Source: Candidatus Poribacteria bacterium (GTDB taxonomy: Bacteria > Poribacteria > WGA-4E > WGA-3G). Taken from it: a DNA stretch of 47,148 nt. A program made the position numbers and the translations under genes. The notes beneath the pieces are model-generated. The model did not search any database. It worked only from the letters and a program-made list of their open reading frames with translations, and was not told the DNA's origin. Positions 1 to 47,148 of the stretch are shown piece by piece; the stretch's first letter is position 1, and the number at the start of each line of letters is the position of its first letter. The DNA is taken from positions 1 to 47,148 of the forward strand of contig VXZK01000303.1 of NCBI GenBank assembly GCA_009845545.1, in the 5' to 3' direction.

Positions 1-182
1 AACAACTAAAACCTTTCACCACAAACCTTCAGGAAAAAATGGGGGTAAGTGACTTTCGCCACGCCGAGTACATGTGAATTTTTCGTGCAGCAGCATAAAA
101 AACCGCGCAATTTCTGTAAAAAAATGCATTTTTTTGCATCGCCGTGTCCTTTTTTGTGTTTTTCAAGGTCTTGTTATTATGA

Positions 183-773
183 ATGGAAGCAGAGTACTCA
201 ACAAACCTCTCAGATGTAATATTGCTGGCGCGCATTCAGAACGGAGATGATGACGCACTTGTCGTCCTCATAGAGAAATATGAGCGGCTGCTGAAAACCA
301 TCATCCATCATGAAATCCACAATGCAACAGAAGAAGCGGATATCTACCAAGAAACCATCCTTGCAGTTGTACGACGGATCCGTCGGCAAGCAGATGACAT
401 AGACTCCGCAGAACAGTGGCTGACGCAGATAGCGCGTAGTAAGTATAAAGCGTTCCTTGTGAATGCAAAAAAACAGAGCCTTATCAAGGAATCGGTTGAA
501 ACGGACTATGATGCTACCGCTGAACAGGAAAGGCAACGCCATTTCCAGCAGTATCACCTGCACGGACGCGTCCTTGAAATCCGAGAGGTTGTTGAGGAGA
601 TAGGTTCCATTTATGTAGAAGTTTTTGAGTTGTGGGAACAGGGACTAACAGAAGCCGAGTCAGCAGCTGTGCTAAAGCTTCCGCCAAACACCGTAAAGTC
701 TCGGCGGAACAAGATACGAAAAGTCGTCCGTGAGCATTTCGGTGTGTCGCTTACGCCCAAAAAGCGGGAGTGA
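183..773 (+). CDS. ECF-type (sigma-70 family) RNA polymerase sigma factor
   Basis: 196-aa ORF. Region-2-like N-terminus (NGDDDALVVLIEKYERLL...IYQETILAVVRR...WLTQIARSKYKAFL) and region-4 HTH (LTEAESAAVLKLPPNTVKSRRNKIRKVVRE). Confidence 0.8.
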   Translation: MEAEYSTNLSDVILLARIQNGDDDALVVLIEKYERLLKTIIHHEIHNATEEADIYQETILAVVRRIRRQADDIDSAEQWLTQIARSKYKAFLVNAKKQSLIKESVETDYDATAEQERQRHFQQYHLHGRVLEIREVVEEIGSIYVEVFELWEQGLTEAESAAVLKLPPNTVKSRRNKIRKVVREHFGVSLTPKKRE

Positions 774-851
774 GCCTGCAATTCAACAGAGAGTTATCGA
801 GTCTCGTGAAAATGGGAAACCGAATGACTCTGTGTCAAAAATCGTATCTTT

Positions 852-880
852 TTGACAATTAATTTTCAATTTGATATAAT
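852..880 (+). promoter_or_regulatory. Consensus sigma-70-type promoter (TTGACA-17 nt-TATAAT)
   Basis: TTGACA at 852-857 and TATAAT at 875-880 with an exact 17-nt spacer. It points toward the ORF starting at 1114, leaving a ~225-nt leader. Confidence 0.5.
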
Positions 881-1113
881 GTTTCTCATGACGAAAGCAT
901 TTGTGATGTGGCATTGGTACAACAACACACCTATACCGCGAATAGCACTGTCGTTATGAGTTTTAGATGAGTATGACACCCCTGGTTTTCTATTGTGTCA
1001 CAAAGACAGGTCCAATTGGAAACTAGCGCGTTATAACAAGGAAGATTGCCAAGCCCACCACAGTGCTTTGCTCTCTTCACACGCAAGGGGACAACCCCCT
1101 ACGGAGAATTCAA

Positions 1114-1683
1114 ATGCTAAAGAAAATTAACTCGAAACGTAGTTTCACTATCGCCCTGCTACTCATTTGTGGGTGTGTTCTGACTGTCACCATGCTTTCA
1201 AAAGCTATCGGCGCAAATATCAGCCTTACAATTGAGGGACCTACTTCAAACCTATGGTGGGATCCAGGTGCCGATTGGGATAATCATCATGTCTACTCAG
1301 GGGTTTACGTTTCGGCAGATCGGATCGGTAACAATGGTGAGGTCATCGGAACTATAAGTGTCTCTGGCGGCCGCTATCCGATCTTTGATGAAGATGAGGT
1401 CCTGACAGATCATGAATATGTTGCCTCCGCGTGCGCCGGTGGTGCCAAGGGCAACGCGAATGCATGGGTTGAAGTTCCTGGTAAAGCAAGAAAGCACGAT
1501 CAAGGGGGAATCGGTGCTGATGCAGTGAATTGGAATAATCCGAACATACCGAACAGTATGAGTGCCTCCGATAGTTGCGTTCGTTGGGAATGGGGGACTG
1601 GTCTTCGCAGTATGTTTGCCTCAGCCTCACATGGAGCCGAAGGTGCTCGAATTGTCCTCGGATTTAATGCATCAGGCATCTAA
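1114..1683 (+). CDS. Secreted hypothetical protein
   Basis: Internal ATG at 1114 gives the signal-peptide-like MLKKINSKRSFTIALLLICGCVLTVTMLSKAIG, preceded by GGAG. I recognise no family. Confidence 0.5.
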   Translation: MLKKINSKRSFTIALLLICGCVLTVTMLSKAIGANISLTIEGPTSNLWWDPGADWDNHHVYSGVYVSADRIGNNGEVIGTISVSGGRYPIFDEDEVLTDHEYVASACAGGAKGNANAWVEVPGKARKHDQGGIGADAVNWNNPNIPNSMSASDSCVRWEWGTGLRSMFASASHGAEGARIVLGFNASGI

Positions 1684-2162
1684 TGCATCACATCTGTCGT
1701 ATCGGAACCGTTTTCATCATATCCATCGTGTTTTTTTTGCAGACAGGGTGTCAACCCGATGAGGGTTCTATAAAAACACACCCTAGCGAAGAAAATAAAA
1801 AGGTGACTGTGGGTGTGAGGGTAGGTGGAAAGGTCTGGAAAATTAACCCAGACCTTTCCTATCAAGCAACAGGAGTTTGGACGAACCCAAATCCACGTTC
1901 ACTCACGGATTCAGAAAAGGCACGACTCAAGTCAATCCAAACGGAAGCACAAAAACTGCGGACGCAACTTGATGAACTTGACAAGGAATCGAATGTCCTT
2001 CATCGACTTCAGCAGCCAGAGATAAAAGTCCGTTATCGTTTTGGAAAGCCGCCGCATCTCTCAAACGGGGGAATTTTTGACTTGGGCGAGTTCCCCATGG
2101 AGCTGGAAAACGGCGAATTCCATTTTCAGATGGAACCTCCCATCCAAACACATTCGGAGTAA
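1683..2162 (+). CDS. Hypothetical lipoprotein-like protein
   Basis: Start overlaps the upstream stop (TAATG), suggesting translational coupling. N-terminus has a hydrophobic stretch ending FLQTGC (lipobox-like). Confidence 0.45.
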   Translation: MHHICRIGTVFIISIVFFLQTGCQPDEGSIKTHPSEENKKVTVGVRVGGKVWKINPDLSYQATGVWTNPNPRSLTDSEKARLKSIQTEAQKLRTQLDELDKESNVLHRLQQPEIKVRYRFGKPPHLSNGGIFDLGEFPMELENGEFHFQMEPPIQTHSE

Positions 2163-2226
2163 CAACTTTTATATCGGGCATGCCTGGTACCTGCCCCGAC
2201 ATATTCACATCATAATAGGAGTCATC

Positions 2227-3240
2227 ATGCACGTCTGTTTTTATCGTTTTTGTCTGTGCCTTCTCTATTATTGCTTCGCTTGTCTCCTTCCACTTGAAGC
2301 ACACGCCAAACCCACAGGCGAAATTATCTTCCGCCACCCAGATCCAACGGAATCTAACGGATTATGGATCGGCAATGTCAATTTCTTCGGGCAGACATCA
2401 CGCCGGATTTTAGATCATGACCTTCTGATTGAGACGCTTTCCATACAAGAAGGGGACCGCTACATAGTTGCTATTGCAAGGAGGTTAAGGGTTTTTGATA
2501 TAGCGAAACTGGGGCGTGATCTTTACCTTCTAGATAGAAAGTATTGGGCTGTAGAAGCGAAAAACCTCACACGGGGGCTGTATGGAGACCTGCTTGATGC
2601 ATCGATCTCTCGAAATGGGGATGTCGTCTTCACAACCGGTCAAGATATTCGATTGAAGGATGGAACGTTTCCGAAACCAGGGATCTATTTTATTTCCCAT
2701 CGTGAGATAAAGAAACCGCATCCTAAAGCTGAACTGTTATTGCAATTGCCATCAGAAGCAGGACCTGTCGACTGGGCACATAACGGGAAAAAAATTGTCT
2801 TCAGTACAGGCGATGGCTGTTTTCTCATGGATGTCTTTAGCGGGAACGTCTCACAAATTCTCAAAGGTGGAAGGTGCTCTAGTTTCTCACCGGATCAAAA
2901 AAAAATCGCTTTTATGAGCTTCGGAATACCGAGAACTCTTAGCCTTCTATCGCTTGCGAACCAGCAGGAATTGAGGCACATAAAACTCGAAGACGGCGTT
3001 TATCCTCGGGATATCACATGGTCTGCTGATAGCCGGTACTTCGTTTACACCATCGGTGGAGAGGGTAATACCCCCTATTCTAATGTCGCAGTGCCTGTTT
3101 CTGGTGGCAGACCTATCCGTATTTTGCAAAAAGCATTTCACGGAGGCGTGCCCGTGTTTAAGTGGACAAATGTCTTATACACCGTGGAACCCACCAAAAA
3201 ACTCACCATCCTCTGGGGTGAACTAAAGCAAACGGAATGA
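2227..3240 (+). CDS. Secreted TolB-like beta-propeller (PD40 repeat) protein carrying the C-terminal tag
   Basis: ATG at 2227 follows AGGAG. Signal-like MHVCFYRFCLCLLYYCFACLLPLEA. PD40-like repeats (FSPDQKKIAFMS, WSADSRYFVYT, WAHNGKKIVFST). C-terminus YTVEPTKKLTILWGELKQTE. Confidence 0.6.
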   Translation: MHVCFYRFCLCLLYYCFACLLPLEAHAKPTGEIIFRHPDPTESNGLWIGNVNFFGQTSRRILDHDLLIETLSIQEGDRYIVAIARRLRVFDIAKLGRDLYLLDRKYWAVEAKNLTRGLYGDLLDASISRNGDVVFTTGQDIRLKDGTFPKPGIYFISHREIKKPHPKAELLLQLPSEAGPVDWAHNGKKIVFSTGDGCFLMDVFSGNVSQILKGGRCSSFSPDQKKIAFMSFGIPRTLSLLSLANQQELRHIKLEDGVYPRDITWSADSRYFVYTIGGEGNTPYSNVAVPVSGGRPIRILQKAFHGGVPVFKWTNVLYTVEPTKKLTILWGELKQTE

Positions 3241-3440
3241 TTTGACACCCGCACTTTCCAACCGTAATTCGATCCACACAACTCAAAGAAGTTAGGATAT
3301 ATGAAAATCAAAACAACTTTTCTTTCATCCGTTTTGATTGTATCAGGAAAGAGAGACTAATAGTGCATCAACTTTGAGTTTATAGGTAATCCTGTTCATA
3401 GTAGGGAAACCATTCATTGCCCGTCGCTTTGCCTTGTGGA

Positions 3441-3463
3441 CGTGCGATAAATCGCACGACTAC
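3441..3463 (-). repeat. GTAG-headed REP-like hairpin
   Basis: Minus strand reads GTAG-T-CGTGCGAT-TT-ATCGCACG (8-bp perfect stem). Lies just downstream of the aldo/keto reductase gene. Confidence 0.5.
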
Positions 3464-3513
3464 GAACATACCATCATATTTGAACTTGAAAAACTACTAA
3501 TACTGAAACTTGC

Positions 3514-4419
3514 TTACAAGAATACCGCCAATCGCTCCCACACGTCCTCTGAAACCGGTGTCGTCGCAGCGGCAAAATTCTGCTCTACCTCTGCCGCATT
3601 CTTAGAACCCGTCAAACTCATCGCAATCCTCGGTTGGCGGAAACAGAATTGAATGGCGAGGTTCAGGACGTTCAGGTTGTTTTCAGTTGCCCACTGATAG
3701 AGCTGATGTGCTTTTTCAGCGTCAGATGTGCTTAAGTGTGCACTGCTAGTTGACACATCTGGCTCGATGCCAGAGAGCAACCCCATTGCAATAGGACTCC
3801 CGTTAATAATACCAATATCGTTTTCGGCAGCGAAGGGTAACAACCATTCGTTTGCAGTTTGGCTCAGAAGCTTGTAATCCAAGTACGTTAGGATAACATC
3901 AACGACACCGGTTTCAATGGCAATTTTATGGAATTCGTGTTGCCGAACCCCAAGTCCGATAAACTTAATCAGTCCTTCCTCGCGCATCCGTTGAAGTTCA
4001 TCCAATGCACCGCCTTTCGCCACAACAGGGGCCATACTATCCGGATCATGCACTAAGCAGACATCAAGATAATCCGTACCCAACAGTCGCAGGCTATTTT
4101 CGACGCTTCGGCGCGTGCCTGCAGCACTAAAGTCGCCGCGCCATTCAGGGTGTGTGCCTGTTTTTGTAGCGAGATAAATCTTCTCCCGCCAACTTCTATC
4201 AGCGAGTGCAAGTCCTACCCGTCTTTCGCTCTCACCGTAGAGGGGGGCAGTGTCCAAATAATTGATTCCCAAATCAATCGCTCGGTGTACTGCCTCGACT
4301 GCTTCGTCGTCGCTAACATCGCCTCTGCCGACCCCCGCGCCTCCCATACCGAGACACGTGACTTCTAATTCCGTACGTCCTAACCGTCGCCTCGGCAACG
4401 GATTTGCTTGTATTGACAT
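3514..4419 (-). CDS. Aldo/keto reductase
   Basis: 301 aa. RRLGRTELEVTCLGMGG...AVHRAIDLGINYLDTAPLYGESERRVG is typical of the AKR family. Confidence 0.85.
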   Translation of the reverse strand: MSIQANPLPRRRLGRTELEVTCLGMGGAGVGRGDVSDDEAVEAVHRAIDLGINYLDTAPLYGESERRVGLALADRSWREKIYLATKTGTHPEWRGDFSAAGTRRSVENSLRLLGTDYLDVCLVHDPDSMAPVVAKGGALDELQRMREEGLIKFIGLGVRQHEFHKIAIETGVVDVILTYLDYKLLSQTANEWLLPFAAENDIGIINGSPIAMGLLSGIEPDVSTSSAHLSTSDAEKAHQLYQWATENNLNVLNLAIQFCFRQPRIAMSLTGSKNAAEVEQNFAAATTPVSEDVWERLAVFL

Positions 4420-4483
4420 AATTTCGCCTTTCTTAATAAGCGTGCCCTATAGAATTATTTGCATTTCTATTGCAAGGTAGATG

Positions 4484-4792
4484 TCAGAGTCCTGTGACAT
4501 ATTCAATTTCCTTTTCGATGCGTGGTCGCAAGCGTGGTTTGAGCGAATCAGCGATGACGAGATCAATCTTCTTCTGAAATAGATCTTCGAGAAAAATACG
4601 GAGTTCCATATACCGATCAAATGACACTTCCTCAAGTTCTACAAGCAGATCTATGTCACTTTTGCTATGAGCAGTGTCTTTAACATAGGATCCAAAAAGT
4701 CCAAGCCGTTTCACACCGTATGTTCTCAGTGTGTTCTGGTGGCTGAGAAGCGTCTGTTTAATCTCGCATTTGGTAAGAATTGCTGTGTTCAT
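4484..4792 (-). CDS. Nucleotidyltransferase-domain protein (MNT-like, Pol-beta superfamily)
   Basis: 102 aa with LGLFGSYVKDTAHSKSDIDLLVEL, i.e. the GS-x9-12-DxD motif. Confidence 0.75.
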   Translation of the reverse strand: MNTAILTKCEIKQTLLSHQNTLRTYGVKRLGLFGSYVKDTAHSKSDIDLLVELEEVSFDRYMELRIFLEDLFQKKIDLVIADSLKPRLRPRIEKEIEYVTGL

Positions 4793-4838
4793 ATTGTGCG
4801 TTCCGTGCTACGGTACAACGGGATATATGCCTACAACT

Positions 4839-5213
4839 TCATCCCGATGTGAACTCTCGGTGTAGATGTCCGCGACGGGCATCTGGAGGAATCACACTTA
4901 CCCACTGCACACCTTTAATCACGTCGTCGGGGATATGTCCATGCTCAACACCTTTCGGTGTGATGACCAAATCCCCAGGACCGATACGATACGATTCAGA
5001 CTGTCCATCCGCCGTTCGCAGCGTCACTGTTGTTGTGCCTTCGGTAAAATACCAATACTCATCGAAATCGTGATAATGAAGTTCAGTTGGATTGTCTTTA
5101 GAGACGGCGAAGGCACCAATCGTCGTCATATCTGGGGTGTCCAAGACTTTACCGAGTACTTCGCCGATGCGCTCCCCTTCACTCAGTCGAATAACGCAAA
5201 GATTCGTATCCAT
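4839..5213 (-). CDS. Cupin-domain protein
   Basis: 124 aa. HYHDFDEYWYF...GDLVITPKGVEHGH matches cupin motifs 1 and 2. Confidence 0.7.
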   Translation of the reverse strand: MDTNLCVIRLSEGERIGEVLGKVLDTPDMTTIGAFAVSKDNPTELHYHDFDEYWYFTEGTTTVTLRTADGQSESYRIGPGDLVITPKGVEHGHIPDDVIKGVQWVSVIPPDARRGHLHREFTSG

Positions 5214-5974
5214 TAGATGACTCCAATGTTTTTCAAGTGCTGCAGTGAATCTGCTACGCGTGCTTTGACACCAGCCTCATCAAGGTTTTCCCCTTCAACA
5301 CCCTCTAATTCCATAGTGAAAGGACCGTAGAAGCCAGCATCATTCAATGTCTGGAAGACCGCTTTAAAATCGACCACACCTTCACCGAGCGTTGGGAAAT
5401 GCCAGGTACGATAGCCGCCGTTTGTATCCTTAAGATGAACCGCACCGACGTGTGGAATAACTTTCTGAACTTCGGTGACAGCCGTCACATTATGGTTATA
5501 ATAATAGACGTTACCCGTGTCGAAGTTAACACAGATATTCGGATGGTTGACCGCTTTCATCGTTTCAAGCGCAATGTCACCGTTGTGTATCAAATCCGGG
5601 TGTGTTTCCAAGCACACTTTAATCCCCGCCGGTGCAGCGTTTTCCCCGATAGCACGGAGCCTGTCATAAACGGCGTTTCTGTCCGCCTCGTCAGCGTGGA
5701 CGCTGACAAAGATAACCTTCACACCCATCTTATCGGCAACCTCCAACGTCGGTTCGAAATCTGAGACAACCGTTTCGGACTGAACATCACAACGCCCTAA
5801 AAGGCTTGTAGCAGTAAGTCCGTGTGCTTTCAGTTCTGATTGGACTGCGTCAACAGACTCAGCCGAAGGCACACCGATTTCTACATTCGTTAGACCGATT
5901 TCCGCTAAGTGTGTATACGCACCCTCACGAAACTGTCGATAACTCCCTAAATTGCAAGCAATAATATTTTCCAT
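5213..5974 (-). CDS. Sugar phosphate isomerase/epimerase (xylose isomerase-like TIM barrel)
   Basis: 253 aa. VCLETHPD...NFDTGNVYYY...HLKD pattern. Its stop overlaps the cupin start (TAATG). Confidence 0.8.
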   Translation of the reverse strand: MENIIACNLGSYRQFREGAYTHLAEIGLTNVEIGVPSAESVDAVQSELKAHGLTATSLLGRCDVQSETVVSDFEPTLEVADKMGVKVIFVSVHADEADRNAVYDRLRAIGENAAPAGIKVCLETHPDLIHNGDIALETMKAVNHPNICVNFDTGNVYYYNHNVTAVTEVQKVIPHVGAVHLKDTNGGYRTWHFPTLGEGVVDFKAVFQTLNDAGFYGPFTMELEGVEGENLDEAGVKARVADSLQHLKNIGVI

Positions 5975-6022
5975 TTTTTCTCCTATTTTTTGTGAAATAA
6001 GACTTACGCAGGTTGTTCTTTT

Positions 6023-6046
6023 GTAGCATAGGCTGTTAGCCTGTGC
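6023..6046 (+). repeat. GTAG-headed REP-like hairpin
   Basis: GTAGCATAGGCT-GTT-AGCCTGTGC. A related copy at 34604-34623 (ATAGCATAAACT-GTT-AGTTT) has compensatory stem changes. Confidence 0.5.
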
Positions 6047-6209
6047 ACTGAGAGCGTCTCGTTTTTTTCAGAGTTTACCCGCTAACAGAACGTCATATCG
6101 TCAAAATTGCGTAAGTTTTGTATAAATGACCAGTATCTGCTCAATTTGCGTAGGTCCTATCAAACTGACATTACTAAACGTGAATTTAAAAATAAAAATT
6201 GAAGCTCCT

Positions 6210-6235
6210 GTAGGTTGGGTTGAACGGAAACCTAC
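6210..6235 (+). repeat. GTAG-headed REP-like hairpin
   Basis: CCTGTAGGTT-gggttgaacgga-AACCTAC: a 7-bp stem that includes the GTAG head. Confidence 0.45.
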
Positions 6236-6344
6236 TAAAAGTCGCACACAACACAGCGTTTTCGTTTTTCGCATTCCAGCAGAGTGCTATATGTATGAAT
6301 AGATAGCAACTTGTGTTGTCTTCCGCTGTTCCAATCTTCCATGC

Positions 6345-8741
6345 TTACTTCTGTATTAGCATCTTGCGTGTAGCCGTGAAATCACCAGCGGTCAGCGTAT
6401 AGAAATACAGACCACTTGCCACAGGTTCACCGAACGCGTTTTTACCATCCCAATACGCCGTACGACTGCGATTTTGGTACTTACCCGCAGCTTGATGCCC
6501 AAGCGTCAATGTCCGCACCAACGCACCGTTCATAGCGTAGATATGCAGTGTAACATCCGCACCCTTCGCCAAGTGATACGGTATCCACGTTTCAGGATTG
6601 AACGGATTGGGAAAGTTTGGCAAAAGGGCACTCTCTTTCGGTGTCAACGCTACGAGGAGTTGTTGTAAAAATCGGATACCGCGTGTGAATTCATATCCGT
6701 GAGATTCAGGTTTCAAGTGCTGAGCAGCGGATAGCCACTGTTTGACATCTGTAGCAGTGAGCATTTCTAAGGCTTGCAGATGTAAAGAAGGTGCGGAGGC
6801 ACTTGTTCCCAATGCTCCAGCGACCAAGACAAGATCAGCGATGTTGACGACACCATCACTGTTGACATCTGCAGCGTTTGATCCTGTCTGGCCGAGATTT
6901 GAAGCAACCAATACCAAATCGGCAATGTTAACAGTGCCATCACCGTTCACATCGCCTGTGAGTTTAGTGGGTTCAGTTATTTCAGCGTTTTCAATCTGAG
7001 GCGCAAACGTTTCACCTGTGCTGTTGGAGACAAGGACATCAGATAATGTCAAAGTAGATGCCTTCACTGCGATGACTTCAAAGGTGAGCGTAGCGAGGGT
7101 GCCGTCACCGTTGCTTTCGCCCGCAGTAGAGGCAGCGTTGAGTTTCACAAGATTCCCTTCCAAAATCGGAGGGACAAAAAATGCGCCATCAGGTAGATAA
7201 TCACTGTTACGACTTTCCACGTAACGGAAAGCAGTGTCGTCGAACCGCACGGTTGCTTGGTAACCTGCAACATTTTTACCGTTAGTAATTTTTATGGACA
7301 ACTTGAGCAGTTGACCAATATTGGGGGATGGCACACTCATGGGCAAGAGGCTTACCGTATCTGATCGATTTCCTGCATCGTTATCAGTATTCATATTCTT
7401 CATATTCATATTATAGAATAGTCTTGGATTGCCAAACACAAAGTGATCGCAAGCATTTCTTCCAAGATCATCGACTTCAATAGTAAGTCTTTCAGTGCCT
7501 TTAGGAATATCAAAATCAATACTCGTGTCCCTATTATTAACGCTTAGCGTTCCTGACTTGTAGATTTCTACGTCATCAGCGTAAACTATAACTTCAATGG
7601 ATACCAGACCAGCGCATGATGTCATGTCGAGGTATGAACTAAACTTTGTATAAACTTTATCAGAAATATCGTAGATAATACGACTTGGAGCATGTGAGTA
7701 CATCCAGTGATCCCAGCTATCCATATGAGGAGAATTTCTGTAATCGACATGCGGTTTATCAGATGTAACCCCATCTGGAGTTTTCTCCCATATGCCTCCT
7801 TCCCAGCCATCCCAGTCTTGAAGTCCGTTTATAGGTACTAAAGAATCAGGAGTATCGTAACTAAACGTAAGGGCAACTGAATTTTTATTGATCTCAGTAT
7901 CTGTAATATTTACAGCAACAGTGGAATTTATCGGAATTCCCATCTCTTCTGCTATAGCTGCAACAAATTTTTTATTTTCGATATTTACATTTCTGTACCA
8001 TTCCTGCATATACTCGGACATTACTGATGTTGAATTTGGCATCTGTCGCACAACATTCCATGCTTCAGGGTTTTCTTCAAATATATGCAAAAACTTATAT
8101 GACAACTGCGATACTCTTGTATAACTAAACGCTCCGCTATCGTGATCTCTTAGTTTTACTTCCCATTCTTCAAGCCAATCAGCACCTGATCCATCATACT
8201 GGACTTCTGGTCTACTTGTCTGCCATCTATGGTGATCTGCTAAAGTATGTCTGTAATCTCTCCAGTTATCGTATGGTGGGTCAGTTTCCCAAGTTTTACT
8301 CATTCTACGAAGAACCCATAGGTTAGCGAGTTCGCATATACCTTCAAGAAACCATCCATTAGGATTACCTTTGAAATCTTCAAAGTTATGCATTAGATGA
8401 CAGAATTCATGTCCAAACTGATAGGATAAATTAGCCCAATCTCTATCAGTGATATACAAACCTATTTTATATTCGTCTTCTTCACCGCCAAATGAATCTC
8501 TATAAAAAGCCTTTGGGTTGTTATTATTCCAGACTATAGTTAGTTTACCTTTAACTTTTAGATCGTTATCAAGGTGTTCTTGAAAGTGAAGTGCGACATT
8601 CTCGCATAGTCTTTTAATGTTAGAAACTTTGGCGTTTCCCCATCTGGCATCATCTTCAACTGTTATGATTAAATTTGCGAAGCTTATAGTAGGCAACAAC
8701 AATAATGCCAGTACCCAGAAAAAAACAATTCTTTTAAACAT
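6345..8741 (-). CDS. Secreted multidomain protein: HExxH metallopeptidase-like region, NPCBM-like module, cohesin-like domain, dockerin repeats, FlgD-Ig/T9SS-type C-terminal domain
   Basis: Start chosen at ATG 8741 (MFKRIVFFWVLALLLLPTISFA signal); the longer ORF to 8951 runs into the IS. HEFCH at 8397-8411. NPCBM-like ~7413-7721 (ends ...CDHFVFGNPRL). Cohesin-like ~6987-7343. Dockerin GDVNGDGTVNIADLV...DVNSDGVVNIADLV at ~6810-6956. C-terminus NFPNPFNPETWIPY...GLYFYTLTAGDFTATRKMLIQK. Confidence 0.75.
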   Translation of the reverse strand: MFKRIVFFWVLALLLLPTISFANLIITVEDDARWGNAKVSNIKRLCENVALHFQEHLDNDLKVKGKLTIVWNNNNPKAFYRDSFGGEEDEYKIGLYITDRDWANLSYQFGHEFCHLMHNFEDFKGNPNGWFLEGICELANLWVLRRMSKTWETDPPYDNWRDYRHTLADHHRWQTSRPEVQYDGSGADWLEEWEVKLRDHDSGAFSYTRVSQLSYKFLHIFEENPEAWNVVRQMPNSTSVMSEYMQEWYRNVNIENKKFVAAIAEEMGIPINSTVAVNITDTEINKNSVALTFSYDTPDSLVPINGLQDWDGWEGGIWEKTPDGVTSDKPHVDYRNSPHMDSWDHWMYSHAPSRIIYDISDKVYTKFSSYLDMTSCAGLVSIEVIVYADDVEIYKSGTLSVNNRDTSIDFDIPKGTERLTIEVDDLGRNACDHFVFGNPRLFYNMNMKNMNTDNDAGNRSDTVSLLPMSVPSPNIGQLLKLSIKITNGKNVAGYQATVRFDDTAFRYVESRNSDYLPDGAFFVPPILEGNLVKLNAASTAGESNGDGTLATLTFEVIAVKASTLTLSDVLVSNSTGETFAPQIENAEITEPTKLTGDVNGDGTVNIADLVLVASNLGQTGSNAADVNSDGVVNIADLVLVAGALGTSASAPSLHLQALEMLTATDVKQWLSAAQHLKPESHGYEFTRGIRFLQQLLVALTPKESALLPNFPNPFNPETWIPYHLAKGADVTLHIYAMNGALVRTLTLGHQAAGKYQNRSRTAYWDGKNAFGEPVASGLYFYTLTAGDFTATRKMLIQK

Positions 8742-8760
8742 TTTATTCTTCCTGTTTATT

Positions 8761-9785
8761 TCTAAACGTGAGTTTGATAAATATTTGAAAGTTTTTGAAT
8801 AAAGAGAACCCTTTTGGTATAATGAAACAATCTCTAACTTCCAAAAGGAGTTCTCTGATGAGTATTCTAACACTTTTCTGTAATATTGACGACTTTTTTC
8901 TGCTTCACGAGAAATGGAAGGCAACACATTGTCTACCGGAGACGACAACACCGGAAATACGTGGACGCCCTCGGCAACTGCATCCGAGCGAAGTGATGAC
9001 GATCCTTATTGCTTTCCACCAAAGCAACTATCGGACGTTTAAACACTTTTACAACAAACATGTTTGTGTCTATTGGTGTGCGGAGTTTCCGCATTTAGTG
9101 AGTTATTCTCGGTTCGTTCAACTCAAGAAAGAGGTGTTGATGCTCTTGACGCTTTATCTTCATGCTCAGCTCGGTGAATGTAGCGGTATCTCCTTCGTGG
9201 ATTCGACCCGTTTGCGGGTTTGCGATAATAAGCGGATCTCCTCACATCGCGTCTTCGCTGAACATGCCGGACGCTCGAAGACTTCAATGGGATGGTTCTA
9301 TGGTTTTAAACTCCACCTCATCATTAATGAGAGAGGGGATCTCTTAGGTTTTCAAGTGTCTTCGGGGAATACGGATGATCGTCAACCTCTCTGGGAGTTG
9401 TCGCCGGATAGCCTGTTCGGCCCCCTTTATGGCGATAAAGGGTATATCTCGAAAGACCTCCGTACGTTTCTCAAGGAACAAGGTATCAACTTGTGCTATA
9501 AAGTCCGTAAGAACATGAAACCGCTGGAGTTATCCGTTTCCGATGAGGTGCTATTGAAGAAACGGTCGATTATAGAATCAGTGATAAAGGCGTTGAAAAC
9601 GCAGACGGTGCTTGAACACAGTCGTCATAGAAGTTTCGCGAACTTTCAAGTCAACCTTATTTCTGCGTTGATTGCGTATCAACTGCTGGAGAGCAAGCCC
9701 TCGGCGAACATATTGGAACTTCAAGGAAGCAACGACTTACCCGTGCTTTTCTAACGGATAAACTTTTTTCAAACTCACGTTTCTA
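8761..9785 (+). mobile_element. IS982-family insertion sequence (~1.0 kb)
   Basis: Terminal inverted repeats: AAACGTGAGTTTGA at 8764-8777 and its exact reverse complement at 9769-9782. They enclose a single transposase ORF. No clear target-site duplication found. Confidence 0.75.
8858..9754 (+). CDS. IS982-family DDE transposase
   Basis: ATG at 8858 follows AAAAGGAG. MSILTLFCNIDDFF..., FVDSTRLRVCDNKR, SMGWFYGFKLHLIINERG, YGDKGYIS and RSIIESVIKALK match IS982 transposase signatures as I recall them. Confidence 0.85.
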   Translation: MSILTLFCNIDDFFLLHEKWKATHCLPETTTPEIRGRPRQLHPSEVMTILIAFHQSNYRTFKHFYNKHVCVYWCAEFPHLVSYSRFVQLKKEVLMLLTLYLHAQLGECSGISFVDSTRLRVCDNKRISSHRVFAEHAGRSKTSMGWFYGFKLHLIINERGDLLGFQVSSGNTDDRQPLWELSPDSLFGPLYGDKGYISKDLRTFLKEQGINLCYKVRKNMKPLELSVSDEVLLKKRSIIESVIKALKTQTVLEHSRHRSFANFQVNLISALIAYQLLESKPSANILELQGSNDLPVLF

Positions 9786-9809
9786 ACATATTCCGCTTGT
9801 GGCGGTAGG

Positions 9810-10817
9810 TCAAGGAATCTTCCGTAGCACCGTATTGCTCAATAGAATCTCAATCCCTAACAGTAGCACTGCGGGTATCAAGAAATATGTTGCCAACTCT
9901 TTGTGGGCAACGGTGTTGACGGTCTTAAATTCTGTCTTTTCAAAACGGTCGATTTCCGCATAGATTTGCTTCAGTGATTGTGTGTCTATGGCGCGAAAGT
10001 AACGTCCTCCTGTCGTTTGTGCAATCTGCTTTAGGGTATCCTCGTCGAGATAGGTGAGAACCTCACGGTATCTTTTACCGAAGGTCATGTCTGCATAGGG
10101 GATACGTGCACCCCCCTCTTTCCCCATACCAATGGTATAAACCTTGATCCCGGAGGATTCTGCGAGAGACGCTGCTGCCCCTGGGTTAATGCTGCCTGCG
10201 GTGTTTTCACCATCGGTCAGGAGGATAACGATCTTCGTTTTCGATTGTGAGACGCGTAACCGATGTGTGGCAGTCGCAAGTGCATCACCGATAGCAGTGC
10301 CATCCTCCAGTTGTCCAAGTTTTACATCGTTGAGCAGTTCTACCAGTACTGCGTAATCTAATGTGAGGGGACAGAGCGTGAAACTTTCGCCAGCAAAAAC
10401 AACTAAACCGATGCGATCGTTTTCGCGATGTGCCAAAAAATCGTTGATGACCAATTTAGCGGTTTCGATACGATTTGCTCCCTCAAAATCCTCTGCCCGC
10501 ATGCTCTCCGAAATATCAAGTACTAAAAGGATATCAATTCCCTTCGCTAATTGATGTTCACGGCTTTGAGAGAGTTGCGGACGGGCGAGCGTAACGATAA
10601 GTAGTGCGAGGACAATGAATCTCAAAATCTTCAACATCGGCAGTGCTTTCACTGAGAAGGTTTGTCGCATCTTCTGAACGCCGGCTGCAAAGCCGTGGTT
10701 GAAGTCAGAAAAACGCACGACTGGGGTGATTGTCCGTTTGTACAACCATCCAGAAGCAATAAACAACAGAGGGATTATGATAAGCAAAATTAAAAAAAAG
10801 GGCGATGCTAATTGCAT
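9810..10817 (-). CDS. VWA-domain protein, BatA-like
   Basis: Two N-terminal TM segments, then LLVLDISESMRAEDF...NRIETAKLVINDFL...DRIGLVVFAGESFTLCPLTLDY...VILLTDGENTAG (MIDAS motif and BatA architecture). Confidence 0.85.
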   Translation of the reverse strand: MQLASPFFLILLIIIPLLFIASGWLYKRTITPVVRFSDFNHGFAAGVQKMRQTFSVKALPMLKILRFIVLALLIVTLARPQLSQSREHQLAKGIDILLVLDISESMRAEDFEGANRIETAKLVINDFLAHRENDRIGLVVFAGESFTLCPLTLDYAVLVELLNDVKLGQLEDGTAIGDALATATHRLRVSQSKTKIVILLTDGENTAGSINPGAAASLAESSGIKVYTIGMGKEGGARIPYADMTFGKRYREVLTYLDEDTLKQIAQTTGGRYFRAIDTQSLKQIYAEIDRFEKTEFKTVNTVAHKELATYFLIPAVLLLGIEILLSNTVLRKIP

Positions 10818-10822
10818 GCGAG

Positions 10823-11980
10823 TTACATCCTTTCTGACCGCGAACTCCACTCATTACCGGGGAGCACGGATGTATTTCTCCGCCGGTCTTGTGGCCTCAT
10901 CATGTTGATGCCACTCAGTAAGCAGATCCCAATACCAAGGGTGTTGACAACGAGAAACGTTACCCAATCAATGTATGGCAGCGCTGTCGCCATAAAGTAG
11001 AGGATATAACCGAAAATTACTGCAAGTGGTTTCAATCGACCTGAAAAGAGAGTGCCGCCGAGTGTCAGGAAAATCGCTGCTTTACCACAGATGGCTAACG
11101 GCAGTAAAATGGATAGTCCCAACAACATGAGCGGAACGCCGATAATTGACAGTGTTAGCAGCACAACAATTAGCGGTATGACAACTAACATCAGGGCACT
11201 AAATAGTATACTCCCGACCGGTTGATATATTAACATTTCACTGACTGCATTTATCGGTCTTGGAAATATTGTCACCACTAACAGATACATAAGGAGAAGA
11301 AGAACGAACTTAACGAGCATGAATCGGAGGTCCATCTCTTTGCGGATTTCCCAGAGAGCCCGCGGATGCATCACGAGTTTCACTGCCGCAGGAATCATCT
11401 GCCAGCGATTGCTTACCTGAAGATTCGCTACTTTCTCTATGTTTCCTGTAACTTCCCCGCTGATGAGATGAAGCGTTCCGTTTACTTGTGCGCTTGATGC
11501 AAGTTCGACGTTTCCACCGAGTACCAACACATTTCCGGTGACGCGCCCTTCTAACCTCGCGTTGCCAGCAATTATAACGAGGCTTGTTAATACCTCATCC
11601 GCTGCTAATTCATAGTCGTTAACAATTTTGAATATCCGCCGCGTTTTTTCCCACTGGTCCCCTCTCTCTGCAGCGGTTTCACTCGGAGCTTCAGTTTGCT
11701 GACTTAGCGTGTTAGGAGCCGCTTCCGAAGTTGGTGCCGCGCCTGCGTGTTCGGTGCTATCTTCTCGCGTTGGACGCCTTGACTCGTTTCTCGTTTGCAA
11801 ATCTGCTTCTTGCGCTGTTAAGCCCTGCGCAAGAAAAGTACCGTTTGCGACTTTGTCGTGTCTGAAGTTGGATTGTGGATGCCGTTCATCACTCTGTTGA
11901 TTTCCGGACGCTACAGGCTGTCCAAACAAGGACAGCACACCAAAACTGAAAAATAAAAATATAACTGCTATTTCCTTCAT
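10823..11980 (-). CDS. Membrane protein with bactofilin-like repeat region
   Basis: Signal-like N-terminus. Repeat region IIAGNARLEGRVTGNVLVLGGNVELASSAQVNGTLHLISGEVTGNIE is followed by ~5-6 hydrophobic helices. Ends 5 bp upstream of the batA-like start. Confidence 0.5.
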   Translation of the reverse strand: MKEIAVIFLFFSFGVLSLFGQPVASGNQQSDERHPQSNFRHDKVANGTFLAQGLTAQEADLQTRNESRRPTREDSTEHAGAAPTSEAAPNTLSQQTEAPSETAAERGDQWEKTRRIFKIVNDYELAADEVLTSLVIIAGNARLEGRVTGNVLVLGGNVELASSAQVNGTLHLISGEVTGNIEKVANLQVSNRWQMIPAAVKLVMHPRALWEIRKEMDLRFMLVKFVLLLLMYLLVVTIFPRPINAVSEMLIYQPVGSILFSALMLVVIPLIVVLLTLSIIGVPLMLLGLSILLPLAICGKAAIFLTLGGTLFSGRLKPLAVIFGYILYFMATALPYIDWVTFLVVNTLGIGICLLSGINMMRPQDRRRNTSVLPGNEWSSRSERM

Positions 11981-12176
11981 GTTTTCCCACACTTTATGTT
12001 GAAATATATGAAGATATTGTAGACGAAATTTCCTATGATGTCAACGCTTTTTTAGAATATAGCAGAACTGGGCAGTTTTCCCATAATTTTAATTTTTCTA
12101 ATCGCAGGTGCTTTCTTGTAGAAGCGACTCAATTGCTGATTGCTGACAACTGACAACCCATAACTGAAAACTGAAT

Positions 12177-12355
12177 ACCTTTGCACAGAGCCATTCAATT
12201 CTCCATTTTCTGATCGAATCTTCACCACCAGACCCGGTAGATGCGGTTTTGCGGCGTACACGCCCAAATGCGATCTGCATTCCTAACCGCACCGGCTCCT
12301 GTAAAAAACGTGAAATCCAATAATTTCTTAAAATTGAATGGTTCTGACCTTTGCA
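12177..12355 (+). mobile_element. MITE-like element, copy A (161 bp plus 9-bp target-site duplications)
   Basis: TIRs CAGAGCCATTCAATT (12186-12200) and AATTGAATGGTTCTG (12332-12346) match 14/15 as reverse complement. Flanked by identical ACCTTTGCA at 12177-12185 and 12347-12355. The core carries a GTAG hairpin interrupted by ~31 bp. Confidence 0.75.
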
Positions 12356-12503
12356 TTTTTCCTCTTGACATGTACCTCCCAATCTGATATGATAAATATA
12401 TTAGTATTTTAAGCGATTTGTATCTGCAGGTATGGGTGCTATATTTGGATAAGTCGCTTACATGTTAGGTAGAAGTGCTTGAATTGTACAAATGGAGGGA
12501 ATA

Positions 12504-13334
12504 ATGAATTTCAATGTTATTTTTTCTCGAAAGTTCTATCTTTCGAGTATAACGCTTACATGTTTCAGTCTCTTTTCTTTTGGCATTCTATTCGTTTCCA
12601 CCGCCTCAGCCGAAATTGATCCCGATACCCTTGTCGGCATGTGGCTCTTTGATGAAGGAAAAGGAAAAGTCGCAACCGATGCCTCTGGAAACAAGTTGGA
12701 CGGCGAATTTGAAGGCAGTCCCAAATGGGTTGAAGGTAAATTTGGAATGGCACTTGAATTCGATGGTAAATCGGCTTATGTTCAGATTCCAGCACATGAG
12801 AACCCAACCGAGGCAATCACGGTATCCGCTTGGGCGAAGAGTGGCACCGACCTTTGGAACCAACCCGGTTGGATAATTGAAAAGCGGAATGCCTATATCA
12901 TTCATCCTAACAGCGGGACGAAAAACATCGCATGGCCAGTTTGCAATGGCGGTTGTTGGAATAAACCCGGCGGTTGGAATGACGGTAATGTTGGCACAGA
13001 TGATATTACCGAATGGCACATGTACACAACCACTTATGATAGCGATACCGGCGAATGGTATATTTATATTGATGCCGAAGAAGCAAGCGCATTGGATTTG
13101 GCTAAAAATCCAATTGATCTTGATACCGGTCCCGCCAATATCGGATTTGATGATTGTTGCGGCGGCGCACGCTTTGGTTTAGGTGCTGTCGATGAAGTGG
13201 CGATTTTCAGTGTCGCTTTGGAAGAAAGGGACATTCAACAAATGTACGAGCAGGGTCTCGAATTTGCAGTCCTGGCGGTTGACCCAGCGGATAAAATGAC
13301 AACCACTTGGGCAAACGTGAAGGTCAAGTATTAG
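12504..13334 (+). CDS. Secreted LamG (Laminin_G_3/concanavalin-like) domain protein carrying the C-terminal tag
   Basis: ATG at 12504 follows GGAGGG. Signal peptide present. LVGMWLFDEGKGKVATDASGNKLDGEFEGSPKWVEGKFGMALEFDG...DEVAIFSVALEERDIQ is typical LamG. C-terminus LAVDPADKMTTTWANVKVKY. Confidence 0.8.
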   Translation: MNFNVIFSRKFYLSSITLTCFSLFSFGILFVSTASAEIDPDTLVGMWLFDEGKGKVATDASGNKLDGEFEGSPKWVEGKFGMALEFDGKSAYVQIPAHENPTEAITVSAWAKSGTDLWNQPGWIIEKRNAYIIHPNSGTKNIAWPVCNGGCWNKPGGWNDGNVGTDDITEWHMYTTTYDSDTGEWYIYIDAEEASALDLAKNPIDLDTGPANIGFDDCCGGARFGLGAVDEVAIFSVALEERDIQQMYEQGLEFAVLAVDPADKMTTTWANVKVKY

Positions 13335-13556
13335 GTATCTTTAGATATTCACGCAGCGTTTGTAAGCCTATAGGCACATAGTGCTGTATACTAACCTTCA
13401 AAATTAGTGTAAAGGGCGGGGGCCATACCCGCCCACACGCACGACGAAGCGCAAGCGGAACCCTCGTTCTACAGCACATATCCGATAGAGAAAGCGAATG
13501 GATAGGCGAAGTCTCAAGCGCATTGCCATAGAAAAACACAGAAAACGGAGGCACAA

Positions 13557-14276
13557 ATGACGTTTAGTTATGACGAAGCAGATGATTTTGACGAAACCAA
13601 TGATTTTGACGAAACCAATGATTTTGAGGAGGAACCACAGGAGGCATTCTTGGAGGAGGAGGATGACGATTCTGATACGGCACTCTCTCAGGCTTTTCGT
13701 CAAGCAGCGGGCACAATAGTGGATGAAGATGAAACAGATGAAGAAGAAGACGATACTCAAGTAAATCATGGTACGGAACCAGAAGCGGACGATACCGAAG
13801 CAGATGATGATACTGAGGCAGATAATGACGCTGATGCTAATACTTACGAACAACAACTTATAGAGCCGGTAGAAGCATCACCTGATGAAAACGAAGATGA
13901 TTTAGAAGTAGAACTGCCGCCGCTTGAACTGGCTCCGACGGAACCGATAGTCGAGCTTTTTCGCCCCAAGGAGCAAAGTAACGCTGCCTATAGGGACGCG
14001 AGAACAGCCTACTATGAGGAAAATGATTATCAACGGGCAATTGAGAAATTTAACGAGGCTATTGAATACGAAGCTCAAAGCACTGAGGGCAGCCTCACCG
14101 ATGCCAACGAAATTGTTGCAAAATCGAAGTACTGGCAAGCGGAAGCCTACGTCAAGTTACAAGACCTGACCCAAGCTATTGGGACTTTTGAGGATCTGGT
14201 CAAAACTTGCCAAGGACATTATCTCTCATTAGCCGCACAGCGCAGAGCGGATCAATTGAACACCAAAAACTCTTAA
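13557..14276 (+). CDS. Acidic repeat protein with TPR-like C-terminus
   Basis: 239 aa. N-terminal ~120 aa are very rich in D/E. C-terminal part (YRDARTAYYEENDYQRAIEKFNEAIEY...YWQAEAYVKLQDLTQAIGTFEDLV) looks like YbgF/TPR. Confidence 0.5.
   Translation: MTFSYDEADDFDETNDFDETNDFEEEPQEAFLEEEDDDSDTALSQAFRQAAGTIVDEDETDEEEDDTQVNHGTEPEADDTEADDDTEADNDADANTYEQQLIEPVEASPDENEDDLEVELPPLELAPTEPIVELFRPKEQSNAAYRDARTAYYEENDYQRAIEKFNEAIEYEAQSTEGSLTDANEIVAKSKYWQAEAYVKLQDLTQAIGTFEDLVKTCQGHYLSLAAQRRADQLNTKNS
13581..13634 (+). repeat. 18-bp tandem repeat (x3, last copy degenerate) inside a CDS
   Basis: GATGATTTTGACGAAACC / AATGATTTTGACGAAACC / AATGATTTTGAGGAGGAA, encoding DDFDET-NDFDET-NDFEEE. Confidence 0.8.
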
Positions 14277-14355
14277 ACGTCGGACGTTTTGACGGACCGA
14301 TGCAATTCTATATTGCTTAGCACAAACCTATATTTACAAAAGGATTGACGAATTT

Positions 14356-16206
14356 GTGGAAACCTTAAAAAACTTGCTAAAACAAAAGGCAACGAACTTA
14401 CGTATTCATTCCATAATCTCCACTTCGGAGGCGGGCTCTGGACATCCAACCACGTGTCTTTCGGCTGCGGATATCGTCTCTGCTCTCTTTTTTCACGCCA
14501 TGCGTTATGACTGTAGTGATGCCCAAAACCCTAACAATGATAGGTTCATCTTATCCAAGGGACATGCCGCACCACTACTCTACGCTGCGTATGCCGAAGC
14601 AGGTATCATTCCGACCGAGCAACTCCGGACACTACGGCAAATCGACAGCATCCTGGAAGGGCATCCGACGCCTCGGTTTGAATGGACAGAGGTCGCAACT
14701 GGATCGCTTGGACAAGGTTTATCGCTCGGACTCGGTATGGCACTCAACGGCAAATACTTAGACAAATCCGATTACCGCGTCTACGTGCTTCTCGGCGATG
14801 GCGAAACTGCTGAAGGTGGGGTCTGGGAAGCCGCCGCTTTGGCATCACACTACCAACTTAATAATCTAATTGGAATTGTGGATGTCAACGCACTTGGACA
14901 AAGTCAGCGCACTATGTACGCTTTTGATGTTGATACCTATTGTAAGCGGTTTGAGGCTTTTGGATGGCAAACCATCGGGATTGATGGCCACAATTTTGAT
15001 GAAATCTTGCCAGCACTCGCACAAGCCAAAGTTTCGACTAATAAGCCGACGATGATAGTCGCAAAGACCTTTAAAGGGAAAGGCGTTTCATTCCTGGAAA
15101 ACGCAGACAACTGGCACGGGAAGGCTGTTGCCGAAGGTGAGGAACTTGACAAAGCATTAGCCGAACTCGGTCCACTCAATTTGGATGCTCCTGTTCAGAT
15201 TGAATCACCTCAGCCTGTAGGTGAGCCTGCTGAGCCTGCTGTCACAACTAAGTGTGAACCGCCCGACTATCCTTCCGACGAAGAGATCGCGACGCGCGGC
15301 GGATACGGCATCGGGCTCGCAAAACTCGGCGGTGTGAACCCCAATGTTGTCGCTTTAGATGGAGATACTAAAAACTCTACCTATGCCGAACAGTTTATGG
15401 AACGCTATCCCAATCGCTATTTTGAGATGTTTATCGCAGAACAGAATTTGGTAGGCGCAGGCATAGGGCTGGCGAAGCGTGGGAAAATTCCGTTTGTCTC
15501 TACCTTTGCTGCGTTTTTATCGCGCGCCTACGATCAGATTCGGATGTCTGCGATTTCACAAGCGAATATTAAATATGCCGGTTCACACTGCGGTGTTTCA
15601 ATCGGAGAAGACGGACCCTCACAAATGGGTTTAGAGGATATAGCGATGTTCCGGGCAATTCCAGAGGCAGTCGTACTCTATCCAAGCGATGCTGGTAGTG
15701 CTGAACGGCTTGTCGCTGAGGCTGCCGCACACGAAGGGATTGTTTACCTCCGAACCTCGCGCCCCAAAACGCCTATTCTCTATGATGCCGATGAAAGTTT
15801 CCCTATCGGTGGGTCTAAGGTTGTTCAACAAAGCAATGAAGATACGGTAACTGTTGTTGCCGCAGGGGTTACTGTTCATGAAGCCTTGAAAGCACACAGC
15901 ACACTCGCAACCGAAGGTATCGCTATCCGCGTCATTGACCTATATTCTATCAAACCGGTTGATGCTGCAGCACTAAAAGCGGCGGCAGCCGAGACAAATA
16001 ACACTTTAATCACCGTTGAAGACCATTACCCGGAAGGCGGTTTAGGGGATGCTGTGTTGGATGCTGTCGCAACAGCAGATGTTTACGTCCACAAACTCGC
16101 CGTTACACGGATGCCACGTTCTGGAAAACCGGAAGAACTCTTAGAATATCACGGCATTAGTGCGAATGCTATTGCACAGAAGGTGAAGGACATTATCGCG
16201 CAATAG
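14356..16206 (+). CDS. tkt: Transketolase
   Basis: 616 aa, GTG start. ...SEAGSGHPTTCLSAADIVSALFFH..., GSLGQGLSLGLGMAL, VLLGDGETAEGGVWEA, plus the C-terminal Pyr and TKC parts. Confidence 0.9.
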   Translation: METLKNLLKQKATNLRIHSIISTSEAGSGHPTTCLSAADIVSALFFHAMRYDCSDAQNPNNDRFILSKGHAAPLLYAAYAEAGIIPTEQLRTLRQIDSILEGHPTPRFEWTEVATGSLGQGLSLGLGMALNGKYLDKSDYRVYVLLGDGETAEGGVWEAAALASHYQLNNLIGIVDVNALGQSQRTMYAFDVDTYCKRFEAFGWQTIGIDGHNFDEILPALAQAKVSTNKPTMIVAKTFKGKGVSFLENADNWHGKAVAEGEELDKALAELGPLNLDAPVQIESPQPVGEPAEPAVTTKCEPPDYPSDEEIATRGGYGIGLAKLGGVNPNVVALDGDTKNSTYAEQFMERYPNRYFEMFIAEQNLVGAGIGLAKRGKIPFVSTFAAFLSRAYDQIRMSAISQANIKYAGSHCGVSIGEDGPSQMGLEDIAMFRAIPEAVVLYPSDAGSAERLVAEAAAHEGIVYLRTSRPKTPILYDADESFPIGGSKVVQQSNEDTVTVVAAGVTVHEALKAHSTLATEGIAIRVIDLYSIKPVDAAALKAAAAETNNTLITVEDHYPEGGLGDAVLDAVATADVYVHKLAVTRMPRSGKPEELLEYHGISANAIAQKVKDIIAQ

Positions 16207-16278
16207 CGACAACCACTAAAACCGCATTGTAAGTACGGTTGGAAACTACATTAGAGGAATCGATCACGTAAACTTCAT

Positions 16279-16653
16279 GTGGATATGCAAAGGATAATTG
16301 TCTGGGGGACTGTCTTAGGCGTAATCATCCTTGTAGGCATTGGAATAATCTATGCCTTGCGCGCGCCGCGCACAGCCCCAAAAACCTATCCAGCGGATAA
16401 GGGACCTAACTTTATTGATGTTACTGCCTACCCTGCGAAGATGCAGGAGGCTTACGAACTCTTCACCAACAAGTGTAGTCGATGCCACACTGTTGCACGT
16501 CCCATTAACTCTACCTTCATGCCGGAAGAGTGGCGAAAGTATGTCTATAAAATGATGCGGAAGCCGGGTTCAGGGCTTACGCCGAAAACCGCTGAAGAAA
16601 TAATTAGATTCCTCATTTACGATGCACGGCATAGGGAGCGAAAAACAAAATGA
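16279..16653 (+). CDS. Small membrane-anchored c-type haem-binding protein (single CXXCH)
   Basis: N-terminal TM helix. FTNKCSRCHTVARP...EEWRKYVYKMMRKPGSGLTPKTAEEIIRFLIYD resembles the haem-binding domain type C-x-x-CH...W...RM...L...E..I..YL. Start uncertain (GTG 16279 or ATG 16285). Confidence 0.55.
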   Translation: MDMQRIIVWGTVLGVIILVGIGIIYALRAPRTAPKTYPADKGPNFIDVTAYPAKMQEAYELFTNKCSRCHTVARPINSTFMPEEWRKYVYKMMRKPGSGLTPKTAEEIIRFLIYDARHRERKTK

Positions 16654-17780
16654 TTGTTACGCGTAAAATTCACGCTATAGTAACACGCTTGATGTTGGCG
16701 ATATTATTTTCTCTAATAGGCATGCAAATCGGATTCACTGAAGAGGATAATATGAAAAAAAACGATTTTCAGGTTTCAGTAGACGCACAGCGTATTGAAT
16801 TTACCAAGCCCGCTATTTTCAAAGACGGCGCATGGTTGGTGCCTTTGGAGCGGTTCGCCAAACACCTCGAATTGAAGGTAGAATACCCGGAAGGCACGGA
16901 AATGGTGGTACTTTGCGACGGTGTGGAATCAGAACTCTGTGTACCACTCCAATTCCAAGATGGAAAGGCGGGGGCTGTGGACATTGAGGGTGTAACTTAT
17001 GTGCAACCGGCGTCCCTCGCGAAAACCTTCGGCTTTGAAATTTACAAAGCATCAGCGAACACGCTGGAGATTATCCAACCGGTATATCTCGCTCCCGAAT
17101 TCACGCTCCCTGATTTAGAGGCGAACCCAAGACATTTAAAAGAGTTTCGCGGGAAAAAAACGTTTCTCTATGTTTGGGGCTCATGGTGAGGGTGTCGTGG
17201 ACAACTGCCGGGCTGGCAGGAATTTTACGCTAAACACAACGAAGCGTTAAACTTTATCTCAATCGCACTGGATGCCCAAGGCGCATCTGTTGTACGTCCT
17301 TGGCATGATGCTGCGAATGCCGATTTTGTTACACTTATTGATTCACAGAATATTTTTGGCACCCGTTATAACCTCAAAGCGATTCCTTACGGGATCATGA
17401 TTGACGAAGCTGGACGGCTGGTGAAAGTACCTTTCAACGTTAATGTCAAAAATCAAAAGCACCTTGTAATGCTCGAAAAGTGGTTGTCGGATCCTGACTA
17501 TAATGCGATGCTGCTTCACGAAATGAAACCCTCAAGCGAGCCGCTTGTAAAAACGAATGCTGAAGCAGCTGCACGCTTTCAACTCGGGCTCGTCTTATTG
17601 GAAGGCGGGAAAAAGAAGGAAGCGATAGCGGAATGGCGAAAGGCACTCGCGTTAGATCCGCAAAACTGGATTATCCATAAGCAAATTTGGGCAGTTGAGC
17701 ACCCAGACAAATTCTATAAAGGTAGTGTTGATTACGCTTGGCAGAAGACGCAGTTAGAGTCGGAGAAAAGCCAACGGTAG
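16650..17780 (+). CDS. ResA/TlpA-like thiol:disulfide oxidoreductase, candidate selenoprotein (in-frame UGA at 17187-17189), with TPR-like C-terminus
   Basis: ORF-track fragments 16650-17189 and 17397-17780 share one frame with no other stop between them. Read-through gives FLYVWGSW-U-GCRGQLPGWQEFY at the position of WCxxC in ResA/TlpA. Thioredoxin-fold features continue downstream (AIPYGIMIDEAGRLV). Start overlaps the upstream stop (ATGA). Confidence 0.7.
17205..17219 (+). promoter_or_regulatory. Candidate bacterial SECIS hairpin
   Basis: CUGCC-GGGCU-GGCAG begins 15 nt after the UGA at 17187-17189. Confidence 0.4.
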
Positions 17781-18086
17781 GCACAGGGGCTATCTGACGG
17801 AGCACAGATCCTTTTTCAACCGAACTCTATTTTCAACACTTTGTCTAAAAGAATAACACGTGCTCAATATAGGTCGGAACGTTTTGCTACTTTAGTATAA
17901 AATTTACTATGCTGTCTGTAGTCTTAGATGCCGCGTATGCGAATATCCTAACATATCGATGTCTGAGAAACCATTTTTATTAAGAATCGGCGTTGATACT
18001 TTATTCCAGGTCGGTTCCGCTTCTTAGAGATACGCGGATCGCAGAGAGCCGATAGAATCTTATCGATAATGTAGGTGGAGGAAATA

Positions 18087-21000
18087 ATGAATACAAGAGA
18101 AGGTTACGCAGAATTACAAACAAAAATTTTAGATGCCAGACGCGTTTGGAAACGTAGTATTTTTTGGGCTGGATTCGCTATCGTTCTGACGGGCATAATT
18201 GCCGTATTTGTGGGTGAGGCTATCATTGATTGGTTAATGCCCTTGCCAAGTTTTGTGCGAATTGCTTTGTTAACAGCCGGGGTCGGCGTGACGGGGTACC
18301 TGCTCTATAAGTATCTTCTTCAACCGCTCCGAGCGGCACTCACGCTCCGTGATATCGCACTCAACGTTGAGCAGAATCACCCTGACCTTGAAGATAGATT
18401 AGTAAGTGCAATTGAATTCGGCAACCGCGAGCCAACGGATCCAATTGAAGCGCACATGCTCCAACGCCTGATTCAAGATACGACGCAGCGCGTAAAAAGT
18501 ATTGATTTTAAAGCAACAGTCGATCATAGCCGGACCCGCAAGCATGTCGGCATCGCGGCTTTAGTTGTTGTCGGCTGCTCTGTACTCGCCCTCATATTTC
18601 CAACAGAACTCCATACCAGTCTTCTCCGCGTATTGGTCCCTTGGGAGAAAACTGAACCCGTTTTGACGACGAAACTAACTGTTGAACCCGGAAGTGTACG
18701 TATCCTTCGCGGTAAAAGCCTACCTATTCACGTCACTGTCACCGGAAAATCTGCTGAGAAGGTTGTTTTGGCTTATGAGAATATAGAGAACCGAGAAACC
18801 ACCGCCTCCGAATCGGAAACAACCCAGCAACAAATTAATATGTTACAAAACCCAGACGATAAACGTGGGTTTGCTTATGAAATTTTTAACATTGACGCAG
18901 ATATCGAATACTACGTTGTAGCGAACGAGACCACTTCGGAACGCTATACTGTTGAAGTCTTTGAGATGCCGAAGGTAACGGAAATTTCCGTGGCTTACAC
19001 TTATCCAGGCTACACAGGCCTTAAACCCGTCGTGCAAACTGGGACGGGGGACATTCAAGCCGTCGTTGGAACACAGGCGGAAATAAAACTCACGACCAAT
19101 AAAGCCATTCAAACTGCAACATTTGCTCTGAAGATGGATGTTAAGCCTGAAAAAGACGAAACTCAGGAACCTGCTTCAACCCAGATGGTTATCTCCGACG
19201 GGAACATCCTTACAACAACTGTAGATGTTATCGCGGACGGGACATATACCGTTGAACTTCTGGGCATTGATGGTTTCAATAACGAGATACCCATTGAATA
19301 CGCCATAAAAGCCATCCCGGACGCTGGACCGGAGGTTGTGATAAAGGAACCTGGGCGCGATATCAAAACGACAAAGTTGGGTGAAGTGGAAATCATCGCT
19401 GAAGCCACAGACGATTATGGCATCGCAGCACTAAAACTTATGTATCGCATCGGGTCTGACGAACTACACGAGTTAACCTTGGAAACCTCCACGCCTGATG
19501 CTATTGATACCGGGCAACGCCGCGTAGCAGACGGTAGTTATACATTCTACCTTGAGGAATTTGATGTCGAACCGGGCGATATTATCTCCTACTACGCACA
19601 CGCTGTCGATAATAACACGCTCACTGGGCCCAGCGAAGCGAGTAGCGATATTTATTTTATTGAAATCCGCCCGTTTAATGAAGATTTCCAAGAGATGGAG
19701 GCAGAACAGGGACCCCCGATGCCGAATCCGCTTTTAGAGATACTCACCTCCCAGAAGCAGATTATTCGAGAAACAGCGAAACACATTAGCGCGAAACCGT
19801 CATCAGTTACCGAGGAGTATCGGAGTGCCGTTAAGAAAACCGGGGACAAGCAAGATAAATTGAAGGATAAGACGCAGCGGCTCGCAGATGAGTTTAGCAT
19901 GGCGATGCAAGGCGAATCGCCAATCACGCCCGAGATTCTGATGAACTTGGAGGATGCAATACAAAGAATGCGTGAAGCAACCGATAGCCTGAACGCTGTC
20001 CAACCTGTTGCAGCGATACCCGCGGAACAAGAGGCACTTGAACTATTGATAAAAGTTAATCTTGAACTTCCGACCATACTGATGCAGATGCGGAACAGTA
20101 ATCCCCAACTTGCTGAGAATCTTGAACTCGAAATGGAGGAGCTGCAAAGCGAACTTGAGGAACAGCAGAACGAGCTTGATATGGAGATGCAGGAAGAGAC
20201 GCAGGAGATGTTAGATCAGGCACGTCAAATGTTGGCAGAGCAACAGCAGCTGAGTCAACAGAGCCAGCAGTTAGGACGTGAAAACGAACCATCTCCGAGC
20301 GATATGCAACAGAACAGTCAGCAACAAGGGCAGCTGTCCCAGCAGGCGCAGCAGATGGCACAGCAGCTCAGTACCATGCAGCAGAATGCGCAAGGATCCC
20401 AAGGCCAACGCTTGGATCAAGCCGGTCAAGCGATGCAACAGGCTGGCGAACAGATGGATCAAGCCTCACAAGGCATGCAACAACAAGAACCGCAACTTAG
20501 TGCCGCTAAAGGGCAAAAAGCAGAGGAAAGGCTTCAGGAAGCCATTGAACAGTTGGAAAAGGTCGCATCGGAATTCACCGATGCCGCGCTCGCTAATGCT
20601 GCAGAACAGGTCCAGCAGTTGATAGATGAACAATCCGGTGTCCAACAGGAGACACAAGAACTCAGGAACCGCTCTCAGCAGTTAGAAATGCGACCCGAAG
20701 ATTTCCGAAAGGCATCTGAACTTGCTAACGAACAGCGAGAACTTCAACAGGATCTCGAAGCACTTGAGAATACACTGGAGAACTTGCCGGAGCAGCTCCG
20801 TGAGGAGAACCCAGAGGCAGCCCGAAATGTAACGGATGCTACCAGACGGCTCACTGAAGAGCAGACTGCCGGGGATATGTCAACCGCACAACGCGCCCTG
20901 CAATGGCGTAGTTTCCGCGCCGCTGAACTGAATCAACAAGAGGTCGTGGAGACCCTCAGGCAGGTACAGGGAGATCTGCAACAGGCGCAAGCCAATATGG

Positions 21001-21572
21001 CAAACACCGAAGAAGAACAGCTCGAAGCCGCACTTCAGCAGCTTCAACAATCGCGGGAACAGATGGAGGACATCCAACGCGAACTTCAAACTATGGACGG
21101 GCAAGAGCAGACGGAAGAACAACAACGCCGTCAGCAACAACTCGCTGAGCAACAGCAACAGATTCAGGAGCGCATGCAACAGGCGCAACAAGCCATGCAA
21201 GATGGGCAGGAAGGACAACAACCCGGTCAACAGCCCGGACAACAACCTGGGCAGGAAGGACAGCAGCCCGGGCAGGCTGAAGGGGACGGTGAGAACCAAG
21301 AAGCACGCGCCGGGGGGCGGGAATCCGGACGTGAAATTAACGAACTCTGGCTCGATCTGCTGAATACTATGGACTATCGCCCTGGAAATCGCTCAAATCC
21401 GTTCCCTAACTATGAATTCGTTATTCGGGACTTGACGAAATTGGAAGCCGCACTTGAAGAGCGACTCAACACACTTCAGGAGAAAAAACGACTCTTCCAA
21501 GTCGCCAAAGAGGAGGTCCCGCCTGAGTACCGACGGCTCGTTGATGACTACTACGAGTCTTTGTCACAGTAG
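18087..21572 (+). CDS. Large membrane-anchored, Q/E-rich coiled-coil protein (DUF4175-like)
   Basis: ATG at 18087 follows GGAGG. Two N-terminal TM helices. Central ...DIYFIEIRPF... motif, then a very long Q/E-rich low-complexity region including GQQPGQQPGQQPGQEGQQPGQ. C-terminus EVPPEYRRLVDDYYESLSQ is typical of this family as I recall. Confidence 0.6.
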   Translation: MNTREGYAELQTKILDARRVWKRSIFWAGFAIVLTGIIAVFVGEAIIDWLMPLPSFVRIALLTAGVGVTGYLLYKYLLQPLRAALTLRDIALNVEQNHPDLEDRLVSAIEFGNREPTDPIEAHMLQRLIQDTTQRVKSIDFKATVDHSRTRKHVGIAALVVVGCSVLALIFPTELHTSLLRVLVPWEKTEPVLTTKLTVEPGSVRILRGKSLPIHVTVTGKSAEKVVLAYENIENRETTASESETTQQQINMLQNPDDKRGFAYEIFNIDADIEYYVVANETTSERYTVEVFEMPKVTEISVAYTYPGYTGLKPVVQTGTGDIQAVVGTQAEIKLTTNKAIQTATFALKMDVKPEKDETQEPASTQMVISDGNILTTTVDVIADGTYTVELLGIDGFNNEIPIEYAIKAIPDAGPEVVIKEPGRDIKTTKLGEVEIIAEATDDYGIAALKLMYRIGSDELHELTLETSTPDAIDTGQRRVADGSYTFYLEEFDVEPGDIISYYAHAVDNNTLTGPSEASSDIYFIEIRPFNEDFQEMEAEQGPPMPNPLLEILTSQKQIIRETAKHISAKPSSVTEEYRSAVKKTGDKQDKLKDKTQRLADEFSMAMQGESPITPEILMNLEDAIQRMREATDSLNAVQPVAAIPAEQEALELLIKVNLELPTILMQMRNSNPQLAENLELEMEELQSELEEQQNELDMEMQEETQEMLDQARQMLAEQQQLSQQSQQLGRENEPSPSDMQQNSQQQGQLSQQAQQMAQQLSTMQQNAQGSQGQRLDQAGQAMQQAGEQMDQASQGMQQQEPQLSAAKGQKAEERLQEAIEQLEKVASEFTDAALANAAEQVQQLIDEQSGVQQETQELRNRSQQLEMRPEDFRKASELANEQRELQQDLEALENTLENLPEQLREENPEAARNVTDATRRLTEEQTAGDMSTAQRALQWRSFRAAELNQQEVVETLRQVQGDLQQAQANMANTEEEQLEAALQQLQQSREQMEDIQRELQTMDGQEQTEEQQRRQQQLAEQQQQIQERMQQAQQAMQDGQEGQQPGQQPGQQPGQEGQQPGQAEGDGENQEARAGGRESGREINELWLDLLNTMDYRPGNRSNPFPNYEFVIRDLTKLEAALEERLNTLQEKKRLFQVAKEEVPPEYRRLVDDYYESLSQ

Positions 21573-21671
21573 TTCGAGGATACACTTTTGCTGGCGAGGT
21601 TTCAAACCTCGCCAGCATTGGATGCGGTATTATTGTTAATTGTTAATCTACAAATGATTGGAAAATCTACT

Positions 21672-22484
21672 ATGGAGTTTAAAAGTAAAAATATTGTCAC
21701 GCCGGGTGAGCTCATCAACTTAGACGATTACGCGCCCGAGTATACTGGGACTTACGAAAAAAAAGGTCAAACGAAGCGCAGATTGAAAAAGTTACATAAG
21801 CAGCTGCTGGAACTTCAAGGGCTGCTTTACGCGGAAAGCCAACACGCACTTCTTATCATCCTGCAAGGCATGGACACATGCGGCAAAGATGGGACTATTC
21901 GGAAGGTGATGGGGGGTATCAACGTCCAAGGCTGCGATGTTGTTAGCTTCAAGGTTCCAACCGCGGATGAACTCTCTCGTGATTTCTTATGGCGCGCACA
22001 CAAAGCCGTTCCATCCAAGGGAAAGATCGGCATCTTTAACCGTTCGCATTATGAAGATGTCCTCGTTGTTCGGGTGCATGATCTGGTGCCAGAGCAGGTC
22101 TGGTCCCAACGGTATCGGCAGATCAACGATTTTGAAAAGATGCTCGTTGAAAATGGAACAGTCGTCCTGAAATTTTTCCTTCACATCTCGAAGGATGAAC
22201 AGAAAGAACGCTTAGAATCTCGGATTAGTGATCCCACAAAACATTGGAAAGTCGAAGCATCCGATATTCGGGAACGCGGCTATTGGGAGCATTATATGCA
22301 GGCATACGAAGTGATGCTCCAAAAATGTAGTACCGACTGGGCACCCTGGTATATAATCCCCGCGAATAAAAAGTGGTATCGGAACCTCGTTATTACAGAA
22401 TGCATCGTAGAGACGCTCAAAAAACTCGATATGAAGTATCCTGAACCGTCTATTGATGTTACCCAACTCACGATTGAGGATTGA
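21672..22484 (+). CDS. ppk2: Polyphosphate kinase 2 family protein
   Basis: LLIILQGMDTCGKDGTIRKVMGG...FLWRAHKAVPSKGKIGIFNRSHYEDVLVVRVH is the PPK2 signature (Walker A-like GKDG). Confidence 0.9.
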   Translation: MEFKSKNIVTPGELINLDDYAPEYTGTYEKKGQTKRRLKKLHKQLLELQGLLYAESQHALLIILQGMDTCGKDGTIRKVMGGINVQGCDVVSFKVPTADELSRDFLWRAHKAVPSKGKIGIFNRSHYEDVLVVRVHDLVPEQVWSQRYRQINDFEKMLVENGTVVLKFFLHISKDEQKERLESRISDPTKHWKVEASDIRERGYWEHYMQAYEVMLQKCSTDWAPWYIIPANKKWYRNLVITECIVETLKKLDMKYPEPSIDVTQLTIED

Positions 22485-22635
22485 ACGTGGCGGCATTGCC
22501 GAAAGAAGTACCTGGGCACCGTTACCTATTTAATAATTGCCTATAGGTCAAATGTGCAGAAAATTAATCGAAAACCGATTTTGGTTCTCGCTGCGAAGTA
22601 GGACAAAATCGAGCGAAAACCTGATAGATAAAAAT

Positions 22636-23415
22636 ATGCTTTCAAAACAGCAGTTAGCACAATTTGAAGAAGAAGGTTACCTACTCCTTTCTGGGTTGAT
22701 TCCACAAGAGACTGGCACAAAAGCAGAGGCAGCGATGTGGAAAATGATGGGCATGGAGTCAGATAATCCTGATTCATGGCGACATTTCAAGCGTCCAGGA
22801 CTTGCTGGATTTTACATGGAACAGATGTCTACCGGGAATCGCATAGAACTTTTCGGCGTTACCAATCCAGACGTATTGGCATGTTGTACCCCTGATTATC
22901 TTACTGTTCTTAAACAACTTGCATCTCGATATCCAGAAATTCCACATTGTGAAGATCAACGTCCTGATGGTATTTGGGCACTCAACCAGTTCCCCGTTTC
23001 AGGCAAGTGGAAAAGCCCGTCGCCGCACTTAGATGGCGATTTCCGAGATTTCCGGTTGGACCCGGGGACGTTTCGAGCGACCAGTTTAACCTACCTCACC
23101 GATGCAAATTCACACGGCGGAACAACTGTGATATGGCCCGAAGGGCCGCAGCGCATTCGTAAATTCCGCAAAAAAAATCCCGAATTCTCAAACCACGTCC
23201 GCGATGTCCGAGCACTCTTTTCTGAGATGGACTTAGGCGAACCGATGGAAGTCGTCGCTAAACAGGGGGATGTCCTATTTTTTCATCACCTATTACCGCA
23301 CTCTGGGACGATGAACGTCGGTGCTTCTCCGCGCTTCGCAATTAGATATCTGTGTTTATGCCTCGCATGCCGCAAATGGGAGAAAAAAGGGGAGTGGAAT
23401 ATCTGGATGCCGTGA
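22636..23415 (+). CDS. Phytanoyl-CoA dioxygenase (PhyH) family protein
   Basis: MLSKQQLAQFEEEGYLLLSGLIP... N-terminus, HLDGD and ...HHLLPHSG (2-His-1-carboxylate pattern). Confidence 0.75.
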   Translation: MLSKQQLAQFEEEGYLLLSGLIPQETGTKAEAAMWKMMGMESDNPDSWRHFKRPGLAGFYMEQMSTGNRIELFGVTNPDVLACCTPDYLTVLKQLASRYPEIPHCEDQRPDGIWALNQFPVSGKWKSPSPHLDGDFRDFRLDPGTFRATSLTYLTDANSHGGTTVIWPEGPQRIRKFRKKNPEFSNHVRDVRALFSEMDLGEPMEVVAKQGDVLFFHHLLPHSGTMNVGASPRFAIRYLCLCLACRKWEKKGEWNIWMP

Positions 23416-23437
23416 AAGCCTAAATGGAGGAATAGAG

Positions 23438-24184
23438 ATGACTAAAAATAAAAAGATTGCTTTTTGCCAATATTTTTTCTTGGCACTTGCTTTGGTTTTA
23501 ACTTTTGTCTTAGCGGAAAGTACAGACGCACAAAAAGTGTTCGTACAAACAGGATTCGAGGAATTCCCCACCGGTAACCCACCCAAAGATTGGGAGGCAA
23601 TCGGCGGCGACTTTGAAGTTTCTAACGACACCGTCAAAACCGATAAAAAAGCACTCGCTATCTTAAACGGTGCGGATGGAGACGGACTCGGTGTCCCCAT
23701 AGAAACCGAAGACCCCATTATTTCGGTCGAATTCTATGTGTATATTGAAGGGGGCGGTAGGTCTTTCAATCTCAAAGTCGCCACTGCTGATGGTTTCGGC
23801 GAAAACAATGGCTGCACCTACATCAATTGGGATGCCGGTATTGTCCGACTTTACGACGGGGCCGCATGGCAACCCATTGGCGATTTTGAAACCGATACAT
23901 GGAAGTACGTCTACATTGTCGCCGATGTCGGCAAAAGCGAATTTGATTTTTCTGTAGGTGATGACAGGGACGATGCGTTGGGTGCCAAGCCAGAAAAAGG
24001 ACTGGCCTTTCGGAATGCTGCCCTCGGTCCCACCGCTAAATGGTTCGCTTTCTATACATGGGGAATAACTGTCCCCGGCTATATAGACGATCTACTTGTC
24101 TATGAAGGTGCAGATGCGCTTGATCTCGCCGTTGACCCAACCGGAAAACTCACCACATTCTGGGGACGTATCAAGACACCGTAA
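23438..24184 (+). CDS. Secreted jelly-roll/lectin-like hypothetical protein carrying the C-terminal tag
   Basis: ATG at 23438 follows GGAGG. Signal peptide MTKNKKIAFCQYFFLALALVLTFVLAES. Mostly beta-type sequence. C-terminus LAVDPTGKLTTFWGRIKTP. Confidence 0.6.
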   Translation: MTKNKKIAFCQYFFLALALVLTFVLAESTDAQKVFVQTGFEEFPTGNPPKDWEAIGGDFEVSNDTVKTDKKALAILNGADGDGLGVPIETEDPIISVEFYVYIEGGGRSFNLKVATADGFGENNGCTYINWDAGIVRLYDGAAWQPIGDFETDTWKYVYIVADVGKSEFDFSVGDDRDDALGAKPEKGLAFRNAALGPTAKWFAFYTWGITVPGYIDDLLVYEGADALDLAVDPTGKLTTFWGRIKTP

Positions 24185-24226
24185 GTGTCAATTTTAGAAA
24201 CAATAACCTCTTCACTACCAGCCCCG

Positions 24227-24251
24227 GTAGGTTCGGTTTCCTAACCGAACC
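24227..24251 (+). repeat. GTAG-headed REP-like hairpin (same family as the MITE core)
   Basis: GTAG-GTTCGGTT-TCCT-AACCGAACC. Copy B at 35967-35991 reads GTAG-GTGCGGTT-TCCT-AACCGCACC, a compensatory G:C to T:A change in the stem. Confidence 0.65.
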
Positions 24252-24290
24252 GGATTTTACGCGGAAACCTTGAAGATTTCAAAGCCTTCT

Positions 24291-24370
24291 TCAGTCCCGT
24301 AGGGACGCAATGTTTATAGCAGCGTTGGCAACTAAGAATCTTAGTCCCGTAGGGACGGCATGTTTATATC
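24291..24370 (+). repeat. Two ~30-bp direct repeats spaced 50 bp apart
   Basis: TCAGTCCCGTAGGGACGCAATGTTTATAGC (24291-24320) and TTAGTCCCGTAGGGACGGCATGTTTATATC (24341-24370). Each contains the GTCCC-GTA-GGGAC mini-hairpin with a GTAG. Confidence 0.65.
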
Positions 24371-24470
24371 TACAGTTCCTAAAACGCTATCAAAAACCGC
24401 TAAATTGACACCTATGGGGCAGCATTTGTAGGGACTCACTTATTTTTTCAAGGGTGGAGATATTTAAACT

Positions 24471-25217
24471 ATGAAATTGATGCGAGATGTGAGAGAGCGA
24501 ATTCACACTGCGGGGACAGGGTTACGGGATCTGTTAAGTACCGTTCGGGAGTTAACAGATGGTATCCGATCTATAGACAGAGAGCGGATACCGGATCCTA
24601 AAAAAGCTATTCAAGAGTTAAAAGGATCCGTGGGGGTTGTACGTAAGGCGGGATTAGATGAATTGAAAAAATTGAGAGCGGCTATTCAGGATCTGCAAGA
24701 CGCTATTGACGCTATGAAAACTAAAGCAAAAACACGGATGCCAGATATGTCTATGGCTGAGTGGTGGTGGAATTTGAAAAATGCCTTTGATACATTGAAA
24801 AAAGCGGTTCCTTCTATAAGGGAGGTACGAGTGCCAAGTCCAGATGACCTACCGTTAGGTGAGATAGCGGGATTAATTGCCGGATTTGGAGTCCCCGGCC
24901 TTGTGTTGGTTATTTTAATAACATATTCACCTTGGGTCGGTGCGGCAGCGATAACATCATCCCTTGCTGCCTTGGGACCCTTTGGGATGCTTAGTGGAAT
25001 CGCTATGTTGGGAGTTTTAGCATTTATTTCAAGGGCACTCACCAAATTTGGCTTTGAGAAAGTGCTCTCAGCAGTACTTGTTAAGTTAAAAGAAGATGGT
25101 AAAACTTGTGAAGATATTCAAGAGGAAATTAATGCATATCCGATTTCCGATGAACTAAAACAAAAAATTGAGGAATTTATTGAAGAGTTCTACGAAGGAA
25201 AAAATCATGAGCAATGA
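24471..25217 (+). CDS. Hypothetical membrane protein (coiled-coil N-terminus, 2-3 TM helices)
   Basis: 248-aa ORF preceded by GGTGGAG. Hydrophobic block GEIAGLIAGFGVPGLVLVILITY...LGPFGMLSGIAMLGVLAFISRAL. I recognise no family. Confidence 0.45.
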   Translation: MKLMRDVRERIHTAGTGLRDLLSTVRELTDGIRSIDRERIPDPKKAIQELKGSVGVVRKAGLDELKKLRAAIQDLQDAIDAMKTKAKTRMPDMSMAEWWWNLKNAFDTLKKAVPSIREVRVPSPDDLPLGEIAGLIAGFGVPGLVLVILITYSPWVGAAAITSSLAALGPFGMLSGIAMLGVLAFISRALTKFGFEKVLSAVLVKLKEDGKTCEDIQEEINAYPISDELKQKIEEFIEEFYEGKNHEQ

Positions 25218-26022
25218 AACAGTTTGTCTCACAGCAGCCCAGCGATTACACTTTGACATCTACGGTTATGTATTATTAGAGAACGTCCTAAACAGCGATG
25301 AAATTGAGCGTATGAAGGGCGCACTCTATAAAATAAAAGCCGACGAAGGTCGGGATGCCAAGCGTGTCTATGCCCGTCCGGGCGGAGAGCACCACGTCCT
25401 TTTCGGCAACCTTGTTGAATATGATCCAGCGTTATTGGAATACGCTGCACATCCAAAACTCGTGCCATTGGTCGAAGAAGTCGTCGGTGGCGCAGTCCGT
25501 CTTGAGGAAACCGAAGCGATCATTAATAGTCGTAATCCAGAGACAGAGCTGGACGAACTCCACAAACGCCGCTATAACCCGACCGGTTTTCATCGTGGGA
25601 CGCAACACGGGTGGGGCACTTATATAGAACAGAACAAGTTCCACTGCATCTTCGTCAAAACGCTTGCATACCTTACCGATGTCGGTCCCGATGATGGCGG
25701 TACATGCGTCATACCGGGCAGCCATCGCTTAACGTGGAATCAGAGCGAGATGATTGAAGCGGCACTCTCGGATGACAAACTCATCTACCAAGTCGAAGCC
25801 TCCGCCGGTTCCGTCCTGCTTTTTGCCGAAGCGTTGATTCACAGCACCACTGCTATCCGTAGCGACAAAGAGCGTGTCATCCTCATCTCCGGTTACACAC
25901 CACCGATGGTACGCGAATGGCCCGGCAACGAAGTGAGCCCAGAATTTATTGAAACCTTACCAGAAGACATCCGTCCGCTTATCTCAGGAAGCGACAGCTG
26001 GCACTGGAAGCGTCGGTATTGA
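25207..26022 (+). CDS. Phytanoyl-CoA dioxygenase (PhyH) family protein
   Basis: LTAAQRLHFDIYGYVLLENVLNSDEIERM..., FHRGTQH, CVIPGSHR, LIHST. Overlaps the upstream gene by 11 nt. Confidence 0.85.
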   Translation: MSNETVCLTAAQRLHFDIYGYVLLENVLNSDEIERMKGALYKIKADEGRDAKRVYARPGGEHHVLFGNLVEYDPALLEYAAHPKLVPLVEEVVGGAVRLEETEAIINSRNPETELDELHKRRYNPTGFHRGTQHGWGTYIEQNKFHCIFVKTLAYLTDVGPDDGGTCVIPGSHRLTWNQSEMIEAALSDDKLIYQVEASAGSVLLFAEALIHSTTAIRSDKERVILISGYTPPMVREWPGNEVSPEFIETLPEDIRPLISGSDSWHWKRRY

Positions 26023-26058
26023 TTTACCGCTTTTCTGGTAAGCGCGCCTCTATACCTG

Positions 26059-26772
26059 TTATTGACGCTTGAGTTTTCCCCATGTAATAGCGAGTTTGCT
26101 GCTCGGTTCTACGGGAAGGGTTCCGGGACCACCGTCTGGAATATTGCTCCCTGTGATTTTAACGTCATCAAACCGAGCCTGCGCACCTGAGACTATGAGC
26201 CCAGCTTTTCCGCTTTTTATCGGGTTTTTGTCAGTAACAGTGAACACCTCGTCATCAATTTGAAATTTAAGTTTCCCGCTGCTGTCAATAGATGCGGTAA
26301 GGGCATACCATCTATTGAGTTTCGCTGCGAAATCGAATTCGCCGAGTGTTGATGCTCTGCCTGTATGCTTTGTAATATAGACGGTCTTCGACAGGTAAAA
26401 AATCTCACATATGTAGAAGGAAGATGCCTCCCATCTCTGATGCAGGATCAGTCCGAACGAGGCTGGTTTATCCTTGGCTTTAACCAACTTGGCTCTACAT
26501 GAAAGCGAGTAGGCTCTCCAATCAAGTTCACCTGTTGACCATACGGTGGGCAAGTCATGGTGAGGTTCAAATGTTTCAGTCACTGCCTCACCTCTATCAA
26601 TCCACCATTTTGCCTCTTCTTCGTCAAGAGTATTAAAGAGTTCCCATTCTTGCGTATTGTCATCTTCAAAAGCGTCTGTCCATGTACCAGCAAAGCTCTG
26701 TTGATTAAAGACCATAGCACACAGAACAACATAGAAGGGGCATAAAAAACCTCTGAGTTTCTTAAATCTCAT
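26059..26772 (-). CDS. Secreted DUF1080-like (3-keto-disaccharide hydrolase/LamG-like) protein carrying the C-terminal tag
   Basis: Signal peptide. ...GKAGLIVSGAQARFDDVKITG is typical of the DUF1080 end. C-terminus LPVEPSSKLAITWGKLKRQ. Confidence 0.7.
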   Translation of the reverse strand: MRFKKLRGFLCPFYVVLCAMVFNQQSFAGTWTDAFEDDNTQEWELFNTLDEEEAKWWIDRGEAVTETFEPHHDLPTVWSTGELDWRAYSLSCRAKLVKAKDKPASFGLILHQRWEASSFYICEIFYLSKTVYITKHTGRASTLGEFDFAAKLNRWYALTASIDSSGKLKFQIDDEVFTVTDKNPIKSGKAGLIVSGAQARFDDVKITGSNIPDGGPGTLPVEPSSKLAITWGKLKRQ

Positions 26773-26824
26773 TGCTTTTTCCTTTGCAATTCTTACGAGT
26801 TGTGTTGATATAGCGGCACTTCGT

Positions 26825-28339
26825 TTATGCCCCAGCAGTCCGCGGCATCCACAACGGTTCTTTTCCCATCTCGGCGAACAGCAGCTTCATAACCATTTCT
26901 GCCCTCAATTCGGCATGCTCAGCCGAATTCCACAGGTTATTGATCTCTCCAGGATCTGCTTTCAAATCGAACAACTCCCCATAGTCTCGGTTGTAGTAAA
27001 CTGTCAGTTTATAACGATCATCAACGTAGGTTTTAACGTGTACCGTCGTCGGTTCGTGACGGTTTTCGACGAGGATATGATCGCGTGCCTGTTCCGCTTG
27101 TCCCGACCAGACCGGCATCTGATCTACACCCGTCATCGGGCGCGGAATATCAATACCAGTGGCACTGAGAAACGTGGGTGCTAAATCTACCAGCGTCTGC
27201 AATGCCTCCGACTGTTTTCCCGCAGGCACAACACCCGGATACCGCACGATAAACGGGACCCGAATCACGTCCTCATAGTGGAACGCGCCTTTTGCGATCA
27301 AACCGTGCTGTCCGTAAAAATGTCCATGATCGGATGTGAACACGACCAATGTGTTGTCTGCAAGCCCGAGTTCATCCAGTTTCGCCAAGATTTTCCCGAT
27401 GTACTTATCCATCAACGTCACCATCCCGTAGTAGACTGCAATATCTTTGGCGAGTTCGTCCCGATCGTGTAGATGTGACCTGAAACCGTGGACACCCTTT
27501 CCGCTTTCACGCCAAGCGGAGAAATCGGGTTTTTGCTGTTGCGTGAGTTGGAAGTGCGGTGGGTTATTATCATGTTCGCCTTCAGTTACCGATGGGACTG
27601 TCAATTCTGCTGGATCATACATTGTATCCCACGGTTCCGGCACAAGATATTTCGGGTGCGGATCGAAAAAACTCGCCCAAAGAAAAAAGTTCTCGCCATT
27701 TTGTTGGTACGCCTCCATGAGTGCGTTTGTGCGTTCCGCAATCCATGTATCGTAATGGTATTCCTCTGGGATGGGCCACTTTCGATATTGCCCGCGGGCG
27801 TTCCCTGTAGGTGGCGCGAAATAATCTCGCCAATTCGTGCAGCCGTTCTCTTCCATCCAGATCGCATAATGCTGTCCGACGTGCGCTTCGTCGGCGTGAT
27901 TGCGTGCCAATTCAACGTGTTCAAAGCCATAAAACGGTTCGTCGAAACTCCGCCAGAAATCTAAATCTTGGAGAATCGGATAGGATTCCAGAGACGGGAA
28001 TTCCTCCGTGCCGTGGAGCGGTTGAAAATGCGCTTTTCCAACAAGGGCAGTACGATAATCTGCGTCCATGAAGTCTTCACCGACGGTATGCTCGGCTTCG
28101 GAGAGTTTTGTGCCGAGGGACCAAGCACCGTGTTGACTCGGGTACTTCCCAGTAATAATGGATGCGCGCGTCGGTGTGCAGGTTGGATTCGGACAATAGG
28201 CTCTGTTGAAAAGTGTCCCTTGCTGTGCCAATGTATCCAAATGAGGGGTCTGGATTTCGGGGTTGAGGCAACCCAAAGTGTTCCAATGCTGCTGATCGCT
28301 GGTGATAAGTAAGATATTAGGGCTGGTTTCGGTTCCCAT
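26825..28339 (-). CDS. Sulfatase (Cys-type, formylglycine-dependent)
   Basis: PNILLITSDQQHW..., CPNPTCTPTRASIITGKYPSQHG (C-x-P-x-R), VFTSDHGH. Confidence 0.9.
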   Translation of the reverse strand: MGTETSPNILLITSDQQHWNTLGCLNPEIQTPHLDTLAQQGTLFNRAYCPNPTCTPTRASIITGKYPSQHGAWSLGTKLSEAEHTVGEDFMDADYRTALVGKAHFQPLHGTEEFPSLESYPILQDLDFWRSFDEPFYGFEHVELARNHADEAHVGQHYAIWMEENGCTNWRDYFAPPTGNARGQYRKWPIPEEYHYDTWIAERTNALMEAYQQNGENFFLWASFFDPHPKYLVPEPWDTMYDPAELTVPSVTEGEHDNNPPHFQLTQQQKPDFSAWRESGKGVHGFRSHLHDRDELAKDIAVYYGMVTLMDKYIGKILAKLDELGLADNTLVVFTSDHGHFYGQHGLIAKGAFHYEDVIRVPFIVRYPGVVPAGKQSEALQTLVDLAPTFLSATGIDIPRPMTGVDQMPVWSGQAEQARDHILVENRHEPTTVHVKTYVDDRYKLTVYYNRDYGELFDLKADPGEINNLWNSAEHAELRAEMVMKLLFAEMGKEPLWMPRTAGA

Positions 28340-28415
28340 GCAGTTTTCCTTTGTATTGTATGTGTTGAGAAAAATCAGCATAGCATTTTACAAAGAATAA
28401 TGCAAGAAGAATCCT

Positions 28416-28436
28416 GTAGGAGGGGTTTGTAACCCC
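28416..28436 (+). repeat. GTAG-headed REP-like hairpin
   Basis: CCTGTAGGA-GGGGTT-TGT-AACCCC. Confidence 0.4.
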
Positions 28437-28522
28437 GATTTTGGAGCGAATTAAATTCGGTTGATATCCTTCACAAAACATGTTATCCTTTTAGACAGCA
28501 TCGTGATTGTAAAGGAAAGTGA

Positions 28523-29242
28523 ATGGGCAAAGAAAACCAAAACGAGCCAAGCACAGTTGATGAAATACTCTGGCAAATAGAAGAAAAGGCGGACGCCGAG
28601 GAGTACATCTACCGCGGAGAATCAAAACACTTTGAGACAGTTTCCTCAAATCTCTATCGCGTTTTCCTTGAACGCGAAGACTTTGATGTTACAGCGGAAC
28701 AATTTGATATAGAGGTAGTCCAAAAAGGGATGCTGGAGGATGCGAAAAAGTATCTTCGTAGAACAAGCACGGATTGTGAACTCCTCGTCAAAATGCAACA
28801 CTACGGAGGGAAAACCAACCTCATTGATTTCACAACAAATTGCTTCGTCGCGCTTTTCTTTGCATGTGAACAATTCGCTAGTGAAGATGGCAGGATTATT
28901 TGTCAAAGAAAGGAGCAGCTAAGTCCGTTCACCAAGGAGCCGCCCGAACCAATAAACCGGGTCGTTGCTCAAAGTAGTGTGTTTGTTCGACCGCCTGAGG
29001 GCTTTATTAATCCTGATAATAACGATATAATCAATATTCCTTCAGGGATTAAACTATCTATGCTTGAGTACCTGCAAGAGATTCATGATATATCGGTTGA
29101 AACCATCTATAACGACATCCATGGTTTCATTAGGTATCAAGATATCCATTTAGAGACTTACGTAGATTCTTATATTGGGTCGACCGAAGAACAAAAAGGA
29201 GATTCAGAAAATGGCGAGCCAAAAGAAATTAGCACACTATGA
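28523..29242 (+). CDS. FRG-domain protein
   Basis: YRGESKHFETVSSNLYR...MQHYGGKTNLIDFTTNCFVALFFAC matches the FRG-domain core (FRG...QHyG.pT.llDwT....vAlyFA) as I recall it. Confidence 0.6.
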   Translation: MGKENQNEPSTVDEILWQIEEKADAEEYIYRGESKHFETVSSNLYRVFLEREDFDVTAEQFDIEVVQKGMLEDAKKYLRRTSTDCELLVKMQHYGGKTNLIDFTTNCFVALFFACEQFASEDGRIICQRKEQLSPFTKEPPEPINRVVAQSSVFVRPPEGFINPDNNDIINIPSGIKLSMLEYLQEIHDISVETIYNDIHGFIRYQDIHLETYVDSYIGSTEEQKGDSENGEPKEISTL

Positions 29243-30284
29243 AAAAGCTATAAAATACCTTAGCAGAGCCGTTGAACGAAGCCCCGGTTTTGTCCAAGCC
29301 TACATTCGCCGCGGCGATGTTTACCGTAAGATGGGTAAGTTTGATCTGGCGATTGCAGATTATAACCAAGCGATGAGACTCACCGGATATCCTGCTGAAG
29401 CGTATTACAATCGCGGGATCACCTATGGCATGAAAGGTGAGATTGACAAAGCAATTGATGACTTCACCCAAGCGATACAATACCAACCTGACTGTGTGGA
29501 AGCATATTATTGTCGCGGCAACGCTTACAGCGGCAAATACGAGTTTGACCGCGCTATAAAAGACTGTGACAAGGCGATCCAACTCAACCCTGAAGCTGCC
29601 AATGCCTATCTCATTCGCGGCAACATCTACGCTAACAAAGGCGAGTTTGATTGCGCCATTACGGACTTTACCAAAGCGATAGAATTGCAGCCTGATGCTG
29701 TTGATGTCTATGTTATCCGTGCTAAAGCCTACAAAGCCAAAGGGAACATTGACACAGCTATTGCGAACTATAGCAGGGCAATAGAATTAGATTCCGACTA
29801 CGCCGAAGCATATCACGAGCGTGGTAACGCTTATGTCCTCAAAGGCGATTTTGATCATGTTCTTGAGGACTATACAAAAGTATTAGAATTAGAACCCGAC
29901 TTTGGACCAGTCTATTACAATCGGGCTCTCGCTTGGTTACAAAAGCACGAATGGGATAAAGCTAGAGCAGATCTCGTCTCCGCTCGAAATTGCGGGATCA
30001 ATTCATTTCGTAATGAGCCACAAAACGTGGTAAATTTTGAAAAGTCAATTGGCGTTAAATTACCTAAAGACATAGCTACAATGTTAACGCAACGCGCTGG
30101 CCAAACGCAAACTCCGCCCAAGGTGAAAAATCAACCATTTGAAGACCACGCTGCAATGTCGGCACAGCAAGAGGTACTCCCAACTTCACCGATGTGGATA
30201 AACCAATTCCAGGGTCAAAGGGAGCAGGACGCACTTCAATTTGGGGTACGCGTTGCTTTATTCACTGTCATTTCTCCTGAGTGA
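29211..30284 (+). CDS. TPR repeat protein
   Basis: ATG at 29211 follows AAGGAG and overlaps the FRG gene by 32 nt. About 8 canonical TPRs (AYxxRGxxYxxxGxxDxAIxDYxxAIxLxP). Confidence 0.85.
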   Translation: MASQKKLAHYEKAIKYLSRAVERSPGFVQAYIRRGDVYRKMGKFDLAIADYNQAMRLTGYPAEAYYNRGITYGMKGEIDKAIDDFTQAIQYQPDCVEAYYCRGNAYSGKYEFDRAIKDCDKAIQLNPEAANAYLIRGNIYANKGEFDCAITDFTKAIELQPDAVDVYVIRAKAYKAKGNIDTAIANYSRAIELDSDYAEAYHERGNAYVLKGDFDHVLEDYTKVLELEPDFGPVYYNRALAWLQKHEWDKARADLVSARNCGINSFRNEPQNVVNFEKSIGVKLPKDIATMLTQRAGQTQTPPKVKNQPFEDHAAMSAQQEVLPTSPMWINQFQGQREQDALQFGVRVALFTVISPE

Positions 30285-30294
30285 AACAGATACC

Positions 30295-31707
30295 ATGCCC
30301 GCAAAACAACACCCCAATCTTCTCATCATCATGTCCGATGAACACGCACCGATGTATAGCGGTCCGTACAGACACCCGCTTGTCCAAACGCCACACATGG
30401 ACAGACTCGCTGAAGACGGTGTCACCTTCACAAACGCTTACTGCAATTCACCGCTCTGTATGCCATCTCGGATGTCGTTTATGACAGGTCAGTATATCCA
30501 CAAAATCGGCGCGTGGGACAACGCCGCACCGCTGCGTCCAGATGCTGTCACATGGGCACACCTCTTACGCTCGGTAGGTTATGACGTTGTGCTCTCAGGA
30601 AAACAGCATTTCGGCGGCATGGATCAGCTCCACGGATTTCGCGCACAACTCGCCCGCGATCTGCACGCAGAACGACAGCACGCACTTATAGACTGGGATA
30701 ACGGTACACCACCAGCAAACCGTCCATGGCAAGGACTCTCGCAAGCACGTCCCGGAACAACCGTAGAGATTGAAGTCGATGACCTCGCGGAAACAGAGGC
30801 TCTAAAATATCTCCGAGAGCCTGCTCGGAAGAAGCAACCGTGGGCACTCAACGTCTCGTTTATCGCACCGCATTTCCCGCTCATCGTACCGCAACGGTTT
30901 TGGGACCTCTACCCGCTTGACGAGATTGATCTCCCCAACATTCCAGAGGGACACCTCGAAAACCAGCCCCCTGTCTATCAACGGATGCGACGCATGTTCG
31001 GATGTGTTGATTTTCCCGAAGAACTCGTCCGTCGTGGACGCGCAGGCTATTATGGATTGATTACCTATCTCGACGAAAAAATTGGCAACTTGCTCAGAGC
31101 ACTTGAGGAGACCGGGCAGTCGGAAAATACTATTGTCATCTATACCAGCGACCACGGTGAAATGAATGGTGAGCACGGCATGTGGCGGAAATCAAACTTC
31201 TATGAAGCATCTGCGCGTGTTCCCCTACAAATTATGTTCCCTGATGAGGTGTCTGCCGGTAGACAAATTGATAAAGTCGTTTCGCTTGTAGATTTAACGG
31301 CAACGCTTGTTGATATTGCCGGCGCGCAGCCTATGCATCAACTTGATGGCGATAGTCTCTTGCCTTTGATGCAGCGCACCAGAACGGACTGGAAAGATTT
31401 CGCATTCTCCGAATACCTCGCGCACGGTGTCGAACGACCAATGGCGATGCTACGGAAGGGGGACTATAAATTCAACTATAGCCTCGGCGCCCCCCCAGAA
31501 CTTTACGACATCGCCGAGGATCCAGACGAATTCCGGAATCTCGTCAATGACGAGGCACATCAGGCGGTTTGCCAAGAACTTGAGGCACAACTATTAGCAG
31601 AGTGGGATCCAGTTGAAATCGAAAAGCAAGTTCGGGCAAGTCAAAAAGCCCGCATTCTGATAGATCAGGTCACTGATGGACAGTGGAGAAAGCCTCCTAA
31701 TCCGTAG
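30295..31707 (+). CDS. Sulfatase, choline-sulfatase-like (Cys-type)
   Basis: PNLLIIMSDEH...YCNSPLCMPSRMSFMTGQYIHKIGAWDNA closely resembles the BetC-type motif. IYTSDHGEMNGEHGMW. Confidence 0.85.
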   Translation: MPAKQHPNLLIIMSDEHAPMYSGPYRHPLVQTPHMDRLAEDGVTFTNAYCNSPLCMPSRMSFMTGQYIHKIGAWDNAAPLRPDAVTWAHLLRSVGYDVVLSGKQHFGGMDQLHGFRAQLARDLHAERQHALIDWDNGTPPANRPWQGLSQARPGTTVEIEVDDLAETEALKYLREPARKKQPWALNVSFIAPHFPLIVPQRFWDLYPLDEIDLPNIPEGHLENQPPVYQRMRRMFGCVDFPEELVRRGRAGYYGLITYLDEKIGNLLRALEETGQSENTIVIYTSDHGEMNGEHGMWRKSNFYEASARVPLQIMFPDEVSAGRQIDKVVSLVDLTATLVDIAGAQPMHQLDGDSLLPLMQRTRTDWKDFAFSEYLAHGVERPMAMLRKGDYKFNYSLGAPPELYDIAEDPDEFRNLVNDEAHQAVCQELEAQLLAEWDPVEIEKQVRASQKARILIDQVTDGQWRKPPNP

Positions 31708-31809
31708 CCGCCCACTTCCGATTGCCGAGTTTTACCTTGAAGGACCTACCGGAGTATGCTATGCTATAGACATCATAAATCGCAATAATTCTTGCATCGG
31801 AGTGTTTTG

Positions 31810-33231
31810 ATGTCTCGTTCAACGAATAAGCGACCGAATCTCGTCTATGTTTTCGCCGATCAGCTCCGTTACCAGTCGTGTGGGTACGCTGGAGATAGCC
31901 GCGCACGGACACCTAATATTGACCAACTTGCGACAGAGGGTGCCGATTTCTGCAACGCTGTCTCTGGCAGCCCGATGTGCTCGCCCTATCGCGCCTCACT
32001 TTTCACCGGCAAATACGCCAGTAGCACCGGCATGGCGATTAATGAGCTCCGTATGAACCCAAACCATGACTGCTTCGGGCATGTCTTGCATCGCAACGGC
32101 TACCAGACGAGTTACATCGGAAAATGGCATCTGTGGGCAAATCAATTAGGGAGACACAACGACCCTAATAATTCCTACATTCCACCCGGACAGCATCGAC
32201 TCGGTTTCGATGGCGAGTGGTCAGCATACAATTTTCATCATCTCTATTTTGACGCATATTATCACAAAGACTCGCCTGAAAAGATCGTACTGCCCGGATA
32301 TGAACCGGATGGACAGACAGATATGGCGATTGATTACCTGCAAAGGGTATCAATAACGGATGACCCGTTCGCGCTTTTCCTCTCAATCGGGACACCGCAC
32401 GATCCATGGACACAAGACAACGTTCCAGCCGCTGATTATGAGATGTTCCGAGACGTTGAATTCCCGCTGCCACCCAACTATCGTGATGAGAATGACCCTT
32501 ACGGTGATACGTGGGCAATTATGTCCCCTAAACAAAGGACCCAAATCCCTGAATGGATGCGCGTCTACTACGCAATGACTACCAATCTGGATCGGAATAT
32601 CGGGCGGCTGCTTCGTGCCATTGATGACCTTGGATTACGCGATGATACAATCTTTGTCTTTACATCTGATCACGGTGAAATGTTTGGAGCACAGGGTCGC
32701 CGCGCAAAAAATATCTTTTATGAAGAGGCTGTCCGCGTGCCTTTTCTCGTCCGATGGCAAAAGCAAATCCCAGAGCAACACGTCTCAGACGCTTGCCTCA
32801 ACACACCGGACATCATGCCGACGTTGCTATCCATGCTGGATCTGCCAATCCCAGAAGATGTTGAAGGCACGGATCTAAGCAACGCTGCTTTTAATCAACC
32901 CACTGATGAACCCGATGCAGCGTTCATGCAAGGCATGGGGTGTACCGCAAAATGGGAAGACGGTTACGAGTGGCGAGCACTTCGCACAAAACAGCATACC
33001 TACGCCGTCCACCGTCCAGATCGCAGTGAGAAACTTTTCGATAATATCGCCGATCCGTTCCAAACCCGTAATCTGATTGATAACCCTAAATCGACCGAAC
33101 TCCGAGAGCAGTTCCGGGCAATGTTGCAGCAACGCATGGATGCACTTAACGACACCTTTGAGGCGTGTACATGGTATCGCGATAATTGGACCGAAGATCG
33201 GATCATCTTGCGTACTGCGACATTAAGCTGA
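31810..33231 (+). CDS. Sulfatase (Cys-type)
   Basis: PNLVYVFADQLRYQS..., SGSPMCSPYRASLFTGKY (C-x-P-x-R), VFTSDHGEMFG. Confidence 0.9.
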   Translation: MSRSTNKRPNLVYVFADQLRYQSCGYAGDSRARTPNIDQLATEGADFCNAVSGSPMCSPYRASLFTGKYASSTGMAINELRMNPNHDCFGHVLHRNGYQTSYIGKWHLWANQLGRHNDPNNSYIPPGQHRLGFDGEWSAYNFHHLYFDAYYHKDSPEKIVLPGYEPDGQTDMAIDYLQRVSITDDPFALFLSIGTPHDPWTQDNVPAADYEMFRDVEFPLPPNYRDENDPYGDTWAIMSPKQRTQIPEWMRVYYAMTTNLDRNIGRLLRAIDDLGLRDDTIFVFTSDHGEMFGAQGRRAKNIFYEEAVRVPFLVRWQKQIPEQHVSDACLNTPDIMPTLLSMLDLPIPEDVEGTDLSNAAFNQPTDEPDAAFMQGMGCTAKWEDGYEWRALRTKQHTYAVHRPDRSEKLFDNIADPFQTRNLIDNPKSTELREQFRAMLQQRMDALNDTFEACTWYRDNWTEDRIILRTATLS

Positions 33232-33324
33232 TTGTATAACGTGATGAGTGTTAAGGGAATAACTGTGGTATTTTATAGTAAAGCACGAAAATAAGTTGAC
33301 ACTCCACGATAACGTTATCCACTC

Positions 33325-33351
33325 GTAGGGGCTGGGTAACCCAGCCCCTAC
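33325..33351. repeat. GTAG-headed 27-nt near-perfect palindrome (REP-like)
   Basis: GTAGGGGCTGGGT-A-ACCCAGCCCCTAC. Confidence 0.6.
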
Positions 33352-33410
33352 GGTCAACCGCGCGTCTAAATAATTATGGGCTTTACTACAACAAGAAAAG
33401 AGGTGCAGTT

Positions 33411-34520
33411 ATGGATAAAAAATACCGTATTCAGAACGTTGAGACGATACCGAGCCCATCGCTTGTCGTCTATCTCGCGCAGGTTCAGCAGAACATTGAA
33501 CATGCAATTGCTACTGTTGGTGGAGATGTTTCAAAGCTCAGACCACATGCCAAAACGCATAAAACCGCGGAGATTATCGCAATGGAGCGGGATGCCGGTA
33601 TCCTTAAGCATAAATGTGCCACATTACGAGAAGCAGAAATGCTGGCACAGAACGGCATAGAGGATATTCTAATCGCCTATCAGATGGTAGGACCAAACGT
33701 CAACCGTTTTGTATCGCTACAGCGGCAATATCCCGATGCAGATTTCAAAGTCATCGTTGACCATACAGAGGCAGTGTCGGCACTCTCGGCGGAAGTGGCG
33801 AAGTTTGGCTTAACAGTCAAAGTCATGTTAGATGTAGACGTAGGGATGAACCGCACAGGGATACCGGTCGGTGATGCTGCTGTAGATGTCTACGCACAGA
33901 TTGAAGCAGCAGAAGGGTTGCAACCGTCCGGATTACACGTCTACGATGGGCACATCCACGATGAAAATGTCGCAGAGCGGAAAGCAGCCTGCAACAAAAG
34001 TCTCGCACAGGTCGCAGAGATGCAAGATAAACTTGCAGCCAAAGGACTGGACGTGCCATTAATTGTAATGGGCGGCACACCGACATTTCCAATGTATGCC
34101 GAGACACCGGGTGTAGAAGCATCACCGGGGACTTTCGTTTTCCACGACTATGGCTATACAACCCACTTTCCCGACCTCGGTTTTACGCCTGCAGCACTGC
34201 TCCTGAGCCGTGTGATTAGTATTCCGACACCCCATAGAATTACCCTTGATTTGGGGCATAAAGCCATCGCCGCAGATCCCGATGGCGTGCGCGGGATCAT
34301 TTTGAATGTTGAGAACGCTGAGGTAGACAAGCAGCACGAGGAGCATTGGGCAATCAACGTTCCTGACAGCACACCAATGCACATTGGGCAAGAAATTTAC
34401 GTCTGTCCGACGCATATCTGTCCGTGTGTCGCGTTGCATCCATTTTACTACGTCATAGATACCGATGGGTATTGTCGGGGCACATGGGAAGTTACAGCAC
34501 GCAATCGGACTGCCGCGTGA
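33411..34520 (+). CDS. D-TA family PLP-dependent enzyme (D-threonine aldolase/D-serine dehydratase-like, alanine-racemase-N fold)
   Basis: IPSPSLVVYLAQVQQNIEHAI...LRPHAKTHKTAEI... (PLP lysine context). C-terminal ...HEEHW...CPTHICPCVALH resembles the D-serine dehydratase-like metal site. Confidence 0.7.
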   Translation: MDKKYRIQNVETIPSPSLVVYLAQVQQNIEHAIATVGGDVSKLRPHAKTHKTAEIIAMERDAGILKHKCATLREAEMLAQNGIEDILIAYQMVGPNVNRFVSLQRQYPDADFKVIVDHTEAVSALSAEVAKFGLTVKVMLDVDVGMNRTGIPVGDAAVDVYAQIEAAEGLQPSGLHVYDGHIHDENVAERKAACNKSLAQVAEMQDKLAAKGLDVPLIVMGGTPTFPMYAETPGVEASPGTFVFHDYGYTTHFPDLGFTPAALLLSRVISIPTPHRITLDLGHKAIAADPDGVRGIILNVENAEVDKQHEEHWAINVPDSTPMHIGQEIYVCPTHICPCVALHPFYYVIDTDGYCRGTWEVTARNRTAA

Positions 34521-34735
34521 ATTTTTTAATTTATGGCCCTGGTCCGCTGTGTCCGTTTGTTTCACTGTGAGAATGCGGGTTTTCGGTTAAATCTCAACCC
34601 CTTATAGCATAAACTGTTAGTTTGGGAAAGTCGAATAAAACCCAAGCCTGCAACAACGGCGCAGGCGACTCGAATGCGAAAACTGCTACATTTTCAAGTA
34701 CCGATACTTATCCGCAAGGTATAATTAAAAAATGT

Positions 34736-35766
34736 TCAGGGCCACGGGAAGAACGGTGCTGGGACATTTGCCGCCCAACTGATGAGCGACCACACAACCG
34801 CCATGCTGAATTCCCCGAAGACCATGCCTAAAAAGAAAGGGCGAAACCGCTGATACTGACGAATCCCACTGTAACGGAGAAGCGGTGTTTTAATGCCCCA
34901 CGCGATTAAGACGGGAAACCAGAATACAATCAGTGTCCACGAAGCCGATAACGCATAGCCAAGTGGGTGCAGGGGCCACCACCAATATAACATTCTCAAG
35001 ATGACCAAGCCAGTCGTCACAAATATGCCTACCCCGAAAAAGAGTCCGCCGGTTGTGCGGAGGTCCGCGCCTAACCCTTCTATCGCCGCAACGTTGTCCT
35101 GAAGTGCCCAAAGCGGATTCCCGCGATACGTGTAGCTATACATATAGTTTGCACCGTGAGTATAGGGAAGCCATAGATGGAGGGCTGCTGCGGTGATGAA
35201 CGCTAACGTCCAACCTAATACGAACACCCCTACCAACGACCGATAAGACATTCCGACCCGATCCCGGATTTTTAAGCCGTCAAGGAAACCTGTCAGGATT
35301 AACCCGCGCTGATCGCGAGTGAAAATCGCATCGAGGAACGACAGCACAGTTAGACTCTGCGCGCCCAATGAGGCTTTGCTCGCAACGAGTTGATACAAAT
35401 CTAAGGGGCGAAACGATGTTTCTGTCATTAGCAACCCACCTTCCGCCGTACTACGTGCCATCACAACCGCAACAAGGCAGATATAAACCAGTATCTCAAA
35501 TGCCGCAAACCCTAAAGTCAGTCCAGCTGCATAGCACCACAGAAAGAAGAACCACAGACTGAAAAGTAGTTGCGTGGGAAGGAAATAAAAAAGCCTATCG
35601 CCGCGAAAGAGAGAAAAATCGGTGTGTAGACCATAGCGTTGAACGGGCGTTCTGTAAAGTATTGATTGAGTACGTGCCTCAGCGGGAGATTCGGAATTTG
35701 GGGCCAGATTTCATGGAGTCCGTTTAACGTAAAGATCAAGGCAGGCAGCGCAAACCCTAACCACAT
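34736..35766 (-). pseudogene. Polytopic membrane protein interrupted by a frameshift (possibly also 5'-truncated)
   Basis: Fragments 35518-35766 and 34736-35464 are in different frames. One extra T in the T6 run (plus-strand A6 at 35587-35592) would give a continuous ...AAIGFFYFLPTQLLFSLWFFFLWCYAAGL...VVMARST... reading. Confidence 0.5.
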
Positions 35767-35914
35767 GAGTCGGTTCCTCGGTTCCGAAGAAAACCGCGGC
35801 CCTCGTGGACGAACTCAAGCGGGAGCGAAACTAATGGAAACGAGATCTTCTCATTTTCAAGCCACTGTTTACGCAAAATTGATGCCAGACAGAGAAAGGC
35901 GCGGGATAGTTACG

Positions 35915-36044
35915 CAGAGCTATTCAGTTCTCCGTTTTTTAGTCCAATTTTGGAACCTCAGACCCAGTAGGTGCGGTTTCCTAACCGCACCGGATCCGAA
36001 AAAAGACGAGAAACTCTATAATTTCCTAAAACTGAATAACTCTG
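35915..36044 (+). mobile_element. MITE-like element, copy B (130 bp)
   Basis: TIRs CAGAGCTATTCAGTT (35915-35929) and AACTGAATAACTCTG (36030-36044) match 14/15 as reverse complement. Core GTAG hairpin at 35967-35991. About 70-80% identity to copy A by hand alignment. No clean TSD. Confidence 0.65.
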
Positions 36045-36149
36045 GGGGCTTACATCACAAGACGCTGCGATATTCATATACCGAAAAGAGACCAAAGGGC
36101 ATTGATAACTTTTTGTAACCAGTCTTCAATTACATACGTTATTCATAGT

Positions 36150-36458
36150 ATGAATAACTCTGCTTACCTATGGACTGAAGCAATGCCGAACGAATCGCTC
36201 CAATCCTTTGCTGAGATTAACCCACTTGTTGGATTGCCTCCAAGGACGTTGCGTTTGTACAATGCTTTGGAGGTCTTTAAAAAAAGATATCGTTCTTCCG
36301 ACAATCCCGAGTGGTTTCGCATGCCACGCCGTGACCCGCTTCTTCAAAAAATCGGATTTTCTAAGGCAGATATTGAAAACGGGCTTCAAGAATTGGTCCA
36401 GGCGAATCTGTTGCAAATCCACGAGGGACAAGATACAAAATGGTATTGTCTAAAATAG
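36150..36458 (+). CDS. Hypothetical small protein
   Basis: ORF ending 1 nt before the maf start. Its C-terminal part (ADIENGLQELVQANLLQIHEG) looks winged-helix-like. Start uncertain. Confidence 0.35.
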   Translation: MNNSAYLWTEAMPNESLQSFAEINPLVGLPPRTLRLYNALEVFKKRYRSSDNPEWFRMPRRDPLLQKIGFSKADIENGLQELVQANLLQIHEGQDTKWYCLK

Positions 36459-36459
36459 C

Positions 36460-37071
36460 ATGCAAACGCGCGAATGTATTGTAGAAGTTCCGCACCTGAT
36501 TTTAGCCTCTGCATCGCCTCGACGCTCAGCGTTGCTATCACAGATTGGGTTAACATTTAAAATACATCCGAGTGATATTGTTGAACCACCGCCCAACGTC
36601 CACGCAAACAAGCCTGTCAGTGAGGTAACACAAGAACTCGCCTTGCTAAAGGCTACAGCTGTTACACAATATTACGATCACGGTCTGATTCTCGGAGCCG
36701 ATACGTTAGTATCTTTAGATGGGGAACTCCTCGGTAAGCCCACTGACGATGCGGACGCATGGGGGATGTTGTCGCGCCTTAACGGCACTCGCCACGAAGT
36801 TGTGACAGGCGTGGCATTAATTGACGCAGCAACCCGACAGGAGCGGGTTTGGGCAGAAACAACCCAAGTCTACTTTCGGCAGTTACATGCTGCTGAGATA
36901 ACCGCTTATATTGAAAGCGGAGAGACATCAGACAAAGCGGGTGCTTATGGCATTCAAGGACGCGGTGCCGCTTTCGTTCGTCGCATTGAAGGGTGCTATT
37001 TTAATGTCGTTGGACTTCCATTAGCAAGCCTCGTTGAACATCTCTCGGATTTTCAATCCAAAGAAAATTAG
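36460..37071 (+). CDS. maf: Maf-like nucleoside triphosphate pyrophosphatase
   Basis: LILASASPRRSALLSQIGL...GADTLVSLDGELLGKP...SGETSDKAGAYGIQG. Confidence 0.9.
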   Translation: MQTRECIVEVPHLILASASPRRSALLSQIGLTFKIHPSDIVEPPPNVHANKPVSEVTQELALLKATAVTQYYDHGLILGADTLVSLDGELLGKPTDDADAWGMLSRLNGTRHEVVTGVALIDAATRQERVWAETTQVYFRQLHAAEITAYIESGETSDKAGAYGIQGRGAAFVRRIEGCYFNVVGLPLASLVEHLSDFQSKEN

Positions 37072-37191
37072 GAATATCCAAAACCCGTAGTCCGTAATGA
37101 AAAATGAAAGGGTTCTCACTGCGAAGCAGGATTTAAGAAATGCGTGTTAATTGTTAATTGCCCGCTGTTTAACCGCAAAGTAAATTAAAAA

Positions 37192-37860
37192 ATGTCGGCA
37201 TCTAAAAATTACACACCTACCGACGGATACACCGAAATCGTGAAGCCGGGCGAGATGGGCATCACGAAACTCCATTTCGGGATTCTTACCCTTACCTCCA
37301 AATCAACCTTCTTTGATCATTCTGACGATACTGAAGTCGCGCTGATTGCATTAGGCGGAGACTGTACTTTATTGGTCGGACATAACGGCAATAAAGCGTA
37401 CGGGATTTTGGGTGAGCGTCCAAATGTTTTCCAAGGGGAGGCCTGTATCGCATATATCCCACATCACACAACTTATGAAGTTCTCGCAAATGAAACGGGA
37501 GTCGAAATCGCAGTGTGTAAAGTGCCGTCTCACGCGGAATCCGCAGCGATTATCCTTGAGGCGGGTGAGGCAGTAGATGAAGATGAGACGCACCTTAGAA
37601 TTTGGGAGAATGTCTTTTCAGATGATTCGGCAGCAAGCGTCAGAGATACCCCAACAATACCTGACGCATCGGAAGCGATCTGCCTCCATCGATTCCGAAA
37701 TGCAGATGGTGTTGCTGTTTTCAATGTCACGCGTACCACTGAGACGGCACGCGTGCAATTGTATCACAACGATGTGTTCGCTGTTCCAGAGCAGAATAGC
37801 ATTGTGTTGCTAACGTCTGAAGGCGTTGGCTACCAGTTGTGGGTACAGCCAAATTTGTGA
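37192..37860 (+). CDS. Hypothetical cupin-fold protein (weak IolB/KduI-like resemblance)
   Basis: 222-aa ORF. The N-terminal half pattern (LHFGILTL...DTEVALIALGGDCTLLV...GERPNVFQGEACIAYIP) loosely recalls 5-deoxy-glucuronate isomerase. Confidence 0.35.
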   Translation: MSASKNYTPTDGYTEIVKPGEMGITKLHFGILTLTSKSTFFDHSDDTEVALIALGGDCTLLVGHNGNKAYGILGERPNVFQGEACIAYIPHHTTYEVLANETGVEIAVCKVPSHAESAAIILEAGEAVDEDETHLRIWENVFSDDSAASVRDTPTIPDASEAICLHRFRNADGVAVFNVTRTTETARVQLYHNDVFAVPEQNSIVLLTSEGVGYQLWVQPNL

Positions 37861-37889
37861 TAGTTCGACACTAATAGGAGAAAAATGCC

Positions 37890-38762
37890 ATGAACGAACC
37901 CCAATTTACTCGGCATCCAACGGAAATATTTGGTTACCCTTTTACTAACAAAGACTCGGTTGTACAAGCGAAACGTGAGGAACAGTTCTGTCCCTTTTTA
38001 AATGGTGAATGTAAAAAACCTCGAAAAAGTCAACCTGAAGTTAAAATTGGGGTTTGCACGCTTGGCTACAAAGGCAAGTTTCTTGAAAAGATAACGCCTG
38101 TTATTGTATGCCCCCACCGTCTTGAAGAAGCAATCGTCTACGATACGCTTAAGGAATTATACTTTGGCGATTTGCCGGATAGTTATCAGATAAGATGGGC
38201 ATCTGAAGTGTCTTGCGGGGTGGCAGGAAGTATTGATTTTGTCGCCGCCAAAATGAAAGAAGAAGAAATAGAAGATTTTTTGTGTGTTGAATTTCAGGCA
38301 GCTGGAACGACTGGAACGCCTTGGCCAGCAGTTATAGACTTTAAACAGACTGGGCACTTTCAAAAGGAAACTTATAAATATGGAATCAATTGGGCGAATG
38401 AGTTTGTCAAAACAATGATGCAGCAGGTTTATAAAAAGGGAATGGTGATGGAGAGTTGGGGCAAAAAAATTGTGTTTGTCATTCAAGATGTCGGGTTGGC
38501 TTATATTCAGTCTACTACTGATGCCCAGGATTTACGTGAGGCGACGGATAACGATGCTATCCATTTTTGTACATTTCGGATGATATGGGATAAAAGTTCA
38601 AAGGCTTGGCAACTAAAATTTGACAAGCGACTGAGTACAGATATAGAAGGTATTCGGAAAATATTAGGTGGGGCTCCTGAAGATGAATTTCCCACCATCA
38701 GCGAGTTTGAAAAGAATATCAACAAGCGATTAAAATTACCAGGTCAATTGAGCGGGGTTTAA
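37890..38762 (+). CDS. NotI-family type II restriction endonuclease (putative)
   Basis: N-terminal four-Cys cluster (CPF...ECKK...GVC...VCPHR) and an IDFVAAK...VEFQAAG (D...ExQ) core resemble NotI features (CPF...GVC...VCPNR; LEIQTMD) as I recall them. Adjacent to a methyltransferase. Confidence 0.6.
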   Translation: MNEPQFTRHPTEIFGYPFTNKDSVVQAKREEQFCPFLNGECKKPRKSQPEVKIGVCTLGYKGKFLEKITPVIVCPHRLEEAIVYDTLKELYFGDLPDSYQIRWASEVSCGVAGSIDFVAAKMKEEEIEDFLCVEFQAAGTTGTPWPAVIDFKQTGHFQKETYKYGINWANEFVKTMMQQVYKKGMVMESWGKKIVFVIQDVGLAYIQSTTDAQDLREATDNDAIHFCTFRMIWDKSSKAWQLKFDKRLSTDIEGIRKILGGAPEDEFPTISEFEKNINKRLKLPGQLSGV

Positions 38763-39803
38763 CCGATTTCTGGCGATTTCTACGTATTCTTCGCTTAGCT
38801 CAATTCCAAGTCCTTGTCTATTGAGTTGATTGGCAGCTATTAAGGTACTTCCTGTGCCCATAAAAGGATCGAGGATAACGCTGCCGATTCGACTGGTCGC
38901 TTTAATCGGCAATTCCAATAACTCAGTCGGAAATACAGCGTAGTGCACATCTTTTCTCCATTCATCCTCTGGAACAATGTTCCAAATATCAGAGGGTAAA
39001 TGCCCTTTGGCGGTGCTTGTCATAATATAAAAGCCTTTTGTTTTTAATTCTTTGGCGCGTCCGCTAACCTCCAAATTGTCGCTGTGGTAGGTGCGTTGTG
39101 CGCCTCTAATTGTCATTCTAAAATCGACTAGCTCGCCTACCTTTATTTTCTCTAACGTCTGATCAAGTGTTTTTATCGCTGCTGCGCGTTCTTGTTCATT
39201 TAATTCCTTAGATTCAAGAATCTGTCTACGATATTTTTTCCCGCTAACGCCTGTAGCAGAAATAATTTTTTTGCCATTGATTTTTGGAAGTTTTTTCGGT
39301 TTAATCCTGATAGCGTCAGTGTCGTAATAATACTTTTTACTTTTGACAAAGTGAAAGATGTGTTCATGAACATCTCTGAGTCTATCCTTCGCACTTTGTG
39401 TTCCTTTCATTTGATGCCATATAACATCATTGCGAAGTATCCATCCATTGTTTTGCAAAGCGAGAGCGACCCGCCAAGGCATTCCCATTAGATTTTTGTT
39501 ATGGTATTTATCGCCAAGATTCAACCATACTGAGCCATCCGATTTTAATACCCGCTTTATCTGGAGAAAGATTCCAGCAAGTCTTTTCACATATTCTTCA
39601 GGTGTTTTTTCCTCACCAATCATCGAATCCGCATCGTTTCCATTGGTGCGATATTTTCTCATTTGCCAATACGGAGGCGAAGTAATAACGCAATCAATGC
39701 TTTCATCGGGGATTTCAGCCAAGATATCTTTACAATTTCCTGTCAATAACCCGTTTTTCTGATTTTTATCAAGGACCTTGGAAATTATCTGTTGATTTGT
39801 CAT
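38736..39803 (-). CDS. Site-specific DNA methyltransferase (N4-cytosine/N6-adenine, beta class)
   Basis: Motif IV ITSPPYW lies N-terminal to motif I DPFMGTGSTLIAA. SPPY favours N4-cytosine specificity. The 3' end overlaps the endonuclease 3' end by 27 nt. Confidence 0.9.
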   Translation of the reverse strand: MTNQQIISKVLDKNQKNGLLTGNCKDILAEIPDESIDCVITSPPYWQMRKYRTNGNDADSMIGEEKTPEEYVKRLAGIFLQIKRVLKSDGSVWLNLGDKYHNKNLMGMPWRVALALQNNGWILRNDVIWHQMKGTQSAKDRLRDVHEHIFHFVKSKKYYYDTDAIRIKPKKLPKINGKKIISATGVSGKKYRRQILESKELNEQERAAAIKTLDQTLEKIKVGELVDFRMTIRGAQRTYHSDNLEVSGRAKELKTKGFYIMTSTAKGHLPSDIWNIVPEDEWRKDVHYAVFPTELLELPIKATSRIGSVILDPFMGTGSTLIAANQLNRQGLGIELSEEYVEIARNRLNPAQLTW

Positions 39804-39975
39804 GTTAATGTTTCCTTCTGAATTGCAGTAAAATTTAATCAGAACGTACAGCGAGGGCCACACCCTTTACTGGAAAGAGCACTAAAGCATAGAGTTTGGC
39901 CGAAAAAGTAATAAAAAATCAGTTGTACTGCACTGTTTTGTTATATCTGAAATTATAGGCGAAAATCGTGTTTCC

Positions 39976-40002
39976 GTAGGCGCAGTTTGAAGCCGCGCCT
40001 AC
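39976..40002 (+). repeat. GTAG-headed REP-like hairpin
   Basis: CCGTAGGCGC-agtttgaagcc-GCGCCTAC, between yajC and the methyltransferase gene. Confidence 0.5.
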
Positions 40003-40023
40003 AAGGTAAAGATAGACGTAGTA

Positions 40024-40326
40024 CTACTCACCTTCAATGAGTTCGCCACCTTTTTTCAGAAAAGCGACAGCACTCCGGGAAATTTGAACCTTTACCTCTT
40101 GATTATTCAATTCTCCGACGACAATGAGAATCGTGTTTTTATCATTACTGAGCCCAAGAATCTTGCCGTGAAGCCCGCCGTTGGTTACGATTTCATCGCC
40201 TTTAGACAGATTTTCCAGCATATTCTGGTGTTTTTTGCGTTTAGCTTGTTCAGGTCGGAATAGCAGAAAATAAAAAATTGCCCCTATTGCGATAAACGGA
40301 ACGAGCATACCTGTTATTGCGTCCAT
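40024..40326 (-). CDS. yajC: Preprotein translocase subunit YajC
   Basis: 100 aa. FYFLLFRPEQAKRKKHQNMLENLSKGDEIVTNGGLHGKI. Confidence 0.9.
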   Translation of the reverse strand: MDAITGMLVPFIAIGAIFYFLLFRPEQAKRKKHQNMLENLSKGDEIVTNGGLHGKILGLSNDKNTILIVVGELNNQEVKVQISRSAVAFLKKGGELIEGE

Positions 40327-40335
40327 AAGTGTCTC

Positions 40336-41370
40336 CTAAAGAATCAGCATGGCATCGCCATAACTGTAAAAACGGTAGTTGTGTTGGAGTGCCTCTTGAT
40401 ACGCTTTCTGAATCAAATCACGTCCAGCGAAGGCACTCACAAGCATGAGTAAGGTTGATTTCGGTAGATGGAAGTTCGTAACCAATGCATCTACCACGTT
40501 AAATTGGTGTCCGGGATAGATAAAAAGTTCGCTATAGCCGCTATAAGGACAGACAGTTCCCGTTGCACCAGCCGTTTCGAGCGAACGCACCACTGTCGTC
40601 CCGATAGCAACAATTTTCGCCCCCGCATCCCGTGCCGTGCGAATTCGGTTCGCTTCTGCTTCAGTGAGGTGCATATATTCAGCGTGCATCTTGTGCGTCT
40701 GAATATTGTCGACTTTCACCGGTTGGAACGTTCCAGGTCCGACATGCAGTGTTAACGTTGCTATCTCTATCCCGTTACTTTTCAATTTCGCCAATAATTC
40801 TTGTGTAAAATGCAGCCCCGCTGTCGGGGCAGCGATGGCACCTTCACTCGCCGCGTAGACTGACTGATAGCGTACCTTATCTTCGGCATTCGGTGGACGG
40901 CGAATATAAGGCGGTAAAGGTATCATGCCGACATCTGTGAGGATGCTCAAAAACGCGTCGTTAGGGGCATAGTCAAAGCGAACGATACAGTGCCCATCAT
41001 CTGGTTTCGCAAGCACCTCGGCTATCAGTTTACTGTTACCGAACGCTACTTGTGTACCGATTCGGAGGCTCCGCCGCGGCTTCGCGAGCACTTCCCAAGT
41101 ATCCGGTTCCTTTTCGCGGATGAGCAGGAGTTCTATCTTGCCGCCGGTTCCAATCTTATGACCGATTAACCGTGCAGGGATAACCTGCGTATCGTTCAGA
41201 ACTAACACGGTTTTGCTCGGTAAGTAGTCCCCAATCTGCGAAAACTGGATATGATGAAAAGCACAGGTGTCACGGTCAACTACCAAAAGTCGTGATGCAT
41301 CACGCTGTTGAAGCGGGCTTTGCGCGATCCGATCAGGAGGGAGGTGGTAATCGAAATCTGTGAGTTTCAT
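40336..41370 (-). CDS. queA: S-adenosylmethionine:tRNA ribosyltransferase-isomerase
   Basis: MKLTDFDYHLPPDRIAQSPLQQRDASRLLVV...PLPPYI...GAIAAPTAGLHFT. Confidence 0.95.
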   Translation of the reverse strand: MKLTDFDYHLPPDRIAQSPLQQRDASRLLVVDRDTCAFHHIQFSQIGDYLPSKTVLVLNDTQVIPARLIGHKIGTGGKIELLLIREKEPDTWEVLAKPRRSLRIGTQVAFGNSKLIAEVLAKPDDGHCIVRFDYAPNDAFLSILTDVGMIPLPPYIRRPPNAEDKVRYQSVYAASEGAIAAPTAGLHFTQELLAKLKSNGIEIATLTLHVGPGTFQPVKVDNIQTHKMHAEYMHLTEAEANRIRTARDAGAKIVAIGTTVVRSLETAGATGTVCPYSGYSELFIYPGHQFNVVDALVTNFHLPKSTLLMLVSAFAGRDLIQKAYQEALQHNYRFYSYGDAMLIL

Positions 41371-41402
41371 AACTATGGGTGAAATAGAGACCTTGCCAGA
41401 AT

Positions 41403-42413
41403 TTAAAAAGAATTAAACAACGATGCCTGCGAACTTACGGGATAGTTAAAGTACGCATAAGCTGCATCCGTTGCGACCCGTCCTCCGGGTGTCAACGCTA
41501 AGAACCCCTCTTTAATATAGTAAGGTTCGTAAACCTCTGAAATAGTGCGTTCATCCTCACTGAGCGCGACAGCGAGTGCTTTAAGCCCCGCACGTCCGCT
41601 GAAATTCTCAATGAGTGTCTGAAAGTAGGCGTAATCCTGGGCGTTTAATCCACGTTCGTCAATTCCAAAGAATTCGAGTGCCTCCTCTGCTATTTCAAGC
41701 GAAAGTATACCATCGCCTTTGACTTCAGCATAATCCCTAACGTTGGCGAGTAGTTTGTTGGCAATGCGCATCGTGCCGCGCGAGCGGCGAGCTAAGGCAT
41801 ATTCTGCGTCTTCATCGGTATTAATCTTGAGCTTTTCACTGTTGATACGGATTGCCTGTTGGATGTCTTCTGCTGCATAATAATCAAGGTGAATGCGAAT
41901 ACCAAACCGATCTCGGAAAGGACCGGCTAACAAGCCTTCGCGCGTTGTCGCCCCAACGAGTGTAAATGGATCCAGCGGTACTTGCATAACATCCGACCCT
42001 GGACCTTGACCGATCGTTAAATCGAGTTGATAATCTTCCATCGCGGGATAGAGTGATTCTTGCACATACCCTTTCACCCGGTGGATTTCATCAATAAAGA
42101 GAATATCTCCCTTTTCGAGATTCGTCAGGGTTGAGGCTAAATCTAACTTTTCCATAACAGGCCCGATCGCCTGTTTAAAATTACTCTGAATCTCATTCGC
42201 GATGATTCTTGCGAGTGTCGTCTTCCCCAGACCCGGTGGACTCACAAGGAGGACGTGCTCCAAGGCTTCGCTGCGCTGTTTGGCGGCTTCAATGTGGATG
42301 CGAAGCTGCTCTTTCGCTTTCTCCTGTCCGATAAATTCGTTCAACGTTTTCGGACGAAGACTATATCCGAAATCATCATCTTCAGATAAATCTAATATTT
42401 TATCGTTATCCAT
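41403..42413 (-). CDS. ruvB: Holliday junction branch migration helicase RuvB
   Basis: LRPKTLNEFIGQEKAKEQL...LLVSPPGLGKTTLA...LFIDEIHR... Confidence 0.95.
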   Translation of the reverse strand: MDNDKILDLSEDDDFGYSLRPKTLNEFIGQEKAKEQLRIHIEAAKQRSEALEHVLLVSPPGLGKTTLARIIANEIQSNFKQAIGPVMEKLDLASTLTNLEKGDILFIDEIHRVKGYVQESLYPAMEDYQLDLTIGQGPGSDVMQVPLDPFTLVGATTREGLLAGPFRDRFGIRIHLDYYAAEDIQQAIRINSEKLKINTDEDAEYALARRSRGTMRIANKLLANVRDYAEVKGDGILSLEIAEEALEFFGIDERGLNAQDYAYFQTLIENFSGRAGLKALAVALSEDERTISEVYEPYYIKEGFLALTPGGRVATDAAYAYFNYPVSSQASLFNSF

Positions 42414-42430
42414 TTCGTTTTGTCCTTGGA

Positions 42431-42499
42431 TAGTTTTCAGTTATCAGTTACAAGAGAGGTTCGTTAAACGAAAAGCTCTTACCTAACAACTGAAAACTA
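42431..42499. repeat. Nested palindrome in the ruvA-ruvB intergenic region
   Basis: Outer 12-bp IR TAGTTTTCAGTT (42431-42442) / AACTGAAAACTA (42488-42499). Middle AAGAG (42452-42456) / CTCTT (42476-42480). Inner TTCGTT (42460-42465) / AACGAA (42467-42472). Confidence 0.55.
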
Positions 42500-42503
42500 A
42501 AAA

Positions 42504-43100
42504 CTAATTTCGGATATAACGCAGTGCCTGTTTGATTAAGTTTTCCCGTTGTGCAGAGTCCCCGAGGACTTTTTGTGCTTTTTCGACGGCTTGTTCTGCT
42601 TCAAGTTCTGATGCACCAAGATTCACAAGCATTTCGATTACCCCCGCATCTGGATCCATGGATTTTGAAGAGTCGGTGTCGCCTTCAAATTTCATTTTCG
42701 CGATATTCTTTTTCAGTTTAGTAATGATAACTTGCGCAAGGTCTTTGCTTAAACGTGGCACCCGCATCAATGTAGTAAGTTCCTCGCGGTTAACAGCACG
42801 TTGGAATTGTAAAGGTGACAACCGCGCAACGATGTTTTGCGCGAGTGCCGGTCCGACACCGGACACAGTCAGTGCCAATTCAAAAACTTTGAGTGCATCC
42901 CGTGAAAGAAACCCGTAGAGCGTAATCTTGTTTTCACGGTTTTGGGAATAATATGTATAGAAGGTAACGGTATCACCTATCGGGGGTAAACCCGTTACAA
43001 CTCTCGGTGGTACGTCAAGCATATACCCGATACCGTTGACATCTACAATAACCTGTTTTGTCTCTTTATGGACGATAATGCCTTTGATATAAGCGATCAT
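42504..43100 (-). CDS. ruvA: Holliday junction DNA-binding protein RuvA
   Basis: MIAYIKGIIVHKETKQVIVDVNGIGY...LYGF...FELALTVSGVGPALA. Confidence 0.9.
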   Translation of the reverse strand: MIAYIKGIIVHKETKQVIVDVNGIGYMLDVPPRVVTGLPPIGDTVTFYTYYSQNRENKITLYGFLSRDALKVFELALTVSGVGPALAQNIVARLSPLQFQRAVNREELTTLMRVPRLSKDLAQVIITKLKKNIAKMKFEGDTDSSKSMDPDAGVIEMLVNLGASELEAEQAVEKAQKVLGDSAQRENLIKQALRYIRN

Positions 43101-43133
43101 CTTAACATTCCTTTGGACAGAGGGACGCGAAAG

Positions 43134-43673
43134 CTACTGCGTCAATTTTTTACGGAGTTCAAGCACTTTATAAGAACGCGCATGGCAAAGTGTAAGTGCA
43201 AGCGCATCTGCCGCGTGATCCGGGCGAGGCGGTTCCTTAAGTTTCAGCAATACCTGCACCATCTTTTGCATCTGCGGTTTCGTGGCTTTTCCGTAACCAA
43301 CAATCGCCTGTTTAACTTGCGTAGGCGTGTATAGTGTAACCGGACAATCCGCATTTGCCGCCGCAAGTTTCACGATGCCCTTGACTTCGCCAACGGCGAA
43401 GGCACTGCTTACGTTTTTACTAAAAAAAATATCCTCAAGAACGACACTCTCAATAGCGTGTTCCGCAATCAAACGCGTTACGGCATCGTAAATTTGTTTC
43501 AGTCGTACTTCCGATGCTGTTTTCGGACTGGTCCTAATATTGCCGAAGTCCCGCGGGGTATGGCGATTCGCCTGAGATTCAACCACGCCGTATCCAGTAT
43601 TCGCAATGCCGGGGTCAATGCCAAGAATTATTTTTTTAGGGTGCCTTGCGGTTGCAGGAGGTGGATTTTGCAT
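43134..43673 (-). CDS. ruvC: Crossover junction endodeoxyribonuclease RuvC
   Basis: ILGIDPGIANTGYGVVE...VLEDIFF...VKQAIVGYGKATKPQMQ...HAADALALTLCH. Confidence 0.9.
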   Translation of the reverse strand: MQNPPPATARHPKKIILGIDPGIANTGYGVVESQANRHTPRDFGNIRTSPKTASEVRLKQIYDAVTRLIAEHAIESVVLEDIFFSKNVSSAFAVGEVKGIVKLAAANADCPVTLYTPTQVKQAIVGYGKATKPQMQKMVQVLLKLKEPPRPDHAADALALTLCHARSYKVLELRKKLTQ

Positions 43674-43693
43674 TTGATGTCCCTTTCCACAGA

Positions 43694-44440
43694 TTACGCT
43701 GCAGCCTCCAAAAGGTTGTCGGGGATATCGAAATTAGCATAAACCTTTTGAACATCATCGAGCTCATCGAGGGCATCCATGAGGCGTAACATCCGTTCCG
43801 CTTCTTTCCCTTCGAGTTTCACCGTATTTTGTGGAATCATGCTAATTTCAGCGAGTTGAACTTCAGCAGATGTTTCCTGGATTGTTGTTAGGATGCTATC
43901 GAACATCTCAAACGGTGTAACGATTTCCATGCCTGTTTCGGAAGCGGTTACATCTTCAGCACCGGCTTCAACCGCGGTCATAAACAATTCTTCTTCATCA
44001 ATGCTGTCAGGTGTGACGACGATCAATCCACATTTATTGAATCCCCATGCGACACAGCCGCGTTCCCCAATTCTGCCTTCGTGTTTGCTAAAGGCATGTC
44101 GGATCGCTGCGACGGCCCGATTCCGGTTGTCCGTCAAGACTTCTATCATCACGGCGACACCACCGGGGCCGTAACCTTCATAGAGAATTTCCTCGTAGGT
44201 TTCACCCTCAAGTTCACCGGTACCCCGAAGAATCGCTTTTGCGATGTTATCGTTGGGGACATTGCTCGATTTTGCGGCGGCAATAGCGGTTCTCAGTCGC
44301 GGGTTAGTGTCTATATCACCACCACCGATCCGCGCAGCCGCTGTAATTTCTTTGACTAACTTTGAGAAAAGTTTACCGCGTCTGGAGTCGTTCGCCGCTT
44401 TTTTATGTTTGATCGTTGACCATTTAGAGTGCCCTGACAT
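43694..44440 (-). CDS. YebC/PmpR family DNA-binding transcriptional regulator
   Basis: MSGHSKWSTIKHKKAANDSRRGKLFSKL...YEGYGPGGVAVMIE. Confidence 0.9.
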   Translation of the reverse strand: MSGHSKWSTIKHKKAANDSRRGKLFSKLVKEITAAARIGGGDIDTNPRLRTAIAAAKSSNVPNDNIAKAILRGTGELEGETYEEILYEGYGPGGVAVMIEVLTDNRNRAVAAIRHAFSKHEGRIGERGCVAWGFNKCGLIVVTPDSIDEEELFMTAVEAGAEDVTASETGMEIVTPFEMFDSILTTIQETSAEVQLAEISMIPQNTVKLEGKEAERMLRLMDALDELDDVQKVYANFDIPDNLLEAAA

Positions 44441-44620
44441 AACCTGTTCCTTTCTGAAGGTGTATAACGCTAAATGTGCGTATGGTATTTCTGGTTACTA
44501 TTCCTCTGAAAACTGAAAGATTTTTTGAAAAAAATCCGACTGACAACTATTCCTCAATTGGACTGGACAAAGATCCGCATCTATGGTACACTTATTACAT
44601 CTCTCGTTTAAGGAGTTTAA

Positions 44621-45412
44621 GTGGGTGCTATGTTACCTTTTGTCTTGAAAATCGCGGATCAACCTATAGAACGCCTGCAGCGTATCAATGCTGAAAGTCA
44701 GTCTATTGACGTTAATGTGCAAGTTGAACTTTACGCCCGGGAGATTAACCGGGCTGATGTGCCGCGTACGCCAGAGGCACGAAGATTAAGCCAAGTAATC
44801 TTGCACGAAGCCACCGAAAACGCTTACACGACCTTTATCGCGTTTCTCCGAAATAATGCTGAACCTGAAGATTTTCTGCCATTTGAACGCCTCGCGCACC
44901 ATCCTTGCCAGCAATATGCATTGATCCTTTCCACCTCGCGTTCCCATGAACTCTTTGAAATCTGCCAGATGCAGCCTGACGCAAACCCCTCTATTTTCCA
45001 CTATGGCGGATACGAAATAACACTCAAACCCCGCAGACACATCTTGGATACTGCAGCTTATTTGGTAGCACCTGATAAATATACACTTTTTATACGGCAG
45101 GTACGAGAAGAAAACACTATTCGGGTCTACCGTAGCGATTTTATTAACCTCGTCGAGAATTCACCACCGCCATTTAAACTGGATACCCGCGATATAATTG
45201 AGAGTCTACAACTCCAACTTGTTGGCCAAAGAGAGCAACCTTTACCTATAGAACAATTGCTTATGTTTCCACCGAGCACCGAAGATACAAACTCGCCTCG
45301 CATTAATAAGTGCCCTGAGTGTGGCGGCAGCGTACGCCGACTCGGTAGAGAAGCCGATTTCTGCTTAGAGTGCGATTGGGATAATTTGCCACCTCTCAGA
45401 CAGGCACGATGA
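44621..45412 (+). CDS. Hypothetical protein with C-terminal zinc ribbon
   Basis: GTG start follows AAGGAG. C-terminus CPECGGSVRRLGREADFCLECDW (CxxC...CxxC). I recognise no family. Confidence 0.45.
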   Translation: MGAMLPFVLKIADQPIERLQRINAESQSIDVNVQVELYAREINRADVPRTPEARRLSQVILHEATENAYTTFIAFLRNNAEPEDFLPFERLAHHPCQQYALILSTSRSHELFEICQMQPDANPSIFHYGGYEITLKPRRHILDTAAYLVAPDKYTLFIRQVREENTIRVYRSDFINLVENSPPPFKLDTRDIIESLQLQLVGQREQPLPIEQLLMFPPSTEDTNSPRINKCPECGGSVRRLGREADFCLECDWDNLPPLRQAR

Positions 45413-45500
45413 CTTACGGCTAAAGCATGGATGCTGTTCCTGTTTATGGAGCGTACGGTAGACGATCTACCAAGTCTGCAAGTCTGTCTAATATTCTGCT

Positions 45501-46115
45501 TCAAGTTTGACTTCCAAGTTGCGCCATATATAGAACAATCACCGTATTCCCAACAGCAAGTACCGCGCCGACAACGGTTTGGAGGAGCGTGTGACGTTTT
45601 CGATAGACCCGCGCCCATGAAATCAATGGAATCAACAGAAATAGCCAGCCGAATTGCGGGTTAACGAGCATGACAAGCACAGTGACACATCCGGTGGCAA
45701 CGCTACTGTGAAAACTGATTTTCCAGATCGGGGTAATCGCCGAGAAAATGATACTATTCGTGATGTAAGCGATACCTGCCCAAACAATTTCACGTGCCGC
45801 ACCGAGCCGATGGAGTAGAACCGTACCGATAATCATACTCACAAGCGTGCAGCATAAAGGTAAGAGCCGTTCCTCTCTGTTCTGCAGATGAAAATCGCTC
45901 ACTTTCGCAAACCGCACCATCAGTGCTATTGAGAGTGCTGGCAATACAGTAACAAATAGCACAACAATCGCTAACCAACGCAGGGCGTTTTGCGGGTCCG
46001 AATGCTTTTGGACAACACCGACAGCCGTGACGATTGGCACCAAAAATGGGCTGAACAGAACAGAGGTTCCCCACGCAATGCCTGCCGGAATTGTTGATAA
46101 ATTGCTACGCACCAT
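45501..46115 (-). CDS. Polytopic membrane protein, PAP2-superfamily-like (putative)
   Basis: ~6 TM helices. SFHSS and ARVYRKRHTLLQ loosely fit PAP2 motifs 2 and 3. Starts 3 nt after the peroxiredoxin stop. Confidence 0.4.
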   Translation of the reverse strand: MVRSNLSTIPAGIAWGTSVLFSPFLVPIVTAVGVVQKHSDPQNALRWLAIVVLFVTVLPALSIALMVRFAKVSDFHLQNREERLLPLCCTLVSMIIGTVLLHRLGAAREIVWAGIAYITNSIIFSAITPIWKISFHSSVATGCVTVLVMLVNPQFGWLFLLIPLISWARVYRKRHTLLQTVVGAVLAVGNTVIVLYMAQLGSQT

Positions 46116-46118
46116 CTA

Positions 46119-47129
46119 TTAATTTGATGTTTCCAAAGTTTGGAAGAAGTTAACTAAGTCTGTTCCGTGTGTACTGGCGTTGACCGCTTTATCAATTTCT
46201 ACAATCTTCCCTGTTTTATCAATGATGATAGCGGACCGTTGGATTGCGCCATCGGAGGCATCTGTTGCACCGTACAAAAGCGCGAGATTGCGTCCAGCGT
46301 CTACCAAAAGTGGGAAGTTCAACTGGTTTTCTTCAGAAAATTTCTGACGCGAATCTGCGTCATTGTGGGTGATCCCGAAAATCTGGGCATCGTATTTTGC
46401 CAAACGACTCGACTCATCACGGAGCGAGCAAACTTGCGCCGTTCAGCCACGCCCGAAGTCGCGCGGGTAAAACGATAGGACGACGTTCTTTTTCTCGATT
46501 AACTCGCTGAGCTGATAACTTTCGCCTGTACTATCCGTTGCGATGAAATCTGGAGCAGGTTGTCCAACCTCTACCTTCGGTAACACTTCCTTAAGCAGAG
46601 CGACAACATCTTCACCGTGCGTTTTGACATTGACTTCTGTGTCGATCGCGCGGATGTATCCTGCTTTATCAATAATGAAGGTCGTCCGTTTTGAAGCATT
46701 AAAACGCTCAATGATCCCACTGTACTGTTTGCTTACCTCAAATTCGGTATCCGCTAACAGCGAAAACCCAAATTTTTGTTCTGATCTAAACCGTTTATGT
46801 GAATCGACATCGTCAACACTGACACCGAAAAGAACACTTCCGGTGGCTTCTATCTCGCTCAAATTATCCCGGAGCGAGCAAAGTTCAGCTGTTCAGCCAC
46901 CGGTAAAATCTTTTGGATAAAATGCGAGGACGACACTCTTCTGCCCGATATAGTCACTGAGACTCCGCTCAACGCCTTCTTCATCTTTCAATGTAAAGTC
47001 GGGGGCAATCATTCCGACTTTGAGTGTATCTGGAGTTGTCACTGCCTTCTCCCCTGAAGCTACTGCAATCAAAATGGCTGTCGTGAGGATAACAGCCAAG
47101 ATGCTTACATTAAACTTTGTTTGAAACAT
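46119..47129 (-). CDS. Secreted tandem two-domain Bcp-type peroxiredoxin, candidate selenoprotein with two in-frame UGA codons
   Basis: ORF-track fragments 46893-47129, 46443-46862 and 46119-46403 share one frame, separated only by TGA at 46893-46895 and 46443-46445. Read-through gives [19 protein letters not shown] and [19 protein letters not shown], compared with E. coli Bcp [19 protein letters not shown] (recalled). N-terminal signal peptide; GGAGG RBS. Confidence 0.75.
46408..46428 (-). promoter_or_regulatory. Candidate bacterial SECIS hairpin (second UGA)
   Basis: On the mRNA: UGA, 14 nt, then CUCGCUC-CGUGAU-GAG-U-CGAG (7 bp with one bulged U, 6-nt loop containing GU). Confidence 0.45.
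46854..46878 (-). promoter_or_regulatory. Candidate bacterial SECIS hairpin (first UGA)
   Basis: On the mRNA: UGA, 14 nt, then CUCGCUC-CGGGAUAAUUU-GAGCGAG (7-bp perfect stem). Confidence 0.45.
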
Positions 47130-47148
47130 CGAACTATGCCTCCATAAG

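Follow-up and report, generated by a model that had tools for sequence, protein, structure and literature searches.

The window analysed here, a stretch of 47,148 nt from a Candidatus Poribacteria contig, contains a reading frame for a thioredoxin-like protein that is interrupted by a TGA at the codon for a catalytic residue. Is this frame two short ORFs, or one gene in which the UGA is decoded as selenocysteine (Sec), and, if it is one gene, does it specify a redox centre of a new kind? A preliminary description of the locus had favoured a ResA/TlpA-like oxidoreductase with an unusual, possibly functionally distinct U-x-C centre, coupled to a small CXXCH protein. Our analysis indicates that 16650–17780 is very probably one gene, encoding an exported three-domain Sec oxidoreductase of the ResA/TlpA type, with a SECIS-decoded UGA and with a lineage-specific cytochrome gene upstream (Table 1). 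It reveals neither a new kind of redox centre nor a new recoding mechanism.

Table 1. Features of the redoxin locus, in window coordinates
Feature	Position	Strand	Basis or remark
Small membrane-anchored single-haem c-type cytochrome gene, 124 aa	16279..16653	+	from GTG 16279
Complete gene of the putative selenoprotein, 376 aa with Sec180	16650..17780	+	stop TAG 17778-17780
Hydrophobic N-terminal segment, putative signal peptide or membrane anchor, MIVTRKIHAIVTRLMLAILFSLIGMQIGFT	16650..16739	+	read from the translation
Conserved Cys pair of the N-terminal domain, Cys89 and Cys97, LCDGVESELCVPL	16914..16940	+	orthologue alignment
ResA/TlpA-like thioredoxin-fold (Redoxin) domain, residues 148-260, broken by the putative Sec codon	17091..17429	+	
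UGA codon, putatively for Sec180, at the nucleophilic N-terminal Cys position of the CxxC motif	17187..17189	+	orthologue and ResA alignments
Cys182 (TGT), putative resolving Cys; Gly181 alone separates it from Sec (U-x-C)	17193..17195	+	
Possible lower stem, approximately GUCGUGG with UUUUACG	17195..17229	+	single-sequence MFE folds only; weak
Putative SECIS upper hairpin, stem CUGCC/GGCAG, apical loop GGGCU	17205..17219	+	synonymous-site suppression, RNAalifold consensus, published bSECIS constraints
C-terminal helical/TPR-like region with family motif DPxNWxxHKQxW	17547..17717	+	TPR_2 match, homologue alignment

An in-frame UGA within a conserved reading frame

Translation of the frame gave 376 sense codons, interrupted once by a TGA (17187–17189), ahead of the terminal TAG. 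The local sequence is tgg TGA ggg tgt cgt; the translation runs KKTFLYVWGSW, then the stop, then GCRGQLPGWQEFY, and read-through yields VWGSW-U-G-C-RGQLPGWQ. A TGA is found at the homologous codon in all 81 orthologues (from 79 Poribacteria genome loci; 53–91% identity), and in each complete Poribacteria copy the frame stays open for another 193–203 codons, about 195 in-frame residues being conserved after the TGA. Such conservation goes beyond chance. Downstream of the TGA, synonymous changes are abundant in the codons of conserved residues, a sign of purifying selection on the protein.

The position of the TGA within the active site was also as first described. HMMER alignments to ResA (4nmu, WGTWCKPC) and to other proteins place U at the N-terminal active-site Cys, and the ResA alignments require a one-residue gap before the second Cys, that is, U-x-C spacing. 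The Sec180 position aligns to Cys in Cys-form homologues as well as in ResA; for example, a Myxococcus homologue (P0007) is a CGC protein with a real TGC at this position. When the motif is tabulated across Poribacteria, 62 out of 80 distinct sequences have Gly between U and C, 18 have Ala, and the preceding motif is WGSW in 80 out of 81 copies (WASW is found in L075 only).

Could the TGA nevertheless be a true stop, leaving a 179-aa protein and a 127-aa ORF starting at ATG 17397, or the sign of a pseudogene or an assembly error? We consider this extremely improbable. Exactly such fragments are listed in public collections (179/145 aa and 127 aa), and selA, selB, selC, selD and tRNA-Sec genes are all absent from the 47-kb window, where searches with Rfam (at gathering thresholds) and ARAGORN returned no match and no local tRNA-Sec. 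But the same TGA and the same frame continuity recur in 81 independent assemblies, with complete chromosomes from long reads among them; the 69 codons from the TGA to ATG 17397 are conserved as protein and hold half of the thioredoxin fold; and the Cys-form homologues are single continuous proteins. Nor is ATG 17397 a conserved start: it is the Met codon of YGIMIDE, and most family homologues have Trp at that position (VWIDE). Complete Poribacteria chromosomes that carry an orthologue include OX639973.1, OZ241378.1 and OZ244821.1. Because the TGA and the spacing are identical in 81 independent sequences, we rejected an assembly error, an indel whose correction would restore CxxC, and a pseudogene; one homologue that looked odd (P0001) does so because it comes from a noisy long-read assembly, with frameshifted neighbouring genes on its contig. 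The annotation of the window gene, split into two fragment ORFs in public collections, can be corrected accordingly. As for Sec use more widely, Poribacteria have been reported among the phyla with Sec-containing hydrogenases, and SelA and SelB have been reported as enriched in sponge symbiont bins.

Another way to read through the codon is to insert an amino acid other than Sec, either Cys, by a SelC*-type tRNA(ReC) acting with a SECIS, or Trp or Gly under an alternative genetic code. Some bacteria do decode a SECIS-dependent UGA as Cys by tRNA(ReC) (PMC13582414), and the JGI gene call for one homologue (P0002) renders the TGA as Trp. The latter call, however, also runs past the stop of its own gene into junk sequence. 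TGA terminates the adjacent cytochrome gene and several of the orthologous redoxin genes, which argues against a reassigned code (4 or 25), and we rejected an alternative code since TGA is an ordinary stop in these same loci. The site is moreover the catalytic Cys position, typical for Cys/Sec exchange, and curation treats the family as one of selenoproteins. Decoding as anything but Sec is thus very unlikely. Judged from these comparisons, the UGA at 17187–17189 of the Poribacteria redoxin gene is real and almost certainly a codon for selenocysteine.

The hairpin downstream of the UGA

The preliminary description had also pointed to a hairpin starting 15 nt after the UGA. We locate it at 17205–17219, where it is encoded by the codons for Leu-Pro-Gly-Trp-Gln, and it behaves as a SECIS element. 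Its strongest signature lies in the codons that form the stem: Leu186 is CTG in 79 out of 79 sequences and Gln190 is CAG in 79 out of 79 (zero entropy), and these two are the only ones out of about 130 conserved degenerate codons without any synonymous change, while CTG and CAG are minority codons for Leu and Gln elsewhere in the redoxin gene. A Pro to Ser change in the hairpin region retains a G.U pair. Selection acts on the UGA and on the hairpin alike.

The structure also fits the published rules for bacterial SECIS elements in loop size, in a G at loop position 1–2, in spacing (16–37 nt) and in MFE. The stem has 5–6 bp, and the loop, which starts 20–21 nt after the UGA, is N-G-G-N-U (GGGCU in the window), or G-G-N if N1 pairs with N5, as the two are often able to do. 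Folding of the 46 nt that follow the UGA gives an MFE of −12.5 kcal/mol, and folding of the 16-nt core by itself gives −7.2. RNAalifold recovers the upper hairpin as a consensus, but the possible lower stem (Table 1) was not recovered from the alignment. All 110 stem pair cells (out of 110) are standard pairs, with one change from C-G to U-A. Four Sec-form relatives from unrelated metagenome/MAG contigs (L080, L086, L087 and L088) have the TGA together with the same hairpin, and in L087 the hairpin is UUG...CAA, with a compensatory U-A pair.

Our case for the SECIS rests on synonymous-site suppression instead of covariation: 55 out of 500 shuffles reach the observed covariation score and there is only one compensatory change, statistics that are weak because the stem barely varies. 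The thermodynamic stability of the hairpin is not unusual (z = −0.92), so stability by itself was left out of the evidence. The hairpin-forming codons are also found in two (L082 and L084) out of three Cys-form homologues examined, and therefore the conservation of the stem could partly reflect the LPGWQ peptide motif and codon bias. As a side hypothesis, the conserved LPGWQ peptide might by itself encode a SECIS-competent hairpin; if it does, the whole family would be pre-adapted for repeated switching between Cys and Sec. Decoding would presumably involve SelB carrying Sec-tRNA(Sec), which would bind the hairpin and insert Sec. A family whose published description amounts to a table row thereby gains a well-supported SECIS.

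Domain layout and membership in the UGC family

The gene product consists of a putative signal or anchor segment, an N-terminal beta-rich domain, a ResA/TlpA-like thioredoxin-fold domain and a C-terminal helical/TPR-like domain, much as previously described. The beta-rich domain had been called weakly like that of Cu-amine oxidases, an accurate wording given that Cu_amine_oxidN1 (residues 44–89) scores 22.9 bits, below its gathering score of 24.2. Cys89 and Cys97 of this domain are invariant in 79 out of 79 orthologues, and the motif GLCxxDxCVP is kept across family homologues. In the central domain both Redoxin (47.7 bits) and AhpC-TSA (46.4 bits) exceed their Pfam thresholds over residues 148–260, and sequence matches of the redoxin in the PDB are ResA, Etrx2, StoA and TlpA; DsbE is also among the PDB matches. 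The C-terminal region aligns to the helical C-terminal domain of family homologues, and TPR_2 (residues 306–339) scores 27.0 bits, exactly at the Pfam threshold. An AlphaFold model of a Cys-form homologue (P0003, not the window protein itself; pLDDT 88.5) has a beta-domain, a thioredoxin fold and a helical domain, with target TM-scores of about 0.8 against ResA/TlpA structures. The AhpC-TSA match prompted us to consider a peroxiredoxin, which we rejected: its WxSW-C context and its structural similarity to ResA/TlpA assign the protein to the TlpA class and not to the PxxxTxxC peroxiredoxin class.

The preliminary description had suggested that curated HMM sets contain a ResA-like 'UGC' selenoprotein family. 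Such a family exists, and it is the best NCBIfam match of the window protein: NF041054 (WAxxUGC_long, ResA-like WAxxUGC motif-containing protein; E = 1.4e-46). This is an equivalog model with a curated cut-off of 300 bits, and the window protein reaches 159.4 bits (residues 93–271 against profile positions 28–208 of 354), which makes it a divergent relative; the Cys-form homologue P0003 is under the cut-off too, at 280.3 bits. The alignment spans the three regions of the 'long' architecture, an N-terminal Cys-pair domain, a ResA-like domain and a helical C-terminal domain, and the two share the motifs W-x-S-W-U/C-G-C followed by LPGWQ and, near the C-terminus, (N/D)W..(H/R)(K/R)Q. Residues C89, W179, C180 (U), C182, L186, W189, Q190 and P337 are conserved in the family alignment. 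The window protein has W-G-S-W-U-G-C, Gly replacing Ala at the second position of WAxxUGC with U and C in register, and WASW of NF041054 contrasts with the WGSW of nearly all Poribacteria copies; the Cys residues of the N-terminal domain are spaced C-x7-C in most Poribacteria instead of C-x4-C, and the C-terminal tail is shorter.

Synthetic and engineered CXC centres (a CGC peptide, CGC variants of thioredoxin) have been studied as mimics of PDI. They have the same one-residue spacing and a strained, relatively oxidising ring, but are disulfide systems, whereas the motif of the present family is natural, widespread and often a Se-S centre. A UGC selenoprotein family was reported in 2008 with 46 Sec and 855 Cys sequences (PMC2398784) and also appears in a review from 2026 (PMC13188914), so the novelty of the centre had been overstated: the window protein is a mis-annotated member of this catalogued family, with no new redox centre. 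It has the thioredoxin fold of the TlpA/AhpC-TSA type (from the Pfam and PDB matches), an in-frame UGA read as U-G-C with many Cys (CGC) homologues, and a bacterial SECIS directly 3′ of the UGA. The differences are that about a quarter of the Poribacteria proteins are U-A-C, and that the papers give a table row, without domain architecture, SECIS details or gene neighbourhood. The 150 best family representatives include 69 full-length CxC proteins, 61 with CGC, as well as 30 C-terminal fragments that begin at LP(G/V)WQ; a TGA was found in three out of three fragments checked, and about one fifth of these representatives look like similarly truncated Sec forms.

Comparison with Bacillus subtilis ResA, CcmG/DsbE and Bradyrhizobium TlpA shows the same fold, W-x-(S/T)-W-C context and cis-Pro region (AIPYG in the window protein), and the same extracytoplasmic location, implied here by the N-terminal anchor. 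Unlike these CxxC proteins, the window protein is one residue shorter between its redox residues, putatively has Sec in place of the nucleophilic Cys and carries additional N- and C-terminal domains. Its gene lies outside any ccm/res/ccs or sco/cox operon (the neighbours encode a transketolase, a DUF4175 protein and PPK2), and its score against the ResA model NF002854 is 63.8, with a cut-off of 170. The combination of CxxC and linkage to ccm/resBC/ccs that goes with a ResA/CcmG maturation reductase is thus absent here. Chemically, Sec from the UGA at 17187 would be the nucleophile and the Cys two positions on (W-G-S-W-U-G-C) the resolving residue: the exported Sec180 would attack a substrate disulfide or an oxidised sulfur species, and Cys182 would resolve the adduct to give a strained Se-S ring of the CxC type.

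The upstream cytochrome and possible functions

The small cytochrome (122 aa in public gene calls) has an N-terminal TM helix and a CSRCH motif at 16474–16488. It has weak matches to haem families (PF09098, 22.0 bits; Cytochrome_CBB3, 18.1 bits; NCBIfam QH_alpha and SorB) and 254 database homologues, those with source names listed all being 'hypothetical protein [Candidatus Poribacteria bacterium]'. Its TGA stop (16651–16653) overlaps the redoxin ATG at 16650 as ATGA, an overlap that had been noted in the window and that a motif scan finds in most Poribacteria copies. The gene pair is conserved in 77 out of 79 Poribacteria loci, with the cytochrome upstream on the same strand (62–96% identity); L075 and L079, the most divergent two, retain the Sec-redoxin but lack the cytochrome, which also has no adjacent counterpart in the non-Poribacteria relatives examined. 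No recurrent partner emerges from the neighbourhoods of these relatives, in which an AraC regulator, DinB_2, a CCP_MauG gene about 2 kb away and a Caa3_CtaG gene nearby are found. In sponge-associated Poribacteria, then, the gene for the proposed Sec-redoxin directly follows that for a membrane-anchored monohaem cytochrome c specific to the lineage, with stop and start usually overlapping. We regard the cytochrome as most likely a client or redox partner of the redoxin; that it is a dedicated substrate, as had been put forward, is no more than plausible.

If a client, the cytochrome would offer its CSRCH to the redoxin, which would then be a dedicated ResA/CcmG-like apocytochrome reductase. 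The fold, closest to ResA, DsbE and TlpA, and the cytochrome gene directly upstream in nearly all loci, mostly with overlapping stop and start, are consistent with such a role, which we nevertheless regard as doubtful: L075 and L079 have the redoxin without the cytochrome, family members from other phyla lack an adjacent small cytochrome, and no ccm, resBC or ccs genes are nearby. CxC centres are, as seen with CxC peptides, more oxidising and more strained than CxxC centres, and such a centre is ill-suited to a reductase.

Alternatively, the two proteins could form an electron-transfer module, in which haem c gives electrons to, or takes them from, the Se-S centre, tying the periplasmic redox chemistry of thiols, peroxide or sulfur compounds to the respiratory chain. 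The overlapping stop and start suggest co-production at about 1:1, both proteins have N-terminal anchors, and the cytochrome is weakly similar to electron-transfer subunits (SorB, the haem domain of QH-AmDH and cbb3 subunit III); the occurrence of the redoxin family without the cytochrome elsewhere is what one would expect of a lineage-specific add-on partner. However, no close precedent is known among TlpA-like proteins for coupling a one-electron haem with a Se-S centre that works by two electrons, and we hold this reading only tentatively, as possible but on the unlikely side. Its most specific form, a dedicated periplasmic redox module with direct electron exchange between haem and selenenylsulfide, seems improbable to us; if true, it could act, e.g. 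as a peroxidase or a thiol/sulfur-compound oxidase linked to the respiratory chain, and would be a new recycling route for a TlpA-like protein. With its conserved gene for a cytochrome c partner, the locus could offer a lead for a first functional test of the natural U-x-C/C-x-C redox centre.

A second gene in the window has two in-frame TGAs, both at peroxiredoxin catalytic Cys positions; the Poribacteria selenoproteome would gain one clear selenoprotein and, in the same window, a tandem Sec-peroxiredoxin.

The redoxin gene and its in-frame UGA

UGA is conserved at the catalytic cysteine position of a ResA/TlpA-like redoxin and is followed by a constrained hairpin; the protein combines a ResA/TlpA fold with CxC spacing, and its gene lies in a conserved operon with the gene of a monohaem cytochrome. 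These results support the interpretation offered in the preliminary description, and reading the sequence directly places the TGA, the read-through frame, the hairpin and the ATGA overlap where it had located them (see the table). The redoxin frame contains one internal stop, in the local sequence GGC TCA TGG TGA GGG TGT CGT GGA CAA CTG CCG GGC TGG CAG, and its translation has 376 residues (...KKTFLYVWGSW-U-GCRGQLPGWQEFY...). In public collections, NCBI among them, this gene is split into a 179/145-aa product and a 127-aa product.

Features of the window and hairpins of Sec-form relatives
Feature	Coordinates	Strand	Remarks
BatA/VWA-domain protein	9810-10850	minus	flanks the locus; no evident link to the redoxin
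Cytochrome ORF	16279-16653	plus	124 aa; hydrophobic N-terminal helix; single CSRCH motif
Redoxin gene	16650-17780	plus	start ATG (16650) shares bases with the TGA stop of the cytochrome ORF
In-frame TGA	17187-17189	plus	Sec180
SECIS hairpin	17205-17219	plus	CUGCC-GGGCU-GGCAG; begins 15 nt after the UGA
Terminal TAG	17778-17780	plus	
DUF4175 protein	18075-21572	plus	1165 aa; long Gln/Glu-rich coiled region
Tandem peroxiredoxin gene	47129-46119	minus	single frame: signal peptide and two BCP/PrxQ-type domains
Peroxiredoxin TGAs	46895-46893 and 46445-46443	minus	peroxidatic Cys position of each domain
L080 hairpin			UUGCC-CGGGU-GGCAG
L086 and L088 hairpin			CUGCC-CGUGU-GGCAG
L087 hairpin			UUGCC-CGGGU-GGCAA; C-G to U-A, compensatory

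When one genome per species was scanned, redoxin orthologues came up at 79 loci (53-91% identity), all from Candidatus Poribacteria or MAGs. TGA is present at the homologous codon in 81 out of 81 copies (one at each locus, an additional one in L074 and the window's own), within W-(G/A)-S-W-U-(G/A)-C, and in all complete copies the frame stays open for another 193-203 codons. Since every copy has the TGA and many of the assemblies are complete long-read chromosomes, neither a mis-assembly nor a local indel whose correction would restore CxxC spacing can account for it. The codon alignment shows plentiful synonymous variation at conserved residues 3' of the TGA, so purifying selection acts on this region at the protein level. 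Nor is read-through explained by a reassigned genetic code, since TGA is a normal stop here: most copies of the upstream cytochrome gene terminate with it, as does the redoxin gene in several loci. L074 carries two cytochrome and Sec-redoxin pairs ∼3.7 kb apart (copies at ∼4926-6008 and 8648-9730), both with the TGA and the ATGA overlap.

Pfam assigns Redoxin and AhpC-TSA to residues 148-260 and TPR to residues 306-339, with a sub-threshold Cu_amine_oxidN1 match at residues 44-89. A sequence search against solved structures returned ResA, pneumococcal Etrx2, StoA, DsbE and TlpA, and every printed alignment has a one-residue gap between Gly181 and Cys182 (e.g. swcg.crgqlp versus TWCKPCEKEMP); the U thus occupies the nucleophilic Cys position in a centre with CxC spacing, in agreement with the earlier proposal that UGA replaces the first active-site Cys to give UxC. 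Sec insertion would be directed by SelB and the SECIS, and the redoxin is probably exported by means of an N-terminal signal or anchor; Sec180 could then act as the attacking nucleophile, with Cys182 resolving to a strained Se-S ring. SelA and SelB have been reported as enriched in sponge-symbiont bins, and Poribacteria are among the phyla listed with Sec-containing group 4 hydrogenases.

The hairpin downstream of the UGA

SECIS prediction had been proposed for 17187-17240, and the hairpin found there agrees with published bacterial SECIS constraints, which PMC13188914 gives as an upper stem of 4 bp or more, an apical loop of 3-9 nt with G within the first two positions and then G or U, a UGA-to-loop distance of 16-37 nt and an MFE of at most -7.5 kcal/mol. 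The MFE is -12.5 kcal/mol over the 46 nt past the UGA (-7.2 for the 16-nt core alone). The codon alignment of the 79 complete orthologues has ∼130 columns with a conserved residue and degenerate codons, and only two of them show zero synonymous change: Leu186 (CTG, 79 out of 79) and Gln190 (CAG, 79 out of 79). Their codons make up the outer halves of both stem arms, and in the rest of the gene CTG is a minority Leu codon and CAG a minority Gln codon. The stem pairs are C19-G33, U20-A32, G21-C31, C22-G30 and C23-G29 (numbered from the U of UGA); within Poribacteria the stem varies only by a C22-to-U change (Pro to Ser), which retains a G.U pair, and the loop is N-G-G-N-U, with N1-U5 pairing possible in 75 out of 80 distinct sequences.

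A TGA with this hairpin, equally spaced from it, is also found in four Sec-form relatives from unrelated metagenome/MAG contigs (L080, L086, L087 and L088). Although all pair cells (110 out of 110) are standard in a 22-sequence alignment, the observed covariation score is reached in 55 out of 500 shuffles, so that with very little stem variation covariation alone is weak evidence; the stability of the single-sequence hairpin is unremarkable (z = -0.92). Hairpin-forming codons also occur in two of the three Cys-form homologues examined, so the conserved LPGWQ peptide encoded by the hairpin, together with codon bias, may explain part of the stem conservation. These two Cys forms (TGC), P0008 (L082, ∼6502-6550) and P0004 (L084, ∼6487-6535), have the codons UUG/CUG CCG GGN UGG CAG; LPGWQ may inherently encode a SECIS-competent hairpin, or the Cys-form hairpins may be relics of Sec ancestors.

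Family membership and mis-called Sec forms

The top NCBIfam model for the redoxin is the curated NF041054 ('WAxxUGC_long, ResA-like WAxxUGC motif-containing protein'; E = 1.4e-46), with a score of 159.4 bits, below the cut-off of 300. Homologues P0003-P0017 share the full layout: a domain at the N-terminus carrying a conserved pair of Cys, then W-A-S-W-C-G-C followed by (D/Q)LPGWQ, and a helical domain at the C-terminus. In the Myxococcus member P0007, named by NCBI as WAxxUGC family, a genuine TGC codon is at the Sec site. The AlphaFold model of the Cys-form homologue P0003 (pLDDT 88.5, pTM 0.84) is built of a beta-rich, a thioredoxin-fold and a helical domain; for the central one, ResA, TlpA and DsbE structures match with target TM-scores of ∼0.8. 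The GOS selenoproteome lists 'Prx-like (UGC-containing)' proteins (pfam00578, motif UGC; 46 Sec and 855 Cys sequences; PMC2398784). In the literature searched we found neither the term 'WAxxUGC' nor a description of the redoxin in Poribacteria. The redoxin belongs to a known Sec/Cys family, as a divergent member that had previously gone unannotated, and its novelty is limited.

Searching 1.84 billion representative proteins with a profile gave 503 matches at E ≤ 1e-30. Among the best 150 of these, 69 are full-length CxC proteins (61 CGC, the rest CRC, CSC, CEC, CLC, CTC and CAC), 20 are canonical CxxC proteins, and 30 are fragments, C-terminal and ∼200-230 aa long, whose first residues are exactly (L)P(G/V)WQ (including P0186, P0209 and P0211-P0226; loci L086, L087 and L088); many of the other 31 are shorter fragments beginning just past the motif. 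All three LP(G/V)WQ fragments traced to DNA are downstream halves of TGA-containing genes, indicating that Sec forms are common in the family and routinely mis-called as truncated ORFs. When the full read-through sequence was used in a word-indexed protein search, the Poribacteria fragment ORFs were missing from the matches, although exact look-up finds them; split selenoproteins are under-represented in the homologue counts obtained in this way. The JGI call of P0002 (L080, 619-1659) renders the Sec TGA as Trp and also runs past its own TGA stop into junk sequence, as though this contig were read with an alternative code.

The cytochrome neighbour and a second candidate Sec gene

The cytochrome shows weak similarity to haem-binding electron-transfer domains, and its 254 database homologues are, wherever named, 'hypothetical protein [Candidatus Poribacteria bacterium]'. 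The preliminary description had asked whether the pair is conserved: a cytochrome homologue (62-96% identity) is upstream on the same strand in 77 out of 79 Poribacteria loci, with the ATGA overlap in most copies by motif scan (in L068 the cytochrome, ∼3502-3819, is separated by ∼1.1 kb from the redoxin start at 4932). It is absent in L075 and L079, the two loci whose orthologues diverge most, and no comparable neighbour was seen beside the non-Poribacteria family members examined; the pairing is therefore clade-specific and the redoxin generally independent of the cytochrome. This weakens the idea that the redoxin might be a dedicated apocytochrome reductase for its neighbour, and leaves a putative electron-transfer partnership at least as likely; the redoxin may exchange redox with, or act on, the cytochrome. 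What the locus offers is a corrected annotation, SECIS evidence and, in the pairing, a lead for experiments. The N-domain Cys pair of L075 and L079 has C-x4-C spacing, like that of non-Poribacteria relatives.

Synteny of the flanking transketolase, DUF4175 protein and PPK2 genes is conserved, but nothing evident ties these genes functionally to the pair. The DUF4175 gene keeps its downstream position in 45 out of 79 loci, again with no evident link to the redoxin. The minus-strand gene at the far end of the window likely encodes a two-Sec fusion peroxiredoxin, matching the NCBIfam model 'thioredoxin-dependent thiol peroxidase' in two stretches (175.7 bits, cut-off 140). Its TGAs may point, independently, to the use of Sec in this genome, and a 7-bp hairpin is found 3' of the first.

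Follow-up and report, generated by a model that had tools for sequence, protein, structure and literature searches.

The window analysed here is the whole of a 47,148-nucleotide stretch of DNA from Candidatus Poribacteria (contig VXZK01000303.1 of assembly GCA_009845545.1, positions 1 to 47,148). Four of its open reading frames (ORFs) have as their C-terminal end the motif V-[DE]-P-x-x-K-[LM]-[TA]-[TI]-x-W-[GA]-x-[LIV]-K and two or three further residues. These genes, and a longer C-terminal domain that serves as a comparator, are listed below.

2233 to 3240, + strand: PD40/TolB-like beta-propeller protein, exported and tagged (335 aa; translation and Pfam PD40 repeat)
3184 to 3228, + strand: propeller tag core VEPTKKLTILWGELK, then QTE and the stop (six-frame regular expression and degenerate DNA pattern)
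6348 to 6614, - strand: comparator outside the tag family, a FlgD_ig / type IX secretion system (T9SS) type A-like C-terminal domain of about 90 aa on a 798-aa NPCBM-cohesin-dockerin protein (TIGR04183 at 31.2 bits with a cut-off of 23, FlgD_ig, Por_Secre_tail)
12492 to 13334, + strand: LamG (Laminin_G_3) protein, exported and tagged (280 aa; translation and Pfam)
13278 to 13322, + strand: LamG tag core VDPADKMTTTWANVK, then VKY and the stop (same two methods)
23438 to 24184, + strand: jelly-roll gene, concanavalin-like/L-type-lectin-like, exported and tagged (248 aa; translation)
23438 to 23530, + strand: predicted Sec signal peptide of the jelly-roll protein, MTKNKKIAFCQYFFLALALVLTFVLAESTDA (sequence and heuristic)
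24131 to 24175, + strand: jelly-roll tag core VDPTGKLTTFWGRIK, then TP and the stop (same two methods)
26059 to 26772, - strand: DUF1080-like (3-keto-disaccharide-hydrolase-like) jelly-roll protein, exported and tagged (237 aa; translation)
26068 to 26112, - strand: DUF1080-like tag core VEPSSKLAITWGKLK, then RQ and the stop (same two methods)

The four tag peptides lie at 3178-3237 (+), 13272-13331 (+), 24125-24181 (+) and 26062-26118 (-), as the preliminary description of this DNA had reported, and the motif stands two to three residues ahead of the stop codon in each ORF. A six-frame regular-expression scan confined the motif to these four sites of the window. Furthermore, the back-translated degenerate DNA pattern GTNGANCCN7AARNTNRCNAYN4TGGGSN5TNAAR, which does not demand a stop codon, gave four matches in the window and none in 100 dinucleotide shuffles. 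A Sec-type signal peptide was recognised by eye and by heuristic at the N-terminus of all four proteins, with the cleavage site of the jelly-roll protein inferred by the -3/-1 rule.

It had been proposed that the four carriers are unrelated proteins with different folds. They indeed show no detectable sequence similarity and fall into separate BLAST clusters, but the difference in fold is strict for the propeller only, because the LamG, jelly-roll and DUF1080-like proteins probably share the broad concanavalin-like beta-sandwich fold class. The jelly-roll protein has no Pfam match and resembles lectin, carbohydrate-binding module (CBM) and BoNT-Hc folds in Foldseek; nearly all of its 235 homologs retain the tag, and these homologs are from Candidatus Poribacteria wherever the source is named. 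The propeller protein has 54 homologs at 37-99% identity, with signal peptide and tag kept in all full-length ones, so that the tag is retained in orthologues as distant as 37% identity. Residues 91-249 of the LamG protein match the full Pfam Laminin_G_3 model (1-151), and the domain therefore ends 12 residues ahead of the tag; this protein falls in the largest carrier family (59 of 120 carriers). The DUF1080-like protein belongs to a carrier cluster whose representative has a weak PF06439 match.

The tag is far more widespread than the window. Scanning 185,579 species genomes with the degenerate DNA pattern returned at least 116 DNA blocks, 111 labelled Poribacteria and five from unlabelled metagenome-assembled genomes (MAGs), one of which is syntenic with a Poribacteria contig. 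Although the pattern does not demand a stop, 130 of the 131 matches listed from genomes lie 1-12 codons ahead of one. A hidden Markov model (HMM) of the tag, as had been suggested, was built and run on 0.95 Mb of related loci, where each of the 173 strong matches is at most 12 residues from the stop, with none at an internal position. In a 5.8-billion-protein database, a 42-residue tag profile matched 39 short proteins, all of them fragments, apparently because candidates were length-matched. These fragments then served as the query for an exhaustive search of 1.84 billion representative proteins, which gave 757 clusters; the tag is at the C-terminus in 142 of the best 146 of these, and cluster members with an organism name are Poribacteria. 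Similarly, the pattern matched four times in 2.9 million IMG/VR contigs, each time a true tag on a LamG-like ORF, which indicates a pattern free of chance background. Among the labelled matches listed and the named cluster members, the tag is confined to the phylum Poribacteria.

Its carriers make up at least 22 sequence-unrelated families (BLAST clusters), with domains including Laminin_G_3, F5_F8_type_C (discoidin), CBM9_1, CBM_4_9, DUF1080-like, DUF3108_like, DUF4960, PD40 and a metzincin-like fusion. Most are small lectin- or CBM-like binding modules and a few are enzymes, without any other anchor; no C-terminal transmembrane (TM) helix was found in the tagged proteins, and a lipobox occurs in only 2 of 121. 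The link to export is strong, with a signal peptide in 153 of 172 tagged proteins compared with 103 of 570 untagged neighbour genes (89% versus 18%; odds ratio 36, p = 3e-66), which bears out the expected enrichment on secreted proteins.

Across these families the broad consensus reads [AP]-V-[ED]-P-x-[GD]-K-L-[AT]-T-T-W-[GA]-x-[LI]-K, with 1-8 residues, mostly polar or basic, after it, and it is nearly constant at V, [ED]-P, K, T-T, W, G/A and K. Codon choice at the conserved residues is spread over all synonymous codons, with the same codon used at about 40% of identical residues, so the conservation is at the peptide level, as had been claimed, and a DNA repeat or recombination site is ruled out as its origin. 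No Pfam or NCBIfam model covers the tag, and a PDB sequence search with the tag profile gave chance or partial matches only, for example designed 'Bagel' propellers and an internal GH3 segment, EPGGRLPTTWGSL.

In AlphaFold models of the tagged proteins alone, the tag lies outside the fold of both the jelly-roll and the propeller carrier. The beta-sandwich core of the former has a pLDDT of 80-92, and its residues 231-248, past the last strand at 214-223, have a pLDDT of about 40; the latter has a fold at 80-97 and residues 316-335, past the last strand at 309-311, at about 30. The tag is thus predicted to be a flexible, disordered tail (pLDDT 30-40) on two different folds. As such, with at least 22 BLAST-unrelated families and different Pfam domains among its carriers, the tag does not represent the closing strand of a domain that they have in common. 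Neither this outcome nor a lack of enrichment at the C-termini of secreted proteins, the two findings that the preliminary description had named as counting against an undescribed candidate sorting, docking or anchoring tag, was obtained, and its proposal is supported.

We consider it moderately probable that the tag is a lineage-specific C-terminal short linear recognition peptide for the sorting or anchoring of soluble, Sec-exported proteins of Candidatus Poribacteria; it looks like an undescribed address label for the cell envelope. A carrier would cross the inner membrane via Sec and lose its type I signal peptide, as the signal peptides suggest, and its globular domain would fold and leave a flexible tail of about 20 residues, as in the structure predictions. 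Because the tag is conserved across unrelated cargo and is strictly C-terminal, the invariant residues of this tail may be bound by one shared phylum-specific envelope receptor, probably through strand addition or inside a groove for which a free chain end is required. Binding would route or tether the cargo, most likely to the outer membrane or the cell surface, a destination that is suggested by the nature of the cargo and by analogy, and the tag would play the role that T9SS C-terminal domains, dockerins or sortase-type signals have elsewhere. A more specific version of this proposal is plausible yet tentative, and we lean slightly against holding it in full: the tag could be the cargo signal of an unrecognised envelope sorting or surface-display system found only in Poribacteria, in which a dedicated receptor or translocon reads a TM-less linear peptide some 19 residues long. 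Each genome would then have about a hundred or more cargo proteins, glycan-binding modules for the most part, and the machinery would be unrelated to sortase, exosortase, rhombosortase or T9SS. If the surface-display reading is true, the glycan-binding cargo could mediate contact with the sponge matrix.

The closest analogues help to place this proposal. Like the tag, T9SS C-terminal domains occupy the extreme C-terminus of Sec-exported proteins with signal peptides, occur on many unrelated cargo proteins, including adhesins, lectin-like modules and proteases, and are lineage-restricted. However, the T9SS domain folds as an Ig-like beta-sandwich 70-100 aa in length, whereas the tag is a disordered peptide of about 19 aa without strands in the two AlphaFold models, and TIGR04183 and PF18962 have no match at E <= 1 on the four tagged window proteins. 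The T9SS-type domain that had been noted on the protease-like protein was confirmed (TIGR04183 as listed above; FlgD_ig 36.8 bits); such long type A-like domains are present on five larger proteins in the tag loci and never co-occur with the short tag. Dockerins, through their binding to cohesins, are C-terminal modules that tether unrelated secreted carbohydrate-active or carbohydrate-binding proteins to a scaffold, as the tag would, and Pfam finds both cohesin and dockerin domains in the window, with Dockerin_1 on the protease-like protein. A dockerin folds into a Ca-binding, duplicated EF-hand-like module of about 60-70 aa; the tag is far shorter and has no duplicated Ca-binding motif, and Dockerin_1 (PF00404) did not match the tagged proteins or the carrier cluster representatives.

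Short terminal peptides that lie outside the fold and are read by a receptor offer a further comparison, namely PTS1 -SKL, KDEL, bacterial microcompartment (BMC) encapsulation peptides and the C-terminal beta-signal of outer membrane proteins (OMPs). Unlike in chain-end targeting peptides, the tag varies in its last residues, and its motif therefore does not include the free carboxylate end. The OMP beta-signal is the terminal aromatic residue (F/Y/W) of a beta-barrel, in contrast to the 1-8 variable residues that end the tag on soluble beta-sandwich and propeller carriers. BMC encapsulation peptides are amphipathic helices on cytosolic cargo, whereas tag cargo carries Sec signal peptides and the helical moment of the tag does not exceed that of shuffled sequences in any meaningful degree; since the cargo is Sec-exported, cytosolic microcompartment targeting is excluded.

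The tag could also be a periplasmic docking or regulatory peptide, read for instance by a protease, chaperone, anti-sigma factor or transporter component, that would assemble, regulate or turn over its carriers with no surface delivery. We regard this as unlikely, although several observations fit it. The proteins of a conserved 445-aa carrier family with five members (P0226) combine an ECF sigma factor, a hydrophobic segment and, behind them, a tagged DUF1080-like domain; should this segment be an uncleaved anchor, the tag would have to work at the inner membrane, on its periplasmic face, and this sits poorly with outer-membrane export. An SVSA|G site follows the segment, so it could instead be cleaved. 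Moreover, an ECF sigma gene and two small envelope ORFs stand just upstream of the tagged PD40 gene of the window, and ECF sigma or anti-sigma genes occur in 9 of 116 tag loci, but ECF sigma genes in 8% of 8-kb blocks would be close to their general abundance. A flexible tail could bind PDZ-, TPR- or POTRA-like modules by strand addition, yet, in contrast to classical PDZ or Tsp ligands, the last 1-8 residues are constant in neither length nor sequence, and hundreds of anchorless lectin- or CBM-like modules are easier to explain as displayed binding modules.

The neighbourhoods of tagged genes were also searched for partners. No recurrent candidate receptor, protease or transporter appeared among the 570 untagged neighbour ORFs, which were clustered, or in the Pfam-annotated window. 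The neighbours are general Poribacteria content, such as PhyH, TPR, sulfatases, FGE-like proteins, oxidoreductases and ECF sigma factors. Five loci have a DUF6785/DUF6784 polytopic membrane protein close to tagged genes, and a truncated copy is present in the window; this protein is not proposed as the receptor because it is too infrequent and too widespread outside the phylum.

A self-sufficient membrane or LPS anchor, in which a cationic, Trp-containing tail would need no protein receptor, is a reading that we find quite improbable. It is likened to PBP5 and PBP6, which have C-terminal amphipathic helices, and the tag does have an invariant Trp, Leu/Ile, two Lys and a net charge, tail included, of about +1.8. 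The preliminary description had seen neither a hydrophobic helix nor a basic tail after the motif; the helix is indeed absent, but there is a weak basic tail, with 21% Arg and 8% Lys after the last Lys. The helical hydrophobic moment equals that of shuffled sequences (0.303 versus 0.300) and the strand-type moment is barely higher, which rules out an amphipathic helix as the anchor, and Gly right after Trp and Pro at position 3 disfavour a continuous helix. In addition, interfacial anchors conserve physicochemistry, whereas the tag is near-invariant in sequence across families. The 19-residue Kyte-Doolittle mean over the last 32 aa has a median of 0.12 and a maximum of 0.97, and the hydrophobic stretch of the tag is about nine residues, so a TM helix is impossible. 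The lack of a TM helix and of amphipathicity beyond that of shuffled sequences favours protein recognition over membrane insertion.

The same values bear on whether the tag is a truncated PEP-CTERM/exosortase-type signal, with [AP]-V-E-P as transpeptidase site, a vestigial hydrophobic stretch and a basic tail, which seems to us very improbable. Sortase-family signals (LPXTG/sortase, PEP-CTERM/exosortase, GlyGly-CTERM/rhombosortase and PGF-CTERM/archaeosortase) share with the tag a short conserved C-terminal motif on many exported families, and there is a loose likeness of layout, V-[ED]-P, then L-[AT]-T-T-W-G-x-[LI], then K-x-x-[RK], in which V-[ED]-P faintly recalls PEP. In these signals a membrane-spanning helix must follow the motif so that the substrate stays at the membrane enzyme, and the short hydrophobic stretch of the tag cannot form one. 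Furthermore, 39% of tags have D in place of E, PEP has lost its counterpart of the first P, and the end of the tag is mildly basic where PEP-CTERM has an Arg-rich cluster. An LPXTG or Gly-Gly motif is absent from the consensus and no NCBIfam PEP-CTERM or other CTERM model matched at E <= 1, in agreement with the original view that the tag lacks PEP-CTERM, LPXTG or GlyGly-CTERM architecture; an unsystematic look at 0.95 Mb of flanking DNA, recurrent neighbour families included, noticed no exosortase-like gene. Finally, it is extremely improbable that the tag is a piece of ordinary structure (the closing strand or the tail of a shared C-terminal domain) or a DNA-level repeat, since, although three of the four window carriers are concanavalin-like beta-sandwiches, the tag is also on propeller, discoidin, CBM9, CBM4_9, DUF4960 and metzincin-containing proteins, lies beyond a complete Laminin_G_3 model, is predicted to be disordered on two folds and has randomised synonymous codons.

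A recognition peptide for envelope sorting would be of wider interest. Time and again, C-terminal sorting signals have pointed the way to new envelope machineries (sortases, exosortases, rhombosortase and T9SS among them), and to our knowledge each known signal is a motif with a membrane helix or a folded domain. The tag is neither, so its reader should be new. Among the uncultured symbionts of marine sponges, Poribacteria are one of the dominant phyla, and the tag marks a large coherent set of exported lectin- or CBM-like proteins and some enzymes, a ready candidate surface or secreted proteome for interaction between symbiont and host matrix. The structural (Por) genes of T9SS were reported as not found in six Poribacteria single-cell genomes, in a study that mentions TIGR04183-like domains in Poribacteria and not the short tag (Kamke et al., 2014; PMC3909097). 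T9SS-like C-terminal domains without reported T9SS genes make outer-membrane export in this phylum a puzzle, which the tag makes more tractable.

In addition, the tag offers a precise means of tracing the machinery and is simple enough for a curated annotation model. We propose a Poribacteria C-terminal tag family defined by V-[ED]-P-x2-K-[LVI]-[AT]-[TI]-x-W-[GA]-x-[LIV]-K no more than 12 residues from the stop and an N-terminal Sec signal peptide, which takes in the four window proteins and 173 ORFs in related loci.

The tag is a strictly C-terminal, peptide-level-conserved and predicted-disordered tail borne by hundreds of unrelated, Sec-exported and otherwise unanchored proteins of one phylum. 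The four copies that the preliminary description had located in the window are confirmed in the ORF translations.

Tagged ORFs of the window
2233-3240 (+), PD40 propeller protein, ending with tag YTVEPTKKLTILWGELKQTE
12492-13334 (+), LamG protein, ending with tag LAVDPADKMTTTWANVKVKY
23438-24184 (+), 248-aa jelly-roll protein, ending with tag LAVDPTGKLTTFWGRIKTP
26059-26772 (-), DUF1080-like protein, ending with tag LPVEPSSKLAITWGKLKRQ

Scanning all six frames of the window with a regular expression found the motif at these four places only, with a stop 2-3 codons after each, and a back-translated degenerate DNA pattern containing no stop codon (GTNGANCCN7AARNTNRCNAYN4TGGGSN5TNAAR) gave 4 matches in the window vs 0 in 100 dinucleotide-preserving shuffles. 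Identical tag residues use the same codon only about 40% of the time, and for V, P, L, T, G and K all synonymous codons occur among the tags; because codons differ at identical residues, conservation is at the peptide level, as had been proposed. In consensus, the tag reads [AP]-V-[ED]-P-x-[GD]-K-L-[AT]-T-T-W-[GA]-x-[LI]-K; 1-8 further residues (most commonly 3) come after it, 29% of which are Arg or Lys. A subgroup of PD40 propellers (P0355, P0359, P0365 and others) has the variant LEPEGLLTTVWGKIK, in which Leu replaces the otherwise near-invariant first Lys, so this Lys is not absolutely required.

When one genome per species (185,579 species) was scanned with the DNA pattern, at least 116 blocks of up to 8 kb were recovered; among the matches listed, 111 are labelled Poribacteria, a sponge-associated phylum, and 5 are unlabelled MAGs. 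One of the unlabelled blocks shows ~90% identity and synteny with a Poribacteria contig, two encode tagged proteins with 62-66% identity to those of Poribacteria, and the other two are divergent. A stop lies within 1-12 codons (commonest distance 3) after 130 of the 131 pattern matches listed; in the one exception the block ends before a stop is reached. A 19-column HMM, of the kind that the preliminary description had suggested for related MAGs, was built from the pattern-matched tags and run on every ORF in the six frames of the collected DNA (0.95 Mb); strong matches (at least 15 bits) proved exclusively C-terminal, 173/173 lying within 12 residues of the ORF end. In addition, 15 weaker, degenerate variants (V-Q-P, V-E-A, K-L-S, K-L-P) are terminal too, and internal matches number only 8, all below 5 bits.

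Similarly, HMMER was run exhaustively on 1.84 billion representative proteins with a profile of the window tags plus fragments and returned 757 clusters at E ≤ 0.001. Among the best 146 of these, 111 have a strong tag and 31 a degenerate one, which is C-terminal in all but three (P0232 and the false positives P0261 and P0270); four more have 16-59 extra residues after the tag, which look like read-through or miscalls. The jelly-roll protein has 235 homologs in a large protein database, nearly all ending in LAVDPxGKLTTFWGxVKxxx, and every source-named one is from Candidatus Poribacteria. Every full-length homolog in the PD40 family keeps the tag, even at identities as low as 37%. Across the 2.9 million contigs of IMG/VR, the pattern matched just 4 times, always in LamG-like ORFs tagged close to the C-terminus (no more than 5 residues from the stop in three of them, 31 in L118), so its chance background is essentially zero. 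Judged by the block labels (111/116 among the matches listed), the named database matches and the zero chance matches in IMG/VR, the tag appears restricted to Poribacteria. The four IMG/VR contigs (L117-L120) are classed as viral, the 31-residue extension of L118 being basic, and may be Poribacteria prophages, phages carrying host-like tagged genes, or misclassified cellular contigs. With 4 carriers in the 47-kb window and ~66 in the blocks beyond those that selected them, a rough extrapolation suggests that a genome may hold some 100 carriers or more.

After removal of signal peptide and tag, 120 complete carriers form 22 clusters without mutual BLAST similarity, LamG proteins making up half of the set. 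Pfam domains on carriers include Laminin_G_3, F5_F8_type_C, CBM9_1, CBM_4_9, DUF3108_like, DUF4960 and PD40, with weak matches to PA14 and 3-keto-disaccharide-hydrolase, and many carriers have no Pfam match. Pattern-selected carriers have a median length of 257 aa (range 209-337 aa); a longer one joins a signal peptide, an HExxHxxGxxH metzincin-like region and a DUF1080-like domain. Tag enrichment on signal-peptide proteins, another check proposed beforehand, is strong: a strict heuristic called an N-terminal Sec signal peptide in 153/172 tagged genes vs 103/570 untagged neighbours (odds ratio 36, p = 3e-66). Lipobox-like sequences occur in only 2/121 carriers, and the 19-residue Kyte-Doolittle mean over the last 32 residues (median 0.12, maximum 0.97) never nears TM-helix hydrophobicity, in keeping with the absence of a hydrophobic helix noted earlier. 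Carriers are thus predicted to be soluble, exported and otherwise unanchored.

From this pattern we infer that the tag would be a short linear motif bound by one common receptor, and its strict confinement to chain ends points to binding by strand addition or by insertion into a groove or pore. The tag would route or tether cargo to the outer membrane or cell surface, a role analogous to that of T9SS C-terminal domains, dockerins or sortase signals elsewhere. Such an outcome would be the most economical because the cargo is mostly single lectin- or CBM-like modules, which would be of little use free in solution, and we hold to receptor-read routing or tethering with slightly better than even confidence.

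The main rival, a docking or regulatory element inside the periplasm, is unlikely but carries some weight. It is prompted by a fusion family outside the window (P0226 / P0328; 445 aa, 5 cluster members) in which an ECF sigma-70 factor (residues ~1-180) is continued in frame by the hydrophobic segment MNSMIAISAICALLWGSAFSVSA, then by a DUF1080-like jelly-roll and finally by the tag; this might be a one-component sigma factor that is tethered to the membrane and whose extracytoplasmic domain bears the tag. It is also prompted by a sigma gene upstream of the PD40 carrier of the window, where 183-3240 (+) may be a sigma-linked envelope operon of four ORFs.

ORFs preceding the tagged PD40 propeller
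183-773 (+), ECF sigma gene, first of the four
1063-1683 (+), ORF with an N-terminal hydrophobic segment, downstream of the sigma gene
1683-2162 (+), probable lipoprotein with an LQTGC lipobox, followed by the tagged propeller at 2233-3240

Direct anchoring to lipid or LPS is improbable: the helical hydrophobic moment of the tag equals that of shuffled sequence (0.303 vs 0.300) and its residues are near-invariant (V, [ED]-P, K, T-T, W, G/A, K), which disfavours a self-sufficient amphipathic membrane anchor. A degenerate PEP-CTERM-like signal is very improbable, as sortase-, exosortase-, rhombosortase- and archaeosortase-type signals require a TM helix, which the tag lacks, and it is covered at E ≤ 1 by no model of Pfam or of NCBIfam release 20, whose curated CTERM sorting-signal models were all included. 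The tag is also too short and too disordered for a dockerin or a T9SS C-terminal domain, the latter a difference in length already pointed out; unlike PDZ ligands and PTS1/KDEL-type signals its last residues vary, and it lacks the terminal aromatic residue of the OMP beta-signal. Microcompartment encapsulation peptides are excluded because carriers are exported. The tag was not found in PDB sequences; an internal, structured GH3 beta-glucosidase segment (7pjj_A, residues 653-665, EPGGRLPTTWGSL) and the likewise internal and structured YVTN-type propeller repeat AVDPAGKF of P0270 are apparent chance resemblances.

The predicted structures also place the tag outside the carrier fold. AlphaFold2 models the jelly-roll protein (57-sequence alignment) as a concanavalin-like beta-sandwich with pLDDT 80-92 and a last strand at residues 214-223, Foldseek matching it to L-type lectins, BoNT Hc lectin-like domains and CBMs; pLDDT is ~40 over the tag region (231-248). 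The PD40 protein (43 sequences) is modelled as a beta-propeller with pLDDT 80-97 and a last strand at 309-311, falling to ~30 over 316-335, and in the LamG protein 12 residues separate the end of the complete Laminin_G_3 model from the tag. These models and this boundary speak against the main refuting outcome named in the preliminary description, namely that the tag is just the last strand of one shared domain. The "different folds" of the preliminary description hold for the propeller, but three of the four window carriers are probably of one broad concanavalin-like fold class, so the case against a shared fold rests on the propeller and the wider family list. A structural element is barely conceivable, given low pLDDT beyond the last strand in two models and unrelated carriers. 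The tag is classed here with C-terminal sorting or docking tags and is undescribed as far as curated libraries and Kamke et al. 2014 (PMC3909097) show, although an earlier description is possible. It is real, occurs on a large scale and is so precise that it could be used to trace its reading machinery directly.

Besides the short tag, Poribacteria also use a long C-terminal domain of the FlgD_ig / T9SS type A kind (NPFNPETWIPY...RKMLIxK). In the collected loci, 5 ORFs carry it (152 to 886 aa, the shortest abutting a block edge), and none of them bears the short tag as well. In the window it was correctly recognised on an exported 798-aa protease-like protein (6345-8741, -), where TIGR04183 scores above cut-off alongside NPCBM, cohesin and dockerin domains. 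Kamke et al. 2014 (PMC3909097) noted such domains in Poribacteria and did not find Por/T9SS secretion structural genes in their single-cell genomes. A 319-aa ORF resembling a DDE transposase by eye (8795-9754, +) adjoins the region upstream of the protease-like gene, with a slight overlap.

The gene content of the window, comprising sulfatases, PhyH dioxygenases, TPR proteins, an ECF sigma factor, PPK2 and a BatA/VWA-DUF4175 cluster, agrees with a Poribacteria origin, PhyH being the most abundant domain family in the phylum (Kamke et al. 2014, PMC3909097). No partner gene for the tag emerged among 570 neighbouring ORFs. Three sulfatase and two PhyH genes are interleaved with the tagged ones; such glycosaminoglycan-degradation and PhyH gene content is typical of Poribacteria.

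Other features of the window
26825-28381 (-), sulfatase
30241-31707 (+), sulfatase
31792-33231 (+), sulfatase
22537-23415 (+), PhyH dioxygenase
25168-26022 (+), PhyH dioxygenase
34736-35464 (-), DUF6785/DUF6784 protein, C-terminal third only
37890-38762 (+), NotI-like restriction endonuclease
38736-39863 (-), N6/N4 DNA methylase

The endonuclease pairs with the adjoining methylase as a restriction-modification system of type II. In several loci (L050, L054, L067, L021 and the window), tagged genes have a DUF6785/DUF6784 protein as neighbour, a polytopic membrane protein of 650-700 aa, and the window copy may be truncated or pseudogenised.

Follow-up and report, generated by a model that had tools for sequence, protein, structure and literature searches.

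One minus-strand gene (46119..47129) within the 47,148-nt stretch of DNA analysed here, which we call the window, very probably encodes an exported Candidatus Poribacteria protein made of two Bcp/PrxQ-type peroxiredoxin domains in tandem, with two in-frame UGA codons that are both read as selenocysteine (Sec) by way of SECIS elements. The gene is complete and spans 336 codons, with one UGA at the peroxidatic position of each domain. Its frame, its two AhpC-TSA domains, an architecture that recurs in 22 other loci and dN/dS values of 0.06-0.12 all argue for a single coding sequence with 2 Sec residues.

Reading frame and genetic code

From the ATG at 47129 to the TAA at 46121-46119, the minus strand forms a single frame of 336 sense or recoded codons. 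It is interrupted by TGA at 46895-46893 (codon 79) and TGA at 46445-46443 (codon 229), and by nothing else. The list of open reading frames breaks the locus into pieces of 78, 139 and 94 aa, all of which are in the same frame, and coding is continuous from the first domain into the second through a stop-free junction. An earlier note on this DNA had described a single same-frame polypeptide broken only by two TGAs, and that description is exact, peptide contexts included. A Shine-Dalgarno-like GGAGG (47139..47143, minus strand) can be read directly in the sequence 9 nt 5' of the ATG. The region 5' of the ATG (GGAGGCAT) is kept in close homologues, where it is translated as ...RRHNA-M or WRHSA-M.

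The genetic code of the window is the standard one. TGA is the terminator of 12 of the 30 other Pfam-supported genes within the window, with domain matches that are complete there, and so a reassigned code is excluded. The homologue of the tandem gene at locus L013 itself terminates with TGA. No other conserved gene in the window has an in-frame TGA, with the exception of a second candidate Sec codon at 17187-17189 (discussed below).

Conservation, selection and public annotation

Homologous loci were found in 22 places (48-93% identity), 20 of them labelled Candidatus Poribacteria. In every one of them both sites are TGA, and the frame contains no further stop. Together with the window these give 23 sequences and 46 UGA sites. 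The catalytic codon is TGA in 46/46 sites, and never TAA or TAG. The 23 species are synonymously saturated (dS up to >1), and frameshifts are absent. Median dN/dS is 0.06, 0.08 and 0.12 for the segments before, between and after the TGAs, respectively. Because both TGAs are kept in the 22 loci and all three segments are under purifying selection, a pseudogene and a sequencing error are both excluded, in agreement with the earlier argument against a pseudogene.

There are also homologues that have Cys where the tandem gene has UGA, namely 146 Cys-type sites in 137 loci, the Cys/Cys tandem P0021 and the PDB structures aligned here. A related Ser/Sec family (L161) keeps Sec in domain 2 only, and its domain 1 is degenerate, having Ser at the catalytic position and no PxxxT.

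Public records treat the gene in two ways. The pieces of 78, 139 and 94 aa are entered as separate CDSs, with labels such as "redoxin domain-containing protein", "peroxiredoxin" or "hypothetical protein". The database proteins P0001-P0014, P0016 and P0017 have W at both sites, which corresponds to TGA read with code 4; in P0015, domain 2 is degenerate and W is found only in domain 1. The likeliest origin of the W calls is that gene callers switched to code 4 on short contigs dominated by the tandem gene. The fragmentation by gene callers that had been anticipated is thus seen in the separate public CDSs, and elsewhere the gene was rescued only via code 4.

Two peroxiredoxin domains and their active sites

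Domain 1 (residues 36-183; 46581..47024) and domain 2 (residues 185-336; 46122..46577) are 41% identical over 145 aa, and their alignment is free of gaps. PF00578 (AhpC-TSA) matches with an E-value of 6.2e-69 in two stretches, residues 38-161 and the second half of the protein, and PF08534 (Redoxin) matches residues 188-317. Domain 1 is 31-35% identical to solved Bcp/AhpE structures, and the UGA position aligns with the peroxidatic Cys (Cp) of PDB 3drn and 2ywn. Pfam and the alignment to solved Bcp structures therefore bear out the proposal of two Bcp-type domains with UGA at the peroxidatic Cys.

The first UGA (UGA-1; 46893..46895), predicted to specify Sec79, is TGA in 23/23 sequences and completes the motif P72-K-D-F-T76-G-G-U79, an exact PxxxTxxU. 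The second (UGA-2; 46443..46445), predicted to specify Sec229, is likewise TGA in 23/23 sequences, is kept also in the divergent Ser/Sec variant L161, and ends the motif P222-RDF-G226-RG-U229. This P-R-D-F-G-R-G-U form, with Gly replacing the expected Thr or Ser, is common to domain 2 of the window and L001-L012; domain 2 of L013-L020, L029 and L081 has the full PxxxTxxU. The peroxidase competence of domain 2 is less certain in the window clade, where the motif is PxxxGxxU and the canonical Thr is absent. The catalytic arginines, R148 (in SKRTTFIID) and R298 (in IQRSAIIID), are invariant in the homologue alignment.

A resolving Cys five residues beyond the peroxidatic position had also been claimed. 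In the window this holds for both domains (U79...C84 and U229...C234), but conservation across homologues is seen only in domain 2, where the Cys is present in 23/23 sequences. In domain 1 it is limited to the window and L001-L007, and is N, Q, K or R elsewhere (lost in 15/23 species).

By family model, the closest assignment is the Bcp equivalog NF006960, for which the protein scores 175.7 bits (cutoff 140); the score is summed over two stretches of the whole protein, and a single domain would be near or below the cutoff. Membership of PrxU (NF040737) was rejected at a score of 108.7 bits (cutoff 270), as were the SelL-related and WAxxUGC families, for which the tandem protein scores far below the cutoffs. 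An AF2 model was made of P0001, which is 94% identical to the window protein and has W at both sites (pLDDT 86.9, pTM 0.83). Each half of this model superposes on Bcp/AhpE/PrxQ structures with TM values of 0.85-0.90 (Foldseek).

SECIS hairpins

A short hairpin starts 14 nt 3' of each UGA, and the UGA-to-loop spacing is 21 nt at both sites. SECIS-1 (46854..46878, minus strand; -10.7 kcal/mol) consists of 7 bp between CUCGCUC and GAGCGAG, enclosing an 11-nt loop (CGGGAUAAUUU), in which a predicted GG/UU mini-stem would cut the loop to a 5-nt GAUAA. SECIS-2 (46408..46428, minus strand; -8.9 kcal/mol) has the arrangement CUCG-CUC / CGUGAU / GAG-U-CGAG, that is, 7 bp with a bulged U and a 6-nt loop, CGUGAU, with G at position 2. 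Judged by the published bSECIS model (spacing, stem, 3-9 nt loop and MFE; PMC13188914), which was the standard applied here, both hairpins satisfy the description of a bacterial SECIS. Without formation of the GG/UU mini-stem, the 11-nt loop of SECIS-1 in the window clade is longer than the model allows (3-9 nt).

These properties extend to the homologues. All 46 sites have G as the second loop nucleotide, and the MFE is -7.5 kcal/mol or lower in 37/46 sites overall and in 20/23 for SECIS-2. In the window, the motif shared by the two sites, TGAAC-N5-A-N2-T-N4-TCRCTCCGKGA, has exactly two occurrences, where 100 shuffles gave an expectation of 0. For SECIS-2, 97.5% of alignment cells are paired, compared with 29-44% in slid controls, and compensatory double changes occur at two pairs, in L020 and L081. 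For SECIS-1, 87% of alignment cells are paired, with a compensatory C-G to G-C change in L009 and L011. Few independent events underlie the covariation, namely those in the L020/L081 lineage, in L009/L011 and in L161. The L013-L019/L029 clade has an alternative SECIS-1 stem of 8 bp and a U bulge, built on the same 5' arm; extending this fold, with its 6-nt loop, to all sequences was rejected, as it fits only L013-L019/L029.

Constraint at the RNA level is evident from codon usage. Normalised codon entropy is 0.28 in the codons U+1 to U+13, compared with 0.75 elsewhere (p = 6.7e-10), and a Leu codon is CTC in 23/23 sequences at both sites. At the same 35-nt offset, the 146 Cys-type peroxiredoxin sites serve as a control and give -5.7 kcal/mol, versus -9.4 kcal/mol for the UGA sites (p ~1e-13). 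The 5' arms of the hairpins also encode the conserved residues S-L-R-D, so that their conservation is partly protein-driven, but the synonymous-site constraint argues for more. The MFE of the whole 64-nt segment after each UGA is no better than that of shuffles (z about -0.5); it is the short conserved hairpin, not bulk stability, that carries the signal. Rfam gave no match in the whole window (gathering score) or in 46300-47000 (E <= 10), a result of little weight either way, given that the presence of a bacterial SECIS model in Rfam is uncertain. The CUCGCUC hairpins at equal 14-nt spacing that the earlier note had pointed out were thus both recovered, and they are bSECIS-compatible and conserved, with compensatory changes and synonymous constraint.

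N-terminus and probable export

By inspection, residues 1-25 (47055..47129) resemble a signal peptide, with K5, a hydrophobic stretch and an A-V-A|S cleavage-type motif; neither a twin-arginine motif nor a lipobox Cys is seen. By eye, the N-termini of all homologues share a basic n-region, a hydrophobic core of 15-18 residues and AxA-like motifs, followed by acidic residues. In the AF2 model of P0001, residues 4-24 are predicted as a low-confidence helix, which leads into a disordered stretch. These features suggest export to the periplasm by the Sec pathway, and an uncleaved membrane anchor is also possible. The signal-like N-terminal segment and the two-domain fusion, both claimed previously, are each conserved in the homologues.

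Gene neighbours and selenocysteine machinery

Three nucleotides after the stop of the tandem gene lies a minus-strand gene (45501..46115) whose 204-aa product is a polytopic membrane protein; its PAP2-like profile match is weak (E 1.4e-4, below cutoff). This gene is directly downstream of the tandem gene in L001-L012 only, and the two probably belong to the same operon in the window clade. In other clades the neighbours are shikimate-pathway genes, a scramblase or TGT. We rejected a conserved redox partner defined by synteny, as the neighbours vary by clade and none of the linked genes encodes DsbD, CcdA or a thioredoxin.

The window contains a second candidate selenoprotein gene (16650-17786), 29 kb from the tandem gene. 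It is of the WAxxUGC type, with its UGA at 17187-17189 and a SECIS-like hairpin of its own, and its product is ResA-like and exported. Neither selA, selB, selC nor selD, nor a tRNA-Sec, was found in the 47-kb window or the 22 flanking loci, where ARAGORN finds no tRNA at all. For Candidatus Poribacteria WGA-3G, SelA (2), SelB (1) and SelD (1) are listed by COG in Table S4 of Slaby et al. 2017, and WGA-3G contig ASZN01000005.1 (L005) carries the tandem gene. Sec-type hydrogenases have also been reported in Poribacteria.

Comparison with known systems

Sec-containing peroxiredoxins were already known, as the earlier note had stated: the peroxiredoxin selenoprotein family (PF00578, PxxxTxxU), whose prototype is PrxU of Eubacterium acidaminophilum (Sohling et al. 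2001), is listed with 1 Sec in PMC13188914. The tandem protein shares with this family the AhpC/TSA fold, a peroxidatic Sec position (with an exact PxxxTxxU in domain 1) and a coding-region SECIS just past the UGA. It differs in having two domains, two Sec/SECIS pairs and a predicted N-terminal export signal, in belonging to the Bcp/PrxQ subfamily, and, in domain 2 of the window clade, in having Gly instead of the motif Thr.

Bcp/PrxQ proteins (NF006960; E. coli Bcp; Sulfolobus Bcp1, 3drn; M. tuberculosis AhpE, 1xvw) are the best family and structure match for both domains. They have in common with the tandem protein the catalytic Arg and the Cp-x4-CR arrangement, which every species has in domain 2 and the window genome has in domain 1 as well. 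Those compared are single-domain, Cys-based proteins without such a signal peptide, whereas here two domains are fused head to tail, with Sec predicted at both Cp positions and a putative export signal.

Bacterial fusions with multiple Sec residues include the arsenite methyltransferase/AhpD-domain selenoprotein (3 Sec), HUGP/GUXX-star and the MbdU double selenoprotein (PMC13188914, Table 1). Like the tandem protein, these have at least two well-separated Sec residues per chain, and they indicate that several UGAs per mRNA can be decoded by bacteria. They join unlike domains or have closely spaced Sec residues, whereas here the same domain is duplicated together with its SECIS. A Prx-Prx tandem with two Sec residues is absent from Table 1 of PMC13188914, a review of 2026, and none was found in the literature on selenocysteine and selenoproteins of Poribacteria.

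Two-domain redoxins with a signal peptide, about 350-380 aa long and with an N-terminal Bcp-like domain, are represented by P0021, P0084 of Abditibacteriaceae and L027 of Chthonomonadales. Unlike the tandem protein, to which they are 30-32% identical, they have Cys active sites and a second domain that is mostly TlpA/thioredoxin-like; P0021 is the sole true Cys/Cys Prx-Prx tandem seen among them. A peroxiredoxin of the Caulobacter cell envelope, PprX, is reportedly reduced via ScsB/TlpA-type proteins. It offers a precedent for a peroxiredoxin in the oxidising envelope that depends on an envelope thiol-disulfide reductase, though PprX is single-domain and Cys-based. The genes linked to the tandem gene include none for ScsB, DsbD or TlpA, and the only candidate is the ResA-like gene 29 kb away.

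Alternative readings

If the TGAs were true stops, the locus would hold three small ORFs (78, 139 and 94 aa), as publicly annotated, or a decaying pseudogene. The 139- and 94-aa pieces do stand as CDSs of their own in NCBI and JGI records, and alternative TTG starts lie 10-13 codons past each TGA. However, none of the pieces would amount to a complete domain, since each Prx fold would be cut within its active-site helix, and the residues that separate each TGA from the next potential start rank among the protein's most conserved. Strong purifying selection on all segments, the lack of any frameshift or extra stop in 23 species, and the use of TGA alone, 46 times out of 46 and exactly at the catalytic codon, make termination extremely improbable. 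The many family entries in databases that are translated with W at both sites would fit TGA as a sense codon (Trp under code 4, or Gly under code 25), but the 12 of 30 Pfam-supported window genes terminated by TGA, the L013 homologue that ends in TGA, and the lack of in-frame TGA in any conserved window gene besides 17187-17189 speak for the standard code. Moreover, Trp or Gly as the peroxidatic residue would inactivate both domains, and we can give this reading practically no credence. A tRNA(ReC)-type tRNA (SelC*) could instead insert Cys at UGAs recoded with SECIS and SelB, producing an ordinary Cys/Cys tandem peroxiredoxin; a published survey detected such tRNAs in about 13-17% of the genomes analysed. 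We consider this very unlikely, as SelA and SelD, which are required only for making Sec, are listed for the gene-carrying WGA-3G, and there is no sign of a tRNA(ReC)-type tRNA in Poribacteria. It would also be hard to explain why 23 species keep up UGA plus SECIS twice over if a single base change to UGC or UGU would supply Cys directly.

The remaining alternative accepts both Sec residues and concerns their function, which might be that of a periplasmic thiol/selenol relay or sensor in which, for example, domain 2 resolves or reduces domain 1. Several features are consistent with a division of labour: domain 1 keeps PxxxTxxU and loses the +5 Cys in 15/23 species, domain 2 keeps U-x4-C in 23/23, its Thr being replaced by Gly in the 13 window-clade species, and the related Ser/Sec family retains Sec in domain 2 only, beside a degenerate domain 1. 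The pTM of 0.83 would also suggest a fixed packing of the two domains in the predicted structure. Against this, the catalytic Arg and the Prx fold are kept in both domains, and the L013-L020 clade has a complete PxxxTxxU in both, so both can be ordinary peroxidatic sites; we therefore judge a relay or sensor role unlikely. There is a similarly small chance of a Poribacteria-specific envelope selenium relay, with domain 1 as the peroxide site and domain 2 as a resolving or recycling module, perhaps fed by the ResA-like candidate selenoprotein. If true, this would represent an all-selenoprotein chain for peroxide detoxification in a sponge symbiont.

Proposed mechanism

The reading that we prefer remains a tandem Sec peroxiredoxin with two peroxidatic sites. 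Each in-frame UGA would be decoded as selenocysteine when SelB.GTP.Sec-tRNA(Sec) is recruited by the coding-embedded SECIS 14 nt downstream. An ancestral Sec-Prx domain may have been duplicated along with its embedded SECIS, and the common 5' arm (CUCGCUC, encoding C/x-S-L-R) and the common spacing fit such an origin. At each peroxidatic Sec, the selenolate is expected to attack peroxide and form a selenenic acid. Resolution as an intramolecular selenenylsulfide could follow in domain 2 by way of its invariant +5 Cys. Domain 1 may work as a 1-Sec Prx in most species, given that its +5 Cys is dispensable across the family, though present in the window genome. The oxidised enzyme would presumably be reduced by some envelope thiol-disulfide oxidoreductase.

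Significance

The tandem protein leaves existing concepts unchanged, Sec peroxiredoxins, multi-Sec fusions and exported redox selenoproteins being established already. At this locus, both the annotation and the selenoproteome counts for the sponge-symbiont phylum Poribacteria are wrong. The gene is a clean natural case of a catalytic domain duplicated with its coding-embedded SECIS, placing two independently decoded Sec codons 450 nt apart on one mRNA, a layout useful for studies of multi-Sec decoding and for the engineering of multi-Sec proteins. It also adds a predicted exported, selenium-based defence against peroxide to the biology of a sponge symbiont that is abundant and uncultured.

Reading Frame and Active-Site Positions

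The tandem Prx gene (minus strand, 47129 to 46119) is a single frame, 336 codons followed by a TAA stop, as seen on reading the minus strand from 47148 to 45900. Its only in-frame interruptions are TGA at 46895–46893 (codon 79, UGA-1) and TGA at 46445–46443 (codon 229, UGA-2). The earlier note had described three ORF pieces that lie in one frame broken by just these two codons, and both points hold: the ORF list contains pieces of 78, 139 and 94 aa, and the translation of 47129..46119 runs through them. On the same strand, GGAGG precedes the ATG at 47129 by 9 nt.

The two Bcp-type peroxiredoxin domains proposed in that note are recovered by Pfam as two AhpC-TSA/Redoxin domains (E 6e-69). The score for NCBIfam NF006960 (Bcp) exceeds that model's cutoff; the score for the PrxU selenoprotein model falls far short of its cutoff. 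Each domain is Bcp/PrxQ-like. On alignment to solved Bcp structures, UGA-1 (context P-KDF-T-GG-U-TAEL-C) falls exactly on the peroxidatic Cys, as had been claimed; the context of UGA-2 in domain 2 is P-RDF-G-RG-U-TAQV-C. Each UGA is followed, after the 14 nt originally reported, by a hairpin with the 5′ arm CUCGCUC (SECIS-1, 46878–46854; SECIS-2, 46428–46408; both minus strand). The composite motif TGAAC-N5-A-N2-T-N4-TCRCTCCGKGA has exactly two matches in the window, versus none in 100 shuffles.

Structure and Conservation of the SECIS Hairpins

Both hairpins match the bacterial SECIS model as given in a 2026 review (stem of 4–16 bp, G in the first two loop positions, UGA-to-loop distance of 16–37 nt, MFE ≤ −7.5 kcal/mol; PMC13188914). 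Here the UGA lies 21 nt from the loop, loop position 2 is always G, and the MFE is at or below −7.5 kcal/mol in 37 of the 46 hairpins. At site 2, the alignment pairs as CUCG-CUC/CGUGAU/GAG-U-CGAG in 97.5% of cells, versus 29–44% in a control with the 3′ partners slid by 1–3 columns. Two of these pairs are altered on both sides in homologous loci L020 and L081 (C-G to U-A, G-C to A-U), the same G-C to A-U change occurs in the divergent locus L161, and in TCA variants pairing is restored through a register shift. Site 1 forms CUCGCUC/11-nt loop/GAGCGAG in the window's clade, and in L009 and L011 a C-G pair is swapped to G-C; in the L013–L019/L029 clade, the hairpin resembles that of site 2, the same 5′ arm being paired with another 3′ arm.

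Codon use is correspondingly restricted. Over the 13 codons past each UGA, normalised codon entropy is 0.28, versus 0.75 in the other codons (Mann-Whitney p = 6.7e-10). All 23 sequences use CTC for Leu at both sites (other Leu columns use 4–6 codons), and TCG encodes Ser in 22/23 and 21/21 sequences at the two sites. At the same 35-nt offset, counted in the controls after the Cp codon, folding of 146 Cys-type Prx genes gave −5.7 kcal/mol (−5.2 with GC matching), and the 46 Sec sites gave −9.4 kcal/mol (p ~1e-13).

Domain Architecture and Predicted Export

An AlphaFold2 model of P0001, a database protein 94% identical to that of the window, has a pLDDT of 86.9 and a pTM of 0.83. Each half superposes on Bcp1, BcpB, AhpE and PrxQ with TM values of 0.85–0.90; none of the structure matches was a solved structure spanning both halves. 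The two domains align without gaps at 41% identity, but their DNA is ~85% identical around the UGA and SECIS. This is consistent with a Sec-Prx domain having been duplicated along with the SECIS inside it; both copies would since have remained recognisable by a single SelB.

The catalytic Arg is invariant in both domains. Domain 1 has the active-site motif PxxxTxxU in all species. In domain 2, the 13 species of the window's clade have Gly instead of Thr (window codon 226, 46434–46436, PRDFGRGU; L008, FGTGU), and Thr is kept in the other 10 (L013–L020, L029 and L081). The +5 resolving Cys is found in domain 2 of 23/23 sequences; in domain 1 (C84) it is found only in the window and L001–L007, with N/Q/K/R elsewhere. 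Each domain thus relaxes canonical features that the other keeps, and the two may divide functional roles between them.

At the N-terminus, every homologue has a basic residue, 15–18 residues of hydrophobic core and an AxA-type motif (A-V-A|S in the window), and inspection found neither a twin-arginine motif nor a lipobox in them. By the same inspection, we predict export via the Sec pathway.

A related family and a more distant tandem were also seen. In the P0018–P0020 family (~50% identity; loci L161 6001–6990, L162 and L163), which gene callers cut at 200 aa, domain 1 is degenerate (in L161, FCPTELLVGS, with Ser at the Cp position and no PxxxT) and L161 is without an obvious signal peptide. 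UGA occurs in domain 2 only, with a compensated SECIS (CUCA-CUC/CGGGAU/GGG-U-UGAG) and a frame open beyond it. P0021 is a distant Prx-Prx tandem (32% identity) that differs in having Cys at both positions where the tandem Prx has Sec.

Distribution, Annotation and Neighbourhood

When one genome per GTDB species was scanned, 21 genomes proved to carry this two-domain gene (51–93% identity); 20 of them bear the label Candidatus Poribacteria and one "uncultured bacterium", and a further copy is on a metagenome contig (L081). The RuvABC/YebC/QueA neighbourhood is the same in the closer relatives, and the window is therefore a Poribacteria contig. Poribacteria are sponge symbionts. The extracted DNA has TGA at both sites in 22/22 loci, so that the UGAs and the two-domain fusion, whose conservation the earlier note had left to be checked, are retained throughout; there is no further in-frame stop, and the terminator is TAA or TAG.

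Public CDSs split the gene into 78, 139 and 94 aa (MYA70117.1, MYA70116.1 and RKU08885.1), named "redoxin domain-containing protein", "peroxiredoxin" or "hypothetical protein". The protein database also contains full-length homologues (321–371 aa) with "W" at both UGA positions. These come from contigs where the gene caller switched to code 4, and so they carry TGA at these sites too; only in this way, with Trp at both Sec sites, do other pipelines rescue the full length.

The rest of the window encodes sulfatases, PhyH dioxygenases, TPR proteins, a cohesin/dockerin protein and RuvABC-YebC-QueA. Starting 3 nt past the tandem Prx stop (TAA-TAG-ATG) is the gene for a 204-aa polytopic membrane protein whose PAP2 match is below threshold (45501–46115, minus); it is conserved directly downstream in L001–L012 only. 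Between it and yebC, L001–L011 keep a 263-aa ORF (44621–45412, plus; 40–94% identity) that has a C-terminal CPECG...CLEC zinc-ribbon-like motif and no match in Pfam or NCBIfam. KduI and QueA flank a NotI-like restriction endonuclease (37890–38762, plus) and a convergent N6/N4 DNA methyltransferase (38736–39863, minus). The pair recurs in just two syntenic relatives, L001 and L003, so 37890–39863 looks like an inserted restriction-modification module. A DDE transposase ORF (8795–9754, plus; PF13612, E 8e-61) overlaps by ~150 nt the start of an opposite-strand 868-aa NPCBM/cohesin/dockerin gene (6345–8951). Positions 20001–22000, inside a 1165-aa DUF4175 gene (18075–21572), combine the window's maximum GC (0.51) with an AT skew that is unusually high (0.29), which suggests a compositionally biased repeat region.

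Evidence for Decoding of the UGA Codons

Four lines of evidence indicate that both UGAs are decoded: selection, the genetic code, the RNA elements and the Sec trait of the lineage. Median dN/dS (Nei-Gojobori, 11 informative pairs) is 0.06 for residues 36–78, 0.08 for 80–228 and 0.12 for 230–336, at dS often >0.5, and all three segments are therefore translated and constrained. Three separate ORFs or a pseudogene are excluded by these values, by the TGA kept in all 22 loci and by the RNA elements. A code with TGA as a sense codon is likewise excluded, since TGA terminates 12 of the window's 30 Pfam-supported genes; just one more in-frame TGA is flanked on both sides by coding sequence, that at 17187–17189. 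Insertion of Cys at the UGAs by a tRNA(ReC)-type tRNA is unlikely: SelA and SelD are present in WGA-3G, and upkeep of UGA plus SECIS would be costly if Cys were inserted. We consider it very probable that both UGAs encode Sec within one polypeptide.

For Candidatus Poribacteria WGA-3G, of which L005 is a contig bearing the tandem Prx, two COG1921 (SelA), one COG3276 (SelB) and one COG0709 (SelD) have been reported (Slaby et al. 2017, Table S4, PMC5649159), and Poribacteria are among the phyla with Sec-type group 4 hydrogenases (2026 survey, PMC13582414). No tRNA genes were found in the window or flanking loci. Sec use by this bacterium is supported by a second candidate selenoprotein gene (16650–17786, plus), with the UGA at 17187–17189 in FLYVWGSW-U-GC and a hairpin, CUGCC/GGGCU/GGCAG (17205–17219, plus), starting 15 nt past it. 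Its 376-aa read-through product has an N-terminal hydrophobic segment, a thioredoxin-fold domain and a TPR-like tail, and its best NCBIfam match is "ResA-like WAxxUGC motif-containing protein" (NF041054, E 1.4e-46; 159 bits, below the equivalog cutoff of 300). Among its homologues, P0122 has W (TGA) at the Sec site and others have Cys.

Proposed Mechanism and Relation to Known Selenoproteins

In the mechanism we propose, each coding-region SECIS would in turn recruit SelB and Sec-tRNA(Sec) while the ribosome is at the UGA 14 nt upstream. Each selenolate of the exported enzyme would reduce a peroxide and become a selenenic acid. The Cys one helical turn on, in domain 2 and in this genome also in domain 1, could then give a selenenylsulfide, to be reduced by an envelope thiol-disulfide oxidoreductase. 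No such partner was linked to the tandem Prx by synteny in the neighbourhoods of the homologous loci; the exported ResA-like candidate, 29 kb off, could only speculatively be put forward as the reductant.

Knowledge of Sec-peroxiredoxins (T/SxxU) goes back to 2001, and selenoproteome surveys commonly contain them; Sec-Prx fused to other domains and bacterial proteins with 2–3 Sec are already described. The 2026 review table (PMC13188914) lists Prx with one Sec and no Prx-Prx tandem, and a limited search of literature joining Poribacteria and Sec found no mention of the gene. The tandem Prx is a real, unannotated and lineage-specific variant of the known Sec-Prx.
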